NCBI GenBank assembly: GCA_963728565.1
Contig: CAVSLC010000024.1
Coordinates: forward strand, 1 to 48,615
Length of the DNA: 48,615 bases
Direction of reading: 5' to 3'
Origin: an uncultured delta proteobacterium
GTDB lineage: Bacteria; Desulfobacterota; Binatia; UBA9968
How positions within the stretch are numbered: position 1 is the first letter of the stretch; each line of letters starts with the position of its first letter. Below the pieces are notes generated by a model. It was not told the origin of the DNA and made no database searches. It saw only the letters and a program-made list of their open reading frames with translations. Below, one piece after another: positions 1 to 48,615 of this stretch. Made by a program: the position numbers and the translations under genes.

Positions 1-780
1 TCGCCGCTTCCTTGGCGGCTCGGGCAAGCCCCAAGGCGCCGGCGGCGCAGTTGAGCCGGGTTTGGTTCAACTGCCACATGCAGATCTTAAAGCCGTCTCC
101 TTCTTCGCCGAGACGGCTACTTAGAGGCAGGCGAAAGTTTTCGAAGGTAAGCTCTCCGAGCGGGTGAACAATGGGCTCCCATCGTCTCGAGCGGCTTTCG
201 AGTCACACCGGGCAGGCGCAGATCGGCATAAAACGCGGTCATGCCGCGATGTTTTTTCGAACGGTCGGTGTAGGTATAGAGCAAACCGCCATCGGCTACC
301 GGCCCGTTGGAGATCCAGAGTTTGGTGCCGTTGATCGACATAGCAATCGCCCGCTTTTGTCGCCGTCGTGCGCATTGCCGCCACATCCGATCCAGCGTCA
401 GGTTCGGTGATGGCAAAACAGCCGATGCTCTCGCCCTGCACTAGGGGCGGTATCCATTGCTGCTTCTGCTCTTCGCTAGCGAACTGCAGCAACGCGAGCG
501 CCGGACCGATTTGCATGTTGATGGCAACTCTCATGGCGCTATGAACGCGAGCAATCTCTTCTGTGATGAGTACCATGGCAAGAAAACCCATGCCGTTGCC
601 GCCGTATTTTTCCGGGATCACGCTGCCGTAAAATCCGAGCTCGCCCATCTTTTTTACCAGGTCACCTCTAAAAGCATGCTCTCGATCGTCTTTGGCCGCT
701 GTCGGCGCTACTTCCTTTTCAGCGAACTCCCGCGCCAGATCGCGTACCGCAACCAACTCATCCGTCAATTCAAAATCCAT
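1..780 (-). CDS. Acyl-CoA dehydrogenase, resembling non-decarboxylating glutaryl-CoA dehydrogenase; frameshifted and running off the window start
   Basis: MDFEL start at ATG 780, then IPEKYGG and FAITEPDAGSD. Continues in other frames as INGTKLWISN (ORF 117..416) and GEEGDGFKICMWQLNQTRLNCAAGALGLA. Frame breaks near 340 and 120-165. Confidence 0.85.
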
Positions 781-1033
781 TTTTTCCTCCGTTGCCAAGA
801 CTGATAGCCGTTGGCTGTTGCCGGTTGCCTCCTTATTTCATCAATTCCTTGGGACCGACGCGGCAAAACCGGACGACCGATTTATTCGGCTGCCGTTCCT
901 TACTTTTACTGTTACGCGAACCGATCGCAGCACGACATCCCCTTGGCGCACAAACCGATGCGCGACAGGCCGCCACTTCCGCCGATGAGCGCAACTTTTA
1001 TCAATCCGAGCAATCACGGTGCGCTGACCTCCT

Positions 1034-3501
1034 TTAACAAATTGCTTGGGTTTCGGTGGTTGACGAAGGATCGTGCCCAAGTCCGGCTGCGTTGATCTGC
1101 CGCTGCCGCTCGGCAAAGTGCGTCAGCTTTTGTTCAACCAACGCGTTGATCGATCCCGCTGGAAACTTACCTGCGGTATCGCGTGTCCCGGCGGCTACAT
1201 CGGTCAGCACCTCGATGCCCTGGTCGATGGATTGCACCGCGTAGATGTGAAATTTTTCCTGTGCCACTGCTGGACGACATCGGCGCGCAACATCAAATTG
1301 CGCAAGTTCGATGTCGGCATGAGCACGCCTTGCTCTCCAGTCAAGCCTTTTACCCGGCAGAGATCGTAAAAACCTTCGATCTTACGATTAATGCCGCCGA
1401 TAGCTTGAATTTCCCCGTTTTGATTAACTGAGCCGGTGACGGCGATATTCTGTTTCAACGGTACGCCCAGAGACTCAAGAAGAATTGCATAAAGCTCGGT
1501 GGAAGAAGCGCTGTCGCCGTCAACGCCATCGTAAGACTGTTCAAAGCAGATACTCGCCGATAGCGACAGGGGTTTTTCCTGAGCATACTTGCCGCCGAGA
1601 TAGCCGCTCAGGATCAGAACTCCCTTATCGTGGCTTTTGCCGCTGAGCTTAGCTTCGCGTTCAATATACGACCAGCCCGCCCCGGCCCATGTATGTCTTC
1701 GCGGTGATGCGCGACGGCTTGCCAAAACTGAAATCACCCATCTGGTAGACCGCCAAGCCATTGATTTGTCCGACCGCCGATCCCTGGACCTCTACCAGAA
1801 TCGTTCCGTCGGTGATTAACTCCTGCAGGCGTTTCTCCAAAAGGTTCAAGCGGAAGGTCTTCTCGAGAATAGCTTGCTCGACGTGCTTGGCTGATACCAG
1901 TTCTGCTTTCTCTCTGCCGGCCCAGTATTCCGATTCAATCAACAGGTCAACGATATCGCTAAAACGGGTCGAGAGTTTTCCTGATCTTCGACCATCCTGG
2001 CGCAATGCTCGATCACTCGCGCCACTCCGCTGGAATCGAAATGGCGCAAGCCTTCGCGGCCGCAGTAATCGCTGATAAAACAAGCGAACGCGGTGATGTT
2101 TTGTTGCGAACGGGCCACTTCAAAGTCAAAGTCCGCTTTGACTTTGAAGGTCTCGCGGAAATCTGGATCGGTGCTTGCCAAAGCGCGATACAGGTGAGGA
2201 TCGCCGATAATGATGACTTTGGTATCGGTGGGGATCGGTTCCGCCTTAGTCCCTGCGGCGGCGCCCAACCGAAAAACGCTGCCGGCTCTTCGATCCGCAG
2301 CTCCCGATTCTTGATCACCCGCAATAGTGCTTCCCAAACACCCGCGTTGGCCAGGACATCTCGATCGTAAAGAACGATATAGCCGCCGTTCGCCTTGCTC
2401 ATAGAGCCAGCTTTAATGAGAGTAAAGTCAGTTATGTAACCCCCTACCACCGGCTTTTTCTCAACGACACCAAAAAGATTGTGATAACTGGGATTGGTCT
2501 CGACAATGATCGGCGGACCTTGAACGTCGCTGTTATCGACGATGACATTTACCCGATAAGGAAGAAATGGGTCGGTTACGGGTTCTGCCATCTGCACCGG
2601 CAGCAACTGTGCCGCGGCGGCATCAGGCTCGGCAGCCTTGAAGCGATGTAGACTGTTCAAGATATGATCGCGCACACCATCGAAATAGCGTAACAGCTTT
2701 AGATTATCGCTATATTTTTCTCTCAACTCCGCTAGCGGGATGGCGACCAGGTATTCGCCAGCTTTTTTTTCCAGCTCTTCAAGTCTTTGGTTGATTTCGC
2801 GCTCTACTTTCTTTCCTTCGCGCAAATCTCTTCCATCCTTTTGCCTATTTCAGAGCGCTTATCCTCCAGCGCTTTCTTCTGTTCAGGTGGCAACGCGAGG
2901 TAATCAGCCTCTTGCATCGGTTTGCCTTCCTTAGTCGGCAGCAGCGCGACTCCGGATGGGGTCATCCGCAACGTGAAGCCGTTTTTTCGGCCTCGGCCAT
3001 CAACGGCTCCATCAGGCCTTGTTGCTTTCTCTGCAGCTCCTCCACGAGTGATTGGCGATTACGTGCGAATTCGTCCCCTTCAAATACTCTTCTGCCTTCT
3101 CGTTGCAGATATTGAATCAGCTGTTCCATGTCGGATTTCAGGACCTTTCCCCAGCCTCGACGCATCTTGATAAACTGCGGGCGATCCGGATCGGTAAAAT
3201 TGTAAACATAGCACCAGTCCGGAGGCGATTCGGCATCAGCCTGAACCGGAGCGCGCTCGGCGGTTGCTTTCTTGAGAAAGGCTTTGATGATGGTGGTTTT
3301 TCCGGTTCCGGTTAGCCCGGTAACAAAAATATTGAAGCCGGGTTTATTGACGCCGAGGCCGAGTTGGATCGCGCGAATCGCCCGATCCTGACCGATAAAG
3401 TCCTCCAGCGGCGTCATCTCCGCCGTGCACGTGAAGGGTAGATAAGATAGATCGCAACGCCAGGACAGCTTGTCTGGCGGAACTTCAAATTTACGCGCCA
3501 T
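1034..3501 (-). CDS. Lon-like AAA protease (AAA_32 + Lon_C, LonB/LonC type), split by about 6 frameshifts
   Basis: Fragments 2962..3582 (FIGQDRA, Walker A GLTGTGKT), 2013..2825, 1939..2337, 1661..2083, 1204..1761 (GDSAS catalytic Ser, KIEGF catalytic Lys) and 1034..1267 join into one colinear protein. ATG at 3501. Confidence 0.85.
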
Positions 3502-3529
3502 GAAAATACCTCGAGTTGTTGGTCGAGTC

Positions 3530-3558
3530 AGAATATGGGGTCCATGAGAAAGCGTCAA
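3530..3558 (-). promoter_or_regulatory. Sigma70-type promoter for the Lon-like gene
   Basis: TTGACG-17 nt-TATTCT on the minus strand. Confidence 0.6.
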
Positions 3559-3587
3559 CCTGCTCAGCGCTTGCTGGAGCAACGCGG

Positions 3588-3616
3588 TTGAACCGCCCCC
3601 GGCGCCTCACTATAAT
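3588..3616 (+). promoter_or_regulatory. Sigma70-type promoter for the M48 peptidase, probably giving a leaderless mRNA
   Basis: TTGAAC-17 nt-TATAAT, with the GTG start 6 nt downstream. Confidence 0.65.
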
Positions 3617-3622
3617 CTTCGA

Positions 3623-5038
3623 GTGATTCAAACCTGCAAGTCCCGTGGATGCCAGAAGCTATGGTCCTGGCTGTTGGTGACTTGCCTCCTCATTACAGGT
3701 TGCGCTTCTTACCGGTCACCGCTTCCGAGTGTCAGTCCGCCCGGTGAAGACGAGGAAACACGGATCAGCCGCGAGTTTCGCCGCGAGGCAAAAAAGCACT
3801 TTACCTACATAAACAATCCGGAGATCGAACGGTATATCGAGCGCATCGGTCAACGGATTTTGTCAGCGATGGGTCCGCAACCATTCGACTATCGGTTCTT
3901 TGTCATCGCAGACCCGCAGCTAAATGCGTTTGCAGTGCCCGGCGGGTCGGTCTTCTTTTACTCTGGCCTTATCGAACGGGCGAAAAGCACTTCTGAAATC
4001 GCCGGAGTCATGGGGCATGAAATAGTTCACATCAAAGGACGTCATATGGCGCGCCAGTCAGGTCCGGATGCGATTTCACTTTTGAGTTTGGTGGGAATGC
4101 TTCTGTTGGCCCGTAGCGGCGCTGGGGCGCAGGCAGCGGGCGTCGTTGGCCAAGCGGTTTCTGCTACTCGTCAAATCGCCTATAGCCGCCAGTTGGAGAT
4201 GGAAGCCGATACCCTAGGAGTACGTTACATGACAGCGGCAGGCTATGACCCTGCCGGTTCGCTTGGATTTCTCAAGACGCTGGATCAGGAGCGATCTTTA
4301 AACCCGATAGACGTGCCGGCCTATATGATGACTCATCCGATAACCCAGGAGCGGGTCGCTAACGTTCAACTGGTCATTCGCTCCCTCGGCGATGTTCAAA
4401 GCAAATCCGAAGGTTTTGATCAGCTTAGAAAAATCCAGGTACTTATTCGCTTGGCGCGGCAGGAGACCGATAGGGTAATCGACGAATTTCAAAAACTGGT
4501 TGCGCAAACACCTGCCGACAGCGCCGCGTTTCATCTTCTAGCGCTGGCACAGCATCATAAAGGCCAGATGTCACAAGCAAGAGCGAATTATGAGAAGGCG
4601 CTGAAACTTAACCAGGAAGATGCAGGTTTGTACCGTGACCTCGGCCGGCTATACACCGACTCGGGCGAGTTCGGCGCGGCCCGCTCTATGCTGGATAAAG
4701 CCTCCGGTATGGAACCCAAGGAACCGCTGAATTACTTCTATCTCGGAGAATTACTCGAAAAAGAGAACGACTTACGCGCCGCGGCCGGCGCGTATCTCAA
4801 TGCTCAGCAGCTTTCGCCACTCTGGGATAAACCGCCTGCCCGGCTTGGCACCATCTATGGAAATCTCGACCGGCTTGGAGATGCCTACTACTATAGGGCT
4901 CGGTCCTTATTGTTGCAGGACGAGGACGAGCGGGCGATGGCCGATCTTGAAAAGGCGATCAAGATCCTCGGCGAGAACTCTGCACGTGGGCAGACTGCCA
5001 AAGACGAACTGAATAATCTACGAGCTCGCCGGCGCTGA
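3623..5038 (+). CDS. M48 family metalloprotease with TPR repeats (BepA/YfgC-like), predicted lipoprotein
   Basis: LITGC lipobox, NAFAVPGG, HEIVH zinc motif, YSRQLEMEAD, THP, C-terminal TPR repeats. Confidence 0.88.
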   Translation: MIQTCKSRGCQKLWSWLLVTCLLITGCASYRSPLPSVSPPGEDEETRISREFRREAKKHFTYINNPEIERYIERIGQRILSAMGPQPFDYRFFVIADPQLNAFAVPGGSVFFYSGLIERAKSTSEIAGVMGHEIVHIKGRHMARQSGPDAISLLSLVGMLLLARSGAGAQAAGVVGQAVSATRQIAYSRQLEMEADTLGVRYMTAAGYDPAGSLGFLKTLDQERSLNPIDVPAYMMTHPITQERVANVQLVIRSLGDVQSKSEGFDQLRKIQVLIRLARQETDRVIDEFQKLVAQTPADSAAFHLLALAQHHKGQMSQARANYEKALKLNQEDAGLYRDLGRLYTDSGEFGAARSMLDKASGMEPKEPLNYFYLGELLEKENDLRAAAGAYLNAQQLSPLWDKPPARLGTIYGNLDRLGDAYYYRARSLLLQDEDERAMADLEKAIKILGENSARGQTAKDELNNLRARRR

Positions 5039-5416
5039 GCCTCTACCGGCTCTGTTAGCGACAGGAAAAGAATAGATCTTGCCGCGAACAGGACTCGCGT
5101 ATCTGCCTTCTTTCTTGATTAGCACCTTGCGAAGGTAGTCGGGATCAAATCCTAAAAGATCGCAGATGTTGTTGAACGAAAACAGCCACTCGGTGCCTTC
5201 ATCCTCGACCCATTCCAAGGCATTCTGATACTGACTATTTCCTAAATTACTTCGCGCGCCGCGATACTTATTTAGACACTCCACCGCGTCCTTCAAGATA
5301 GCGATCATCAAACGTTTCTCACCGTCGAGCTGACGCGACAGCCCGCCGGTGCCGTAGAACTGAGACGGCAGAAAAACATCGGGCTCAAGGATTCGTGCTA
5401 GAAAATCATCGTACAT
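5018..5416 (-). CDS. Conserved hypothetical helical protein, paralog of 9619..10128
   Basis: EPDVFLPSQF...EKRLMIAILKDAVEC...EW...LFSFNNICDLLGFDPDYLR. AGGAG Shine-Dalgarno upstream of ATG 5416; alternative GTG at 5428. Confidence 0.8.
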   Translation of the reverse strand: MYDDFLARILEPDVFLPSQFYGTGGLSRQLDGEKRLMIAILKDAVECLNKYRGARSNLGNSQYQNALEWVEDEGTEWLFSFNNICDLLGFDPDYLRKVLIKKEGRYASPVRGKIYSFPVANRAGRGSAPASS

Positions 5417-5669
5417 GTGCGGAAACACTCCTGGGTGAAATTGAATCGCAAGCTATATCACGGGAGTTTCCTCCACGCAAGAAATATCGTCAATGGAGGC
5501 GGGATGGGCCGCAACGCGGCACCGCGCATGAGTGGCGAAAGAGGAGATTCTACGGCGCCCAAACGGGCGCAATTGAACCACTCCCGTTGAAGCACCGGGC
5601 AATTGAATAGAGCTTTCCGCGCCGGTATTCACCATCCTCTAAGCGCTTCGACGGCGATTGTGCTGTGGT

Positions 5670-6380
5670 TTAGATCCCTTTCATCAAACCGGCGAGTTCT
5701 GTCTTAGCAGCATTGTGATCCCAGATCTTCTGAACCACCGAGTCTTTGCGGCGCTGTTTCATGACCCTTTGCGTCTCGTCCTCGTTGTAAATCATGACAG
5801 GTCCCAACAATGAAGCTTTATAGAACCGGGACGCGGCTTCTTCCAAGTCCACACATCCGGCGAATACCCATTCGATCGAGTGAGCGACGACCATCGACCC
5901 ATGACCGCGCAGCATCACCGCATCCGCGGCGCCAAGCGCTTTTGCCACTGCGTCGCCCTGCTCTATCGTATGGATCAGTGCTGGGTCCATGTAAACAGGT
6001 AATGGTCCCGCGCCAAAAAAAGCGCCAGGATTGGAAGAAGCTGGATAGAACGGCTTGTCAACCATGCTCAGGGTGGCAACCATGTGATTGTGCAGATGAG
6101 CGACGCTTTGGATATCGCTGCGGGCTCTATAGGCCCGCGCGTGCATATTAACCTCTGACGGCGCTTTGTATTTGCCTTCGATCAATTTCCCATCGAAGTC
6201 GGTGATCACCATATCGTCCGGTTTTACCGTAGCGCGACTTACCGGGTGTGGCAGGATAACAAGGTGATCAGACCCGGGAATACGCGCGCTAATATGACCG
6301 CTGTAATCGACTAATCCGGCGTTGAACAACATGCGGGACGACATAGCCAGCTTTTTTTTGATCTCTGATAATTCCGACAC
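5670..6380 (-). CDS. Class II aldolase/adducin family protein (decarboxylase-like)
   Basis: SGHISARIPG, PSEVNMH, HLH and LRGHG motifs. Confidence 0.88.
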   Translation of the reverse strand: MSELSEIKKKLAMSSRMLFNAGLVDYSGHISARIPGSDHLVILPHPVSRATVKPDDMVITDFDGKLIEGKYKAPSEVNMHARAYRARSDIQSVAHLHNHMVATLSMVDKPFYPASSNPGAFFGAGPLPVYMDPALIHTIEQGDAVAKALGAADAVMLRGHGSMVVAHSIEWVFAGCVDLEEAASRFYKASLLGPVMIYNEDETQRVMKQRRKDSVVQKIWDHNAAKTELAGLMKGI

Positions 6381-6540
6381 GATTTACTCCTCTCAGTTGA
6401 ACTGGTTGTCTGTGCTATATCTTTCCTCGAATGAGAGTTCAAACGAAATGGGCATAACGTTTGAAGCCCGCAAGACTCCTGTCAAGTGCCGAACCGCAAC
6501 TTTGATGACGTGAAACCGCGAGCATGCATCGACTTACCAC

Positions 6541-6641
6541 GACCCTGATTCCGGCGGTCCGGATGGGAGATTGCGGGTCGGTCGCTAACCGCGGCACGTA
6601 AATGTCCGCCGGAGTGGTCTACCTTAGGCAACCAGCTTTTT
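6541..6641 (+). ncRNA. Candidate structured RNA element of unknown family
   Basis: GACC..TTCCGGCGG (6541-6557) pairs with CCGCCGGAG.GGTC (6606-6619). Inner TTGCGG/CCGCGG stem, possible loop-to-3'-tail pseudoknot, T-run at the end. Intergenic. Confidence 0.35.
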
Positions 6642-6694
6642 GCCGCATGGACGAGAGAACAAGTTTGTCTACATCTTCTAACCAGCCAGTAAGA

Positions 6695-8137
6695 TTATTT
6701 CATTTTAAAGCTTGGCGGCACCACTTCATCGATGCTCTTTCCGGTCCAATGCCATTTGGGAACACTGTCCCAGACTTGTTCCCCTTTTTTCTGAACTTTG
6801 TCGAGCAGCTCTTGCTCATCCAGGCGAAGGTATTTGTAATCGTCCACCAGTGTTTCGCCGTCGACGATGACGGTTCGCACGTCGCGGCTGACGGCGTTTT
6901 CCATCAGCGAGCGGATCGGATCCCGCACGGCGCCGAACGCGATGTCGCGCAGGTTAATGATAGCGATATCGGCTTTGGCGCCCTTTTGCAGCCGGCCGAG
7001 ATCGTCGCGTCCAAGCATTTTGGCGCCGCCGAGCGTGATCGCGTTGAAAACGTCGCGCGGGTGGCCGGCAAGAAAGCTCTTGTCGGCGACGCGAGACGCG
7101 ATCGCCGCGTAGCGCATGTCGGAGAGAATGTCCTTGGGAAACGTGTCGGTGCCAATGCCCATGTTGATGCCGGCCTGGCGATATCTATCGAAGGACTCCA
7201 TAACAATGCCGAGCTTTAGGTATTTTAACGGGCTATAGGCCACCGAGGCGCCGGAATCTGAGATGATCTTCAAATCATCGCCGTACGGATAAGCGAGCCA
7301 GCTGTGGCCGCTGACAAAGATACAGTGCGACAGCGAAACTTCCGGGTCGAGAAAGCCCACCTTGTGAAGCAATTCGATAGGCGTGCAGCGCTCGCGCTGC
7401 ATCACGGTGTGAAACTCGAATAGATTGATTGTAGCGTGTATCTGCACGCGCACGCCGATTTCTCTGGCGGCTTTCCGTGTGTCTTTCAACAATGCGGGGG
7501 TACAAGAGTCGACGTGGCCGGGAAAGAGCATCGCGGTCATGCGGCCGCTGCACGCACCGTTGGATTTCTTGGCGAAGTCGACGGCGGTTTTTAATCCCTT
7601 GCTGCCGCGCTCGTCGTCCCAGTCATATTCCAACCGGCCCTTGCGGTCGTGAAAGAAGCTGACGTTCTTGTAGCTCGGGCCGGCTACACAGCGGATACCG
7701 ACCTGATCTATCATGTCGACGTAGCGCTCGGCTTCGCCGCCGGCGCCGCCGATGTCGAAAGTCGTAGTTACCCCGCTTTTGAGCACGTGGATTACGGAAT
7801 AGCGCTGGCCGATATCAACGTCTTTCAAATGCGCCGAGTGCACGCCTTCGCGTGTCGGCCCACCGTGCGCCAGATAGTTGGAAGCGAAAAAATCAGTCTT
7901 GGTCGAGTCGGCGAGAATGTAATCGCTGGCATTGATCCCCGAATGGAAATGAGTGTCGATGAAGCCGGGCGAAACCAAGCAGCCCTTGGCATCGATCTTT
8001 CTGTCTACAGCTTGAGAGTAGTCTTTGCCGACGAATTCGATTCGATTGCCATCGTAGACGACCACGCCGTCCTTGATGATCTCATGTTGTGTCCCATCAA
8101 ATCCGACCACGAATCCGCCTTGAATTAAAGTCTTCAT
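6695..8137 (-). CDS. Amidohydrolase superfamily protein (chlorohydrolase/deaminase-like)
   Basis: PGFIDTHFH metal motif, IHA, SHC, GIGTD, GAKAD. Confidence 0.88.
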   Translation of the reverse strand: MKTLIQGGFVVGFDGTQHEIIKDGVVVYDGNRIEFVGKDYSQAVDRKIDAKGCLVSPGFIDTHFHSGINASDYILADSTKTDFFASNYLAHGGPTREGVHSAHLKDVDIGQRYSVIHVLKSGVTTTFDIGGAGGEAERYVDMIDQVGIRCVAGPSYKNVSFFHDRKGRLEYDWDDERGSKGLKTAVDFAKKSNGACSGRMTAMLFPGHVDSCTPALLKDTRKAAREIGVRVQIHATINLFEFHTVMQRERCTPIELLHKVGFLDPEVSLSHCIFVSGHSWLAYPYGDDLKIISDSGASVAYSPLKYLKLGIVMESFDRYRQAGINMGIGTDTFPKDILSDMRYAAIASRVADKSFLAGHPRDVFNAITLGGAKMLGRDDLGRLQKGAKADIAIINLRDIAFGAVRDPIRSLMENAVSRDVRTVIVDGETLVDDYKYLRLDEQELLDKVQKKGEQVWDSVPKWHWTGKSIDEVVPPSFKMK

Positions 8138-8411
8138 GCCTAGCCTTTCATTTTTAGAACACGGGCAGGACTAACAAAAGAATTCGGCCAAGACAAGCTA
8201 TGCCTCTAACCCTCGGACGAGAATCTTTGGGGGCATTTGCCGGAGGTGTTTAAGATAACGAGCTTCCCTGATTGTCGATATAAACTATTTATAGAGGAAG
8301 TCGCTCCGGTTTGCGTTTGTTGCCGTTTACCGGTTGGCGATCTTTTGATACTGAGATGGTCCGAGGCGACTCGTAGATCGGTGGCCGGGGGGTTAGTGAT
8401 CAAGCTCCTGG

Positions 8412-9446
8412 CTAAACGGCGAAGCGGAAGTGAACGATGTCACCATCCTTCACGACGTAATCTTTGCCCTCGAGACGCAGCTTACCGGCCTCCTTGCATT
8501 TGGACTCGCTGCCAAACGCCATGAAGTCGTCATAAGCGACGACTTCAGCTCGAATAAAGCCACGCTCAATATCGCTGTGAATCTTGCCCGCGGCTTTGCG
8601 CGCTACGGTTCCCTGAGTAATGGTCCAGGCTCGGACTTCATCCTCTCCGGACGTAAAAAAACTGATCAGATCGAGCAAGCGATAAGAGGCGCGAATGAAC
8701 CGGTCCCGCGCAGGTTCCTCTATGCCGATCTCTTTAAGAAAAGCGACGCGATCAGCTTCGTCCAATTGCGCGATCTCCATCTCGGCCTTGGCCGCGAGCG
8801 CGAGCCCCTCCAACCCGCGCCGTTTCAATTCTTCCAAATAATTAGAATCCAGCGCTTTCCCAGCCTGCTCTTCCGACTGGTTCAGCAGCACAAGCAGAGG
8901 CTTACGGCTCAAAAACCCGAAACCGGCAAGCAAACTCTCTTCATCGGGAGTGAACGTCAAGTTTCGGAGGCTTTCTTCGTTTTCCAGAGCGGTAGCCGCG
9001 CGCTGCAACAAATTCTCTTCAAGCGGGCGCGCTTTTTCTTTCTTGAGACGGGAGCGGCGATTTTCAATGATCGCGAGGTCGGCCAGAATCATCTCCGTGA
9101 GAAGATTGTTAAGCTCCCTAATGGGTTTGGCATCGGCCTCAAAGTTGCCGAGGACCAGAGCGATGGCATCGACCTCGCGCATCTGTGCTACCATCGCGTT
9201 GTTGGTTTTGAGATTGTCGTCCCCCTGACTTGGCGGAAAATCAGTGAAGCGAATTTCGGCATAGGTTGTTTTTCGAGGTTTGAAGATTTGGGAAAGCTTA
9301 TCGATTCGGGGATCAGGAACCTTTATGACACCCAGATGGACTTCTTCCTTGCCGACGAAGCCGCCGATCTGGGCATTTAGCCCCGTGAGCATATTGAAAA
9401 TAGTCGTCTTACCGGCGCCGCGGGGGCCGATCAATCCTACTTTCAT
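8412..9446 (-). CDS. ychF: YchF-like Obg-family ATPase with a DUF933/TGS C-terminus (divergent)
   Basis: P-loop GPRGAGKT, VPDPRID, FFTSGEDEVRAW, AAGKIHSDIERGFIRAEV, LEGKDYVVKDGDI. Confidence 0.85.
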   Translation of the reverse strand: MKVGLIGPRGAGKTTIFNMLTGLNAQIGGFVGKEEVHLGVIKVPDPRIDKLSQIFKPRKTTYAEIRFTDFPPSQGDDNLKTNNAMVAQMREVDAIALVLGNFEADAKPIRELNNLLTEMILADLAIIENRRSRLKKEKARPLEENLLQRAATALENEESLRNLTFTPDEESLLAGFGFLSRKPLLVLLNQSEEQAGKALDSNYLEELKRRGLEGLALAAKAEMEIAQLDEADRVAFLKEIGIEEPARDRFIRASYRLLDLISFFTSGEDEVRAWTITQGTVARKAAGKIHSDIERGFIRAEVVAYDDFMAFGSESKCKEAGKLRLEGKDYVVKDGDIVHFRFAV

Positions 9447-9618
9447 ATGGCTTGGTTCCTCAACGGCGGATTATTTGGGGCGCGCTAGCGGTTCAAGGAT
9501 GAGTAAGCCGGACGATGATTTGCGCCTGGACGCTGTCCGGCGGCTGCTCGCGCGCGCCGGTCTTTTCCCGCGGATCTTCTGTAGCGACGATCGCCGCCTA
9601 ACGGCTCACACCCCCGAA

Positions 9619-10128
9619 TCAGCGATCTCCAACCAACCGCTCGACCCTGACGTTTGCTAGCCGGCGGCGCGGCGTTACCGGTTGGCGACTTTGGCTTTCC
9701 GCCGCCTGTTCCTTCCAGCGCAATAACCCCTGCCGCAAGTAGCTGACATCGAAGCCGAGCGCCTCGCAAATGTTCTCGAACGAGAAAAGGTAGGATTTGT
9801 CCTCGGCGTCAAACCATTCCTCGGCCTCTTGATAAAGCGCCCGCTTTCTCTTGCACGTTGCTGCAATATTCTCCTGAAAGCAAGTCACAGCGTCCTGCAA
9901 AACCGCCAGCATCAGCACCTTCTCAGGATCCAGCCGGAAGGTTCTTTGATAAGTCGCAAGAAACTGCTCAGGAATGAGAATGTCAGATTGAAAAACAGCA
10001 AATGCCTTTTCCTCAGACGCGGCATTGGAATGTCCAGGGCTCTTGGCCCAAAAAGGCGATCGACTTTGGGTATGATTATTCGAAACGTTATTCGAAACCT
10101 GTGCCTCGAATCTTTTTTTCGCAATCAC
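9619..10128 (-). CDS. Conserved hypothetical helical protein, paralog of 5018..5416
   Basis: GGAGG Shine-Dalgarno before GTG 10128. DILIPEQF...EKVLMLAVLQDAVTC...EEWF...YLFSFENICEALGFDVSYLR. Confidence 0.8.
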   Translation of the reverse strand: MIAKKRFEAQVSNNVSNNHTQSRSPFWAKSPGHSNAASEEKAFAVFQSDILIPEQFLATYQRTFRLDPEKVLMLAVLQDAVTCFQENIAATCKRKRALYQEAEEWFDAEDKSYLFSFENICEALGFDVSYLRQGLLRWKEQAAESQSRQPVTPRRRLANVRVERLVGDR

Positions 10129-10277
10129 GGAAAACCTCCATTCTGCAATAGAAACAGTGTTCGTGGCGATCACGCCTGCGTCTGACAGCAGACGGATACT
10201 GCAAGAACTTCAACGCCACTAAATAGCACCGCCGGAGCGGGGCTAAATCGAGCGAAGCCGACAATTAACGAGAAAAA

Positions 10278-10616
10278 TCAAATCAACAGCACTGACTGGA
10301 GAATCTGAAGGGAAACCTTGGGCACGTGGTTCTCTAAGAAAAAGGCCAGCTTAAGTGGATCGACAACCCGGACGTAATTGATCCTATAAGTTTGAAAGTG
10401 CGGCTGTGCAGATCGCGGAACATCACCGCTCAAACAGATGAGTGCCAGTCTCTGGGCAAATGCGTCGGATCCTAATAAACCGTCGCCGGACGCGTGATCG
10501 GACGAGGCGGTGGTGTATAACGGCCCTTCCGAAGCAGGTTCGTACGCGAGGCTCATCGCAAAGGCGCCGAACGTGAAAATTATCAGGATCGCCGAAACCA
10601 TGAGGCTTTTTTTCAT
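10278..10616 (-). CDS. Hypothetical protein with an N-terminal signal or TM segment
   Basis: MKKSLMVSAILIIFTFGAFA signal-like start; occupies an otherwise empty interval. Confidence 0.5.
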   Translation of the reverse strand: MKKSLMVSAILIIFTFGAFAMSLAYEPASEGPLYTTASSDHASGDGLLGSDAFAQRLALICLSGDVPRSAQPHFQTYRINYVRVVDPLKLAFFLENHVPKVSLQILQSVLLI

Positions 10617-10809
10617 GTGATAGGTGGGTTTCAAGCCTATTTACCATCCCTACGCTAACATTCATCGAATGAAAGTCAACAGTGCCTCGATGTCTTTTTC
10701 GGCACAACAGGTTCGCATTATTGCTCAGGTGCACGTTCAACCGCTTTAGCCAAAGAATTGCTCTTACCTGCACGACGAACACCAAGAGTCGGGGTGGCAG
10801 GAGGACTGT

Positions 10810-10837
10810 TTGACCAGGCCAGGCAAGATGCTAAAGT
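10810..10837 (+). promoter_or_regulatory. Sigma70-type promoter for ribBX (extended -10)
   Basis: TTGACC-16 nt-TAAAGT with an upstream TG; ATG 8 nt downstream. Confidence 0.5.
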
Positions 10838-10845
10838 CAGTCACT

Positions 10846-12024
10846 ATGCCTCTGGCTACTATTGAAGAAGCGATTGATGACATTCGCCGTGGGAAGATGG
10901 TCATCCTTATGGATGACAAAGATCGCGAGAATGAAGGTGACTTGTGCATGGCGGCGGAAAAAGTCACTCCCCAGGCAATAAATTTCATGGCAACTCACGG
11001 CCGGGGACTTATTTGTCTCACCCTAACTGAGGAAAGGGTGAGATTGTTGAATCTTTCCATGATGGTATCGGAAAATACCTCTCCGTTCGGCACCGCCTTT
11101 ACGGTTTCGATCGATTCCGTGCTCGGTATCACCACCGGAATATCGGCGGCTGACCGGGCCAAGACCATCCTTGACGCCATCGAGGACGATGCCAAGCCTC
11201 AAGATCTAGTTACGCCGGGACATATTTTTCCTTTGCGCGCGCGCAACGGTGGCGTTCTGGTACGAGCAGGTCAGACTGAGGGCTCGGTTGATTTGGCGCG
11301 TTTAGCCGGTCTTAAGCCCGCTGGAGTCATCTGCGAAATTATGAAAGATGACGGTACGATGGCGCGCCAACCGGATCTGATGAGGTTCGCGCGCAAGCAC
11401 AAGTTGAAAGTAGTGACCATTGCCGACCTGATCCAATATCGACTTAATTACGATTCCTTAGTTTATCAGGCGGCGAGTGCGCCACTGCCGACGCGCGTGG
11501 GCGGGCAGTTTCAGGCGATCGTTTACAATACTCACGTCGATCAAAGTGAGCACCTCGCCTTGATCAAAGGCCATATTTCTCCGAAAGAAGAAACTTTAGT
11601 GCGAGTTCACACGAAATACGTCCCGGGCGATGTTTTCGGCTTCGAGCTGCTCAACACGGGCAGGGTCATTCAGAGTTCAATGGAAATCATCGCCAGAGAA
11701 GGCAAAGGCGTGATCCTCTATTTGCAACCTGAGCACAAAGGCTTAAGTCCGGCAATGGTTACATACCCCACAGTTCAGGGTAAGCAACAAAAGAATATCA
11801 ATCTATCATTTATCTATCGCGCGGACTTCAAAGAATACGGGATTGGCGCGCAGATACTGCGCGATTTGGGCGTGCGTAAGATGCGGCTACTTACCAATAA
11901 TAAGAAGCACCTGGTCGGGCTCCGCGGATACGGGCTCGAAGTGACATCGCTCATGCCAATACCGCGCGACAACCCGCTGCGGGAAGCCGCCAAGCAAAAA
12001 CGAACCAAAAGTAGGAACGCTTGA
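10846..12024 (+). CDS. ribB: 3,4-dihydroxy-2-butanone-4-phosphate synthase fused to a degenerate GTP cyclohydrolase II domain (RibBX type)
   Basis: [29 protein letters not shown] and CEI motifs. The RibA-like domain reads [13 protein letters not shown] and lacks the zinc-binding cysteines. Confidence 0.9.
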
Positions 12025-12152
12025 AGTCCGGGCTCTTGAACGCTTCGCTCAATTATCGGCAAAAAGGAATTGCCTGTCGAACTGCCGGCCGGCGGCTAAT
12101 GGCGCGAAAGAGTTTCAGAATCCCAGCTCACAGCTTTTCTGACGGCGCTACT

Positions 12153-12671
12153 CTATTCAGATTTCTTGAGGTAGTTGGGCAATTCAGCTCGAATTCTCTT
12201 GAGCGCCTCGCCCACATTTGAGAAAACCCGCTCTCGGACCAATTGTCCATCGACCCAATAATCCAGTGCCGGCGCATCGGTGAAATTGATATCCACATAA
12301 CGCTCGCCAACGGGTTCGCCGGTGATGACAACCCGCACAGAATAACCGGCGTCAACGATCAGCCCCCGGGCCCCGGAAGGTAACGGCAGGCCGGTTTTGA
12401 TTTTGGCCAACTTCTCCGGCGGATAGGTTCCGACGTCCATCGAAAAGTAGCCCCATTCTCCAGGCCGAACCGTCAGTTCCTTGAGTAGTCGCGCGTTGAT
12501 ATCGACGAGGTTCTTCGCCGCCTGATCCTGATTGTAACCCCTGAGCAGTTCGTAGGCCCACTTCTCGATAATCCCGGGAACGGGAGCTAGCGGCTTTTCG
12601 CGTTCCTTAACCGGGCCGCGATCGATCCACCATTTGCTTTCTTCAAGGGTCTCGTTCTTTTCGTCGGCCAT
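12153..12671 (-). CDS. Hypothetical protein
   Basis: 172-aa ORF with protein-like composition, co-oriented 27 nt downstream of 12699..13691. Confidence 0.7.
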   Translation of the reverse strand: MADEKNETLEESKWWIDRGPVKEREKPLAPVPGIIEKWAYELLRGYNQDQAAKNLVDINARLLKELTVRPGEWGYFSMDVGTYPPEKLAKIKTGLPLPSGARGLIVDAGYSVRVVITGEPVGERYVDINFTDAPALDYWVDGQLVRERVFSNVGEALKRIRAELPNYLKKSE

Positions 12672-12698
12672 ATAGTCGTCGTTGTTGTTCTGGGCTCG

Positions 12699-13691
12699 CT
12701 AGATTTTAAATTCCTCCAGGGTACTTTTGGCAAAAAGCGAATCAACATCCACAGGCTTGCTGATCAGTCCTTGCTCGTGAGTGTACTGCACAAGCGTCTC
12801 TAGAATACGGCGATTCGCTTCCAAGCCGTACGCCCAGGGATCATCGCCGAGAACCTCGCGCTCTTTTTCCATCTCATCGATGGACCACGCCAGCATATAT
12901 TTGAGTGCGGAGAATTCGTACATGCTTTCCTGGCATAACTTCTTGGATTCGTTGAAAGCCTTGAATAGGCTCTGCGCGATCCAAGGATTTTTTTCGTAAA
13001 CTTCCTCGCGAATCACCACGGTGTGCATGATAGGAAAGATCTTGGTGCGACGGAAGTAGTCTTGCTCGACCTCGCGAAAATTCGGTATCAGCCGCTGCAC
13101 TTTGGGATGACGTCTAACAAACGGCGACGGCATATGTGCTGAGATCATCGCATCGATCTCGCCGGTTGCCAACATGCCTGAAAGTGTATTCCCCGCCGGA
13201 ATCGGTCGTATATCGATATTGGCCGGCAAGTTATGCCTCACCTTATCCTCTCGGCCAGGGTGCTCTTCACCCCCGGTAAACCATTTCATCTTTTCCGGTG
13301 GAACTCCGTATTCATGCTGCAGGATACCCCGCACCCAGGTAGCCATGGTGATCTGATATTCAGGTACCCCAACTTTTTTCCCTGCCATATCGGCTGGTTT
13401 TCTGATGCCGGAATCAGTGTTGATATAGATACAGGAGTGCCGGAAGGTCTTGGACGGAAAGACCGGGATTGCAATCAACTTGGGCGCGCCTTTGTCCCGC
13501 GACATAAGGTAAGAACCGGTCGACATCTCCGCTGCATCGAACTCCCCGTAGCGCAGCATTCGCCAGAAGGTCTCTTCCACTCGCAACGGCAAATAAGTCA
13601 AATCAATGCCTTCGACTTCGACTCTGCCGTCTTGTAGCGCGCGGGTGCGATCGTAGTCCCAACACGCCAGTGTCAAACGGATTTTTCCCAT
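12699..13691 (-). CDS. 4,5-dihydroxyphthalate decarboxylase-like protein (periplasmic-binding-protein fold)
   Basis: LACWDYDRTRAL, EFDAAEMS, IPVFPSKTFRH, VGVPEYQIT, FPIMH, DPWAYG. Confidence 0.8.
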   Translation of the reverse strand: MGKIRLTLACWDYDRTRALQDGRVEVEGIDLTYLPLRVEETFWRMLRYGEFDAAEMSTGSYLMSRDKGAPKLIAIPVFPSKTFRHSCIYINTDSGIRKPADMAGKKVGVPEYQITMATWVRGILQHEYGVPPEKMKWFTGGEEHPGREDKVRHNLPANIDIRPIPAGNTLSGMLATGEIDAMISAHMPSPFVRRHPKVQRLIPNFREVEQDYFRRTKIFPIMHTVVIREEVYEKNPWIAQSLFKAFNESKKLCQESMYEFSALKYMLAWSIDEMEKEREVLGDDPWAYGLEANRRILETLVQYTHEQGLISKPVDVDSLFAKSTLEEFKI

Positions 13692-13736
13692 GCTGTTCTC
13701 CTATTCACTAGATAATGATCGACTTTGCGCGCCGAA

Positions 13737-13934
13737 TTATTTTATTCCGGCAAAGAACTGATTTGCGCCGACCACGAACTGGTCTTTGTCGCCCTGCAGC
13801 ACGACCGCCGCTTCCCCCGAAGCAAGCGTCGTCCGTCGCTGAATTGTATAGGTGTTTCCTCTAAAGATGACTTGCTGCCCGGGACAATACTGCTCTAGTT
13901 TCAAATGATCGTGCTGCGGATCAATCTTTTCCAT
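13737..13934 (-). CDS. Small hypothetical protein
   Basis: 65-aa beta-rich ORF from ATG 13934, co-oriented upstream of 12699..13691. Confidence 0.55.
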   Translation of the reverse strand: MEKIDPQHDHLKLEQYCPGQQVIFRGNTYTIQRRTTLASGEAAVVLQGDKDQFVVGANQFFAGIK

Positions 13935-14000
13935 GGCAGAGTTTTCATAACACATTCACAACTAAAGCGTAAATCGCGGCGCTTTATGACGGGTGTGAAA

Positions 14001-14029
14001 TTGACATCGGCTGGAGCCGAGAATACAGT
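14001..14029 (+). promoter_or_regulatory. Sigma70-type promoter for panE
   Basis: TTGACA-17 nt-TACAGT. Confidence 0.7.
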
Positions 14030-14050
14030 CGAACCTCGCCAGGGACAAAC

Positions 14051-14998
14051 ATGCGAATTGCGGTGATGGGCACAGGAGCGGTGGGCGGATACTTCGGCGC
14101 GAAACTTGCCGCTGCCGGCGATGATGTCGTATTCATTGCCCGGCAAAGACATCTGTCAGGGTTGCGCCGCAACGGATTGCGCGTCGAAAGCGTCAATGGC
14201 GATCTGCACGTGCGAAAGGGGTTGTTCACCGACTCGCCTGCCGATGCCGGCGTGATGGATTTGGTGCTCTTCTGCGTCAAGTCTTACGATACACTTGAAG
14301 CGGCAGCGGCGCTGGCCCCGATGATCAGCAAACAAACGGCAATTCTTTCGCTTCAAAATGGCATCGATAATCCCGACAAGATAGCCGGATTTTGGGGCAC
14401 GGAAAGAACTTTGGCCGGCGTTGTTTATATCGGCGCACAGGTGTCGGCCCCGGGTGTGATCCAGCATTCGTCCGGGGGCAAGATCGTTCTCGGACCGATT
14501 AGCGGTCATCCGGGCGACACCGCTCACAGAGTCGAGCAAACGCTGTCGCGCGCGGCGATCCCATGTGCGATCAGCGCCGCCATCGAGCAAGTTCAGTGGG
14601 CAAAGCTGCTGTGGAATGCGCCGTTCTGCGCCATCTCGTGCTTAACCCGCTGCACTGTTCGTGAGATCGTCGAGTCGGAAGCTCTCACCAATCTCGCCTT
14701 GGACTGCATGAAAGAAGTCCAAGCCGCGGCGCGCACTCGCGGCATCGACCTGAAGACCGAACTATTTGATCAAACATTGGCTTTTTCCAGGGGCTTGGGC
14801 GATTTCAAAACGTCGATGCTGCAGGATCTGGAAGCAGGCAAGCCGCTCGAATACGATGCCCTCAACGGATTTGTCATGCGCTTACTGGAGCGAGCCGGAG
14901 AGCAAGCGCCCATCAACAGGGTGTTTCACGGTACGTTGAGTTTTTTGGATAACAAACTTCGCCAGGAGGCCTCAGGTAACACATGCGACAAGTACTAG
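14051..14998 (+). CDS. panE: 2-dehydropantoate 2-reductase (ketopantoate reductase family)
   Basis: GTGAVGG, VKSYD, LQNG, WAKLLWN, SMLQD, PLEYDALNG. Confidence 0.88.
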   Translation: MRIAVMGTGAVGGYFGAKLAAAGDDVVFIARQRHLSGLRRNGLRVESVNGDLHVRKGLFTDSPADAGVMDLVLFCVKSYDTLEAAAALAPMISKQTAILSLQNGIDNPDKIAGFWGTERTLAGVVYIGAQVSAPGVIQHSSGGKIVLGPISGHPGDTAHRVEQTLSRAAIPCAISAAIEQVQWAKLLWNAPFCAISCLTRCTVREIVESEALTNLALDCMKEVQAAARTRGIDLKTELFDQTLAFSRGLGDFKTSMLQDLEAGKPLEYDALNGFVMRLLERAGEQAPINRVFHGTLSFLDNKLRQEASGNTCDKY

Positions 14999-15891
14999 GG
15001 ATGCGGAGGATGACGCGAGTTCTATTACTCACAGTCGGCGGGTTTTTTATGGCAGCAGCGACGGCCAATGCTCAAGCCAATAAGGATCTCGTTGCCCAAG
15101 GCCAGTACCTCTTCGCCATCGCAGGCGGCTGCGCCTGTCATACTGTGCCAAAAGAAACTTACCACACCGGCGGCCGCGCCTTTCCGGTTCCCTTGGGCAC
15201 CGTGTTCAGCACAAACATCACTCAAGACAAAGAGACCGGATTGGGCGATTGGAGCGACCGGCAAATCCATGACGCTATGAACGCCGGGATCAGGCGCGAC
15301 GGCAGCCGGTTGTTGCCCGTGATGCCCTACGAAGCCTATTCCGGAATGGCTCAGCAAGATCTTAAATCGTTGGTCGCTTACATGAGGACTTTGAGCCCAG
15401 TGAAAAAAGCGACTCCTGATCTGAAGACGTGGGTGCCGTTGGTGCGCAGCGTGGCAGTACCTGTTTATCTCAGAGTCTTTGGTGGTTCATCGAATTCACC
15501 CGCGCAAGCGCCGAAGAGCGGGGTCGAACGCGGCCGTTACCTGGTTAATCACGTGTCGATTTGCGGCGATTGCCACACGCCAAGGAACTCGATTGGCGTT
15601 CCAAACCGTTCGCAATACCTTGCCGGCACCATCGCTAAAAATGGCCCGCTCGGAGAAGAGGTGCCGAACATTACGCCTGACAAAGAAACCGGTATCGGCG
15701 ATTGGAAGCGCGAAGATATCGCCGAGCTACTAATTACGGGGACAAAACCAGACTTCGACAATGTGCAGGGTCTCATGTCCGAGGTCATCCAGGGAACCCC
15801 GCACGGCTATAAAGACATGCGGCGGGAAGACGCCCTGGCTATCGCCGACTATCTAAAGTCGATCCCGCCGATCAAGAACAAGATCAAATAG
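14983..15891 (+). CDS. Dihaem c-type cytochrome (gluconate/aldehyde dehydrogenase cytochrome-like); first haem motif is CxCH
   Basis: Signal peptide, GGCACHT and CGDCHTPR, repeated NITxDKETGxGDW. The true start may be 15001 or 15010. Confidence 0.85.
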   Translation: MRQVLGMRRMTRVLLLTVGGFFMAAATANAQANKDLVAQGQYLFAIAGGCACHTVPKETYHTGGRAFPVPLGTVFSTNITQDKETGLGDWSDRQIHDAMNAGIRRDGSRLLPVMPYEAYSGMAQQDLKSLVAYMRTLSPVKKATPDLKTWVPLVRSVAVPVYLRVFGGSSNSPAQAPKSGVERGRYLVNHVSICGDCHTPRNSIGVPNRSQYLAGTIAKNGPLGEEVPNITPDKETGIGDWKREDIAELLITGTKPDFDNVQGLMSEVIQGTPHGYKDMRREDALAIADYLKSIPPIKNKIK

Positions 15892-15924
15892 CGCCGCGGC
15901 GATTGTTAGCAGGCACATAAATCA

Positions 15925-15941
15925 ACTTCGTTTAACGAAGT
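15925..15941. terminator. Inverted repeat between convergent genes (possible terminator or operator)
   Basis: ACTTCGTT-T-AACGAAGT. Confidence 0.35.
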
Positions 15942-15964
15942 GGTAAGGTGAGTAAGCGTCGACG

Positions 15965-16945
<981 letters not shown>

Positions 16946-16962
16946 CGAACTGCCTTTCTGAT

Positions 16963-18339
16963 CTAGCGGATAAGGTCGCGATACTCGAGTGGCATTCGCT
17001 GTTTCTCCGCCGGAGCCTCAGGCACGTGAGCGGGTAATGGCACATTGCTAACCGGTAGTTTTGGTCGATTTCTATTCTCGGTGCCGTCTTTGCTCGATGT
17101 CGTCATGCCGCTGCTATCAGCGGCAATTTCCTCCGGCAACTGCACGGTCACATACTTAGCCCCTTTGATACCATCCGGGCCTTGCTCGCCCGGTTGACGG
17201 TAACGCTCGGCCGGTGGTCCGTCCTTGGGCATCTCTTCAGATCTGTTCTTACCTGACCTCCCTTCCGAGTTTTGCTTCATTTTACCTGCGGAATCATCGG
17301 TCGTCTTCTGCGGATTGCTGGGGTCCGATTGATTAGCCTTCTGCTCTTTTTGATCGCCTAGATTTTTTTCTTGTCCTTTGCCCTGGGGATCTCCCTGCGC
17401 CGATTTTCCGTCTTTCATCTCCGGGTTTAACTGCGCGGACAGTTCGCCCTCGGAGTCGCCACCACCGCCTTGGCTCGTCTTTCCTTCGCCTTGGCCCTCC
17501 TGTGAAGCATTGCTCTGCACACCGCCACCGTCCTTTTTTTGTTCCTGCTGGCCTCCGCCGGCGGTCTCTTGTTCAAGACTCTTCAACGTACTGCTGGCGT
17601 CACTTAGGAGATTTTGATTATCCTGCTCCTGTTCTCTGTCTTGCTGTCGTTCGATCTGCTCCTGCATCTCGTCAATCAACGATTGCTTTTCCTCTGACGC
17701 AACTTGTAAATTATCAAGCTTATCGGCCAGTGATTGCAGGCCGCGAGCAATTTCCGCCAACGGCGGGCGGTGTGTCATTTGCTCTGCTAAGTCACGAATC
17801 CGCTGCTGCGGCGACACGCCAGATTTCGTGAAGCTGCTGTTTACAAGCAAATGGAACAGGAGGATTACTGCGAGCGAACCGATTGTCGACCAGTAGAAGG
17901 GCCGCTTGAGCTGATAAGGGAAATCGCGTCTTATCTCAACACGACTCAACATTCCCATCGCTTCACGCCGCAGACGAGCCAGCATAGCCTCGGATGAGGG
18001 CGATAATTCTACCGTGGCCAATGTTACGAAACGATCTTTCGCCTCTGCCTTATCATCCACCAGGCGCGCTGCCGCCGGCATTGACAGCACTCGCGGGCGA
18101 ATTCGAAGAATAACCGCGAGCAGTCCGATTACAATCACTGCTAAAGCCAGCAAAAGCAGCGGAAGCGCCGGAATCCATGCCCCCCGATACACGACAGCGA
18201 GCAAATAAAGTAGGGCCAAAACGGGCGGAGAAAAAGTAAGCAGGGAATCCCAAACGACGTGATTGCGCAAATGTCGAACTAGACGATGAACAAAATCCTC
18301 CGGCGATCCATATTCCTGTTTGCCGACATAGCCTTGCAT
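16963..18339 (-). CDS. Membrane protein with a coiled coil and a Gln/Gly-rich low-complexity tail (MoxR-associated)
   Basis: About 3 TM segments, AARLVD..KDRFVT, Q/G/S-rich tail, C-terminal MPLEYRDLI. Confidence 0.75.
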   Translation of the reverse strand: MQGYVGKQEYGSPEDFVHRLVRHLRNHVVWDSLLTFSPPVLALLYLLAVVYRGAWIPALPLLLLALAVIVIGLLAVILRIRPRVLSMPAAARLVDDKAEAKDRFVTLATVELSPSSEAMLARLRREAMGMLSRVEIRRDFPYQLKRPFYWSTIGSLAVILLFHLLVNSSFTKSGVSPQQRIRDLAEQMTHRPPLAEIARGLQSLADKLDNLQVASEEKQSLIDEMQEQIERQQDREQEQDNQNLLSDASSTLKSLEQETAGGGQQEQKKDGGGVQSNASQEGQGEGKTSQGGGGDSEGELSAQLNPEMKDGKSAQGDPQGKGQEKNLGDQKEQKANQSDPSNPQKTTDDSAGKMKQNSEGRSGKNRSEEMPKDGPPAERYRQPGEQGPDGIKGAKYVTVQLPEEIAADSSGMTTSSKDGTENRNRPKLPVSNVPLPAHVPEAPAEKQRMPLEYRDLIR

Positions 18340-18383
18340 AACGCTGGACTATAACATTTCAACGGGATGGCATAAACGCGCGC

Positions 18384-19415
18384 CTAACGGAGCCCAGACG
18401 TTTTGCGATGCGCTGATGTGACCTCCCGAACGGGTTGATGGGTCCGCACCGCCTGATTATGCGACTCCAAGTCTTGTGAAAATATATGCGTGCCGTCGTT
18501 CTTTGAAACAAAGAACAGGTAGGGCACATCAGCTGGTTGCAAAGCCGCTTTGATGGACGCGAGGCTCGGGTTGCAGATCGGCCCGGGTGGCAATGCCGGA
18601 ATCCGGTAGGTGTTGTAAGGATTTTGATCTTTAAGATCTTTGCGGGTTAAATTGCCATCGAATTCTTTCAAACCATAAATCACCGTTGGATCGCTTTGCA
18701 AAGCCATATTCCGTTTGAGCCGATTGTGAAAAACCGCCGAAATCCACGGCCGTTCAGCTTCGACGCCGGTTTCTTTCTCTATGATCGAAGCTAGAGTGAT
18801 GATCTCGTGGCGGTTTAAATTGTGACCGCTACCGAGTTGCGCCCAAATGGGTTCAGACGCTTTACGGAACTGCTCCGCCATGGTTAGGATAATCTCCCTT
18901 TCAGAAGTCATCGGCGTAAATTGATACGTGTTTGGAAATAAGTACCCCTCCAGCCCTTTGTCCTGTAATCCAAGAGTTGCCAATAACTCCGGATCCGCAG
19001 CGGCTGCAAGAAACTTCTCGCGATCAGCGATCTGCATTTTTGCGAGTAGCTCGGCGATTTCCTTGATCGTCAATCCTTCTGGAATGGTCACCATTAAAAA
19101 CACCCGCTTGCCGGTAACCAAGCGATGTAGAACCTCTTGCGGCGCCAAGGAAGGATCGAAACGATAAACACCCCACTGAATCTTTTTATCCGAGCCGGTT
19201 AACCGCGCCCATAATGAGAATAGCTTTTCGTTTGGGATCACTCGCTGCGCGCGCAGTTTGCGGACCACAGCCGAAAAGGGCTCTCCCTGCTCAACTCGCA
19301 GTTCGATTGGCTGAGAATTGTCCGAGGTGGCGCGAAAGATATGCGCTACCAGGAACCCGCCAAACAGCAAGCCAGTAGCGATCAGAGCAAGTACCGTTAG
19401 AAAAACCCACTTCAC
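18384..19415 (-). CDS. mltG: Endolytic transglycosylase MltG
   Basis: TIPEG, LEGYLFPNTY, LASIIEKET, LQSDPTVIY, PYNTY, LPPGPICNP. Confidence 0.95.
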   Translation of the reverse strand: MKWVFLTVLALIATGLLFGGFLVAHIFRATSDNSQPIELRVEQGEPFSAVVRKLRAQRVIPNEKLFSLWARLTGSDKKIQWGVYRFDPSLAPQEVLHRLVTGKRVFLMVTIPEGLTIKEIAELLAKMQIADREKFLAAAADPELLATLGLQDKGLEGYLFPNTYQFTPMTSEREIILTMAEQFRKASEPIWAQLGSGHNLNRHEIITLASIIEKETGVEAERPWISAVFHNRLKRNMALQSDPTVIYGLKEFDGNLTRKDLKDQNPYNTYRIPALPPGPICNPSLASIKAALQPADVPYLFFVSKNDGTHIFSQDLESHNQAVRTHQPVREVTSAHRKTSGLR

Positions 19416-19463
19416 GATTCGATTAAAAAGCTGGCAGGCGGGTCAGGATAGCTGGCGTCGCAA

Positions 19464-20033
19464 TCAATTTTCAGTGAGGTTGACCTTCATCCAACCATCC
19501 ACTTGCCGCAGAAAACCAGCGAAAGGATCCTCTCCCGGTTGGGCGGCAAAATAGGCCTTGCGCGTGTAATCCAGCGCGCCGGAATAATATTCAAATTTGG
19601 TTGAAAGTTCTTGGAACAGAATGAAACCCGTGCGGTAGAGCGATACGTCCAACTCCGAAACAGTCCAATAGGAGCGACTACCTTCTTTGATGTAATAATC
19701 GAGGAAACCGCGGCCTTCCACATACGTACGAAAAATTCCGCTCATGAAAAGAGCGTAATCGCCGACGTATTTCCGGGTTTCTCGCTCGCGTAGAAGTTGG
19801 TTTTCGTTGGCCGTCGCCTCGGGTTCATGCGCCAGCATCTCAACAACACTTTCAATTTTCCGGCCCGCCCGCGAACGGAGGCGATAAAGACTATCGGTAC
19901 GGGCAAAATCGGTCAACACGTCAGCGACGTAGCCGGCGACTGTTGCATCATAGATGCCGAGTTGCCAGAAACTCTGGCGAACCGCATTCAAAAAGAACTC
20001 CCGGAGTTTGTTGTCCGGGCTTTGCTTTTCCAT
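19464..20033 (-). CDS. Conserved hypothetical protein
   Basis: YVADVLTDF, KYVGDYALFMSGIF, DYYIKEGSRSY, FQELS. Likely ATG at 20033 or 20042. Confidence 0.75.
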   Translation of the reverse strand: MEKQSPDNKLREFFLNAVRQSFWQLGIYDATVAGYVADVLTDFARTDSLYRLRSRAGRKIESVVEMLAHEPEATANENQLLRERETRKYVGDYALFMSGIFRTYVEGRGFLDYYIKEGSRSYWTVSELDVSLYRTGFILFQELSTKFEYYSGALDYTRKAYFAAQPGEDPFAGFLRQVDGWMKVNLTEN

Positions 20034-20255
20034 TCTAAGCATTGATGATACCAAACTTACCCAAGCTTGAAAAGAATATCCCAGCGGCCATGGGCCGGCT
20101 TTCACCTACGGCGACACGCCTAACTAACCGATACCGGATACATTGAGCCCGCTTCGGCGGATGGGCAGAAATTGACGAATGGTAAAATTTGCGGTTTGTG
20201 TTTAACTAGATGCCCAGAGTCGCGCATTATGCCATTTTCGAAGGAGGAATTAGCG

Positions 20256-20774
20256 ATGGCGCGGGATTTAAAAGAGGCCTTTTTTCGTCTTGACGGCGCT
20301 TGGGCGTCATTCGAGCTCGGATCGATTCGGCGCCGTGACGATTACCTCAAACCTTTTCGAGTGCTCCGCTGTAAAATCGACGATCAGGTCGACTTCCAAA
20401 GCCCAGGAGCGCCCCAGAGTGCAACCGAGGCTTCCGTTTTGATCGAAGTTTTCGGCGAACAGGAGCTGGTGGCCGCGAGCGGGCGCGGCCCTGTTCATGC
20501 AGTCGACAATGCCATGCGCAAAATCCTTGAAAAACATTTCCCGCAACTCGCCGAAGTCAAGCTCGAGGAGTTCGATGTGCGGCTGCTACCATACGAGCCG
20601 CCGCGCGACGACGATGATAATGGCGCCGGCGCGCTGGTTCGTGTGCTGGGCATCTTTTCCGATGGAGAGGATCGTTGGGGAACCGTCGGTGTCGCAGTCG
20701 ATATCCTCCAGGCAAGCCTTGAGTGCATCATCGACGGTCTGGAATGGAAGCTCAGAGGCGAGCAGAAGCATTGA
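20256..20774 (+). CDS. Standalone LeuA/CimA-type allosteric (dimerisation) domain protein
   Basis: AAGGAGG Shine-Dalgarno then ATG 20256. ASGRGPVHAVDNAMRK, FPQLAEVKL, VRVL...DGEDRWGTVGVAVDILQAS match the citramalate synthase C-terminus. No TIM barrel. Confidence 0.8.
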   Translation: MARDLKEAFFRLDGAWASFELGSIRRRDDYLKPFRVLRCKIDDQVDFQSPGAPQSATEASVLIEVFGEQELVAASGRGPVHAVDNAMRKILEKHFPQLAEVKLEEFDVRLLPYEPPRDDDDNGAGALVRVLGIFSDGEDRWGTVGVAVDILQASLECIIDGLEWKLRGEQKH

Positions 20775-20795
20775 AACTGCGCTAGTGCCGCCGAT

Positions 20796-21662
20796 TTGCC
20801 TGGGCGTGGGTATTTCATGTCGTCGTTGCCACTGAATCTTCTGTTTTTGACAGTGCTCTCAACAACATTGTTCGGCGGTTGCAGGATCGAGGACAGATTC
20901 ATTTTTCATCCTGATCATGTTACGGACCGGGATCCAAGTCATATCGGACTCACATTCGAAAACGTTTTCTTTACAACGCAAGATGGCATCCGGTTACACG
21001 GATGGTTTATCCCGCATCAAGATGCCCGCGCCACTCTTGTCTGGTTTCACGGCAACGCCGGAAATATTAGTGATCGCCTGCTGAATATCAAGCTGCTCCA
21101 CGACAGGATCAACACTAATATCTTTATTTTTGACTATCGCGGCTACGGTCGAAGCGAAGGGAGCGTCTCGGAGAAAGGCACGTACCTTGATGGCGAGGCG
21201 GCAATTGCATATTTGCTGGGGCGCGATGACGCCGCCGCACGAAAGCTAATCCTGTTCGGCCGATCGCTTGGCGCGGCGGTCGCCGCAGAGATGGCCACCC
21301 GATTCCCTACCCTCGGCCTGATCCTGGAAAGCCCGTTCGTTTCAATCCGGGAAATGGCACGGGAGATTTTTCCTTCATTACCGATTGGTTGGCTGCTCCG
21401 GACTCGGTACGACACCCTGGAAAAAGTTCGCCTGGTTAAAACCCCGATATTGGTTTTGCACGGCGACCGTGACGCCACCGTTCCGTTCGCACACGGAAAA
21501 AGAATTTTCGAGGTTGCCTCGCAACCTAAAAGATTTCACCGGATCGTCGGCGCCTCGCACAATGACACTTTTGTTGTTGGCGGCGAAAAGTACTACGAAG
21601 CTTTGCGAGAGTTTATCGAAAGCACGTTTGCAGCAAATGAAAAGATTGATCTGTCGCCTTAG
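20796..21662 (+). CDS. Alpha/beta hydrolase (ABHD13/17-like)
   Basis: FHGNAGN, DYRGYGRSEG, GRSLG nucleophile, HGDRD, SHND. Confidence 0.9.
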   Translation: MPGRGYFMSSLPLNLLFLTVLSTTLFGGCRIEDRFIFHPDHVTDRDPSHIGLTFENVFFTTQDGIRLHGWFIPHQDARATLVWFHGNAGNISDRLLNIKLLHDRINTNIFIFDYRGYGRSEGSVSEKGTYLDGEAAIAYLLGRDDAAARKLILFGRSLGAAVAAEMATRFPTLGLILESPFVSIREMAREIFPSLPIGWLLRTRYDTLEKVRLVKTPILVLHGDRDATVPFAHGKRIFEVASQPKRFHRIVGASHNDTFVVGGEKYYEALREFIESTFAANEKIDLSP

Positions 21663-21749
21663 CGGCGCAAGGTATTCAGCAGTCGAGACCGGCGAGGTGA
21701 ATCACTATGCGCATTCAATAGCGGATCATGAACAGCCGGAGAACAACAT

Positions 21750-23477
21750 TTAGAGTAATGATGCTTGGGCCTTGGTCCAAGCCGGCAGGTAAGCATTTCT
21801 GAGATACTGAAACATCATTCGTTGCGTGTTGAAAAACGAACCATTGAAGGCAACTGCCGAGCGCATGACATGAGCAAATTTATCAGGAGCGTTGTAATAA
21901 AGAGGTAGAATGACTTCTCCCAATTTGTAGTAAAGAGAATCTACCTCAGTATTGGTGTCGCCATCGCCGGAGCCCAATCCGCCGATTGACCACCCGGTCA
22001 CTCCCTCTATGTGGCCCTCAATCCACCAGCCATCTAAAACACTCAAGCTGGGCACGCCATTCAACGCAGCTTTCATGCCGCTGGTACCGGAGGCTTCCTG
22101 AGGCCGCAGCGGAGTATTCAGCCAAACATCGACGCCAGCACAAATCATTTTGCCGAGGGCCATATCGTAGTTTTCGAGATAAACGACCCGGACATCATTG
22201 GCCAGAGCTGCCGCTGCTTCAAAGATTCGACGAATGATCGCTTTTCCGCCATCATCACGGGGGTGGGCTTTACCGGCATAGATCAGCTGAAGCGGTCCCA
22301 CCTGTCGCGCAATATTCTTCAACCGATCTAAATCGGTGAAGAGCAGATCACCGCGCTTGTACGCCGTTGCGCGTCGCGCAAAACCTAGGGTAAAAACGGC
22401 CTCGTCGAGTTGGCTGCCGGTCAGCCAGCGCACCTGCTGCAACAGTTCCCTCTTGGCTTCGGCGTGAGCTTCGCGAACTTGCTGCAAAGGGAACCCGATC
22501 GCATGGCGAAGATAACAATTGTCGCGCCGCCAATCGGGTATGTGCCGGTCAAACAAGGTGGCTATCGGTTTCGCTATCCAGGCTTCGGCGTGAACGCCGT
22601 TGGTGATCGCTTCGACACGATGGCCGGGGAACATTTCGCGGGAGACCTCGCCATGCCGCATCGATACGGCATTAACATAACCAGACAAACGCAGCGCCAG
22701 CTCGGTCATATTGAGCGAACCGTCCATGACTCCCACCTGACGCAGGAGCGCCGCGCGAGCTTCACCCAACACCTGATGCACGAGGTCTGCGGGAAAGCGA
22801 TCATGGCCGGCCGGAACCGGCGTGTGAGTCGTAAAAACACACTGGCGCCGCACCGTTTCGATCTCGGTCTCGGAGAAACGACGATTGGCGGATAGCTGCT
22901 CCAATAAAGCGATTGTCGCTAACGCGGAATGTCCTTCGTTCATGTGGTAGATCTTAAAGCCAGGGTAGTTTAGTGCACGAAGCATCTGCACACCACCCAA
23001 TCCTAGAACCGCCTCCTGACAAAGACGATAACGATCATCGCCGCCATAGAGATGATCGGTCAGAACTCGATCACGTGAATCGTTCTCTTCTAGGTCCGTA
23101 TCGAGCAACAATAATGGGACGGTGTGGCCCATGATGCCATGGAAGCGATACTGCCAGGCCCGTATTTTTACTTCCCTGCCTTCAATCGTCACTGAAACGC
23201 GTGGCGGCAACGCTTCGAGAAACTTTTCTGGAGACCACTGCGATGGACTCTCCAATTGATTGCCAACGGCATCAAGCCGCTGATCGAAATAACCTTTTCG
23301 GTGCAGGAGCGTGAAGGCGACCATCGGGACACCCAAATCAGCTGCCGAGCGCAATGTGTCACCAGACAAGATGCCAAGACCGCCGCTGTAGGTTGGAATA
23401 TCCGAATCAATAGCCACGTCCATTGAAAAGTACGCGATTGTCGCCGGAACAGAAAAAGCAGTTGGTTCAGTCATCAT
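21750..23477 (-). CDS. glgP: Alpha-glucan (glycogen) phosphorylase
   Basis: YSGGLGIL, HMNEGH, FTTHTPVPAGHD, ITNGVH, EASGTSGMK PLP motif. Confidence 0.93.
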   Translation of the reverse strand: MMTEPTAFSVPATIAYFSMDVAIDSDIPTYSGGLGILSGDTLRSAADLGVPMVAFTLLHRKGYFDQRLDAVGNQLESPSQWSPEKFLEALPPRVSVTIEGREVKIRAWQYRFHGIMGHTVPLLLLDTDLEENDSRDRVLTDHLYGGDDRYRLCQEAVLGLGGVQMLRALNYPGFKIYHMNEGHSALATIALLEQLSANRRFSETEIETVRRQCVFTTHTPVPAGHDRFPADLVHQVLGEARAALLRQVGVMDGSLNMTELALRLSGYVNAVSMRHGEVSREMFPGHRVEAITNGVHAEAWIAKPIATLFDRHIPDWRRDNCYLRHAIGFPLQQVREAHAEAKRELLQQVRWLTGSQLDEAVFTLGFARRATAYKRGDLLFTDLDRLKNIARQVGPLQLIYAGKAHPRDDGGKAIIRRIFEAAAALANDVRVVYLENYDMALGKMICAGVDVWLNTPLRPQEASGTSGMKAALNGVPSLSVLDGWWIEGHIEGVTGWSIGGLGSGDGDTNTEVDSLYYKLGEVILPLYYNAPDKFAHVMRSAVAFNGSFFNTQRMMFQYLRNAYLPAWTKAQASLL

Positions 23478-23619
23478 CCTTAAAATCTTGCGTTTGTCGC
23501 CTCAAATGCATGTTCGATGGTCTGGAGGGGAAAACAATCGTTTGCTCAATTTTTTACCCAAAAATGATACCACGGGCGGCAAATCACGGCAATTCTTTGC
23601 TGCTAACTATCGGGAACAG

Positions 23620-24339
23620 TTATGGATCGAGTCGATAAGTAGATATGAAGTTTTTCCAGGATCCCAGTTCCGCAAGAGATCGCAGAGCGATCAGTGTCGG
23701 AGGCATCATCGGCAGACCTGCCGACTCGGATAATTTTAAAGCTTCTTGCGGGGTGAGCCAAACGCTCTCGGCCACTTCCTCGGAGGAATCCAGAGGTGTT
23801 TGTCCTTCCGGCAGGGAACCCACATAAAACCGGGTGTCGAAGCGCACCGGGTGATGATTCGGAGTAATCCGATGGAACAGGTAAGTCAGCCGGCCAACGT
23901 CGCAAAAGAGTTGCTCGGATTCCAACAAATCCGCCAACGCTAGCCTTCTGCGCCATAGTGCCTCACGACTTTGCGCCAGACGCTCCCGAAGACCATCCAA
24001 GTTTGGCTCAAGCGAGTCCCTTTGTTTGACAAAAAAGTGAATTCCAGTTTCTTCAAACAGCTCTCGTATTGCTGCCACCCAATGACCCATTGCTTGTTCC
24101 GGAGCCATGGCTGCGGCTAAGATCTGCTGAGCCTCGGTTGGAGACAAACCGCGGCAGCGCGCCAACATTCTATCGGACCAATCGTCTTCTTCCACGGCTC
24201 CGCCTGGAAACACCAGAAAACCGGCCAGAACCTTAAGATGCGGGGAACGACGCGTCATGAGAACTTCAAAACGGCCGCCTCCTCCTGGTCTTGCCAGTAT
24301 AACTGTTGAAGCTTTTCCGGGAACCACAGGTTCGGTCAT
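23620..24339 (-). CDS. NUDIX hydrolase (Nudt19-like)
   Basis: VFPGG, AAIRELFEETG, RFDTRFY, MMPPT. Confidence 0.85.
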   Translation of the reverse strand: MTEPVVPGKASTVILARPGGGGRFEVLMTRRSPHLKVLAGFLVFPGGAVEEDDWSDRMLARCRGLSPTEAQQILAAAMAPEQAMGHWVAAIRELFEETGIHFFVKQRDSLEPNLDGLRERLAQSREALWRRRLALADLLESEQLFCDVGRLTYLFHRITPNHHPVRFDTRFYVGSLPEGQTPLDSSEEVAESVWLTPQEALKLSESAGLPMMPPTLIALRSLAELGSWKNFISTYRLDP

Positions 24340-24387
24340 GAAACTCCTGATGAACGGGCCGATAAGTTTAGTCGATTACTTCAGCTG

Positions 24388-25200
24388 CTATGCCGGACGG
24401 CCAAGAACTCTCACCGCCTCATGACAGTTCGAAGCGATCGGTGACGGTCTGCCGATATGAATGTGCGCGCCGGTCGATGAGCCGGGAACAGCATTTCTAA
24501 ACGCGATAAATGGAATCCGACTTTGACGTAGATGGGAGATTAAGAAGCGGCCTTCTTGGCTGTCAGGATGAAGCGCGACATCCATCGCATCTCTATGATC
24601 GAACTGCAGTCGATCATGTATGGCCGTTTGACCATGAGCACTGACGGGCAAGCCACGGCCGAAGGTCTCAAAAAAGAAATTCTGAATCTTCGGCGCGTCG
24701 CCGATAAACCAGACTCGATCGCCGTTGAAGCGAATAAGAGAACCGGTATCACTGTAGCCATTCGCCGCTAAGCTGGGCGATTGCAACTGCTCGCCCACCA
24801 TCGAAGCTTCATTAATTGCGATATCTTGCTCGTTGAGCCAGCGTTTATCGCCTTCCAAACGAGCTATCGCGTCCGCTAAAGGGAGCTCAATTTGATTTAG
24901 TTCCGCTCTCGAAATTAATCCTTCATGATAAAATTCGCGCCGTTTTCCATACTCCTCGGTGAGTTTTTTAACCTCTTCCTCACGCAATGCAATTAGCTTT
25001 TCGGCTCCTGCTCGTGAGTCTCTCATTTTTTGTATGACATCGGCGCGCACTCGCGCCAATTCGGCATCGAGCGCCGTCCCGCGGGAAATGCTCGAAGTTT
25101 GTCTGGTTTTATTAACTTGCCCGAAGGCAGCGCCGATCCATGCCGGTAATACCAGGAGAATGACGAGGACTAGCGGCGCTGTACGTTTAGAGAAAGACAT
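24388..25200 (-). CDS. Secreted hypothetical protein with a coiled coil and a possible zinc-peptidase-like C-terminal domain
   Basis: Signal peptide, helical middle, HRDAMDV and GAHIHIG motifs. Confidence 0.7.
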   Translation of the reverse strand: MSFSKRTAPLVLVILLVLPAWIGAAFGQVNKTRQTSSISRGTALDAELARVRADVIQKMRDSRAGAEKLIALREEEVKKLTEEYGKRREFYHEGLISRAELNQIELPLADAIARLEGDKRWLNEQDIAINEASMVGEQLQSPSLAANGYSDTGSLIRFNGDRVWFIGDAPKIQNFFFETFGRGLPVSAHGQTAIHDRLQFDHRDAMDVALHPDSQEGRFLISHLRQSRIPFIAFRNAVPGSSTGAHIHIGRPSPIASNCHEAVRVLGRPA

Positions 25201-25257
25201 GCAGTACTAATTCAGCCCTTTTCACAGAGCGAGGATGTTATACTCCGCCAGCATTGG

Positions 25258-27939
25258 TTAAGCGTGAGCTTCCGCCCAATTCGGGCCCACATGGATATCG
25301 ACGTCAAGGCCGCAGCGAAGATCCGCAGCTTGAGTCATCGCTTCCTCGATCAGAGCCCGAGCCTGCTCAAGGTGCTCGATAGGAACCTCGAAGACGAGTT
25401 CGTCGTGCACAGTCAACAGCATCTTTGCAAGCGGTTCTTTGCGCAACGCTTCATCCACATTGATCATAGCCTTCTTTATGATATCCGCGGCGCTCCCCTG
25501 TATGGGGGTATTGAGCGCCATACGCTCGCCGAGCGCTCTTAGCCGGAAATTCGACGAGCCCAATTCCGGCAAATAGCGACGGCGGCCAAACATGGTTGTC
25601 GTAAACCCGTCGATCTTGGCTTGGTTCACCTGCGCGGCTAAAAATTCTTTTACTTTCGGAAATTGCGCGTAATAGGCTTCTACAAAACTCGCTGCCACGT
25701 CCATTTCTACGCCAAGTCGTTGCGATACTCCGAAAGTGGACATCCCATAGGCTATGCCATAAGAAAACTGCTTTACCTGGTTGCGCATCTGCGAGGTCAC
25801 TTCGGCTAAAGCGACACCGTAGACTTTCGCCGCGATGGTGGCGTGAAAATCATGCCCCTGCGCAAAAGCTTGCAGAAAAGTCTCGTCTTGCGACAGATGC
25901 GCGAGAACACGCAGTTCAATCTGAGAGTAATCCGCCGATAACAGCACATGGCCCGGCGGCGCGATAAAGGCGCGGCGAATCCGACGTCCCAACTCGCCAC
26001 GTATCGGTATGTTTTGCAGGTTGGGCGCGGTTGACGACAAGCGTCCAGTGGCAGCTGTCGTCTGCTCGTAAGTGGTATGGATTCGATTGCTCTTGCTATC
26101 AATCAGCTCCAGCAGCATCTCTGTAAAGCCGTTCTTTAGTTTCGATACCTCTCGATATTCGAGCAGGACTGGAATGATCCGATGCGCCTCGGCCAGCTTC
26201 TCCAATTCGGCAGCGTCGGTGGAAAAACCCGTCTTGATTCTTCTGGTCTTGGGTAGACCGAGCTTTTCGAAGAGAATCCGCTGGAGCTGTGGCTGCGAGT
26301 TCACCTTGAAGTCTTCGCCGGCGAGATCTTTGATTGCCCGTTCAAGCGCGGTTACTTTGTTTCCTAAATCGGCATCGAACTTTTCAAGATAATCTCGGTC
26401 GATGAGGATGCCATTATGCTCCATTCTGGCTAGTACGCCAATTAGTGGGAATTCCAGGGTGGTGGCAAGTTCCCAGATGCCTTGATCGCTGAGCTGCTCC
26501 TGCAGTATGGGAACCATGCCGCGGATGGCCATAGCTTCGCGAGCAATGCGCTTTTTTTCTGGGGCGCCGAAGGCAAGAGTGCTTTGTTCGCCGATCGCCA
26601 GTTCGGCCGCGTTGCCGTTGAGCGAAACCCCCAGATAACGTTTGGCCGCGTCAGCCAGCGTGTATCCAGAGGCTGATCCCGGCTCCAGTAAATAGGCGGC
26701 AATCTTGGTGTCGCAGTAGAATGATAGAAATTCGATACCGGCCGCCAAAGCTAAACGATAGATGGATTTGCCGTCATGAGCCACTATCAACCGTACAGGA
26801 TCTTGAAAAAATTCCCGGAGCCGGTCCATTGCTGCGTCCATGCCCAGCGTGTGCACCTCGCCGGGCCCATCACAAACAGCCAGCCAATTCTCGCTCCAAG
26901 CCAATGCGACGGCGCCGTCTTGTTTAATTTCGTCAGCCGATCTCAATTCCGAGATTGATTTCGGTTCGAGAGCCGCGCCGAGAGGCACCGAAACGTGCAT
27001 ATTCAGCGCTCTTAAACGTTCGTGCAAACTGCGGAACTCAAGTGAGGTAAAGAGCTTTAGAACTTCTTCGTCATTCCAGCGCTCGAGGCACAGTTTGGTT
27101 GGATCCAGTTCGAGTCCAACATCACTGAGTAACCGTCCCAGCTCTTTATTGATCCGTACTTGGTCGGCGTGCGCTTTGATGGAATCACGAAGTTTGGGTG
27201 TGAGCTCATCCGCATGCGCGATGATGCCTTCAATATCGCCATACTTCTTGACCAGCTGAGCCGCGGTTTTGTCGCCAACCCCGGGAATACCAGGAAGATT
27301 ATCGGAGGGCTCGCCCTTGAGCGCCACGAAATCGAGCCACTGATCCGGGGAAACGCCGTAGCGCTCTATAACCGTAGGTACGTCATATCGGATGACATCG
27401 GAAATTCCGCGGCGAGTCATGATCACCGATACGCCCTCGCCTACTAGCTGGAGAATGTCTCGGTCACCGGTGACGACGATTACTTCGCAGCCTTCACCAC
27501 GGCAATTCTTGGTCAGCGTCGCTAACAGGTCATCGGCTTCATAGCCGTCGAGCTCGACAATCGGAATTCGCAAAGCTCGAAGCACCTCTCGAATCAACGG
27601 CAGCTGCTGCCTGAAAAGATCCGGAGTCTCCGCGCGACCCGCTTTATAGGCGGCATAACGATCGAGGCGAAACTGCGGCGCGCCTTTATCGAAGCAAACG
27701 ATGACAGCTTGCGGCCGCTCGTCGGCCAGAAGCTTTATGAGCATGGAGGTGAAGCCGTAAACGGCATTGGTCACCTGTCCGGAAGATGTGATCAGCGTGT
27801 CGGGCAATGCAAAAAAAGCGCGGAACGCGAGAGAATGACCATCGATCAAGATGATCTTGCGCAGGTTGTTTCTAGACCGGGCACTATCGGTTGGTCCAGC
27901 CGATTTTCTGCTTGATTGATTCTTGATTTTAGCGTGCAC
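25258..27939 (-). CDS. polA: DNA polymerase I
   Basis: 5'-3' exonuclease (IDGHSLAFRAFFALP, YEADD, SDNLPG), motif A ADYSQIELR, motif B KQFSYGIAYG, motif C VHDEL. Confidence 0.97.
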   Translation of the reverse strand: MHAKIKNQSSRKSAGPTDSARSRNNLRKIILIDGHSLAFRAFFALPDTLITSSGQVTNAVYGFTSMLIKLLADERPQAVIVCFDKGAPQFRLDRYAAYKAGRAETPDLFRQQLPLIREVLRALRIPIVELDGYEADDLLATLTKNCRGEGCEVIVVTGDRDILQLVGEGVSVIMTRRGISDVIRYDVPTVIERYGVSPDQWLDFVALKGEPSDNLPGIPGVGDKTAAQLVKKYGDIEGIIAHADELTPKLRDSIKAHADQVRINKELGRLLSDVGLELDPTKLCLERWNDEEVLKLFTSLEFRSLHERLRALNMHVSVPLGAALEPKSISELRSADEIKQDGAVALAWSENWLAVCDGPGEVHTLGMDAAMDRLREFFQDPVRLIVAHDGKSIYRLALAAGIEFLSFYCDTKIAAYLLEPGSASGYTLADAAKRYLGVSLNGNAAELAIGEQSTLAFGAPEKKRIAREAMAIRGMVPILQEQLSDQGIWELATTLEFPLIGVLARMEHNGILIDRDYLEKFDADLGNKVTALERAIKDLAGEDFKVNSQPQLQRILFEKLGLPKTRRIKTGFSTDAAELEKLAEAHRIIPVLLEYREVSKLKNGFTEMLLELIDSKSNRIHTTYEQTTAATGRLSSTAPNLQNIPIRGELGRRIRRAFIAPPGHVLLSADYSQIELRVLAHLSQDETFLQAFAQGHDFHATIAAKVYGVALAEVTSQMRNQVKQFSYGIAYGMSTFGVSQRLGVEMDVAASFVEAYYAQFPKVKEFLAAQVNQAKIDGFTTTMFGRRRYLPELGSSNFRLRALGERMALNTPIQGSAADIIKKAMINVDEALRKEPLAKMLLTVHDELVFEVPIEHLEQARALIEEAMTQAADLRCGLDVDIHVGPNWAEAHA

Positions 27940-28066
27940 CTTCGTAGTCTACCCGTTGGAATTAACCGGAGCAAACAAGCCGAATTCGCGCTGCAGCCCA
28001 TCGGGTACTAGTTCAAGGTGCAACCGTGCTCAGTAAAATCGGCCCCCTGCATGCAAGATGGTTGGC

Positions 28067-29632
28067 TTATTTGCGCCAAACTGAAACGTTCGGACTCGTT
28101 CCTCCGTCCGACAGCAATGTCTCGCTGTCGCGAATGACTTTTCCTGAAGAGGTGCGCGGTAGCGACTCACGGATGACAATCTTTTGCGGCACTTTGAAAT
28201 TTGCCAGATTAGCGCGCAGAAAACTTATCAACTCCTTTGGGGCAATCGCATGGCCTGGCCGCGGCACTACCGCAGCACCGATCACCTCACCCCGCTTCGG
28301 ATCAGGGATGGCAAAGACGATGGTCTCTTGCACGTTCGGAAAGCTGTAGATCAGGTTTTCCACCTCGGCGGGGTACACGTTAAGACCGCTGGTGATGATC
28401 ATATCGTCAAGTCGACCGAGATGGATGAAGTAACCGTCCGAGTCCCGTTTGCCGACGTCGCCGGTGTAAAGCCAGCCGTTACGAATGCGCGCTGACGTGG
28501 CCTCTGCTTTGCGAAAATACCCTTTCATCACATGGGGACCACTCGTAATGATTTCTCCCGGTTCATCGACGGGCAGTTCTCTGCCGGACTCATCGACGAT
28601 TCTTACCTCGACTCCCGGTACTGGACGGCCAATACTTCCCAACTTGGCTTCGGCTCGCTCCGGTTCAACCAGGGTGATCATCGGTGAAGTCTCGGTCAAG
28701 CCATAACCCTGGAGAAGTGCGATGTGCGGCTGAGCTGAATGAAATGCACGCAGGAGCGACAACGGAACCGTAGTCCCCATCATGGCGGCGATCTTCACGC
28801 TGCTCGTGTCATATTTTGAAAGATCGCGCACCCCTAGGAGAAGTTGAAAAACGATCGGCACGCTTTCAAAGACACTAATGCGATATTTCTGAATGCCGTC
28901 CAACAAGGTGACCGGGTTAATTTGGTCGAAAATGACCAGAGTGAATCCCTTATCCGCCACTTCATTGCAGACCAACGGGCCAACGATGTGCGACATCGGC
29001 AGGATGCAGCCTCGGATCGTGCTCGAATCGGTGATGCCCATAGCGGTCATGACACGAGGATACTGCGCCAGATTGCGATAACTGAGGACCACGCCTTTGG
29101 GTTCGCCGGTGGTCCCCGAAGTATAAAGAATCAGTGCCTCGTCGTCAGCCTGCAGTTGCGGCGCGAGCGCTGATCGAGGCGGTGCCGCGTAGCGATCTTC
29201 AAAGGACTGTTCGCCCTCGCCTCGGACGATCCATACTGATACTGGGGTGAGCTCTTCGACGACATTGGCCACTTCGGAGATCAGCTGCTTATGGATAACC
29301 AGGAGCTTGAGATCCGCATCGCACAAGACGTCGTGTAACTCCTTGCCCTTTAATCGGGCATCAAGGAGCACGCTCACCGCGCCGATTTTTTGACTAGCAA
29401 AATAGATCAGCGGAATTGCCGCGCAATTGGGTAACAGCACTCCCACCCGATCGCCTTGTTTGATGCCTTCGCTATGCAAGTGACCGGCTAGAGCATGCAC
29501 CCGCGCGTTAAGAACCGAAAAGCTCAGCTCTTCTTCCTTGTCAATGATCGCGATTTTGTTTGGATGCTTTCGTGCTGCTTGGTCGAGCAGCTCCGCGGCG
29601 AAAAATCCTACTGAATCAAGATGGTTTGCCAC
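28067..29632 (-). CDS. Long-chain acyl-CoA ligase / AMP-binding enzyme
   Basis: YTSGTTGEPKG, GYGLTE, TGD, GRLDDMII, PRTSSGK. Confidence 0.9.
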   Translation of the reverse strand: MANHLDSVGFFAAELLDQAARKHPNKIAIIDKEEELSFSVLNARVHALAGHLHSEGIKQGDRVGVLLPNCAAIPLIYFASQKIGAVSVLLDARLKGKELHDVLCDADLKLLVIHKQLISEVANVVEELTPVSVWIVRGEGEQSFEDRYAAPPRSALAPQLQADDEALILYTSGTTGEPKGVVLSYRNLAQYPRVMTAMGITDSSTIRGCILPMSHIVGPLVCNEVADKGFTLVIFDQINPVTLLDGIQKYRISVFESVPIVFQLLLGVRDLSKYDTSSVKIAAMMGTTVPLSLLRAFHSAQPHIALLQGYGLTETSPMITLVEPERAEAKLGSIGRPVPGVEVRIVDESGRELPVDEPGEIITSGPHVMKGYFRKAEATSARIRNGWLYTGDVGKRDSDGYFIHLGRLDDMIITSGLNVYPAEVENLIYSFPNVQETIVFAIPDPKRGEVIGAAVVPRPGHAIAPKELISFLRANLANFKVPQKIVIRESLPRTSSGKVIRDSETLLSDGGTSPNVSVWRK

Positions 29633-29979
29633 AGCGAAAAAGCCCTCTCGAACGGTTTGTACCAGCCCGCGAGCTGCGACAGCTCGCCGCGCTTAAGTTT
29701 TAATTTGCCCTGCTGAGTTGCAAGAAAAGGATCGATGCGGGCTCGAAACACTGCGCTCCACCACTCTTCTGAGCCGCTGATCATAAACTCACCGCTATCA
29801 CCCCGTTCAAGCTGCGTGATCTGGCCAGAGTCAAAACGCACGGTCCAGGCTACGTCCTTTTCTTCGAGAAAAAGCGTCAGGGATGTAGAGAGGCTGGTTT
29901 CTTCCCCGTGAGAACGAAATTGAGAATCATGGTTCGCGCGCTCCACCAAAGCGGACATGTGCTCTTTCGAGAACAACAC
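29608..29979 (-). CDS. SCP2 sterol/lipid-binding domain protein
   Basis: C-terminal part of ORF 29608..30156, likely GTG start at 29979. ISGSEEWW...IDPFLATQQGKLKLKRG is an SCP2-like signature. Confidence 0.72.
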   Translation of the reverse strand: MLFSKEHMSALVERANHDSQFRSHGEETSLSTSLTLFLEEKDVAWTVRFDSGQITQLERGDSGEFMISGSEEWWSAVFRARIDPFLATQQGKLKLKRGELSQLAGWYKPFERAFSLWQTILIQ

Positions 29980-29986
29980 ATAAGAT

Positions 29987-30613
29987 TCACGCGTTTGTGG
30001 ATCGGCGAGGCCCTTTTGTTGTGTTATCCGATCCGCAATCGAAAGCGTTCGATTCACTTCGAAGCTCCATGAAGAACCGGCAACGCACAGCTTCTTCCAG
30101 TAAATCGGTAAGCAAAAAGGTCTCTTGAAGATTCCTGCCGATAGCCACCGTGCCATGACCCTTGATGATGGCGACCGGACGGTACTTTAATTCTTCTGCT
30201 AACCTCTCGGGCTTTGTTACCGTCGGCGTATCCTGGGCGACTATTGGAACTTCGCCAATTGTATACTTCTCCTCAAAACTCACCGGAACGAAATGATCAT
30301 GAGTCAATGAAAATGCCAGAGTCATGGGTGGATGAACATGAACAATAGCTTGTGTCCCGCTGGCTGCATACAGAGCCAAATGCAGAGGCGTCTCGCTCGA
30401 TGCAAGCTGGTCTCGGTTAAGCGGCCTGCCAGCGCCATCAATCCGCACCAAATCTGCCGCTGTTAAAAAACCAAGCGGTGCATGCCGCCCCGTGATCAAA
30501 AACTCGTTCTCTCCAACCCGACAACTGAGATTTCCGCCCCAGCCGCTGATTAGATGCCGGTCAAACAGCAGCTTGCCCCATTTGATCATCTCTCCTTGGA
30601 GCTTCTTCATCAT
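29987..30613 (-). CDS. Class II aldolase (FucA/Ald2-like; methylthio- or deoxy-ribulose-1-phosphate aldolase-like)
   Basis: GGNLSCR, ASSETPLH, HVH, KGHG. ATG at 30613. Confidence 0.85.
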   Translation of the reverse strand: MMKKLQGEMIKWGKLLFDRHLISGWGGNLSCRVGENEFLITGRHAPLGFLTAADLVRIDGAGRPLNRDQLASSETPLHLALYAASGTQAIVHVHPPMTLAFSLTHDHFVPVSFEEKYTIGEVPIVAQDTPTVTKPERLAEELKYRPVAIIKGHGTVAIGRNLQETFLLTDLLEEAVRCRFFMELRSESNAFDCGSDNTTKGPRRSTNA

Positions 30614-30630
30614 TCTAGTCTCAAAATTTG

Positions 30631-32136
30631 TTAAACAACTCCCAGGGGTATGACTTCGCTTTCGAGGGGAAAGATTGAGGCTCCGCTGGGACAAATATTT
30701 CTCCCCATGAACGTCGAGACATCGCTATCAATACTCGATCGCTTAACTGAATCAGACGCCAGCAGTTCAACGGGTACGCCATGGGCGCGCGCCAATTCAA
30801 GTGCCAACAATGAGCCACAGATACCACTGGCTCCCTGCGAGCCGAGCCGGCTATAGTAGAGATAGAGCTTACTGATTTCGTCCCGGGCGAAAAAAAATCC
30901 TATCATGTTGTCAGAGATCAGAGTCGTTGGCAGATTGTGCTCAAGCAGCGCGGGCGCCACGGCATGAACACCCCACATATGCGGCCGCATTTCCGGAATT
31001 AAGAAACGGCTGGCTCGCTCAGCTTTCAGCGCACTGATTAAGTGATCGCGCTGATCTAAAGGCGGGATACCATAAACGAGCAGGTACTTGCTTCCATCCT
31101 TTATCGGGCTAGGTGCTGGGGATCTCTGCTGCTGGTACTTTCGGCGGAAACTTTCAGGTGTGTAGACACCGTCAAACCCAATAAAATACGTAATTAACGG
31201 CGCCGGCGTAACATCAAAAGCAGGATAGCGGACCGCAACGCTAGCGTCGGCTATTAGCTGCCGTCCTTGGAAGCTTAGCAGCTCTGCGCCCGGCCTTTCT
31301 TCGATCGGCACATCGCTCCCTTGCACCAACGAACGCGGGTCTTGAACCAGCACGTGAAATGGAACTCCGTATCGCTTTGCCATTACCGCCAGCGGATAGG
31401 TGCCGACTTTGTTGATGATATCGCCATTCTGTGCCGCACGATCCGAACCGACGACGACTGCATTGGCTTCGCCTCTAGCCATCACCTGGGCGATGGCGCA
31501 ATCGGGAATCAGTGATACGCGAACGCCTCCTCGTGCGAGCTCCCAAGCGGTCAGTCTCGCGCCTTGCAGGTACGGTCGGGTTTCCGTGGCGATGGCGGCG
31601 AAGTCTTTGCTCATCGTCGCGCAATGCTGCGCTATCGCCAACAGTTCTCCACTCATGTTGCAGTGGGTTAAAACCCGCACCGGGTCGGGCAAAAGCTCGG
31701 CAGCGCGCTTTGCTCTTGCACGCCGGGCACGGACGATCTGCGCGGCGAAATCACAAGCTCGCTCGCTAATCCACTCACCGGCACTCACGTTTCCCGGCAG
31801 CTTTTCAAACCACTCTTCGAAATATTGACCCAGTCCGCGGAAATCGAATGTCGGTCGCGCTCGGCAGAACTCGTGGGTCAGTTGATCGATCGATTCTCGC
31901 AGCGGGGGGATTTCCTTCGCGTGATAGTTTTGCGCCAGGAGCGCACCGCTATAGAGGAACGTAAGGACTTGACCAAAGGCACGCGTTTTCATCTCCCGCA
32001 CAGCATCGATGGCCTGCGAAGCATCTTTGACGCTGATATATTGGATCTGCTCGGGAAGCGAAATCTCATCGAGAATTCGAAAACCGCCACCTTCCCATAG
32101 AACCGGCTCAAAAAGCGGGCTTTGTACCGAATTCAT
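30631..32136 (-). CDS. mtnA: MtnA-like ribose-1-phosphate isomerase (eIF-2B family) with an extra degenerate C-terminal copy of the IF-2B domain
   Basis: ARPT, LTHCN, ETRPYLQGARLTAWEL, VGSDR..NGDIINKVGTY, PAFDVTP. The last ~150 aa repeat the domain (EMRPHMWG...LISDNMIG). Confidence 0.8.
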   Translation of the reverse strand: MNSVQSPLFEPVLWEGGGFRILDEISLPEQIQYISVKDASQAIDAVREMKTRAFGQVLTFLYSGALLAQNYHAKEIPPLRESIDQLTHEFCRARPTFDFRGLGQYFEEWFEKLPGNVSAGEWISERACDFAAQIVRARRARAKRAAELLPDPVRVLTHCNMSGELLAIAQHCATMSKDFAAIATETRPYLQGARLTAWELARGGVRVSLIPDCAIAQVMARGEANAVVVGSDRAAQNGDIINKVGTYPLAVMAKRYGVPFHVLVQDPRSLVQGSDVPIEERPGAELLSFQGRQLIADASVAVRYPAFDVTPAPLITYFIGFDGVYTPESFRRKYQQQRSPAPSPIKDGSKYLLVYGIPPLDQRDHLISALKAERASRFLIPEMRPHMWGVHAVAPALLEHNLPTTLISDNMIGFFFARDEISKLYLYYSRLGSQGASGICGSLLALELARAHGVPVELLASDSVKRSSIDSDVSTFMGRNICPSGASIFPLESEVIPLGVV

Positions 32137-32159
32137 AAACGATCTGCAGTTGCACCAGG

Positions 32160-32894
32160 CTAAAAGTACTTGAGAGCTTCGCGGGCAACCGCAATGATTT
32201 TCTCTTCGGCTGCGAAAAACAAAGGGTTACGAAACCCGAATTTGCCGTGCAAACACTCATCCGACACGGCAAGAATGGCACCGGCCTTTTTCTTTCGAAC
32301 TTGAGCGATCGTCAAAAAAGCCGAGGTCACCATGTCGATGCTCGAAACATTTTGTTCTGTGAGTTGCGCGATCAATTCCGGCGTTTCCTGGAATAGCGCG
32401 TCAGTGGTAAAGATCCAGCCTAGATGGAAGCGCACGTGCAGGCTTTCCGCGGCTCGCTTCAATGCATCGACTATCTCGGGGTGAGCCCGGGTGGAAAAAT
32501 TATTCGCCACGTAATAGGGCGATGTGCCTTCACCGCGCAGGGCTCCGGTCACGATGATCAGATCGCCAATCTTCACATGCTCCTGCAACGAGCCGCAACT
32601 TCCGACGCGGATCAGCGCTTGGGCACCGGCACCGCAAAGAATTTCGGTGGTAATCGCCGCGTCCGGAGCGTAGCGCCCGCCATTTCCGACGGTTACTCTC
32701 TTTCCGTCCAGAGTTCCGGTGTGCATCTCGTAATCCAGGAACGTGAAGTTTTTTTGCGGTTGATCCAACATACTCAAAAGCAATTGGCTCCGATCCTTCG
32801 GGCCGGGAATCAAGGCATAAGGACCGAGAGAGTCGGCCTTCAGCCCGAGCATCGAGAGCATTCTTTGCGGTGTAAAGTGAGCTTCTTTGAGCAT
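32160..32894 (-). CDS. Nucleoside phosphorylase (PNP_UDP_1, hexameric Udp/DeoD/MTAP type), divergent
   Basis: IPGPKDR, IRVGSCGSL, GDLII..GALRGEGTS..Y, TTDALF, SIDMV, AVSD. Confidence 0.85.
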   Translation of the reverse strand: MLKEAHFTPQRMLSMLGLKADSLGPYALIPGPKDRSQLLLSMLDQPQKNFTFLDYEMHTGTLDGKRVTVGNGGRYAPDAAITTEILCGAGAQALIRVGSCGSLQEHVKIGDLIIVTGALRGEGTSPYYVANNFSTRAHPEIVDALKRAAESLHVRFHLGWIFTTDALFQETPELIAQLTEQNVSSIDMVTSAFLTIAQVRKKKAGAILAVSDECLHGKFGFRNPLFFAAEEKIIAVAREALKYF

Positions 32895-32897
32895 CGA

Positions 32898-34121
32898 TCA
32901 AACAGCTTGGCCGACAAACTCAATCAGATCTTGGGTCGGCAGAGCAGGCTGTTCAAGCGCATTGAATGAGCGCTGGCATAACGCGCTTGAAGTCAAAACC
33001 AGTTCGGCGCCGGTCTCCTTCGCCTCACGCATACGATCGGTTGCGCTCCATTGAGCGAGGTTGGGATCCGCTTCAGGAACACCGCCACCGCCGCCGCAGC
33101 ACCATGCCCAACGTTGGTTCCGTGTCATTTCCACGACCTCGACTCCAGGAATGGCGCGCAAAACGGTGCGCGGCGCTTCGTATATGCCGCAACCTCGCCC
33201 CAAATGGCAGGAATCGTGGTAAGTAACTTTTTGTCGAATCGGTTTGGTGATTTTCAACTGACCCGCCCGTAAAGCGGCGTCGAGATATTCCACGCCATGC
33301 AAGACTTCCAAATCGGCGGCACCAACTTTGGCATTCTCGCGCCAAATGCGCCGGCAACTGCCGCAAGCAACCACCAGCCTTCGCACTCCACCTTGCGTAA
33401 TTACGGCCAGGTTTTCCTGTTGCAGACGCTCGTACTCGCGCCGAAATCCGAGATCGTAAGCATGCAACCCGCAGCATTTTTCCTGATCACCGAGGATAAC
33501 AAAGTCCTCGCCTGCCTTTTGCATCAGCTTGGCTAAGGCCACGACACCGGCGCGGCCGCTTGGCTGATCGGCGGAGCAACCGGCGAACAACAGCGTCGGG
33601 GCATGTCGCTCAGCAATTTTAGCCAGCCCCAATCCGTCTGCCCAAAAGCCGCGTTCTGCCCTCGTTTGTGACCAGGGGTTATCGTGTTGCTGCAAGCCCT
33701 GGTATAGGTGGCGATGAGCGGCAATCGGACCCTCTTCCTCAGTGATCTGCTCGCGCATGGCAACCGTAATATCCCATGGGCCGTAACCGTCAGCCCGGAC
33801 GCCGCAAAGCTCCTGGCACATCAGGCAGGTTGTACAACTATAGACGATTTCCTTGAGTTCGGGCGTGATCGGGTCAAGCCCGTGAAAGACCCGCTGCGCC
33901 ATCAGCCAACGCGACTTTGGCGTGTGGCGTTGGAACCGATAAAATTCATAAGGCGGGCATTTTTCTTTAGGCCCGGGAACGTCTTCCATCGGATTGGCCG
34001 GGCCGTGCCCATAACAGGAGCCGCATAAAACACAGCCACTGCTGCGCGCATTTAGATCTTTGGCATAAAGCCATTTTTTGACCCGCTCTAGGCCGAAGTT
34101 TTTTTTGGATTCGTCTTGCAC
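32898..34121 (-). CDS. Fe-S oxidoreductase with 2x[4Fe-4S] and CCG domains (GlpC/HdrD/FadF-like)
   Basis: CVLCGSC, CTTCLMCQELC, KCCG, YHDSCHLGR, CCGGGGG. Confidence 0.88.
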   Translation of the reverse strand: MQDESKKNFGLERVKKWLYAKDLNARSSGCVLCGSCYGHGPANPMEDVPGPKEKCPPYEFYRFQRHTPKSRWLMAQRVFHGLDPITPELKEIVYSCTTCLMCQELCGVRADGYGPWDITVAMREQITEEEGPIAAHRHLYQGLQQHDNPWSQTRAERGFWADGLGLAKIAERHAPTLLFAGCSADQPSGRAGVVALAKLMQKAGEDFVILGDQEKCCGLHAYDLGFRREYERLQQENLAVITQGGVRRLVVACGSCRRIWRENAKVGAADLEVLHGVEYLDAALRAGQLKITKPIRQKVTYHDSCHLGRGCGIYEAPRTVLRAIPGVEVVEMTRNQRWAWCCGGGGGVPEADPNLAQWSATDRMREAKETGAELVLTSSALCQRSFNALEQPALPTQDLIEFVGQAV

Positions 34122-34160
34122 AGTATGAAGCGTGTAAGATCCGCAGCTGTTTTGAAGAAA

Positions 34161-34210
34161 TGAAATCTTAAGACATCAATTGTATAGCCCCAGACAAACT
34201 GGCGTGTCAA
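34161..34210 (-). promoter_or_regulatory. Operon promoter with a putative MarR operator
   Basis: Minus-strand TTGACA...TATACAAT, followed directly by the imperfect palindrome TGAaaTCTTAAGAcaTCA (34161-34178). Confidence 0.55.
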
Positions 34211-34214
34211 CAAA

Positions 34215-34673
34215 CTAGCTTAGAATGGCGAACTCGGCGTGATTCAGCTTTCGTAGCAAGGCGGAGAGTTCTTTCTGATGCGGAAGATCGAGCGAAGAAA
34301 AGATTGCAGACACACTTCTCTCAAAGAGAGGAATCGTGGTCTTGTATAAGTTGGCTCCTTTATCTGTCAATGTTACGTGAACAACACGGCGGTCGGTTGA
34401 GTCGCGCTTTCTTACGACCAGTTTTTTTTGCTCAAGCCGGTCAACGATACCGGTAAGATTGCTGACCGTCACCATCATCTTAGCGCCGATCTCGCCAAAT
34501 GGGAGGCTGCCGGCGTAACCGATGGTTGCGAGTACGTAGAACTGTGGCGGTGTTAAACCGACTTTGCCAAGATCAGATTCCAACTTTTTATGCGACGAGA
34601 GATTAAACCTTAAAAACCGCACCCAGAGACTCGTGCTGTAGGAAGCAAAAAAGGGACGTTTTTCGACTCGCAC
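34215..34673 (-). CDS. MarR family transcriptional regulator
   Basis: GLTPPQFYVL, NLTGIVDRLE, RDSTDRR..HVTLTDKG. Confidence 0.92.
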   Translation of the reverse strand: MRVEKRPFFASYSTSLWVRFLRFNLSSHKKLESDLGKVGLTPPQFYVLATIGYAGSLPFGEIGAKMMVTVSNLTGIVDRLEQKKLVVRKRDSTDRRVVHVTLTDKGANLYKTTIPLFERSVSAIFSSLDLPHQKELSALLRKLNHAEFAILS

Positions 34674-34812
34674 GTGGCCAATTTAGTCGGCGTCAAATGA
34701 AAAAGCAATAAATAGCTCGTCGTTTGCGAATTGAGAGTTGATTCGTGGAAGCGGTTCCGCGGCTTGACTCCTAAAGCCCGGCGGCTTAACTGGAATTACA
34801 ATCGAAGTAAAA

Positions 34813-35547
34813 ATGAGACTCCATATACTGGGCTGCGGTGATGCATTCGGCAGTGGTGGGCGTAATCAAAGTGCATACTTAATCGAGGCCCCGGACCGCC
34901 TGTTCTTGCTGGACTGCGGCGCAACTTCTTTGCTCGCGCTCAAGAAGCTCGGATTTAATTCGGGCCAACTCGATGCCATCTTCTTGAGCCACCTGCATGG
35001 CGATCACTTTGGCGGCTTGCCTTTTTTCTTCATCGAATTTCTGTATGAGAAGAGCCGCGAAAAGCCGCTGCATGTGGCCGGGCCCGTGGGAACAGAAGAA
35101 AAAGCTCGTGCCGTCTTCGACCTGATGTACGGAAAGGGCACCAAGGCCGGAGATCTTGCAAGTATCTGCTTCCATGTTTTAGAGCCTGAGAAAACTTCAA
35201 CGATTCAGGGAATTGAGGTATTTCCATTCCGCGTGCCGCATCAGGTGAACGAAATATCGCTCGCGTTGAAGGTTAGTTATAACGGCAAGCACGTTTTGTT
35301 TTCGGGAGATTCGGCCTGGACAGATGCGTTTCTAGAGCACGCCCGGGAGGTCGACCTTTTCGTCTGCGAGTGTACCTTCTACGACCGGGAGACCTCGAAC
35401 CACATGAGCTACCTACAGTTGAGAGAACAATTGCCACGTTTGAGCTGCTCTCGAATCATACTGACTCACATGGGCTACGACATGCTCGCTCGTAGCGCCG
35501 AAATTTCCTGCGCGATGGCAGAAGATGGAATGGTCGTGGAGATTTGA
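34813..35547 (+). CDS. MBL-fold metallohydrolase (RNase Z/BN-like)
   Basis: LGCGDAFGSGGR, SHLHGDH, SGD, LTH. Confidence 0.88.
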   Translation: MRLHILGCGDAFGSGGRNQSAYLIEAPDRLFLLDCGATSLLALKKLGFNSGQLDAIFLSHLHGDHFGGLPFFFIEFLYEKSREKPLHVAGPVGTEEKARAVFDLMYGKGTKAGDLASICFHVLEPEKTSTIQGIEVFPFRVPHQVNEISLALKVSYNGKHVLFSGDSAWTDAFLEHAREVDLFVCECTFYDRETSNHMSYLQLREQLPRLSCSRIILTHMGYDMLARSAEISCAMAEDGMVVEI

Positions 35548-35551
35548 AGAA

Positions 35552-36794
35552 CTACAGGGGCGGCTCTATCTGGCTTCCAACGCTCTCGTTTTCGGGAATG
35601 ATGGAATAGGGCAGCACAATGGCCCGATGGCCGCTTTCTTTTAACACGTCCTGGAGTATCTCCTGCGCCTCCGAAAGCTCGGCGTAAGGACCCAAGCGGA
35701 CACGATAAGAAGCTCTCGCCTTTGTCGCTTAGCGTTGTTTTTTCGACAAAAGCATCAAAGCCTTTTTCCGAGAATGCCTTCACCAGAGCTTCTGCTCTGT
35801 GCTGCTCGCGAAATGAACCGACTTGCAGAATGTAACCGTCGCTAGAGGGTTTGAGCGCGGCCTCTTCCTGCGGCATTACCGCTAATGCGGATAATTTTGC
35901 CGGGTCCGGATTGGCTCGCCGTGCAGTTAGGGACTTCACAGCTGGTGTCAACGTATTAAGGACGTGGTAATTATCGAATCCGTATTCTAGAAGGCGTTTC
36001 GTATCACCCCAAAGATCGCGCGAGCCGAGTAGCGACACTATCAGGGTTACGCCATTTCGCTCGACCGCACCGACATAGCATTTTTGAGCGGCAAAGGTAT
36101 AGCCTGTTTTGCCGCCGATCGCGCCATCGTAGTTCCACAGAAGCCGGTTGTGATTGCGCACTGAGATCAGCCGCGTCCGCGTGCTTTTCTTTCCGGGCGA
36201 CAGCGATCTCACCGAACTCATTTTCGTACGCATAATTTCTCGGAACGTTGGATTTTTCATTGCGTATCTGAAAATTAATGCCAAATCACGAGCCGTCGAG
36301 TAATGATCCACCGCGGTCAATCCATGCGGATTACTAAAATGCGTATTGATTGCCCCAAGATCATGTGCCTTTTTCGTCATGATCTCGGCGAATCTTTCCA
36401 CGGAACCCCCGATGCCCTCGGCCAATACGACACTGGCGTCGTTAGCGGAGCCTAGCAGCACCCCATAAAGCAGATCTTCAATACTGACCGTTTGTCCCGG
36501 CTTGAGGTAAAGCTTGGAGGCAGGCACCCGGGTCGCAGCTTTGGAAACGGTTAGTCGTTCGTTGGATCGTTTCTGACTCTCAAGGGTCAGAATTGCAGTA
36601 AGTACTTTAGTCGTGCTGGCTGGTGGAAGCGGGGTGTCAGCATTTTTTTGATAAAGGATCTTGCCGGTTTTCGCATCCATTAGAAGTAGTGCGCGGGCGG
36701 ATAAGTCATCGTCTGGAGAAACTGCCCAGAGCAAAGAATTAGGCAGAAGCGCGGAGATAAACAGGAATCCCGCTATAGTCAATCGTAAGTTCAA
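35552..36794 (-). CDS. dacA: D-alanyl-D-alanine carboxypeptidase (peptidase S11) with a C-terminal SPOR domain; one frameshift near 35715
   Basis: PASTTK, SAN, NPHGL, KTG. The SPOR domain (YILQVGSF) continues in another frame as YRVRLGPY to a stop at 35552. Confidence 0.85.
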
Positions 36795-37072
36795 TCTTTT
36801 CAGCTTCTTGGCCTCTCTTTCGGGGCTGCTTCACTGGATGCGCTGGTCGCTCGGAAGCATCAAAATAGAACCAGTTTATATCATATTTCCCGATCTCAGG
36901 ATAGCTTTTTGTCCTTCGAACTGTGTTCCATTAATACTAGCTGCAATTAAATTGTTGGTCCGAGCCCAGGATCACATCTTGGAGGGCGCCAGTAAGCGAA
37001 TCTCCTTTGCGCCGGAGGTTTCGTCGAAGATACTGATGCAGGGCTCAGAGACTGCGTAGATCTAACTGAGAT

Positions 37073-37615
37073 CTACTTCAAAATCTTAATCTGGGAGGGA
37101 TTTTCCAAGACCATTTCCAACCCATATTGCGGATGATCCTTTATCTCCCCACGTAGCTCCACGTCTCTGCCATCAAACGCTTTTGGCGGCAGCTTATGTT
37201 GCTCGAAAAGATCCACGGCCGACGCAAAGATGACCGCCGTCAGCGCGGACCGGGAAGGTCCGAAATTGAGAAAGTAAGTGTTGCTTTTGGCCGAATGGCC
37301 GACACGAAAAATTCGGCCGCGAATCCGCGCAGGCTTTCCGGCCAAAGCACGAATCTTTTCGACCTCGAGCGCCTGCAAAACAGGAGGTTCGACCGCTTGT
37401 TCATCAACCGGCAAACGCGTGAACTTGACGGCAAAGCTTGGAAGACCCGGGGACGGTTGAAGCCGCACCACATCCAACGTCATGGATTCGTCGACTTGCG
37501 CGATCGGAGGATTCCAACGTTGATAAAGAACTAGGGTGAAGACTCCCGCAAAAAACGCGGCTATAAGTGAGATCGCGTGTCTCGGCGCGAAGTCTTTCAA
37601 GATTTTCTCTCCCAC
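37073..37615 (-). CDS. Membrane-anchored OB-fold protein
   Basis: N-terminal TM helix; YFLNFG..LTAVIF, GRDVELRGEI, PSQIKIL resemble OB-fold nucleic-acid-binding domains. Confidence 0.65.
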   Translation of the reverse strand: MGEKILKDFAPRHAISLIAAFFAGVFTLVLYQRWNPPIAQVDESMTLDVVRLQPSPGLPSFAVKFTRLPVDEQAVEPPVLQALEVEKIRALAGKPARIRGRIFRVGHSAKSNTYFLNFGPSRSALTAVIFASAVDLFEQHKLPPKAFDGRDVELRGEIKDHPQYGLEMVLENPSQIKILK

Positions 37616-38133
37616 AAACGCTCAAAAATCCGTCGGTATTCCTCTGCTAACGGCCCGGCATCACGAAAAAGTAAAAGATTTTCATCATTGGAGCTGTCGG
37701 CGGCTTGGGTCCAATTATAGGAGCCGGTAAACACGACGCGGCGGTCGATGATGGCGAATTTCTGGTGCATGAGCCCAGCCTCTCGTGCCGCATTGGGTGG
37801 CTTGCTGCCTGACAGACGCCGTACCGGAATTCTTTGAACCTCTAAAAATTTACCTTTAGACTTGTCATTGCGCGAGTCAAACTCCCGATCAATGATGACC
37901 TGAACCATGAGACCCCGCTTCTTGGCTTGTACCAAAGCGCCGGCTAGTTCGTCGCTTGTGAACGCGTAGACGGCAACCAGAAGTTCTCTTCTAGCATTCT
38001 CGATTTCTCGTACAATATGGGTAGAGCACTTACCTTGGGGACTAAAACAAGCTTCCACAGCCATATCGGCGCTGGCGGAGGCAATGAGCGTAAAGAAAAT
38101 TGCGCCTGCAATCAGGAATGGAAATGGCTTCAT
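37597..38133 (-). CDS. Phospholipase D family protein (Nuc-like endonuclease), secreted
   Basis: Signal peptide, FSPQG, VYAFT, single HKD motif HQKFAIID, TGSYNW, NDEN. Confidence 0.88.
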   Translation of the reverse strand: MKPFPFLIAGAIFFTLIASASADMAVEACFSPQGKCSTHIVREIENARRELLVAVYAFTSDELAGALVQAKKRGLMVQVIIDREFDSRNDKSKGKFLEVQRIPVRRLSGSKPPNAAREAGLMHQKFAIIDRRVVFTGSYNWTQAADSSNDENLLLFRDAGPLAEEYRRIFERLWERKS

Positions 38134-39499
38134 ATTGCCGCGATCCGGTCGCCGTAGCTTGGGACCGTCCGACCTCCCAAGCACATCTGCAAAATCAGCC
38201 GTTCCATGACTAATTCCGGGTTTGCTCCGCTCGACTTCAAGAGCAGATCCGCATCGTGAATACCGCGCATGTGTGAAAGCAACTCGGGCAACGAAAATGT
38301 TTCAGCTCGCTGAAAACAGAGATAATCCGCGTACGGGTTACGCGTCAGTAATGTCGTCCTCTGGTCGATGATCGCTTGCTCAAATTGCTTGTAGGTCATA
38401 CCGCGCTTCCACCGGCCGCGCAAATCACTTTCGAGTATTTGCCGCGCAGATATAAGCTTCCGCAGTTCAGCCGCAATGACGCTCAGTAATCTCAGTGGGT
38501 GATCACCTCCCGCCAGCAGCCGAACTAGCTGGCAGAGAGCCGCTGTAGCGTCGCGCGCGGCAATAAACCGGGTAAGATCGAAAATCCAACCTTCGATTTG
38601 GTCCGCGAAAATCGTCTCAACATCATCAGCGCGGATCACCGCGTGTTCACCGACGTAGAGCACCAACTTATTCAGCTCTTGTTGAAGAGTGCGTAGATCA
38701 TCCCCGGCGCGGAGCAAAATCAATTCGCGGGCTTTCGGATCAACCCGCTTATTGGAAGAGACTCAACTGTCGGTCAATAAATTCCCGCAGCTTGTCTCGG
38801 CTGATCTTGCCAAACCGATCACGCTCGAGACCAAGAAAAAATATCGCGCCGTTTTCTTCGAATTGCTTGTAGAGTCGAGTTCGCCGATCCACTTGCGCTG
38901 CACTGAGGAGCAGAAAATCCCAGGACGGCAAACCTCCGTTCAATAGTTTCCGAATTGCGTTTTCTTCGGAGTCACGGCCTTCTTTAAGCTCAAATCCTCT
39001 GATCTTACAGTATGCGACCAGCGCGTCGGCTGCTTCCCTGCCGTCATGATCTTGTGCCTGTAACAGCTCAAATACGGCTGCGGTCCCTGGACGGTTCGAG
39101 CTGTTCCCATTGTTTTTGGCTCCAACCCTCGATGGCCAGTAAATTGAATAAAAGCTTACCTGCATCATCTTTCTTGTCCTCACTCCATAGCTGCATTATT
39201 TTCTGCCCGAGTTCGCTTTTATTCTCACGCGAAAGAAAGTAGGGCGCGCTTTCGACCCATACAAGCTTTTTTCCGGGCAAGAACGGGGGAGTCAAAAGCG
39301 ACAATTCAATCTGATCCCATGCCGCTGAGCGGCCGTCGAACCGCTCAAGATTAAATTCTCTCTGGTCGGGGGGAACGACAACATCGATCAGCGCCTTGCA
39401 GGCCGATTGTACCTGCAGATCATCGCCGAATAGAAGCACCAAGGCCGGTCCACTACCATTCCCAACGTCAGTTAGAAAATTTTCAAAATTTCGTTTCAT
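38130..39499 (-). CDS. holA: DNA polymerase III delta subunit, split by two frameshifts
   Basis: Fragments 39068..39499 (LLFGDD, FNLERFDG, TPPFL..KKLVWV), 38749..39183 and 38130..38723 (LQQELNKLVLY, IFDL, DLLLKSSG). Confidence 0.82.
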
Positions 39500-39600
39500 G
39501 CCGTAGCTAGTGTTTGGGCGAAAAGGGTCGAGCTCTTTTGCTTGGCGCTACGCGGGAGGTACAATGACCTCACCACACCAAGAGTACTACCGGATTCCGG

Positions 39601-39828
39601 TCAATGTTTGGGAACCCACATCTGGTTTTTCTCACTCCAGGCATAATCTGACTTCCAAACTTTGAGTCCCATGGTGTATTTACCGCCAGATTTCGAAACG
39701 AAAATCCTCTCGTTCGAATGAGGAATCTCAACCCGGGCGATAATGAGAACCTTCTTTGAGATTCCCTTGTTGATCAAAATACGGTCACCGACGCGCATCG
39801 TCGGCCGATTATCTTTGCGAGCTTTCAT
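39601..39828 (-). CDS. Small basic hypothetical protein
   Basis: 75-aa Lys/Arg-rich, beta-strand-like ORF upstream of holA. Confidence 0.5.
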   Translation of the reverse strand: MKARKDNRPTMRVGDRILINKGISKKVLIIARVEIPHSNERIFVSKSGGKYTMGLKVWKSDYAWSEKNQMWVPKH

Positions 39829-40471
39829 GAGTGGAAAGTATCACTGCCGGAGTGCTCAGGCAAATTTCTCTGACCTGAATGAACCTATGATGATTTAGAC
39901 ATAGCGCCGGTGAAGCTATGCAGCTGATGTTCAGAAGCGCCTACGTATACCCTTGAAACCTGTAAGGCTCGACAAGCTAGATTCTTATTAGGAGCGATCC
40001 TTGCCTTGACAATCTCCAGCCCCTCTCCTATAGCTGATTCGATTTAGTTTCGCCATGGAATCTAGGACGAGCCATAGCATTCCCATAGTCCAATAGGTCA
40101 CGGCGGAAATCGGTAGCGCGCAGTCGTTATGCCGGCGGAGAGCGGAGGTTCATGCCTGTACTTGGGTGTCCTCGACTTGGCTGTCACGTACAGATTTCGG
40201 TGAATAGAAATTCCAAAGTCTTTCGGCGCATGCGTCAAATTGTTGGATTTACCATCACCTAGAGTGGCATGCCCTAACGTATTCAATCAGCAACTTTGGC
40301 TCTGAGCATACCCTGATCGAGAGCGAGTTCTCCATGCGCTATGCGCCGCGCCTGTAGCATCCGTGCAGAAACCAAGATCGAAATTCGGCGAGAATGGAGC
40401 CGGCGAAAATCCTTGCAAGCTTCTCAGCCTAACAACTAAAGACGTTCCACATCGATTTCTTCGGAGGCAAT

Positions 40472-41416
40472 ATGCGCTTTGTCACTTTTATTCGCAAAAA
40501 TGAACAACGCCTCGGACTGATGGGGCCCCAAAATCAGATCATCGATCTGGCGGAGATCAATCGCCGTTTTTTGAAAAACGGCAATGCCTCCTACCTTGCG
40601 AGCATGCAAGCCTTCATCGAAGGCGGTTCTAAAGCAATTCAGGTTGCACGTCAGGCCGACAAATTTGTCGCCGCTAAAAACATCGCAGATCAAAAGAAAC
40701 TCGCTGCTGTGGGGGCGTTGGTACGGGCCAATCATGGTAAAATTATTGCACCCGTTCCCGTCCCGAAGAAGAACGTCGTCATGCTCGGCATCAATTACCG
40801 CGAACATGTCGACGAAGGCGCCAGAGCGCGCTCGCTTGACATAAAATATCCGGATTATCCGGTATTTTTCACCAAACCTTCTACTAGCGTCATCGGACAG
40901 TTCGGCAAAGTCATCCATCATAAAGTCACTGAGAAACTAGATTGGGAAGTCGAATTGGCCGTGGTTATCGGCAGGCGAGGCCGTGATATTCCTAAGGAGA
41001 AAGCTTACGACTACGTTTTTGGTTACACTGTATGTCTGGATATGACCGCGCGTGAACTACAGCGTCAGCATGGGCAGTGGTTCAAAGGAAAATCGTTGGA
41101 TACTTTTTGCCCTATGGGACCTTGGATCGTTCACAAGAGCGCCCTTAAAGACCCGCAGCAAGTGCAGCTTATCTGTCGTGTCAACGGTGAAGTGATGCAA
41201 GACGGCAACACACGAGACATGATCTTTGATATCCCGACAACCATAGAATCGCTGTCCCAGGGGTTGACCCTCGAGCCGGGAGACATGATCAGCACAGGAA
41301 CGCCTTCGGGTGTTGGATTTGCCCGGGTTCCGCCGGTGTACTTAAAGCCGGGAGATAAGGTGGAGGGGGAGGTGGAAGGTATCGGAGTTCTACAAGTCGA
41401 GATCGTTGCGCCTTAA
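40472..41416 (+). CDS. Fumarylacetoacetate hydrolase family protein
   Basis: GINYREH, FFTKP, DWEVEL, WFKGKSLDTF.PMGP, TGTPSGVG. Confidence 0.92.
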   Translation: MRFVTFIRKNEQRLGLMGPQNQIIDLAEINRRFLKNGNASYLASMQAFIEGGSKAIQVARQADKFVAAKNIADQKKLAAVGALVRANHGKIIAPVPVPKKNVVMLGINYREHVDEGARARSLDIKYPDYPVFFTKPSTSVIGQFGKVIHHKVTEKLDWEVELAVVIGRRGRDIPKEKAYDYVFGYTVCLDMTARELQRQHGQWFKGKSLDTFCPMGPWIVHKSALKDPQQVQLICRVNGEVMQDGNTRDMIFDIPTTIESLSQGLTLEPGDMISTGTPSGVGFARVPPVYLKPGDKVEGEVEGIGVLQVEIVAP

Positions 41417-41473
41417 TAGCGCACCACCGGCTTGTCTACTTGAAGATAACAGCTCCGTTCGCCGTCATTGAAG

Positions 41474-41503
41474 AGTCACTTACCGGGAACAGTCACTTAC
41501 CGG
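41474..41503. repeat. 13-bp direct repeat, two copies
   Basis: AGTCACTTACCGG at 41474 and 41491. Confidence 0.8.
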
Positions 41504-41591
41504 ACGAGCGGTGAAGGGCGTAAGACCTAATGATAGGAACCTTCGATTTCTGGAACGGAGTTGACTCGGTTTTCATGCTCTGTTAATTGTG

Positions 41592-41692
41592 CAACCAAGC
41601 TAGGGGTGTCTACTTAAGTCGGACTGAGAGCCTGCCACGCGCAGGTAACCCTTCGAACCTGATCCGGTTTGCGCCGGCGTAGGGAAGCGTGA
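41592..41692 (+). ncRNA. TPP riboswitch
   Basis: GGGGTG...CTGAGA...ACCCTTCGAACCTGATCCGGTTTGCGCCGGCGTAGGGAAG, upstream of thiS-thiG-thiE. Confidence 0.93.
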
Positions 41693-41740
41693 AAGTCATG
41701 GTCCCGTTTTGATTCTTTAGGCAGACGGGACAAGCTTGAG

Positions 41741-41789
41741 ACCGTATTCCCAACCACCGTTCGGTGGTCAAAGTGAATACGGTTTTTTT
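41741..41789 (+). terminator. Intrinsic terminator, the likely riboswitch expression platform
   Basis: ACCGTATTC/GAATACGGT outer stem, ACCACCG/CGGTGGT inner stem, then a T7 tract right before the thiS ATG. Confidence 0.75.
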
Positions 41790-41990
41790 ATGAAGATCCA
41801 TATCAACGGAGAAGAGAAAGAAATCGCCGAGGGCCTCAACATAGCGGGACTACTGGACCAATTAGAACTTCGGCCGGGTCGAGTTGTGGTAGAGCTTAAC
41901 CGCGCAATCGTTTCGCGTGAGACGCAGGAATCGACCTCGTTGAAAGAGGGAGACGTGCTCGAGATTGTCCACTTTGTGGGTGGAGGCTAA
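41790..41990 (+). CDS. thiS: Sulfur carrier protein ThiS
   Basis: MKIHINGE...VVVELN...[10 protein letters not shown]-terminus. Confidence 0.95.
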
Positions 41991-41994
41991 AGCT

Positions 41995-42768
41995 ATGCAA
42001 GATGTATTTAAGTTGGGCGAAAGATTCTATCAGTCACGGTTGATCGTCGGAACGGGAAAGTACAAGAACTTTGAAGAGACCAGGAACGCGATCGAAGTCT
42101 CTGGAGCTGAAATTGTCACGGTTGCCGTACGTCGGGTGAACATCACGGATCCTCACAAGGAAAATCTGCTCGACTACCTCAGTCCAAACAAATACACGAT
42201 TCTCCCGAACACCGCCGGCTGTTACACTGCTGACGATGCCGTTCGTACGTGCCGATTAGCGCGAGAAGCGGGTGTTGGCAATATGGTAAAGTTGGAAGTA
42301 ATAGGCGATGATAGAACCCTTTTTCCAGACGTGCCTGCTACTTTGGAAGCCGCCAAGGTTCTGGTAAAAGAAGGATTCATCGTGCTTCCGTATATAACCG
42401 ACGATCCAATCACCGCTCAGAAACTTCAAGACATAGGGTGTGCCGCAGTCATGCCGCTGGCTGCGCCCATCGGCTCCGGATTAGGCATCCGCAACCCTTA
42501 CAATATTCGTATCATTCTCGAACGAGCCACGGTTCCAGTTATCGTTGATGCAGGCGTCGGAACTGCTTCGGACGCAGCGATTGCCATGGAATTGGGCTGT
42601 CATGGAGTGTTGATGAACACAGCCATTGCTAGCGCCCGAGATCCGATCCTCATGGCAGAGGCGATGCGCCTCGGTGTCGAGGCCGGCCGCAAAGCTTTTC
42701 TGGCTGGTCGTATCGGCAAGAAACTCTACGCCACCGCTTCCAGCCCTCTCGAGGGCATTTTGGCTTGA
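41995..42768 (+). CDS. thiG: Thiazole synthase
   Basis: [42 protein letters not shown]. Confidence 0.96.
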
Positions 42769-42778
42769 GGCACCGCAA

Positions 42779-43408
42779 GTGCCAAAGCCCGACTTCAAGT
42801 TGTATCTGATCACTGATCGAACTCAGACCAAAGGACGTGACTTACTCTGGCTACTAGAGCAAGCTCTTGATGCCGGCGTTAAAGCGATCCAGCTAAGGGA
42901 AAAAGATCTCGCTGGCCGGGATCTGTTCTTATTGGCCGAGAAAGCCAGCAAACTTTGTCAAAATTACGGTTCCTCATTGTTTGTCAATGAACGTGTCGAC
43001 ATTGCCTTGGCCGTGAACGCCGCGGGAGTACAGTTAGGAAAAGCCTCAGTGCCCATCGCCCTCGCGCGAGAACTGTTCGGAGCGCAAAAAATGATTGGAG
43101 TGTCGACGCATTCTCTTGATGAAGCCTTAGAAGCCCAACAGCAAGGCGCGGACTTCCTCTTATTTGGACCGGTTTATTTTACCCCCTCCAAAGCCCCCTA
43201 TGGCGCGCCGCAAGGTGTCAACAAACTAAAAGAAATCGTGGAGAAACTCTCGCTGCCGGTTTATGCTATCGGCGGTATCAAGATGGAAAATATTCTCGAT
43301 CTCAGATCGATCGGTGTTGCTGGGGTAGCGCTCATTTCTGCAATCATGAGTTCCGATGCTCCCAAAAAAGCAACACGCGACCTTTTGCGAATGATTGGAA
43401 GCGCGTGA
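42779..43408 (+). CDS. thiE: Thiamine-phosphate synthase
   Basis: LYLITD, IQLREK, IGVSTH, GPVYFTPSK, AIGGI. Confidence 0.9.
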   Translation: MPKPDFKLYLITDRTQTKGRDLLWLLEQALDAGVKAIQLREKDLAGRDLFLLAEKASKLCQNYGSSLFVNERVDIALAVNAAGVQLGKASVPIALARELFGAQKMIGVSTHSLDEALEAQQQGADFLLFGPVYFTPSKAPYGAPQGVNKLKEIVEKLSLPVYAIGGIKMENILDLRSIGVAGVALISAIMSSDAPKKATRDLLRMIGSA

Positions 43409-43710
43409 AAGAGACTGCGCAGCAAGTCTTGGATTATCTCACAGGATCGCTGCTGGTGACCTTGGCCGTGGCATTCGTCGCCGGCTGGGCTGCCAGCAAG
43501 ACGGTCGCAAGCGAGTGGCGTTCAGGGGTTATCGTGTGGCTGTTCGTAGGTGTGGCCGGTTTATTCCTCAGCCAGTTCATATTGCTTTTCTCTGGTCTGC
43601 AGGATTATATTGAGGGCATCTCTGAATTCCGAATCTTGTTTGATCTGATCGCCGCTTACGTTGCATCATTTTTTATCGCGGCTTTAATTCACTTCGTAAG
43701 ACCCCTCTAG
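43405..43710 (+). CDS. Small membrane protein (3 TM)
   Basis: Hydrophobic 101-aa ORF overlapping the thiE stop (GTGA). Confidence 0.7.
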   Translation: MKETAQQVLDYLTGSLLVTLAVAFVAGWAASKTVASEWRSGVIVWLFVGVAGLFLSQFILLFSGLQDYIEGISEFRILFDLIAAYVASFFIAALIHFVRPL

Positions 43711-43786
<76 letters not shown>

Positions 43787-43797
43787 ATACCAAGTCG

Positions 43798-43848
43798 GCC
43801 GCGGAAATCCCGGCGCCTTGATACCGATCGAGCTTTCCGCGGCTTTCT
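43798..43848 (+). terminator. Hairpin downstream of the tRNA
   Basis: GCCGCGGAAA...TTTCCGCGGC followed by TTTCT. Confidence 0.45.
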
Positions 43849-43956
43849 CACCTTCTATGATGCAAGTTTGGGCGGGCCGCGGATTTCAGTCGCTATTGAC
43901 GAAAAGCCGGTGGAGCAATAAAAACAAATCAACCTTGATGGAGTACTGCTCTGTCT

Positions 43957-45387
43957 ATGAAGAGTCACGACAACCTGCTCGGATCTCCTGCAGCCGAGAG
44001 TGACAGCATCATCCTCTGCTCCACCAGTCAAGGCTACAACGTCAGAGCCACCCCGCTTCGAATAACACGCGATGTGGTGGTTTTCGAAGTCTACAACCCC
44101 TACAGCATTCTTCAGCTCTCGGAGGTTTTAACAGCGTTTAAAATAATCGTTAACGATCAGTCGATTTATTCCGGTCGTGCAACGGTGAGTAATCTGGTTA
44201 ATACAGGCATTATGCTCGTCTGTGAAGCCAGCCTCGAAGATGGCTGGTCGGACACCGATCTTCTCAGCCTGGTATCTCAGCCAACCAAATTGCGCGAGGA
44301 TTTCAGAAGCTTTCTCCGACAATGCGAGAGGATTCACAGCATTCAACCCCAATACAAAGTGGTTGTCGCAGATATGCAGAACTATTTCACAGAGCTCAAG
44401 CGCTGGCTCGAGCACGTTGAATTAGGTATCCGCTCCTTGCCGTCCGGCGACCGTTCGAAAACGGAATCTTCGGTGATCCATGAATTAGCGCCTAATCTTT
44501 TGCCATCCATCGACTCACTGTTCGGTCGTTTTGAAGAAACAGCCGCCGACGTGCCTGTACAGCTCCTACCAAGCCATAGAAACTATGCTAAGCGTCAGCT
44601 GCACCCCCATCTACTATGCTCCCCCTTCGCGTACCGAACCTACCACAAGCCGCTAGGCTACGCGGGTGATTATGAGATGGTAAACATGATCCTGAGAGAT
44701 CCAAATGAGGGAAGCACTCTATTTTCAAAGATCATAAACGCCTGGTTCCTGAGCCAAAGTCCGGCGGGAGCACACCGGAATCGCATCAGTTATCTAACGC
44801 GGCTTTTGGTAGGTGAAACTTCGCGTGTGCGGCGGAATAATAAGGTTGCAAAAATCTTCAACCTTGGATGTGGGCCAGCTAGCGAGATCCAGAGTTTCCT
44901 CATTCAGGAGGAAGTATGCAATGACGCCGCGTTCGTCTTACTGGATTTTAATGAAGAAACCGTTCAACACACGGGCAGGGTTCTTGAAAATCTTAAGACT
45001 AAATACAACCGTAAAACCAGCATTGAGGTTATAAAAAAATCCGTTCACCACGTTCTCAAGCAAGTGCATCGTCCGACACCGGGCTATGATATGGTGTATT
45101 GCGCTGGAATCTTTGACTATCTCTCGGATCGAATATGCAAGCAGCTAATGAACATTTTCTACGAGCTGCTTGAACCTGGAGGACTGCTCGTTGCCACCAA
45201 TGTGGAATCTTCAAATCCGTCACGAAACGGCATGGAGTATTTACTGGAATGGCATCTGATCTATCGCACTCCGCTTCAACTCCAAGGCTTAATGCCGGAT
45301 CGGGCTCCTCCCCGAAGTTTCACTCTTAAAACCGATGACACTGGTATCAATGTATTCCTCGAGGTACGAAAGCCCGATGACGCCTGA
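43957..45387 (+). CDS. PhcB-like SAM-dependent methyltransferase (hydroxy-fatty-acid methyl ester signal synthase-like)
   Basis: KPLGYAGDYEMVN, AHRNRI, NLGCGPA SAM motif, YCAGIFDYL, MEYLLEWHLIYR; followed by sensor kinase and response regulator genes. Confidence 0.78.
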   Translation: MKSHDNLLGSPAAESDSIILCSTSQGYNVRATPLRITRDVVVFEVYNPYSILQLSEVLTAFKIIVNDQSIYSGRATVSNLVNTGIMLVCEASLEDGWSDTDLLSLVSQPTKLREDFRSFLRQCERIHSIQPQYKVVVADMQNYFTELKRWLEHVELGIRSLPSGDRSKTESSVIHELAPNLLPSIDSLFGRFEETAADVPVQLLPSHRNYAKRQLHPHLLCSPFAYRTYHKPLGYAGDYEMVNMILRDPNEGSTLFSKIINAWFLSQSPAGAHRNRISYLTRLLVGETSRVRRNNKVAKIFNLGCGPASEIQSFLIQEEVCNDAAFVLLDFNEETVQHTGRVLENLKTKYNRKTSIEVIKKSVHHVLKQVHRPTPGYDMVYCAGIFDYLSDRICKQLMNIFYELLEPGGLLVATNVESSNPSRNGMEYLLEWHLIYRTPLQLQGLMPDRAPPRSFTLKTDDTGINVFLEVRKPDDA

Positions 45388-48052
45388 CGTTCCGATCCAG
45401 CACGAAGAGGAATTTGAGCAAGCATTTATCTCGCGCGAACGACAAGATCGCATTCGCAGCGGAAAAGTCGCCTGCGCCTTGGTGATGTTCCTTATGCCCG
45501 CGGGAGTCATTCTGGACCTTTGGGTTTATCCGGAACGAGTGCGCGAATTTTTTCAGCTGCGCTTAATCTGCTCGGTGGTGGCAGCGGGCTGGTGGACTCT
45601 TCACCAAACGTCTTTTGGCCTGCGGCATTACCGCTTGCTCGGTGTTCCGATAGCTATTCTTCCGGGATTCTTTATCGCTTGGATGATCTCAGTCACCGAA
45701 GGTCCAACCTCACCTTATTACGCCGGACTCATTCTTGTGCTCCTTGCGGTCAATGCGATCGTGCACTGGAGTACGGTCGAGTCTTTGTTGGCTCTGGCGG
45801 CTCTTTATCTTTTTTATCTGGTGGCTTGTGCCCGCTGGCCCATCGCGGAAGAGCAGGGAATATTTTTTAACAATATCTATTTCTTGGTGCTTACAGGAAT
45901 TATCGTGGTGATCGGCAATTATCTTTACAATCAGCTCCAGCTCCGCGAGTTCGTGTTGCGCTTCGAGTTGAGCCAAAACCGACGAACACTTGAAGAGGCC
46001 AATCAGAAGCTAATTGAATTGGACCGCGTCAAGAGCCAATTCTTCGCCAATGTGAGCCATGAGCTGCGAACGCCGTTAACTTTGTTGTTGACCCCGCTGC
46101 AAAGCCTAATCCAGGAGCATGAATCGGAGCTAGCGTCGCCCACCCGGGACTTGCTGCTGATCATGCAAAGCAACGGCATGCGACTTTTGAAGCTAATCAA
46201 CGATCTGTTGGACCTCGTACGCCTAGAATCCGGCAAAATGGAGGTCAATTCAGAGCCGGTGGACGTCGACCGCCTCGTTCACGGCGTTGCCAACGCAGTA
46301 AAAAACACCGCTCAAGATCGCGCCATCGAGATTGAGGTAACGATCGACCCCAATGTTGGCACGGTAGTCGCCGATAGCGATAAACTCGAAAGGATTTTGC
46401 TGAATCTGCTGTTTAATGCTATCAAGTTTACGCCTGCGGGCGGGAGCGTTGAAATCGGAGTGACGCGCGCCGAGCGCGAATTGCTTCTGGTGATTTCCGA
46501 CAGTGGTGCAGGCATCAGCCAGGAACAGCTGCCGTTTATTTTCGACCGCTTCTGGCAAGCGGATACCTCGGCGGAACGAAAGAACCAAGGATTAGGTATA
46601 GGGCTCGCACTGGTGCGAGAGCTGGTTGAAATTCAGGGCGGTCGCGTGAGTGTCGACAGCGAGCTTGGCAAAGGAACCCGATTTACCATCCGGTTGCCAT
46701 ATAACGAGATAGATCGCCGATCCACCGAAACGAAACCTTCCGACAGCAACGCATCGCCCCGAGTTTCATCAGACTCGGATAGAGGTGACAGAAAGCTGGG
46801 GGCGATCGATCGACAGGCCGAGCTTTACCCATCTATGGCACTTCTCAAAGCAAGTCTTCGGCCAGTGGGGAACGAAACGGACAGCAAAAAACCGCGGGTT
46901 CTGATTGCTGATGATGAGCCTGACATGCTGCTGTATTTGAAGTCACAGTTGAGCCTCAACTTCCAAGTGATCGAGGCGGTTGACGGCCGCCAGGCGATTG
47001 AGAAAGCGAGCCAATTTTTACCAGATGTGATCGTCTGCGATATGATGATGCCTGAAAAGAGCGGCCTCGAGGTTTGCCGAGAGCTCAGGGAGCGCAGTTC
47101 CACGAAGACGACTCCCATTCTGATGCTTACCGCTAGGGCCGACGAGGAAACTAAGCTTACGGCTTTAGCGGCGGGAGCAAACGATTTCATCACTAAACCG
47201 TTCTCTACGACCGAGCTACGGGTTCGATTAAAGAACCTGGTGGACACATTTCATTTACAACAGAAATTGATGCGGCAAAATCAAATTCTCGAAGCGACGA
47301 TTGAGCAGTTAAAAGAGACGGAGGTGCAGCTGGTTCATTCAGAGAAGCTAGCTTCGCTTGGTCGAATGAGCGCCGGTATCATCCATGAGATTAACAATCC
47401 GCTCAATTACGCAAAAACGGGGCTCTATGTACTTCGCAATACTATCGAGTCGCCAAGTACTGATGACAAGGAAGCTTCGTTAGAAGTGCTGCAGGATATT
47501 CAGGAAGGGATCGATCGAATCGATAGGATCGTATCAGATTTACGTACTTTTACTCACCCCAACGTGACGCAAATCGAAAGGATTCAAATCGCGGAGCTGG
47601 TGACATCTGCATTACGTTTTTTGAGTCATGAGCTACAGAACAAGATTACAATTGAAAACGAGATCTCTAGTGACCAGACAATCTGGGCCAATCGCAACCA
47701 GGTTACACAAGTGCTGGTAAACCTGCTGCAAAACGCTGTATATGCCGTGGAAAGAAAGGCGAACGCGGAAAAACCGCCGACAATTTGGCTGAGAGCCCTC
47801 GAAAGTTATGAGCATAGTTTGCTTGTTATCCGTGACAATGGCGAGGGAATTCCACCGGAGAACCTTCCAAAGATTTTCGATCCATTTTTCACCAGTAAGG
47901 ATGTCGGAGAAGGTATGGGACTTGGGCTGAGCATCTGCTATCGTATCATGCAGCAGCACGGAGGATCCATCGAAGTCCGGAGCGAGCCGGGTGTTTACTC
48001 GGAATTTACCCTACGTTTTCCACGTGCGGCAGACGGCATGGCGGCTGCTTGA
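45377..48052 (+). CDS. Membrane hybrid sensor kinase TM-HisKA-HATPase-REC-HisKA-HATPase (PhcS/PhcR-like)
   Basis: About 5-6 TM segments, HELRTPL, NAIKFT/GLGIGL, REC (DDEPD, DMMMP, KPF), second HEINNPL, DPFFTSK/GMGLGL. Confidence 0.9.
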
Positions 48053-48062
48053 GGGAGAGCTT

Positions 48063-48615
48063 ATGGAACCGGCCTACGATTATCGCAAGTGTACGCTGCT
48101 TTACATCGATGATGAGGAGATGGCTTTAAAATACTTTACCCGCGCCTTCGAGAACAGGTTTCCGATCTTACCGCGCTTAATGCCGCGGATGGCTATAGGC
48201 TTCTGGACGAAAATCGCGAGCGGATTGGCCTTGTGATCACGATCAACGAATGCCGGGGGAAAAAGGCGTTCAGTTCCCAGAACGCGCCGACAGCTTCATC
48301 GAAGGGCGATTCGTATTTTTACCACCGCATACTCCGATCTGAATGTAGCTATCGAAGCGGTCAACTCAGGCGCTATTACGAATATGTCACGAAACCCTGG
48401 GGCATACCTCAATTTGAGGTAACCCTCCAACGCGCCGTAGAGTTTTCTGAGTCGAGCGAAAACGCGATCTTCTTCTCGAAGAGAAACTCTCCGGCGCCGG
48501 AGCTCACCAATACTTATCACCGATCGGGCGCTGACTCTGGGCAATTTTGGCCGGTCGCTTCGGGCACTATTTGCGGAACTCTTCGGCAGCGGTCCAGACC
48601 TTCATCGAATCTCGC
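48063..48615 (+). CDS. Response regulator (PhcR/PhcQ-like); frameshifted and truncated by the window end
   Basis: LLYIDDEEMALKYF; in shifted frames DQRMPGEKG, TAYSDLNVAIEAVNSGAI and KPW. Confidence 0.75.

Follow-up and report, generated by a model that had tools for sequence, protein, structure and literature searches.

An open reading frame list combined with a domain search places seven ORFs on the minus strand of the window (the whole stretch of 48,615 nucleotides analysed here), at the coordinates given by an earlier, sequence-only reading, whose description of a row of packed genes behind marR held in its ORFs, domains and spacing. That reading counted six genes behind marR; their domains and coordinates stand, but the aldolase and the SCP2 protein are one fused gene in the relatives. 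The features are:

34215..34673, minus strand: MarR-family regulator, first gene in the row (PF01047, E 2.2e-16)
32898..34121, minus strand: HdrD/GlpC/TfrB-like Fe-S protein, hereafter CCG protein (PF02754, E 1.2e-29, two stretches; PF13183, Fer4_8, E 1.9e-6)
32160..32894, minus strand: nucleoside phosphorylase of the hexameric NP-I type, DeoD/Udp-like (PF01048, PNP_UDP_1, E 2.9e-34)
30631..32136, minus strand: paralog of the MtnA-family sugar-1-phosphate isomerases, 501 aa (PF01008, IF-2B, E 4.4e-56)
29608..30694, minus strand: class II aldolase::SCP2, read as overlapping ORFs 29987-30694 and 29608-30156 (PF00596, E 1.4e-36; PF02036, E 2.9e-4)
30042..30046, no strand: single extra base splitting the aldolase::SCP2 gene (alignment of relatives, public runs)
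28067..29632, minus strand: AMP-forming acyl-CoA ligase, ANL family (PF00501, E 1e-85; PF13193, E 3.7e-18)
34813..35547, plus strand: MBL-fold hydrolase, divergent from marR (PF00753, E 6e-18)

The intergenic gaps measure 93 nt between the MarR and CCG genes, 3 nt between the CCG and phosphorylase genes and 23 nt between the phosphorylase and isomerase genes, and the start of the ligase overlaps the end of the SCP2 frame by 25 nt. Contigs from the RNA libraries of two studies partly cover every gene of the row, which is a weak sign of expression.

That aldolase::SCP2 reads as two overlapping ORFs in the window is due to a frameshift by one extra base. Alignment with the three nearest relatives (L053, L054 and L055, 98-99% identical to the window over 201 bases at this site) leaves one gap, in the A3/T3 run at about 30042-30046, and the extra base at 30042 is absent, at full depth, from all three public runs that cover the site (X1, X4 and X15). 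Aldolase and SCP2 are spanned by a single ORF, 300 aa or longer with a median of 333 aa, in 65 of the 72 relatives' loci, and Aldolase_II plus SCP2 likewise share one ORF in Omnitrophota (L129:9431-10456); the true start of the gene is probably near 30613. Public contigs also carry one more base at 34222, inside marR, so that the 3' end of this gene may be misassembled in the window.

Enzymes encoded in the row

The best PDB matches of the phosphorylase are uridine phosphorylases, the S. solfataricus MTAP 1jds and the T. thermophilus PNP. Aligned with E. coli DeoD it keeps the equivalents of Gly20, Arg24, Arg87, Ser90 and Asp204 as well as the N-terminal His, and it reads DMV where DeoD and MtnN read EME; the roles of these residues are assumed to be those of DeoD. 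An assignment as MtnP was rejected, no MtnP model (TIGR01694) being among the NCBIfam hits of this DeoD/Udp-like protein, and the window's enzyme is therefore not the MtnP-type phosphorylase that is a hallmark of the DHAP shunt. Because the N-terminal His, which in DeoD presumably binds the 5'-OH, is kept, the enzyme fits an unmodified nucleoside, a point that counts against the explanation we favor below.

The isomerase had been called MtnA-like, a description with which its PF01008 domain and its fold agree, yet it carries an extra half-domain and, in a tree run against canonical MtnA, belongs to a clade apart. It scores 219 bits on TIGR00512, below the cut-off of 279, and 219-239 bits on MtnA models versus 120 bits on the ribose-1,5-bisphosphate isomerase model. 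The motifs THCN (Cys159) and G[SA]DR..NGD (Asp232, in GSDR) are invariant across 15 sequences, and we take Cys159 and Asp232 to be the catalytic residues; relative to canonical MtnA there is a 7-aa deletion, and the loop after THCN is lacking. The catalytic part occupies approximately aa 1-335, and fused to it, at approximately aa 345-501, is the IF-2B Rossmann half-domain in a degenerate extra copy, which matches aa 185-266 of the same protein (E 1e-5) and is encoded as a separate ORF in L126, L129 and L132. The predicted structure (pLDDT 88.3, pTM 0.89) has B. subtilis MtnA (2yvk, TMt 0.81) as its top fold match, and in the tree 16 cluster isomerases from three phyla are split from six canonical MtnAs of the same genomes by a branch supported at 100/100.

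Adjoining the isomerase is a class II (zinc) aldolase (PF00596), as the DHAP shunt requires, with the HxH, HG and SSE motifs readable in the sequence and presumably serving their usual roles. Its top NCBIfam model, PRK08660 'aldolase', gives 137 bits, under the cut-off of 203, and the match to the B. thuringiensis aldolase 6btd is weak (E 6.8e-6). The SCP2 part is marginal on Pfam (21.6 bits versus a cut-off of 21.3), but its structural model (pLDDT 94.5) confirms an SCP2-fold unit in the window, at the level of prediction: Foldseek matches it to T. thermophilus SCP2 (2cx7, E 2e-9, TM 0.86), further fold matches lead to UbiJ-SCP2 and to the lipid-binding domain of an alkylsulfatase, and a C-terminal motif of the GKLK type, QQGKLKLKRGE, is conserved.

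The ligase combines an AMP-binding N-domain and a C-domain with SSGK near the C-terminus, as expected of an ANL enzyme. All of its NCBIfam matches lie below cut-off (PRK06187, 432 bits versus 476), and the top PDB match is 8wev/8weu, a feruloyl- or fatty-acyl-CoA synthetase. It reads QGYGLTE at the site where, we assume, a Trp limits the pocket of acetyl-CoA synthetases to acetate.

Distribution and genomic background

Conservation beside the trio of phosphorylase, isomerase and aldolase, which had been proposed as a check, was borne out for SCP2 and the ligase both in the Binatia-type family and in two other phyla. Among the judgeable loci of 72 Binatia-type species, the phosphorylase is present in 69/69, the aldolase in 71/71, SCP2 in 68/70 and the ligase in 69/69; SCP2 is missing from L101 and L103 and is hence dispensable in this family. 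Unrelated upstream housekeeping genes are likewise conserved in 33-42 of the 72 loci, so that the Binatia-type synteny is partly plain collinearity. The distant set comprises eight loci from Planctomycetia and Omnitrophota, with isomerases 41-44% identical to that of the window; one (L125) is cut, and the seven uncut loci all hold the phosphorylase, the isomerase and the aldolase::SCP2 fusion, together with the ligase except, within the stretch fetched, in L126 and L128. The distribution is patchy: a sample of 200 other genomes from the phylum contains no copy of the operon.

Six of the seven uncut distant loci (L126, L127, L128, L129, L131 and L132) have an aldehyde dehydrogenase within the cluster; it is of the non-acylating type, nearest to betaine, phenylacetaldehyde and ALDH1/2 enzymes. 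None is found in the Binatia-type operon, and the closest homologs in G000, the genome of the window, are 37% identical and lie on other contigs. Within G000 the window's ligase is the top match of the Planctomycetia/Omnitrophota cluster ligases (290-292 bits versus at most 243). The dehydrogenase inside the distant clusters directly supports the earlier proposal that the released aldehyde is oxidised and then activated with CoA.

The same proposal had counted the Fe-S and MarR genes as parts of the system, and here it finds no support: neither was found in the Planctomycetia/Omnitrophota loci, whether by tblastn with the window's proteins or by a domain search of the ORFs scanned there. MarR is specific to the Binatia-type lineage, where 61 of the 62 judgeable loci have it. 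The CCG protein, present in 62 of 67 and missing from the other five, is a lineage-specific accessory; it has two CCG domains, both motifs readable in the sequence, and a ferredoxin-like dicluster domain, every equivalog model scores far under its cut-off (the top NCBIfam match, TfrB, reaches 137 bits versus 385), and the neighbours in the window include no partner flavoprotein or membrane cytochrome. The MBL-fold hydrolase resembles RNase Z and cyclic-nucleotide phosphodiesterase with scores below the cut-offs; an ORF of its cluster occurs in 52 of the 72 Binatia-type loci, which makes it a conserved neighbour whose membership in the system is uncertain.

Six genomes were searched for canonical salvage and other pathways, namely G000 (80.55% complete) and five distant ones. 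G000 encodes, away from the operon, a true MtnP (G000:C13) with 316 bits against a cut-off of 275 and a true MtnA with 436 bits against a cut-off of 279. Each of the five distant genomes, which are small, holds a canonical MtnA over cut-off besides the paralog, and an MtnP-like gene; the number of PNP_UDP_1 genes is exactly two in each. With canonical MtnA in all six genomes and canonical MtnP in G000, the operon is a paralogous second system.

Gene content also bears on particular substrates. Adenosylhopane and futalosines, which had been named as lipophilic candidates, both fall on these grounds: HpnH exceeds its cut-off in none of the six genomes and squalene-hopene cyclase was not found in G000, and G000 lacks MqnE (the top match is CofH, 468 bits, cut-off 374), with PF02621, the domain searched for MqnA/MqnD, reaching only 30 and 20 bits. 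A halogenated nucleoside finds no support either, a fluorinase/SAM_HAT gene being present in only one of the six cluster-bearing genomes, on another contig.

Proposed pathway and competing explanations

Which reactions the operon carries out, in which direction and on what substrate is inferred from these observations. With a probability of about 0.55, we read the operon as a second, extended DHAP shunt beside canonical MtnP and MtnA. The DeoD-like phosphorylase would strip the purine base from a 5'-modified nucleoside to give a pentose-1-phosphate, which the MtnA paralog would convert to the pentulose-1-phosphate and the class II aldolase would cleave to DHAP and an aldehyde bearing the former 5' substituent, the apolar part possibly being held by the fused C-terminal SCP2 domain. 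An aldehyde dehydrogenase, in the cluster in Planctomycetia/Omnitrophota and presumably elsewhere in the genome in the window's organism, would then oxidise the aldehyde, and the ligase would turn the acid into an acyl-CoA; MarR would control the row in the Binatia-type lineage. As to the substrate, we tentatively entertain on equal terms a 5'-deoxyadenosine that stems from SAM and bears at 5' an apolar group bulkier than the one in MTA and, as the other option, the ordinary by-products 5'-deoxyadenosine and/or MTA, consider plain ribonucleosides improbable, and leave the remaining odds to something else. The idea that the 5' substituent may be lipophilic has the predicted SCP2 fold as its one basis.

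Parts of this chain are known elsewhere. The fluoroacetate route of Streptomyces cattleya runs through fluorinase, phosphorylase, isomerase, aldolase and aldehyde dehydrogenase, and its chain, including the dehydrogenase step, is the form seen in the Planctomycetia/Omnitrophota clusters; to our knowledge it involves neither a CoA ligase nor SCP2. The DHAP shunt of Rhodospirillum rubrum and extraintestinal E. coli shares with the pathway proposed here the order of base removal, isomerisation by an MtnA-family enzyme and cleavage by a class II aldolase; entry is by MtnP, or by MtnN plus MtnK, followed by MtnA and Ald2, and in the E. coli cluster mtnK-mtnA-ald2 the aldehydes pass to ethanol, acetate and 2-methylthioethanol via general enzymes (excerpts of PMC10986504). 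The operon differs in its DeoD/Udp-like phosphorylase, in an isomerase under the MtnA cut-off with an extra half-domain, in the fusion of its aldolase to SCP2, and in having a CoA ligase and, in the other phyla, a dehydrogenase within the cluster. The three-gene cluster DrdK-DrdI-DrdA, which serves salvage of 5-deoxyribose, a radical-SAM by-product, likewise pairs a paralogous MtnA-like isomerase with a class II aldolase beside methionine-salvage genes; its entry enzyme is not a phosphorylase but a kinase for the free sugar, and the excerpted account of the cluster describes it without SCP2, dehydrogenase or ligase (PMC6079011).

The strongest competitor, which we nonetheless regard as rather unlikely, is an ordinary DHAP shunt for 5'-deoxyadenosine/MTA with add-ons, whereby acetaldehyde or 2-(methylthio)acetaldehyde would end as acetyl-CoA or methylthioacetyl-CoA and SCP2 would be a structural or aldehyde-shielding appendage instead of a lipid binder. 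A radical SAM gene lies within approximately 2 kb of the cluster in five of the seven uncut distant loci, which suits this explanation as well as the extended shunt. It is further in favor of an ordinary shunt that four of the five small distant genomes have no class II aldolase (PF00596) besides that of the cluster; ARD is absent from all five distant genomes and RuBisCO-like protein from all six, so that this aldolase may be the general one for MTA/5'-deoxyadenosine. It is also favored by the presence of an LsrF-family protein and a Zn-dehydrogenase within the clusters of L128 and L131 (the latter copy, in G044, scoring 358.8 bits on the LsrF model, cut-off 297). LsrF, the 3-hydroxy-5-phosphonooxypentane-2,4-dione thiolase of autoinducer-2 breakdown, turns a five-carbon 1-phospho-ketose into DHAP and an acyl-CoA, the outcome proposed for the operon; judging from the structures, oxidation of 5-deoxyribulose-1-phosphate at C4 would yield the LsrF substrate, and thiolysis DHAP and acetyl-CoA. 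The tie to 5-deoxyribulose-1-phosphate is nevertheless by inference, and the gene is not in the window's operon: in G000 an LsrF over cut-off adjoins a 55%-identical Zn-dehydrogenase outside it, and LsrF was found in only two of the six genomes, an LsrF-like protein missing in four of the five distant ones. Against an ordinary shunt stand the canonical MtnP and MtnA already present in G000 and the MtnA over cut-off in all five distant genomes, the SCP2 fusion kept in three phyla, and the QGYGLTE of the ligase in place of the presumed acetate-limiting Trp. Since a single set of enzymes serves both MTA and 5'-deoxyadenosine in the DHAP shunts that have been characterised (excerpts of PMC10986504), a second phosphorylase/isomerase pair would moreover be redundant.

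Ribose catabolism in organisms that lack phosphopentomutase, fed by ordinary purine nucleosides and running from ribose-1-phosphate via ribulose-1-phosphate to DHAP and glycolaldehyde and on to glycolate, seems improbable to us. DeoB over E 1e-10 is absent from all six genomes, the DeoD-like phosphorylase keeps its N-terminal His, the isomerase lacks the post-THCN loop of canonical MtnA, as ribose-1,5-bisphosphate isomerases presumably also do, and the aldolase matches the haloarchaeal ribulose-1-phosphate aldolase model, if weakly (51.8 bits, cut-off 300). Glycolaldehyde and glycolate would, however, leave SCP2 and a dedicated non-acetate CoA ligase unexplained, the isomerase scores better on MtnA models than on the ribose-1,5-bisphosphate isomerase model, and absence from the 200 other genomes sampled in the phylum would be odd for basic nucleoside use. 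The synthetic direction, in which an acyl-CoA-derived aldehyde and DHAP would be joined, isomerised and attached to a base to form a C-5'-alkylated nucleoside lipid, is very improbable: the reactions of aldolases, isomerases and purine phosphorylases can run both ways, and SCP2 and the ligase suit a lipid input, but the distant clusters' dehydrogenase is of the non-acylating type, betaine, phenylacetaldehyde and ALDH1/2 dehydrogenases act towards the acid, and the Planctomycetia/Omnitrophota loci scanned showed no acyl-CoA reductase.

Within the extended shunt that we favor, a more specific version, to which we give little credence, is that the cluster handles lipid-tailed adenosines made by a radical SAM enzyme adding the 5'-deoxyadenosyl radical to an unactivated lipid double bond, as HpnH does to diploptene. 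The radical SAM genes near the distant clusters are of the B12-binding (BchE/HpnJ-like) kind in four of the seven uncut loci (L126, L128, L129 and L132), where they would be candidates for the adenosylation, and RlmN-like in L127. That lipid-tailed adenosines exist in bacteria follows from the substrate of HpnG, a PNP-family enzyme, as is the operon's phosphorylase, which in hopanoid side-chain synthesis cleaves adenine off a nucleoside that carries a large lipid at C-5' (excerpts of PMC13459092). The operon's phosphorylase differs, with 29.5 bits on the HpnG model (cut-off 187), and hopanoid synthesis keeps the ribose carbons that the operon would cut off: three would leave as DHAP, and the lipid, longer by two carbons with an aldehyde end, would be oxidised and activated with CoA.

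The operon thus looks like a second version of the bacterial breakdown of SAM-leftover nucleosides, tied to a lipid-carrier domain and to CoA attachment. If the lipid-tailed version were true, the ribose of SAM would donate the two carbons by which an inert alkene becomes an acyl-CoA.

Gene row and its conservation within the lineage

Seven open reading frames occupy the minus strand at 28067-34673, in the order and at the spacing that the sequence-only reading had given, and their Pfam assignments are listed here together with other features of the window.

Pfam assignments within the gene row, and other features of the window
28067-34673 (within), minus: MarR
28067-34673 (within), minus: one protein with Fer4_8 and two CCG domains
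28067-34673 (within), minus: PNP_UDP_1 phosphorylase
28067-34673 (within), minus: IF-2B/MtnA-like protein, 501 aa
28067-34673 (within), minus: class II aldolase
28067-34673 (within), minus: SCP2, marginal (21.6 bits, cut-off 21.3)
28067-34673 (within), minus: AMP-binding ligase
34813-35547, plus: short MBL-fold gene, RNase Z-like/cyclic-nucleotide-phosphodiesterase-like, divergent, upstream of MarR
5670-6380, minus: second class II aldolase-family gene (PF00596, 114.9 bits), one of six in the window's genome
41592-41702, plus: TPP riboswitch (70.3 bits, gathering threshold 54.3)
43711-43783, plus: tRNA gene

A scan of species-representative genomes gave 407 relatives, the best 80 of which were examined, yielding 72 Binatia-type loci and eight labelled Planctomycetia or Omnitrophota. 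The MBL-fold gene divergent from MarR is kept in 52 of the 72; in 25 of the 72 (e.g., L060:12173-12898) a HetI/Sfp-type 4'-phosphopantetheinyl transferase lies directly 3' of the ligase, a place taken in the window by PolA (DNA polymerase I), the row's downstream neighbour, and in some lineages the ligase could accordingly load a carrier protein. No inverted repeat (MarR operator) was present in 34600-34900, and no riboswitch was found at the window's cluster or at six distant loci searched.

A survey of 41 related genomes placed the row's long isomerase in 22 of the 24 belonging to the window's family, in three of the five from a second family (plus two fragments) and in none of the 11 from a third (the unpublished genomes G018 and G012 enter these counts, and also one row of alignment A2); nor was it found at E <= 1e-100 in 200 more genomes sampled from the phylum. 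The proposal that SCP2 and ligase accompany the phosphorylase, isomerase and aldolase was borne out in the Binatia-type loci from the best 80 of 407 relatives, where judgeable loci retained the phosphorylase in 69/69, the aldolase in 71/71, SCP2 in 68/70, the ligase in 69/69, the CCG protein in 62/67 and MarR in 61/62 cases. Since unrelated upstream housekeeping genes are syntenic too (33-42 of the same 72 loci), conservation inside the lineage speaks only moderately for coupling.

An aldolase-SCP2 fusion and a long isomerase

Aldolase and SCP2, initially taken for two genes, prove on comparison of these loci to be one: they share a single ORF in 69 of the 72 Binatia-type loci (ORF clustering, median 333 aa; best 80 of 407 relatives), which measures at least 300 aa in 65, while L101 and L103 carry an aldolase without SCP2. 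Compared with its three closest relatives (L053, L054 and L055; 98-99% identity over 201 bases), the window has one base more in a run of three near 30042-30046. This base is missing from the contigs of all three covering runs (two DNA, one RNA library), and the same runs show further single-base indels against the window at 34222 and near 28059-28091, so that the frameshift is more likely an assembly error than the mark of a dead gene. Several bins of the row have no coverage in the RNA-library contigs, and no inference was drawn from these gaps. Against public metagenome contigs of close relatives, indel sites fall at 30042-30046, 34222, 30633 and 28059-28091, one of them splitting the fusion gene and one sitting two codons off the MarR stop; in a close relative (L055/L039) the isomerase and PolA matches are split likewise, which suggests indel errors in these assemblies.

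The marginal SCP2 assignment is confirmed by a structure model built with 14 homologs (pLDDT 94.5), whose best match is the Thermus thermophilus SCP2 protein 2cx7 (TM 0.86); next come UbiJ-SCP2 and the C-domain with which alkylsulfatases bind lipid. Homologs of the fusion number 1169 at E <= 1e-10, all nameless or generically named, and fusion clusters appear in Omnitrophota and Binatota in the ESM Atlas; the present annotation of all members is 'hypothetical' or 'fuculose-phosphate aldolase'.

The isomerase is MtnA-like, as had been supposed (Pfam IF-2B), though not of plain MtnA anatomy, being extended by a tail of about 165 aa. This tail aligns with the isomerase's own residues 185-266 (E 1e-5), does not retain the position of the catalytic Asp, and is modelled as a Rossmann-like half-domain lying against the body (whole model pLDDT 88.3, pTM 0.89); it forms an ORF of its own, 161-187 aa long, in the distant loci L126, L129 and L132, and none was seen in L127, L128 and L131. 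The motifs THCN and G[SA]DR..NGD are kept, and the seven residues that follow THCN in canonical MtnA are missing.

Distant loci and canonical paralogs

The eight Planctomycetia or Omnitrophota loci (best 80 of 407 relatives), whose isomerases are 41-44% identical, are stronger evidence of coupling than Binatia-type synteny. Those that are uncut again hold phosphorylase, isomerase and the aldolase-SCP2 fusion, with both Pfam domains in one ORF at L129:9431-10456. An orthologous ligase is found in L127, L129, L131 and L132, the distant clusters' ligases having the window's ligase as their best match in its genome, and an aldehyde dehydrogenase in L126, L127, L128, L129, L131 and L132. An RlmN-like gene follows the ligase in L127. 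MarR and the CCG protein were not detected by tblastn with the window's proteins in any of the eight; both proteins are lineage-specific. The Omnitrophota genomes with the system measure 1.2-1.9 Mb, and the cluster is present in genomes of 1.2-3.1 Mb.

Sequence comparison indicates that the cluster is a second, paralogous phosphorylase/isomerase/aldolase system. A true MtnP and also a true MtnA are encoded at other places in the window's genome, each over its model's cut-off and neither in an informative operon (MtnP immediately follows RlmN, a radical SAM methyltransferase, at G000:C13:136302-138239, L045:409-2346). Five distant genomes each possess a canonical MtnA above the cut-off, a cluster paralog below it and exactly two PNP_UDP_1 genes; ThiL was the only neighbour noted for the canonical MtnA there. 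In a tree, a 100/100 branch separates 16 cluster isomerases from three phyla from six canonical MtnAs of the same genomes.

Candidate pathway, substrate and significance

The encoded chain would begin with phosphorolysis, continue by way of isomerisation, aldol cleavage and oxidation, and end in CoA activation; it is well supported as gene logic, from which we infer its function with slightly better than even odds (about 0.55). When the phosphorylase is aligned with DeoD and MtnN of Escherichia coli, counterparts of Gly20, Arg24, Arg87, Ser90 and Asp204 and an N-terminal His are seen to be retained, DMV replaces EME and Arg43 has no counterpart; with the roles presumed for these residues, we read the phosphorylase as a purine-type enzyme whose sugar site is altered. 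As for the ligase, it is nearest to feruloyl- or fatty-acyl-CoA synthetases, FadD13, and oxalyl-, malonyl- and o-succinylbenzoyl-CoA ligases, all scoring below family cut-offs, and is presumably not acetate-type. The closest solved structures to the cluster aldehyde dehydrogenase are generic phenylacetaldehyde, betaine and ALDH1/2 enzymes, so that no specificity can be read from them.

A substrate with a bulky apolar 5' group is favoured by the SCP2 fusion in three phyla, by the second phosphorylase/isomerase pair beside the canonical ones and by the presumed non-acetate ligase. The substrate may equally be ordinary 5'-deoxyadenosine or methylthioadenosine, for which speak LsrF chemistry, radical SAM neighbours and the cluster aldolase being the only candidate in most small genomes (the sole class II aldolase in four of five). 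LsrF-family proteins exceed the cut-off in two of six genomes (G000, the window's, and G044). L128 and L131 have an LsrF-family gene and a Zn-dehydrogenase flanked by the aldolase fusion on one side and the aldehyde dehydrogenase on the other; on another contig than the operon's, the window's genome has an LsrF-family thiolase (419 bits, cut-off 297) adjoining a Zn-dehydrogenase (G000:C5:132493-134519, L137:5497-7523), 52% and 55% identical to the Omnitrophota in-cluster pair. Around it lie an aldehyde:ferredoxin-oxidoreductase-like gene, SsuA-like binding proteins and two more class II aldolase-family genes. As drawn structurally, C4 oxidation of 5-deoxyribulose-1-phosphate would give LsrF's known substrate, so that the pair could be a thiolytic bypass from 5-deoxypentulose-1-phosphate to DHAP and acyl-CoA. 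Five of seven uncut distant loci (best 80 of 407 relatives) have a radical SAM gene no farther than about 2 kb from the cluster; among these genes are B12-binding ones with scores below cut-offs.

BchE/HpnJ-like B12-binding radical SAM genes beside the cluster
L126:6491-7966
L128:5569-7032
L129:12492-13961
L132:12034-13503

In L126 and L129 a PanE-like reductase and an FabF-like ketoacyl synthase follow this gene; the window's genome has no close homolog (26-34% identity at most). RuBisCO-like protein was found in none of six genomes and ARD in none of five. Plain nucleosides are a less likely substrate, for which speak the retained N-terminal His and the lack of DeoB in all six genomes.

Gene content speaks against the lipophilic candidates named by the sequence-only reading: adenosylhopane as an endogenous substrate is rejected with HpnH over cut-off in none of six genomes and no hopene cyclase found in the window's genome (80.55% complete), and futalosine or aminofutalosine finds no support there, the best MqnE match being CofH. 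This CofH (G000:C10:263871-264947, L135:1354-2646) scores 468 bits over a cut-off of 374, and the organism probably makes deazaflavin F0/F420. Halogenated nucleosides are dismissed, a fluorinase-family (SAM_HAT) gene occurring in one of six genomes, away from the cluster, as is S-adenosylhomocysteine, which has its usual route through AhcY (over cut-off in four of four distant genomes tested; not found in the 80.55%-complete genome of the window).

Of the systems described so far, the DHAP shunt and the DrdK-DrdI-DrdA cluster come closest. According to PMC10986504, the E. coli shunt cluster is mtnK-mtnA-ald2 and its aldehydes go to general enzymes; the present system has a dehydrogenase/ligase extension, the dehydrogenase lying in the clusters of other phyla. 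No description of this extension, the fusion or the long isomerase was found in the literature searched, mostly non-subscription and with supplements outside it, nor of this cluster by a term search of the text of PMC6302742.

SAM serves hundreds of enzymes, and what becomes of the nucleoside by-products is not yet fully charted. Being small and soluble in appearance, the proteins allow the question to be tested directly in vitro. A second phosphorylase/isomerase/aldolase system in three phyla, its aldolase joined to a lipid-carrier domain and its product given a dedicated path to a CoA thioester, would point to the conclusion either that these cells contain an unrecognised 5'-modified nucleoside or that they handle known by-products in a carbon-conserving manner, yielding DHAP and acyl-CoA instead of excreted alcohols.

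Follow-up and report, generated by a model that had tools for sequence, protein, structure and literature searches.

Introduction

The DHAP shunt of Rhodospirillum rubrum and extraintestinal E. coli consists of MtnP, or MtnN together with MtnK, followed by MtnA and Ald2, according to the accessible portions of PMC10986504 and PMC12632272. In the HpnH-HpnG system, as the accessible part of PMC13459092 describes it, an enzyme of the PNP superfamily removes adenine from adenosine that is linked to a lipid at C5'. Disposal of 5-deoxyribose in Bacillus thuringiensis proceeds via DrdK-DrdI-DrdA. In Streptomyces cattleya, fluorometabolites are formed from a 5'-substituted 5'-deoxyadenosine by way of 5'-FDA phosphorylase, an MtnA-like isomerase, a class II aldolase and an aldehyde dehydrogenase. 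To our knowledge, no precedent other than HpnH-HpnG has been established for a lipid-nucleoside substrate, and we know of no isomerase or aldolase step in hopanoid synthesis.

Here we analyse an operon on a 48,615-nucleotide stretch of DNA from an uncultured delta proteobacterium (the window). We put at about even the chance that it encodes an undescribed, MarR-controlled variant of the DHAP shunt, confined to one lineage, that acts on a hydrophobic 5'-modified (5'-deoxy) nucleoside.

Gene content and conservation of the operon

Gene families were called by Pfam and NCBIfam profile searches of the window (Table 1), and the gene set named in the original prediction proved to be real, with its families called on the minus strand. 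The CCG and MarR genes lie upstream of, and beyond, the interval 28067..32894 to which that prediction referred. A single order of the seven operon genes was kept in all 22 related loci, in which isomerase identity falls as low as 54%, and the cluster is therefore no chance grouping. The CCG gene, which stops 3 bases short of the phosphorylase gene, is present in 22 of 22, and a MarR gene was seen upstream of it in 19, the other three being L018 (contig end), L022 and L004-type cuts. Soil, sediment and terrestrial metagenomes are the sources of the contigs bearing the operon.

Table 1. Features of the operon and the profile or alignment evidence for each.
Feature	Position	Strand	Evidence
MarR-family regulator	34215..34673	-	PF01047 59.9 bits; first gene of conserved block
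CCG/4Fe-4S protein	32898..34121	-	PF02754 102.7 bits, 2 stretches; PF13183 (Fer4_8) 28.7 bits
Nucleoside phosphorylase	32160..32894	-	PF01048 (PNP_UDP_1) 118.9 bits
MtnA-like sugar-1-phosphate isomerase with IF-2B second half	30631..32136	-	PF01008 190.6 bits
Class II aldolase-SCP2 fusion	29608..30613	-	PF00596 126.5 bits; PF02036 21.6 bits (cut-off 21.3)
Extra T breaking aldolase-SCP2 frame	30042..30044	-	Alignment with related loci and public contigs
AMP-forming acyl-CoA ligase	28067..29632	-	PF00501 288.4 bits; PF13193 66.6 bits; last gene of operon

Phosphorylase and isomerase

The best models for the operon phosphorylase were uridine phosphorylase (TIGR01718, 128.1 bits against a cut-off of 280.3) and DeoD, and the nearest solved structures were 4LNH, 3QPB, 1JDS and 1ODI. 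The family signature comprises H6, RxGSCG, DMV(T/S)S and VSD; the protein keeps the R/GSCG phosphate motifs and the Asp of SD, whose roles we take from E. coli PNP. It is best described, by its profile scores, as a predicted hexameric enzyme of the DeoD/uridine-phosphorylase type that has diverged from its paralogue, the genome's MTAP. MtnP itself was ruled out as an identity, given these best models and a true MTAP (TIGR01694, 316.3 bits against 274.85) on contig C13. The base removed is probably a purine, although among the family models uridine phosphorylase comes out best, at a score short of its cut-off.

The operon isomerase scored 219.3 bits against the MtnA model TIGR00512, for which the cut-off is 279, and matched MtnA of T. 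maritima (1T9K) with an E value of 3.7e-47. Both the catalytic Cys (THCN) and the catalytic Asp (GSDR) are present. Directly after CN there is a 7-residue loop deletion, common to the distant relatives and not found in the genome's own MtnA, and this change next to the catalytic Cys defines the subfamily of the operon isomerase. The isomerase domain spans residues 1 to about 330, and a C-terminal extension of ~155 aa matches positions 123-211 of the IF-2B profile at 24 bits, placing an IF-2B second half at about residues 345-501 (bases 30634-31104). In distant loci this half-domain is a separate small gene. A canonical MtnA is encoded elsewhere in the genome (435.9 bits against the cut-off of 279), and the operon enzymes are extra paralogues beside canonical MTAP and MtnA. 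Canonical MtnA alone, with no operon, is the state of 141 of the 151 genomes of the class.

The aldolase-SCP2 fusion

The original prediction included an SCP2 carrier; the SCP2 domain is indeed there, fused C-terminally to the aldolase rather than encoded by a gene of its own. In the assembly the fusion reads as two overlapping frames, aldolase at 29987-30694 and SCP2 at 29608-30156, and it is split in this way because of one extra T: the window has GCTTTCG where the aligned loci L004, L005 and L006 have GC-TTCG (about 30042-30044). The public contigs of runs X1, X4 and X15, which are all three of the covering runs among four runs in all, do not carry the extra T at 30042. The fusion probably starts at MMKKLQ (30613), as judged by the onset of homology. 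Lon (1204-3582) is likewise split in the window, as is the DNA pol III delta subunit (38130-39499).

A single in-frame aldolase-SCP2 match was found in 20 of the 22 related loci, and homologues among the database matches listed (n=120) measured 319-346 aa: the two domains form one gene. Full-length fused representatives of 23 clusters, at 22-46% identity, show that the fusion has been kept far beyond the operon's own lineage. We found no described aldolase-SCP2 fusion in the literature searched. Across 25 fused homologues, E74, H92, H94, H153, G27 and N28 of the aldolase are invariant, with roles that we take over from FucA. The aldolase profile matched FucA and also PDB 6BTD/6BTG (E 7e-29), presumably DrdA. 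With metal ligands and phosphate site present, the enzyme is a predicted metal-dependent class II aldolase that would form DHAP; the genome holds five further class II aldolase paralogues.

The predicted SCP2 fold is firm, because the AlphaFold model has a pLDDT of 91.4, its top Foldseek matches are the Thermus SCP2 structures 2CX7 and 1WFR (TM 0.81-0.88, with 2CX7 at 0.88), and the family profile matches 1WFR (E 1.4e-7). Not every SCP2-like domain binds lipid, and entries of the GNAT/Eis type occur low in the same fold list. A hydrophobic substrate is the reading that we favour, because the aldolase-SCP2 fusion is conserved.

The ligase and the CCG Fe-S protein

The ligase is an ANL acyl-CoA ligase with an AMP-binding and a C-terminal domain, of fatty-acyl/aryl type rather than Acs-like. 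It scored 431.6 bits against the PRK06187 long-chain ligase model (cut-off 476), and its nearest solved structures were 8WEV/8WEU (feruloyl/fatty-acyl-CoA synthetase), FadD13 and oxalyl-CoA synthetase. The CCG protein is soluble and of the HdrD/GlcF/GlpC/TfrB type, with two 4Fe-4S motifs as well as two CCG domains. It reached no equivalog cut-off, the best score being that for TfrB (137.4 bits against 385), followed by GlpC (52.3 against 278) and GlcF (31.7 against 333). No aldehyde dehydrogenase was called among the genes of the operon by Pfam or NCBIfam, in agreement with the earlier statements that a canonical one is missing and that redox components are limited to the CCG Fe-S protein. The CCG protein is therefore the operon's sole redox candidate, although we are not aware of any CCG protein with aldehyde-oxidising activity.

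These scores also bear on whether the operon serves ordinary nucleosides, converting ribose 1-phosphate via ribulose 1-phosphate to DHAP and glycolaldehyde, glycolate then being handled by the GlcF-like CCG protein together with the ligase. The phosphorylase is closest to uridine/DeoD-type phosphorylases, the aldolase shows a weak similarity of 51.8 bits to the model for haloarchaeal ribulose-1-phosphate aldolase, and the CCG protein is weakly similar to GlcF. However, none of these scores comes near its cut-off, the cluster has no GlcD/GlcE flavoprotein, the SCP2 fusion and fatty-acyl-type ligase suit a hydrophilic two-carbon product badly, and the distant relatives accompany radical SAM and lipid export genes. 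We regard this route as very unlikely.

Distant relatives of the module

When the distant ligase, phosphorylase, isomerase, half-domain and aldolase-SCP2 were each compared with the genome, the best match was in every case a member of the operon (for the ligase, at 33% identity). The module is one unit across phyla, because the best matches of the distant components all fall inside the operon. Of the 41 distant loci, 25 have an aldehyde dehydrogenase gene directly after the aldolase gene, and 17 encode a B12 radical SAM enzyme directly ahead of the module. A CCG gene was seen in one of the 41 (28% identity, other strand). The distant operons add export genes (HAE3 RND, LolA-like and DUF1302). 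The fatty-acyl/aryl-type ligase, the confident SCP2 fold and the aldehyde dehydrogenase and export genes of the distant loci likewise suggest that the substrate is hydrophobic.

A B12 radical SAM enzyme must release 5'-deoxyadenosine, and the neighbourhood in distant loci is equally compatible with plain removal of this compound. The operon might then dispose of SAM by-products, 5'-deoxyadenosine or MTA yielding adenine, DHAP and acetaldehyde or (methylthio)acetaldehyde, and finally acetyl-CoA or (methylthio)acetyl-CoA, with SCP2 in a structural role. The positions of the radical SAM and aldehyde dehydrogenase genes fit this, as does the identity of the three core enzymes with those of the DHAP shunt in the accessible portions of PMC10986504 and PMC12632272. 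Additionally, ARD was not found in the 80.55% complete genome, so that classical methionine salvage is incomplete in it. Against such a role, canonical MTAP, canonical MtnA and the five further class II aldolase paralogues are already present in the genome, no radical SAM partner accompanies the Binatia operon, and the operon is missing from most of the class. This reading would also leave unexplained why the aldolase is fused to SCP2, why the isomerase loop is remodelled and why the ligase is of fatty-acyl type. By-product disposal is a possible explanation to which we give a minor share of the probability.

No orthologue of the distant operons' B12 radical SAM enzyme was found in the genome, where the best match (24% identity) lies in a sugar-nucleotide cluster. 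More generally, a search of the genome for HpnH, MqnE and this orthologue revealed no enzyme making a 5'-lipid-linked nucleoside. The TIGR03700 match (301.7 bits against a cut-off of 434.55) was rejected as MqnE, the protein being CofH (467.9 bits against 374.1). A PF02621 (MqnA/MqnD) match of 30.3 bits adjoins ABC-transporter subunit genes and was not assigned to the futalosine pathway.

Adenosylhopane as substrate

Adenosylhopane, the substrate originally proposed, would be self-made or taken up from soil and yield DHAP and bishomohopan-32-al, then C32 hopanoyl-CoA. The chemistry is consistent and the count of carbons to a C32 aldehyde is arithmetically correct; the predicted lipid-binding domain on the aldolase fits, adenosylhopane is abundant in soils, and operon contigs come from such habitats. 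The phosphorylase superfamily includes a homologue with adenosylhopane as its substrate, HpnG, going by the accessible part of PMC13459092.

The genomic evidence points the other way. Co-occurrence with squalene-hopene cyclase (shc, TIGR01507) had been set beforehand as a test, and the enzyme was found in two of ten operon-bearing genomes but in 98 of the 141 genomes of this class that have no operon (93 of the 141 above cut-off); these tallies take in the unpublished genome G087. The eight operon genomes without it are 80.55-100% complete, and the signal for a prenyl cyclase in the operon's own genome is one repeat of only 23.5 bits. HpnH was not found in this genome (80.55% complete), its best score being 24.1 bits against a cut-off of 225.05, and the operon phosphorylase scored 29.5 bits against the HpnG model TIGR03468 (cut-off 187.1), its distant relative 43.8 bits. 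No hopanoid genes were seen across the 41 distant loci, whose RND transporter was rejected as HpnN (68.7 bits against 751.85), and the literature searched held no paper tying the operon's enzymes to hopanoids. The identification with adenosylhopane fails the co-occurrence test, and we consider it very improbable, though degradation of adenosylhopane taken in from the soil may still occur.

Proposed pathway

For the preferred reading, a DHAP-shunt variant for a hydrophobic nucleoside, the phosphorylase would take off the base to leave a sugar 1-phosphate, which the remodelled MtnA-like isomerase, bearing the additional half-domain, would convert to a ketose 1-phosphate. The aldolase would then release DHAP and an aldehyde carrying C4', C5' and the 5' substituent, the hydrophobic tail of which the fused SCP2 domain may hold. 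Oxidation to the acid would follow, possibly by the CCG Fe-S protein, in a slot that an aldehyde dehydrogenase fills in other phyla, and the ligase would form the acyl-CoA. The reaction logic of the original prediction, from phosphorolysis through isomerisation and class II aldol cleavage to an acid and its CoA ester, is sound, with the predicted catalytic residues in place.

Comparison with known systems

If we read it rightly, this operon of uncultured soil bacteria strips the base from a nucleoside, turns the sugar into a glycolytic intermediate and a greasy aldehyde, and passes the latter on as a CoA ester. It shares with the DHAP shunt, as far as the accessible portions of the sources describe it, three enzyme families and the logical order from nucleoside via sugar 1-phosphate and ketose 1-phosphate to DHAP plus aldehyde. 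It differs in that the phosphorylase is of hexameric DeoD/UP type and not MTAP, the isomerase falls below the MtnA cut-off and has the loop deletion and extra half-domain, the aldolase carries SCP2, and there are further genes for a CoA ligase, a CCG Fe-S protein and MarR, all in a genome that keeps canonical MTAP and MtnA elsewhere.

DrdK-DrdI-DrdA likewise combines an MtnA-type isomerase with a class II aldolase; entry to the operon's pathway is however by a phosphorylase and not a kinase, and the SCP2 fusion, ligase and Fe-S protein are extra. Compared with HpnH-HpnG, the operon phosphorylase is below the HpnG model, the genome is without HpnH, and there is no shc co-occurrence. The Streptomyces cattleya pathway has no fluorinase, SCP2 or CoA ligase in common with the operon and is a mechanistic analogy only. 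Finally, the alkylsulfatases SdsA1/Pisa1, UbiJ and MFE-2 resemble the fusion in pairing SCP2 with an enzyme for hydrophobic substrates, and they are themselves fold matches to the predicted SCP2 model.

Composition and conservation of the operon

The original prediction held that the operon degrades adenosylhopane to a C32 hopanoid acid. Annotation recovered every gene that it had named on the minus strand, and the caveat it carried also proved right, in that Pfam and NCBIfam annotation of the window found no aldehyde dehydrogenase in the cluster. Downstream of the operon lies polA, and upstream lie a divergent metallo-beta-lactamase-fold gene and a D-Ala-D-Ala carboxypeptidase gene (Pfam).

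Positions of the operon genes and of other features discussed in the text (window coordinates unless prefixed)
Feature	Position	Strand
MarR regulator	34215-34673	minus
Soluble Fe-S protein, two 4Fe-4S motifs and two CCG domains	32898-34121	minus
PNP_UDP_1 nucleoside phosphorylase	32160-32894	minus
IF-2B/MtnA-like isomerase, 501 aa	30631-32136	minus
Class II aldolase, as open frame	29987-30694	minus
SCP2-like frame	29608-30156	minus
AMP-forming acyl-CoA ligase	28067-29632	minus
Metallo-beta-lactamase-fold gene	34813-35547	plus
Second class II aldolase, with adjoining amidohydrolase	5670-8137	minus
Lon-type protease, three frames	1204-3582	
DNA polymerase III delta subunit, two frames	38130-39499	
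Acyl-CoA dehydrogenase N-terminal domain, LeuA dimerisation domain (lone fragments)	121-798, 20172-20774	
L059-type subgroup of distant loci	L059:8200-8538, L059:6528-7451, L059:3653-4621 and like loci	

A scan for the long isomerase, taking one genome per species, gave 22 loci (6 labelled Candidatus Binatia, 12 Deltaproteobacteria or delta proteobacterium and 4 other). The order CCG protein, phosphorylase, isomerase, aldolase, SCP2, ligase is kept in all 22 of these, at isomerase identities down to 54%, and the flanking MarR, metallo-beta-lactamase-fold, carboxypeptidase, polA and Nudix genes are also kept in most. The operon is a conserved cluster rather than a chance grouping. The metallo-beta-lactamase-fold gene, which is divergent from MarR, keeps its position in 19 of the 22 and has weak similarity to RNase Z and cyclic-nucleotide phosphodiesterases, all below cut-offs.

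We also examined an evenly drawn sample of 151 genomes of the class, counting as full-length orthologues those whose identity was 54% or more across about residues 1-498 of the isomerase. Such orthologues occur in the window's genome, in all 8 other genomes of the same family (one being cut by a contig end) and, outside that family, in a single genome of a neighbouring family (G047). The remaining 141 genomes, among which we counted the unpublished genome G087, have only a canonical MtnA with approximately 35% identity to the operon isomerase. The source of the operon-bearing contigs is metagenomes of soil, sediment and terrestrial origin. Two soil metatranscriptome libraries (X15 and X16) gave contigs that match parts of all the operon genes at 90-99% likeness, which is not proof of transcription, and a promoter and terminator scan of 27800-35000 gave counts at chance level (4 vs 3.5 and 8 vs 9.0).

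The aldolase and SCP2 domains form one protein

The aldolase and SCP2 frames of the window are a single gene. The intact fusion protein of one of its closest related loci (L005; 334 aa) gives one in-frame alignment in 20 of the 22 loci, the two exceptions (L024 and L025) having frameshifts in nearly all their genes, and the best 120 listed database homologues of the fusion are 319-346 aa long. Relative to its three closest relatives, the window has one extra T near 30042-30044 (GCTTTCG vs GC-TTCG), and this T is absent from the public contigs of three of the four sequencing runs compared, these being the runs that cover the site (two DNA, one RNA-library). Because the Lon-type protease and DNA polymerase III delta subunit genes are also in pieces, and broken genes in the window suggest an assembly prone to indels, the break is most simply taken as an assembly error, or at most as strain-private. 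Two lone domains, of acyl-CoA dehydrogenase and LeuA, likewise stand in the window as fragments.

By Pfam alone the SCP2 match is marginal (21.6 vs a cut-off of 21.3 bits). A profile built from 25 fused homologues, however, finds Thermus TT1886 (1WFR) at E 1.4e-7 and the SCP2 structure 2CX7 at 3e-7. An AlphaFold model of the SCP2 part, built from 19 sequences (pLDDT 91.4), gave the same two structures as best Foldseek matches (TM 0.81-0.88), followed by alkylsulfatase SCP2 domains, UbiJ and eukaryotic SCP2, while ESM Atlas matches (scores 0.84-0.85) served as leads only. As modelled, the domain can be assigned firmly to the SCP2 fold.

In the aldolase part, E74, H92, H94, H153, G27, N28 and S30 are invariant across the 25 fused homologues, at 22-61% identity; as in E. 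coli FucA, we take E74 to be the acid-base glutamate, the three histidines to bind the metal and the rest to form the phosphate site. When 1.84 billion cluster representatives were scanned in full, 39 proteins matched at E <= 1e-30; 23 of these are full-length fusions of aldolase and SCP2, with lengths of 318-342 aa and identities of 22-46%. In some relatives the isomerase may be fused to the aldolase-SCP2 protein as well, because contigs of two of the runs (X1 and X16) have one base fewer at the isomerase stop codon (window 30633) and the isomerase-containing frame of genome G011 (C23:24259-25755) is open for 740 aa.

The operon enzymes are extra, divergent copies

The body of the isomerase is MtnA-like, matching T. 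maritima MtnA (1T9K) at E 3.7e-47, and is followed by about 155 C-terminal residues with a weak match to the second half of the IF-2B domain (24 bits over profile positions 123-211). The Cys of THCN and the Asp of GSDR are retained, and directly after this Cys all the operon-type isomerases aligned, from the Binatia lineage and from distant metagenome loci, have a 7-residue deletion that the genome's own canonical MtnA does not share. The phosphorylase is of the hexameric DeoD/uridine-phosphorylase kind, its nearest structures being 4LNH, 3QPB, S. solfataricus MTAP (1JDS) and T. thermophilus PNP (1ODI). It retains the phosphate motifs and the SD Asp, and has DMV(T/S)S in place of the E-M-E of PNP and UP, the Glu of which has a role in ribose binding.

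All three core enzymes fall short of the curated cut-offs of the named families nearest to them. Elsewhere the genome has a canonical MTAP adjoining RlmN (316.3 vs 274.85 bits), a canonical MtnA (435.9 vs 279 bits) and five further class II aldolase paralogues. The enzymes of the operon are thus additional, diverged copies and, judged by their sequences, look active but specialised; that they serve ordinary nucleoside catabolism seems to us very unlikely. The second class II aldolase in the window fits best the L-ribulose-5-phosphate 4-epimerase subfamily (102.5 vs 251 bits), and the chlorohydrolase-family amidohydrolase beside it matches PRK06151 (442.7 vs 416), with weaker 5'-deoxyadenosine deaminase similarity (184.8 bits); the two may be another nucleoside-related pair.

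Related modules in other lineages

A metagenome scan with eight of these aldolase-SCP2 fusions gave 41 distant loci, all of which were compared by tblastn and five long ones annotated with Pfam. Their recurrent block runs from an acyl-CoA ligase (often present) through a B12-binding radical SAM enzyme, phosphorylase, shorter isomerase and small protein to the aldolase-SCP2 fusion, after which come an aldehyde dehydrogenase and then often an HAE3-type RND transporter, a LolA-like/DUF1329 protein and DUF1302. The radical SAM enzyme lies directly upstream in 17 of the 41 loci, many others being cut there, and the aldehyde dehydrogenase directly follows the fusion in 25, with 2 more having it further downstream. 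The small protein, which has 30% identity to the C-terminal extension of the window isomerase (E 2.9e-10) and in one distant locus (L059) matches IF-2B profile positions 122-211, is the free-standing form of that extension.

Compared with the window's genome, the ligase, phosphorylase, isomerase and fusion of the distant loci all have their top matches within this operon; the module is a single one across phyla. The CCG protein has a homologue in just 1 of the 41 loci, at 28% identity and on the opposite strand; the CCG and MarR genes are therefore additions of the Binatia form, which is without the radical SAM enzyme and aldehyde dehydrogenase of the distant operons. BchE and HpnJ are nearest to the distant radical SAM enzyme, yet it belongs to neither family (207.5 vs 481.35 and 155.3 vs 577.6 bits), and the MMPL/RND transporter was rejected as HpnN (68.7 vs 751.85 bits). 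The L059-type subgroup has a 4'-phosphopantetheinyl transferase inserted between phosphorylase and isomerase, no ligase, and an additional Amidohydro_2 protein, SDR, MFS transporter and 145-aa protein without family. Unlinked to the operon, the window's genome (G000) has its own cluster of MMPL, BNR/Ycf48-like, DUF1329/LolA-like and DUF1302 genes (L073, G000:C5:234120-240030), related to the export genes behind the distant modules (MMPL 31% identity).

Proposed pathway

On the evidence of the observed families, catalytic residues, fusion, synteny, paralogy and neighbours in other lineages, the best-supported reading, to which we give roughly even chances, is a variant of the DHAP shunt that is adapted to a hydrophobic nucleoside modified at the 5' position. 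The products of the phosphorylase, remodelled isomerase and aldolase would be the base, DHAP and an aldehyde with a long tail, which the fused SCP2 domain would hold; the aldehyde would then be oxidised, perhaps with a part played by the CCG protein, and the ligase would form the CoA ester. Both the hydrophobicity of the substrate and this order of steps are inferred. The main rival is plain removal of 5'-deoxyadenosine or MTA, which accounts for the radical SAM neighbour in other lineages but leaves unexplained the SCP2 fusion, the type of ligase, the canonical paralogues and the absence of a radical SAM partner in Binatia, and which we consider rather unlikely.

Another way to view the module, which we put forward tentatively and also consider rather unlikely, is as the trimming half of an undescribed two-carbon lengthening of lipids, with the adenosyl group as C2 donor and radical SAM adenosylation as the first step. 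A radical SAM enzyme would transfer the 5'-deoxyadenosyl group from SAM onto a lipid; HpnH and MqnE are radical SAM enzymes that add this group, and in other phyla the adding enzyme would be the BchE/HpnJ-like B12 enzyme encoded beside the module. The phosphorylase, isomerase and aldolase-SCP2 protein would trim the adenosyl group to a -CH2-CHO stub, which would undergo oxidation and then CoA activation or export. Only the trimming half, along with the CCG Fe-S protein, would have been retained in the Binatia family. Its substrate there would be an adenosyl-lipid, for example adenosylhopane, either acquired from soil or produced by an enzyme not yet recognised as such.

No enzyme that makes adenosyl-lipids was recognised in the window's genome. 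We found no orthologue of the distant B12 radical SAM enzyme there, where the best match (24% identity) is located in a sugar-nucleotide cluster. Two of the genome's 15 radical SAM matches are RlmN and CofH, and the 13 inventoried comprise three BchE/HpnJ-like proteins, two that match no family and, for the rest, housekeeping enzymes. Besides adenosylhopane, one further C5'-linked adenosine is known, aminofutalosine, and this is unlikely as the operon's substrate: in this genome the MqnE-like match is CofH, and MqnA/D were not found, the match to their model being a gene that adjoins ABC-transporter subunit genes.

Hopanoid genes and the operon

The chemistry of adenosylhopane degradation is formally right, since ketose cleavage between C3 and C4 would leave hopane-C31H2-C32HO, and the anatomy of the operon favours a hydrophobic substrate; nothing found, though, points specifically to hopanoids. 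The prediction is supported only in part, in its mechanism and the lipid character of the substrate, but not in the hopanoid identity. The hopene cyclase model (E <= 1e-30) matches 100 of the 151 class genomes, comprising 2 of the 10 with the operon (G020 and G121) and 98 of the 141 without it (93 above the curated cut-off, G087 included). Thus co-occurrence with shc, which had been proposed as a check together with hpnH and hpnG, gave no positive association and an opposite trend, to which we attach no statistical claim, the genomes of the tally being related and not independent. For a gene-by-gene comparison aimed at a substrate-making enzyme, the distribution of the operon (one family plus G047) offers at most two independent contrasts.

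The eight operon genomes without hopene cyclase are 80.55, 100, 96, 97, 98, 98, 99 and 97% complete. In the first of these, the window's own genome, the squalene-hopene cyclase domain scores only 23.5 bits in a 299-aa frame and HpnH was not found (best 24.1 bits vs a cut-off of 225.05). The phosphorylase was rejected as HpnG (29.5 vs 187.1 bits). Uptake of adenosylhopane from soil is possible. Overall, we regard adenosylhopane degradation as highly improbable and, given the negative co-occurrence, the operon genes should not yet be taken in geochemistry as a source of C32 hopanoic acids. Our literature search, with most subscription journals outside its coverage, retrieved no article dealing with this module or with the breakdown of adenosylhopane by enzymes; the matched passages of a 2026 review of lipid-modifying radical SAM enzymes describe HpnH, HpnG and HpnJ and do not contain the word aldolase (PMC13459092).

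Comparison with the DHAP shunt

We read the operon as a variant of a DHAP-shunt-type pathway. Because four unusual features occur together in it and its relatives, our results suggest that cells also apply DHAP-shunt chemistry to large hydrophobic nucleoside conjugates. If true, adenosylhopane and aminofutalosine would be joined by a new class of lipid-nucleoside intermediates, with an enzymatic route leading from these to acyl-CoAs. To our knowledge, the DHAP shunt is known only for the disposal of small SAM by-products; in contrast to it, the module has an aldolase fused to a lipid-binding domain, an isomerase that is remodelled and an added CoA ligase, and its counterparts in other phyla include a radical SAM enzyme and lipid-export genes.
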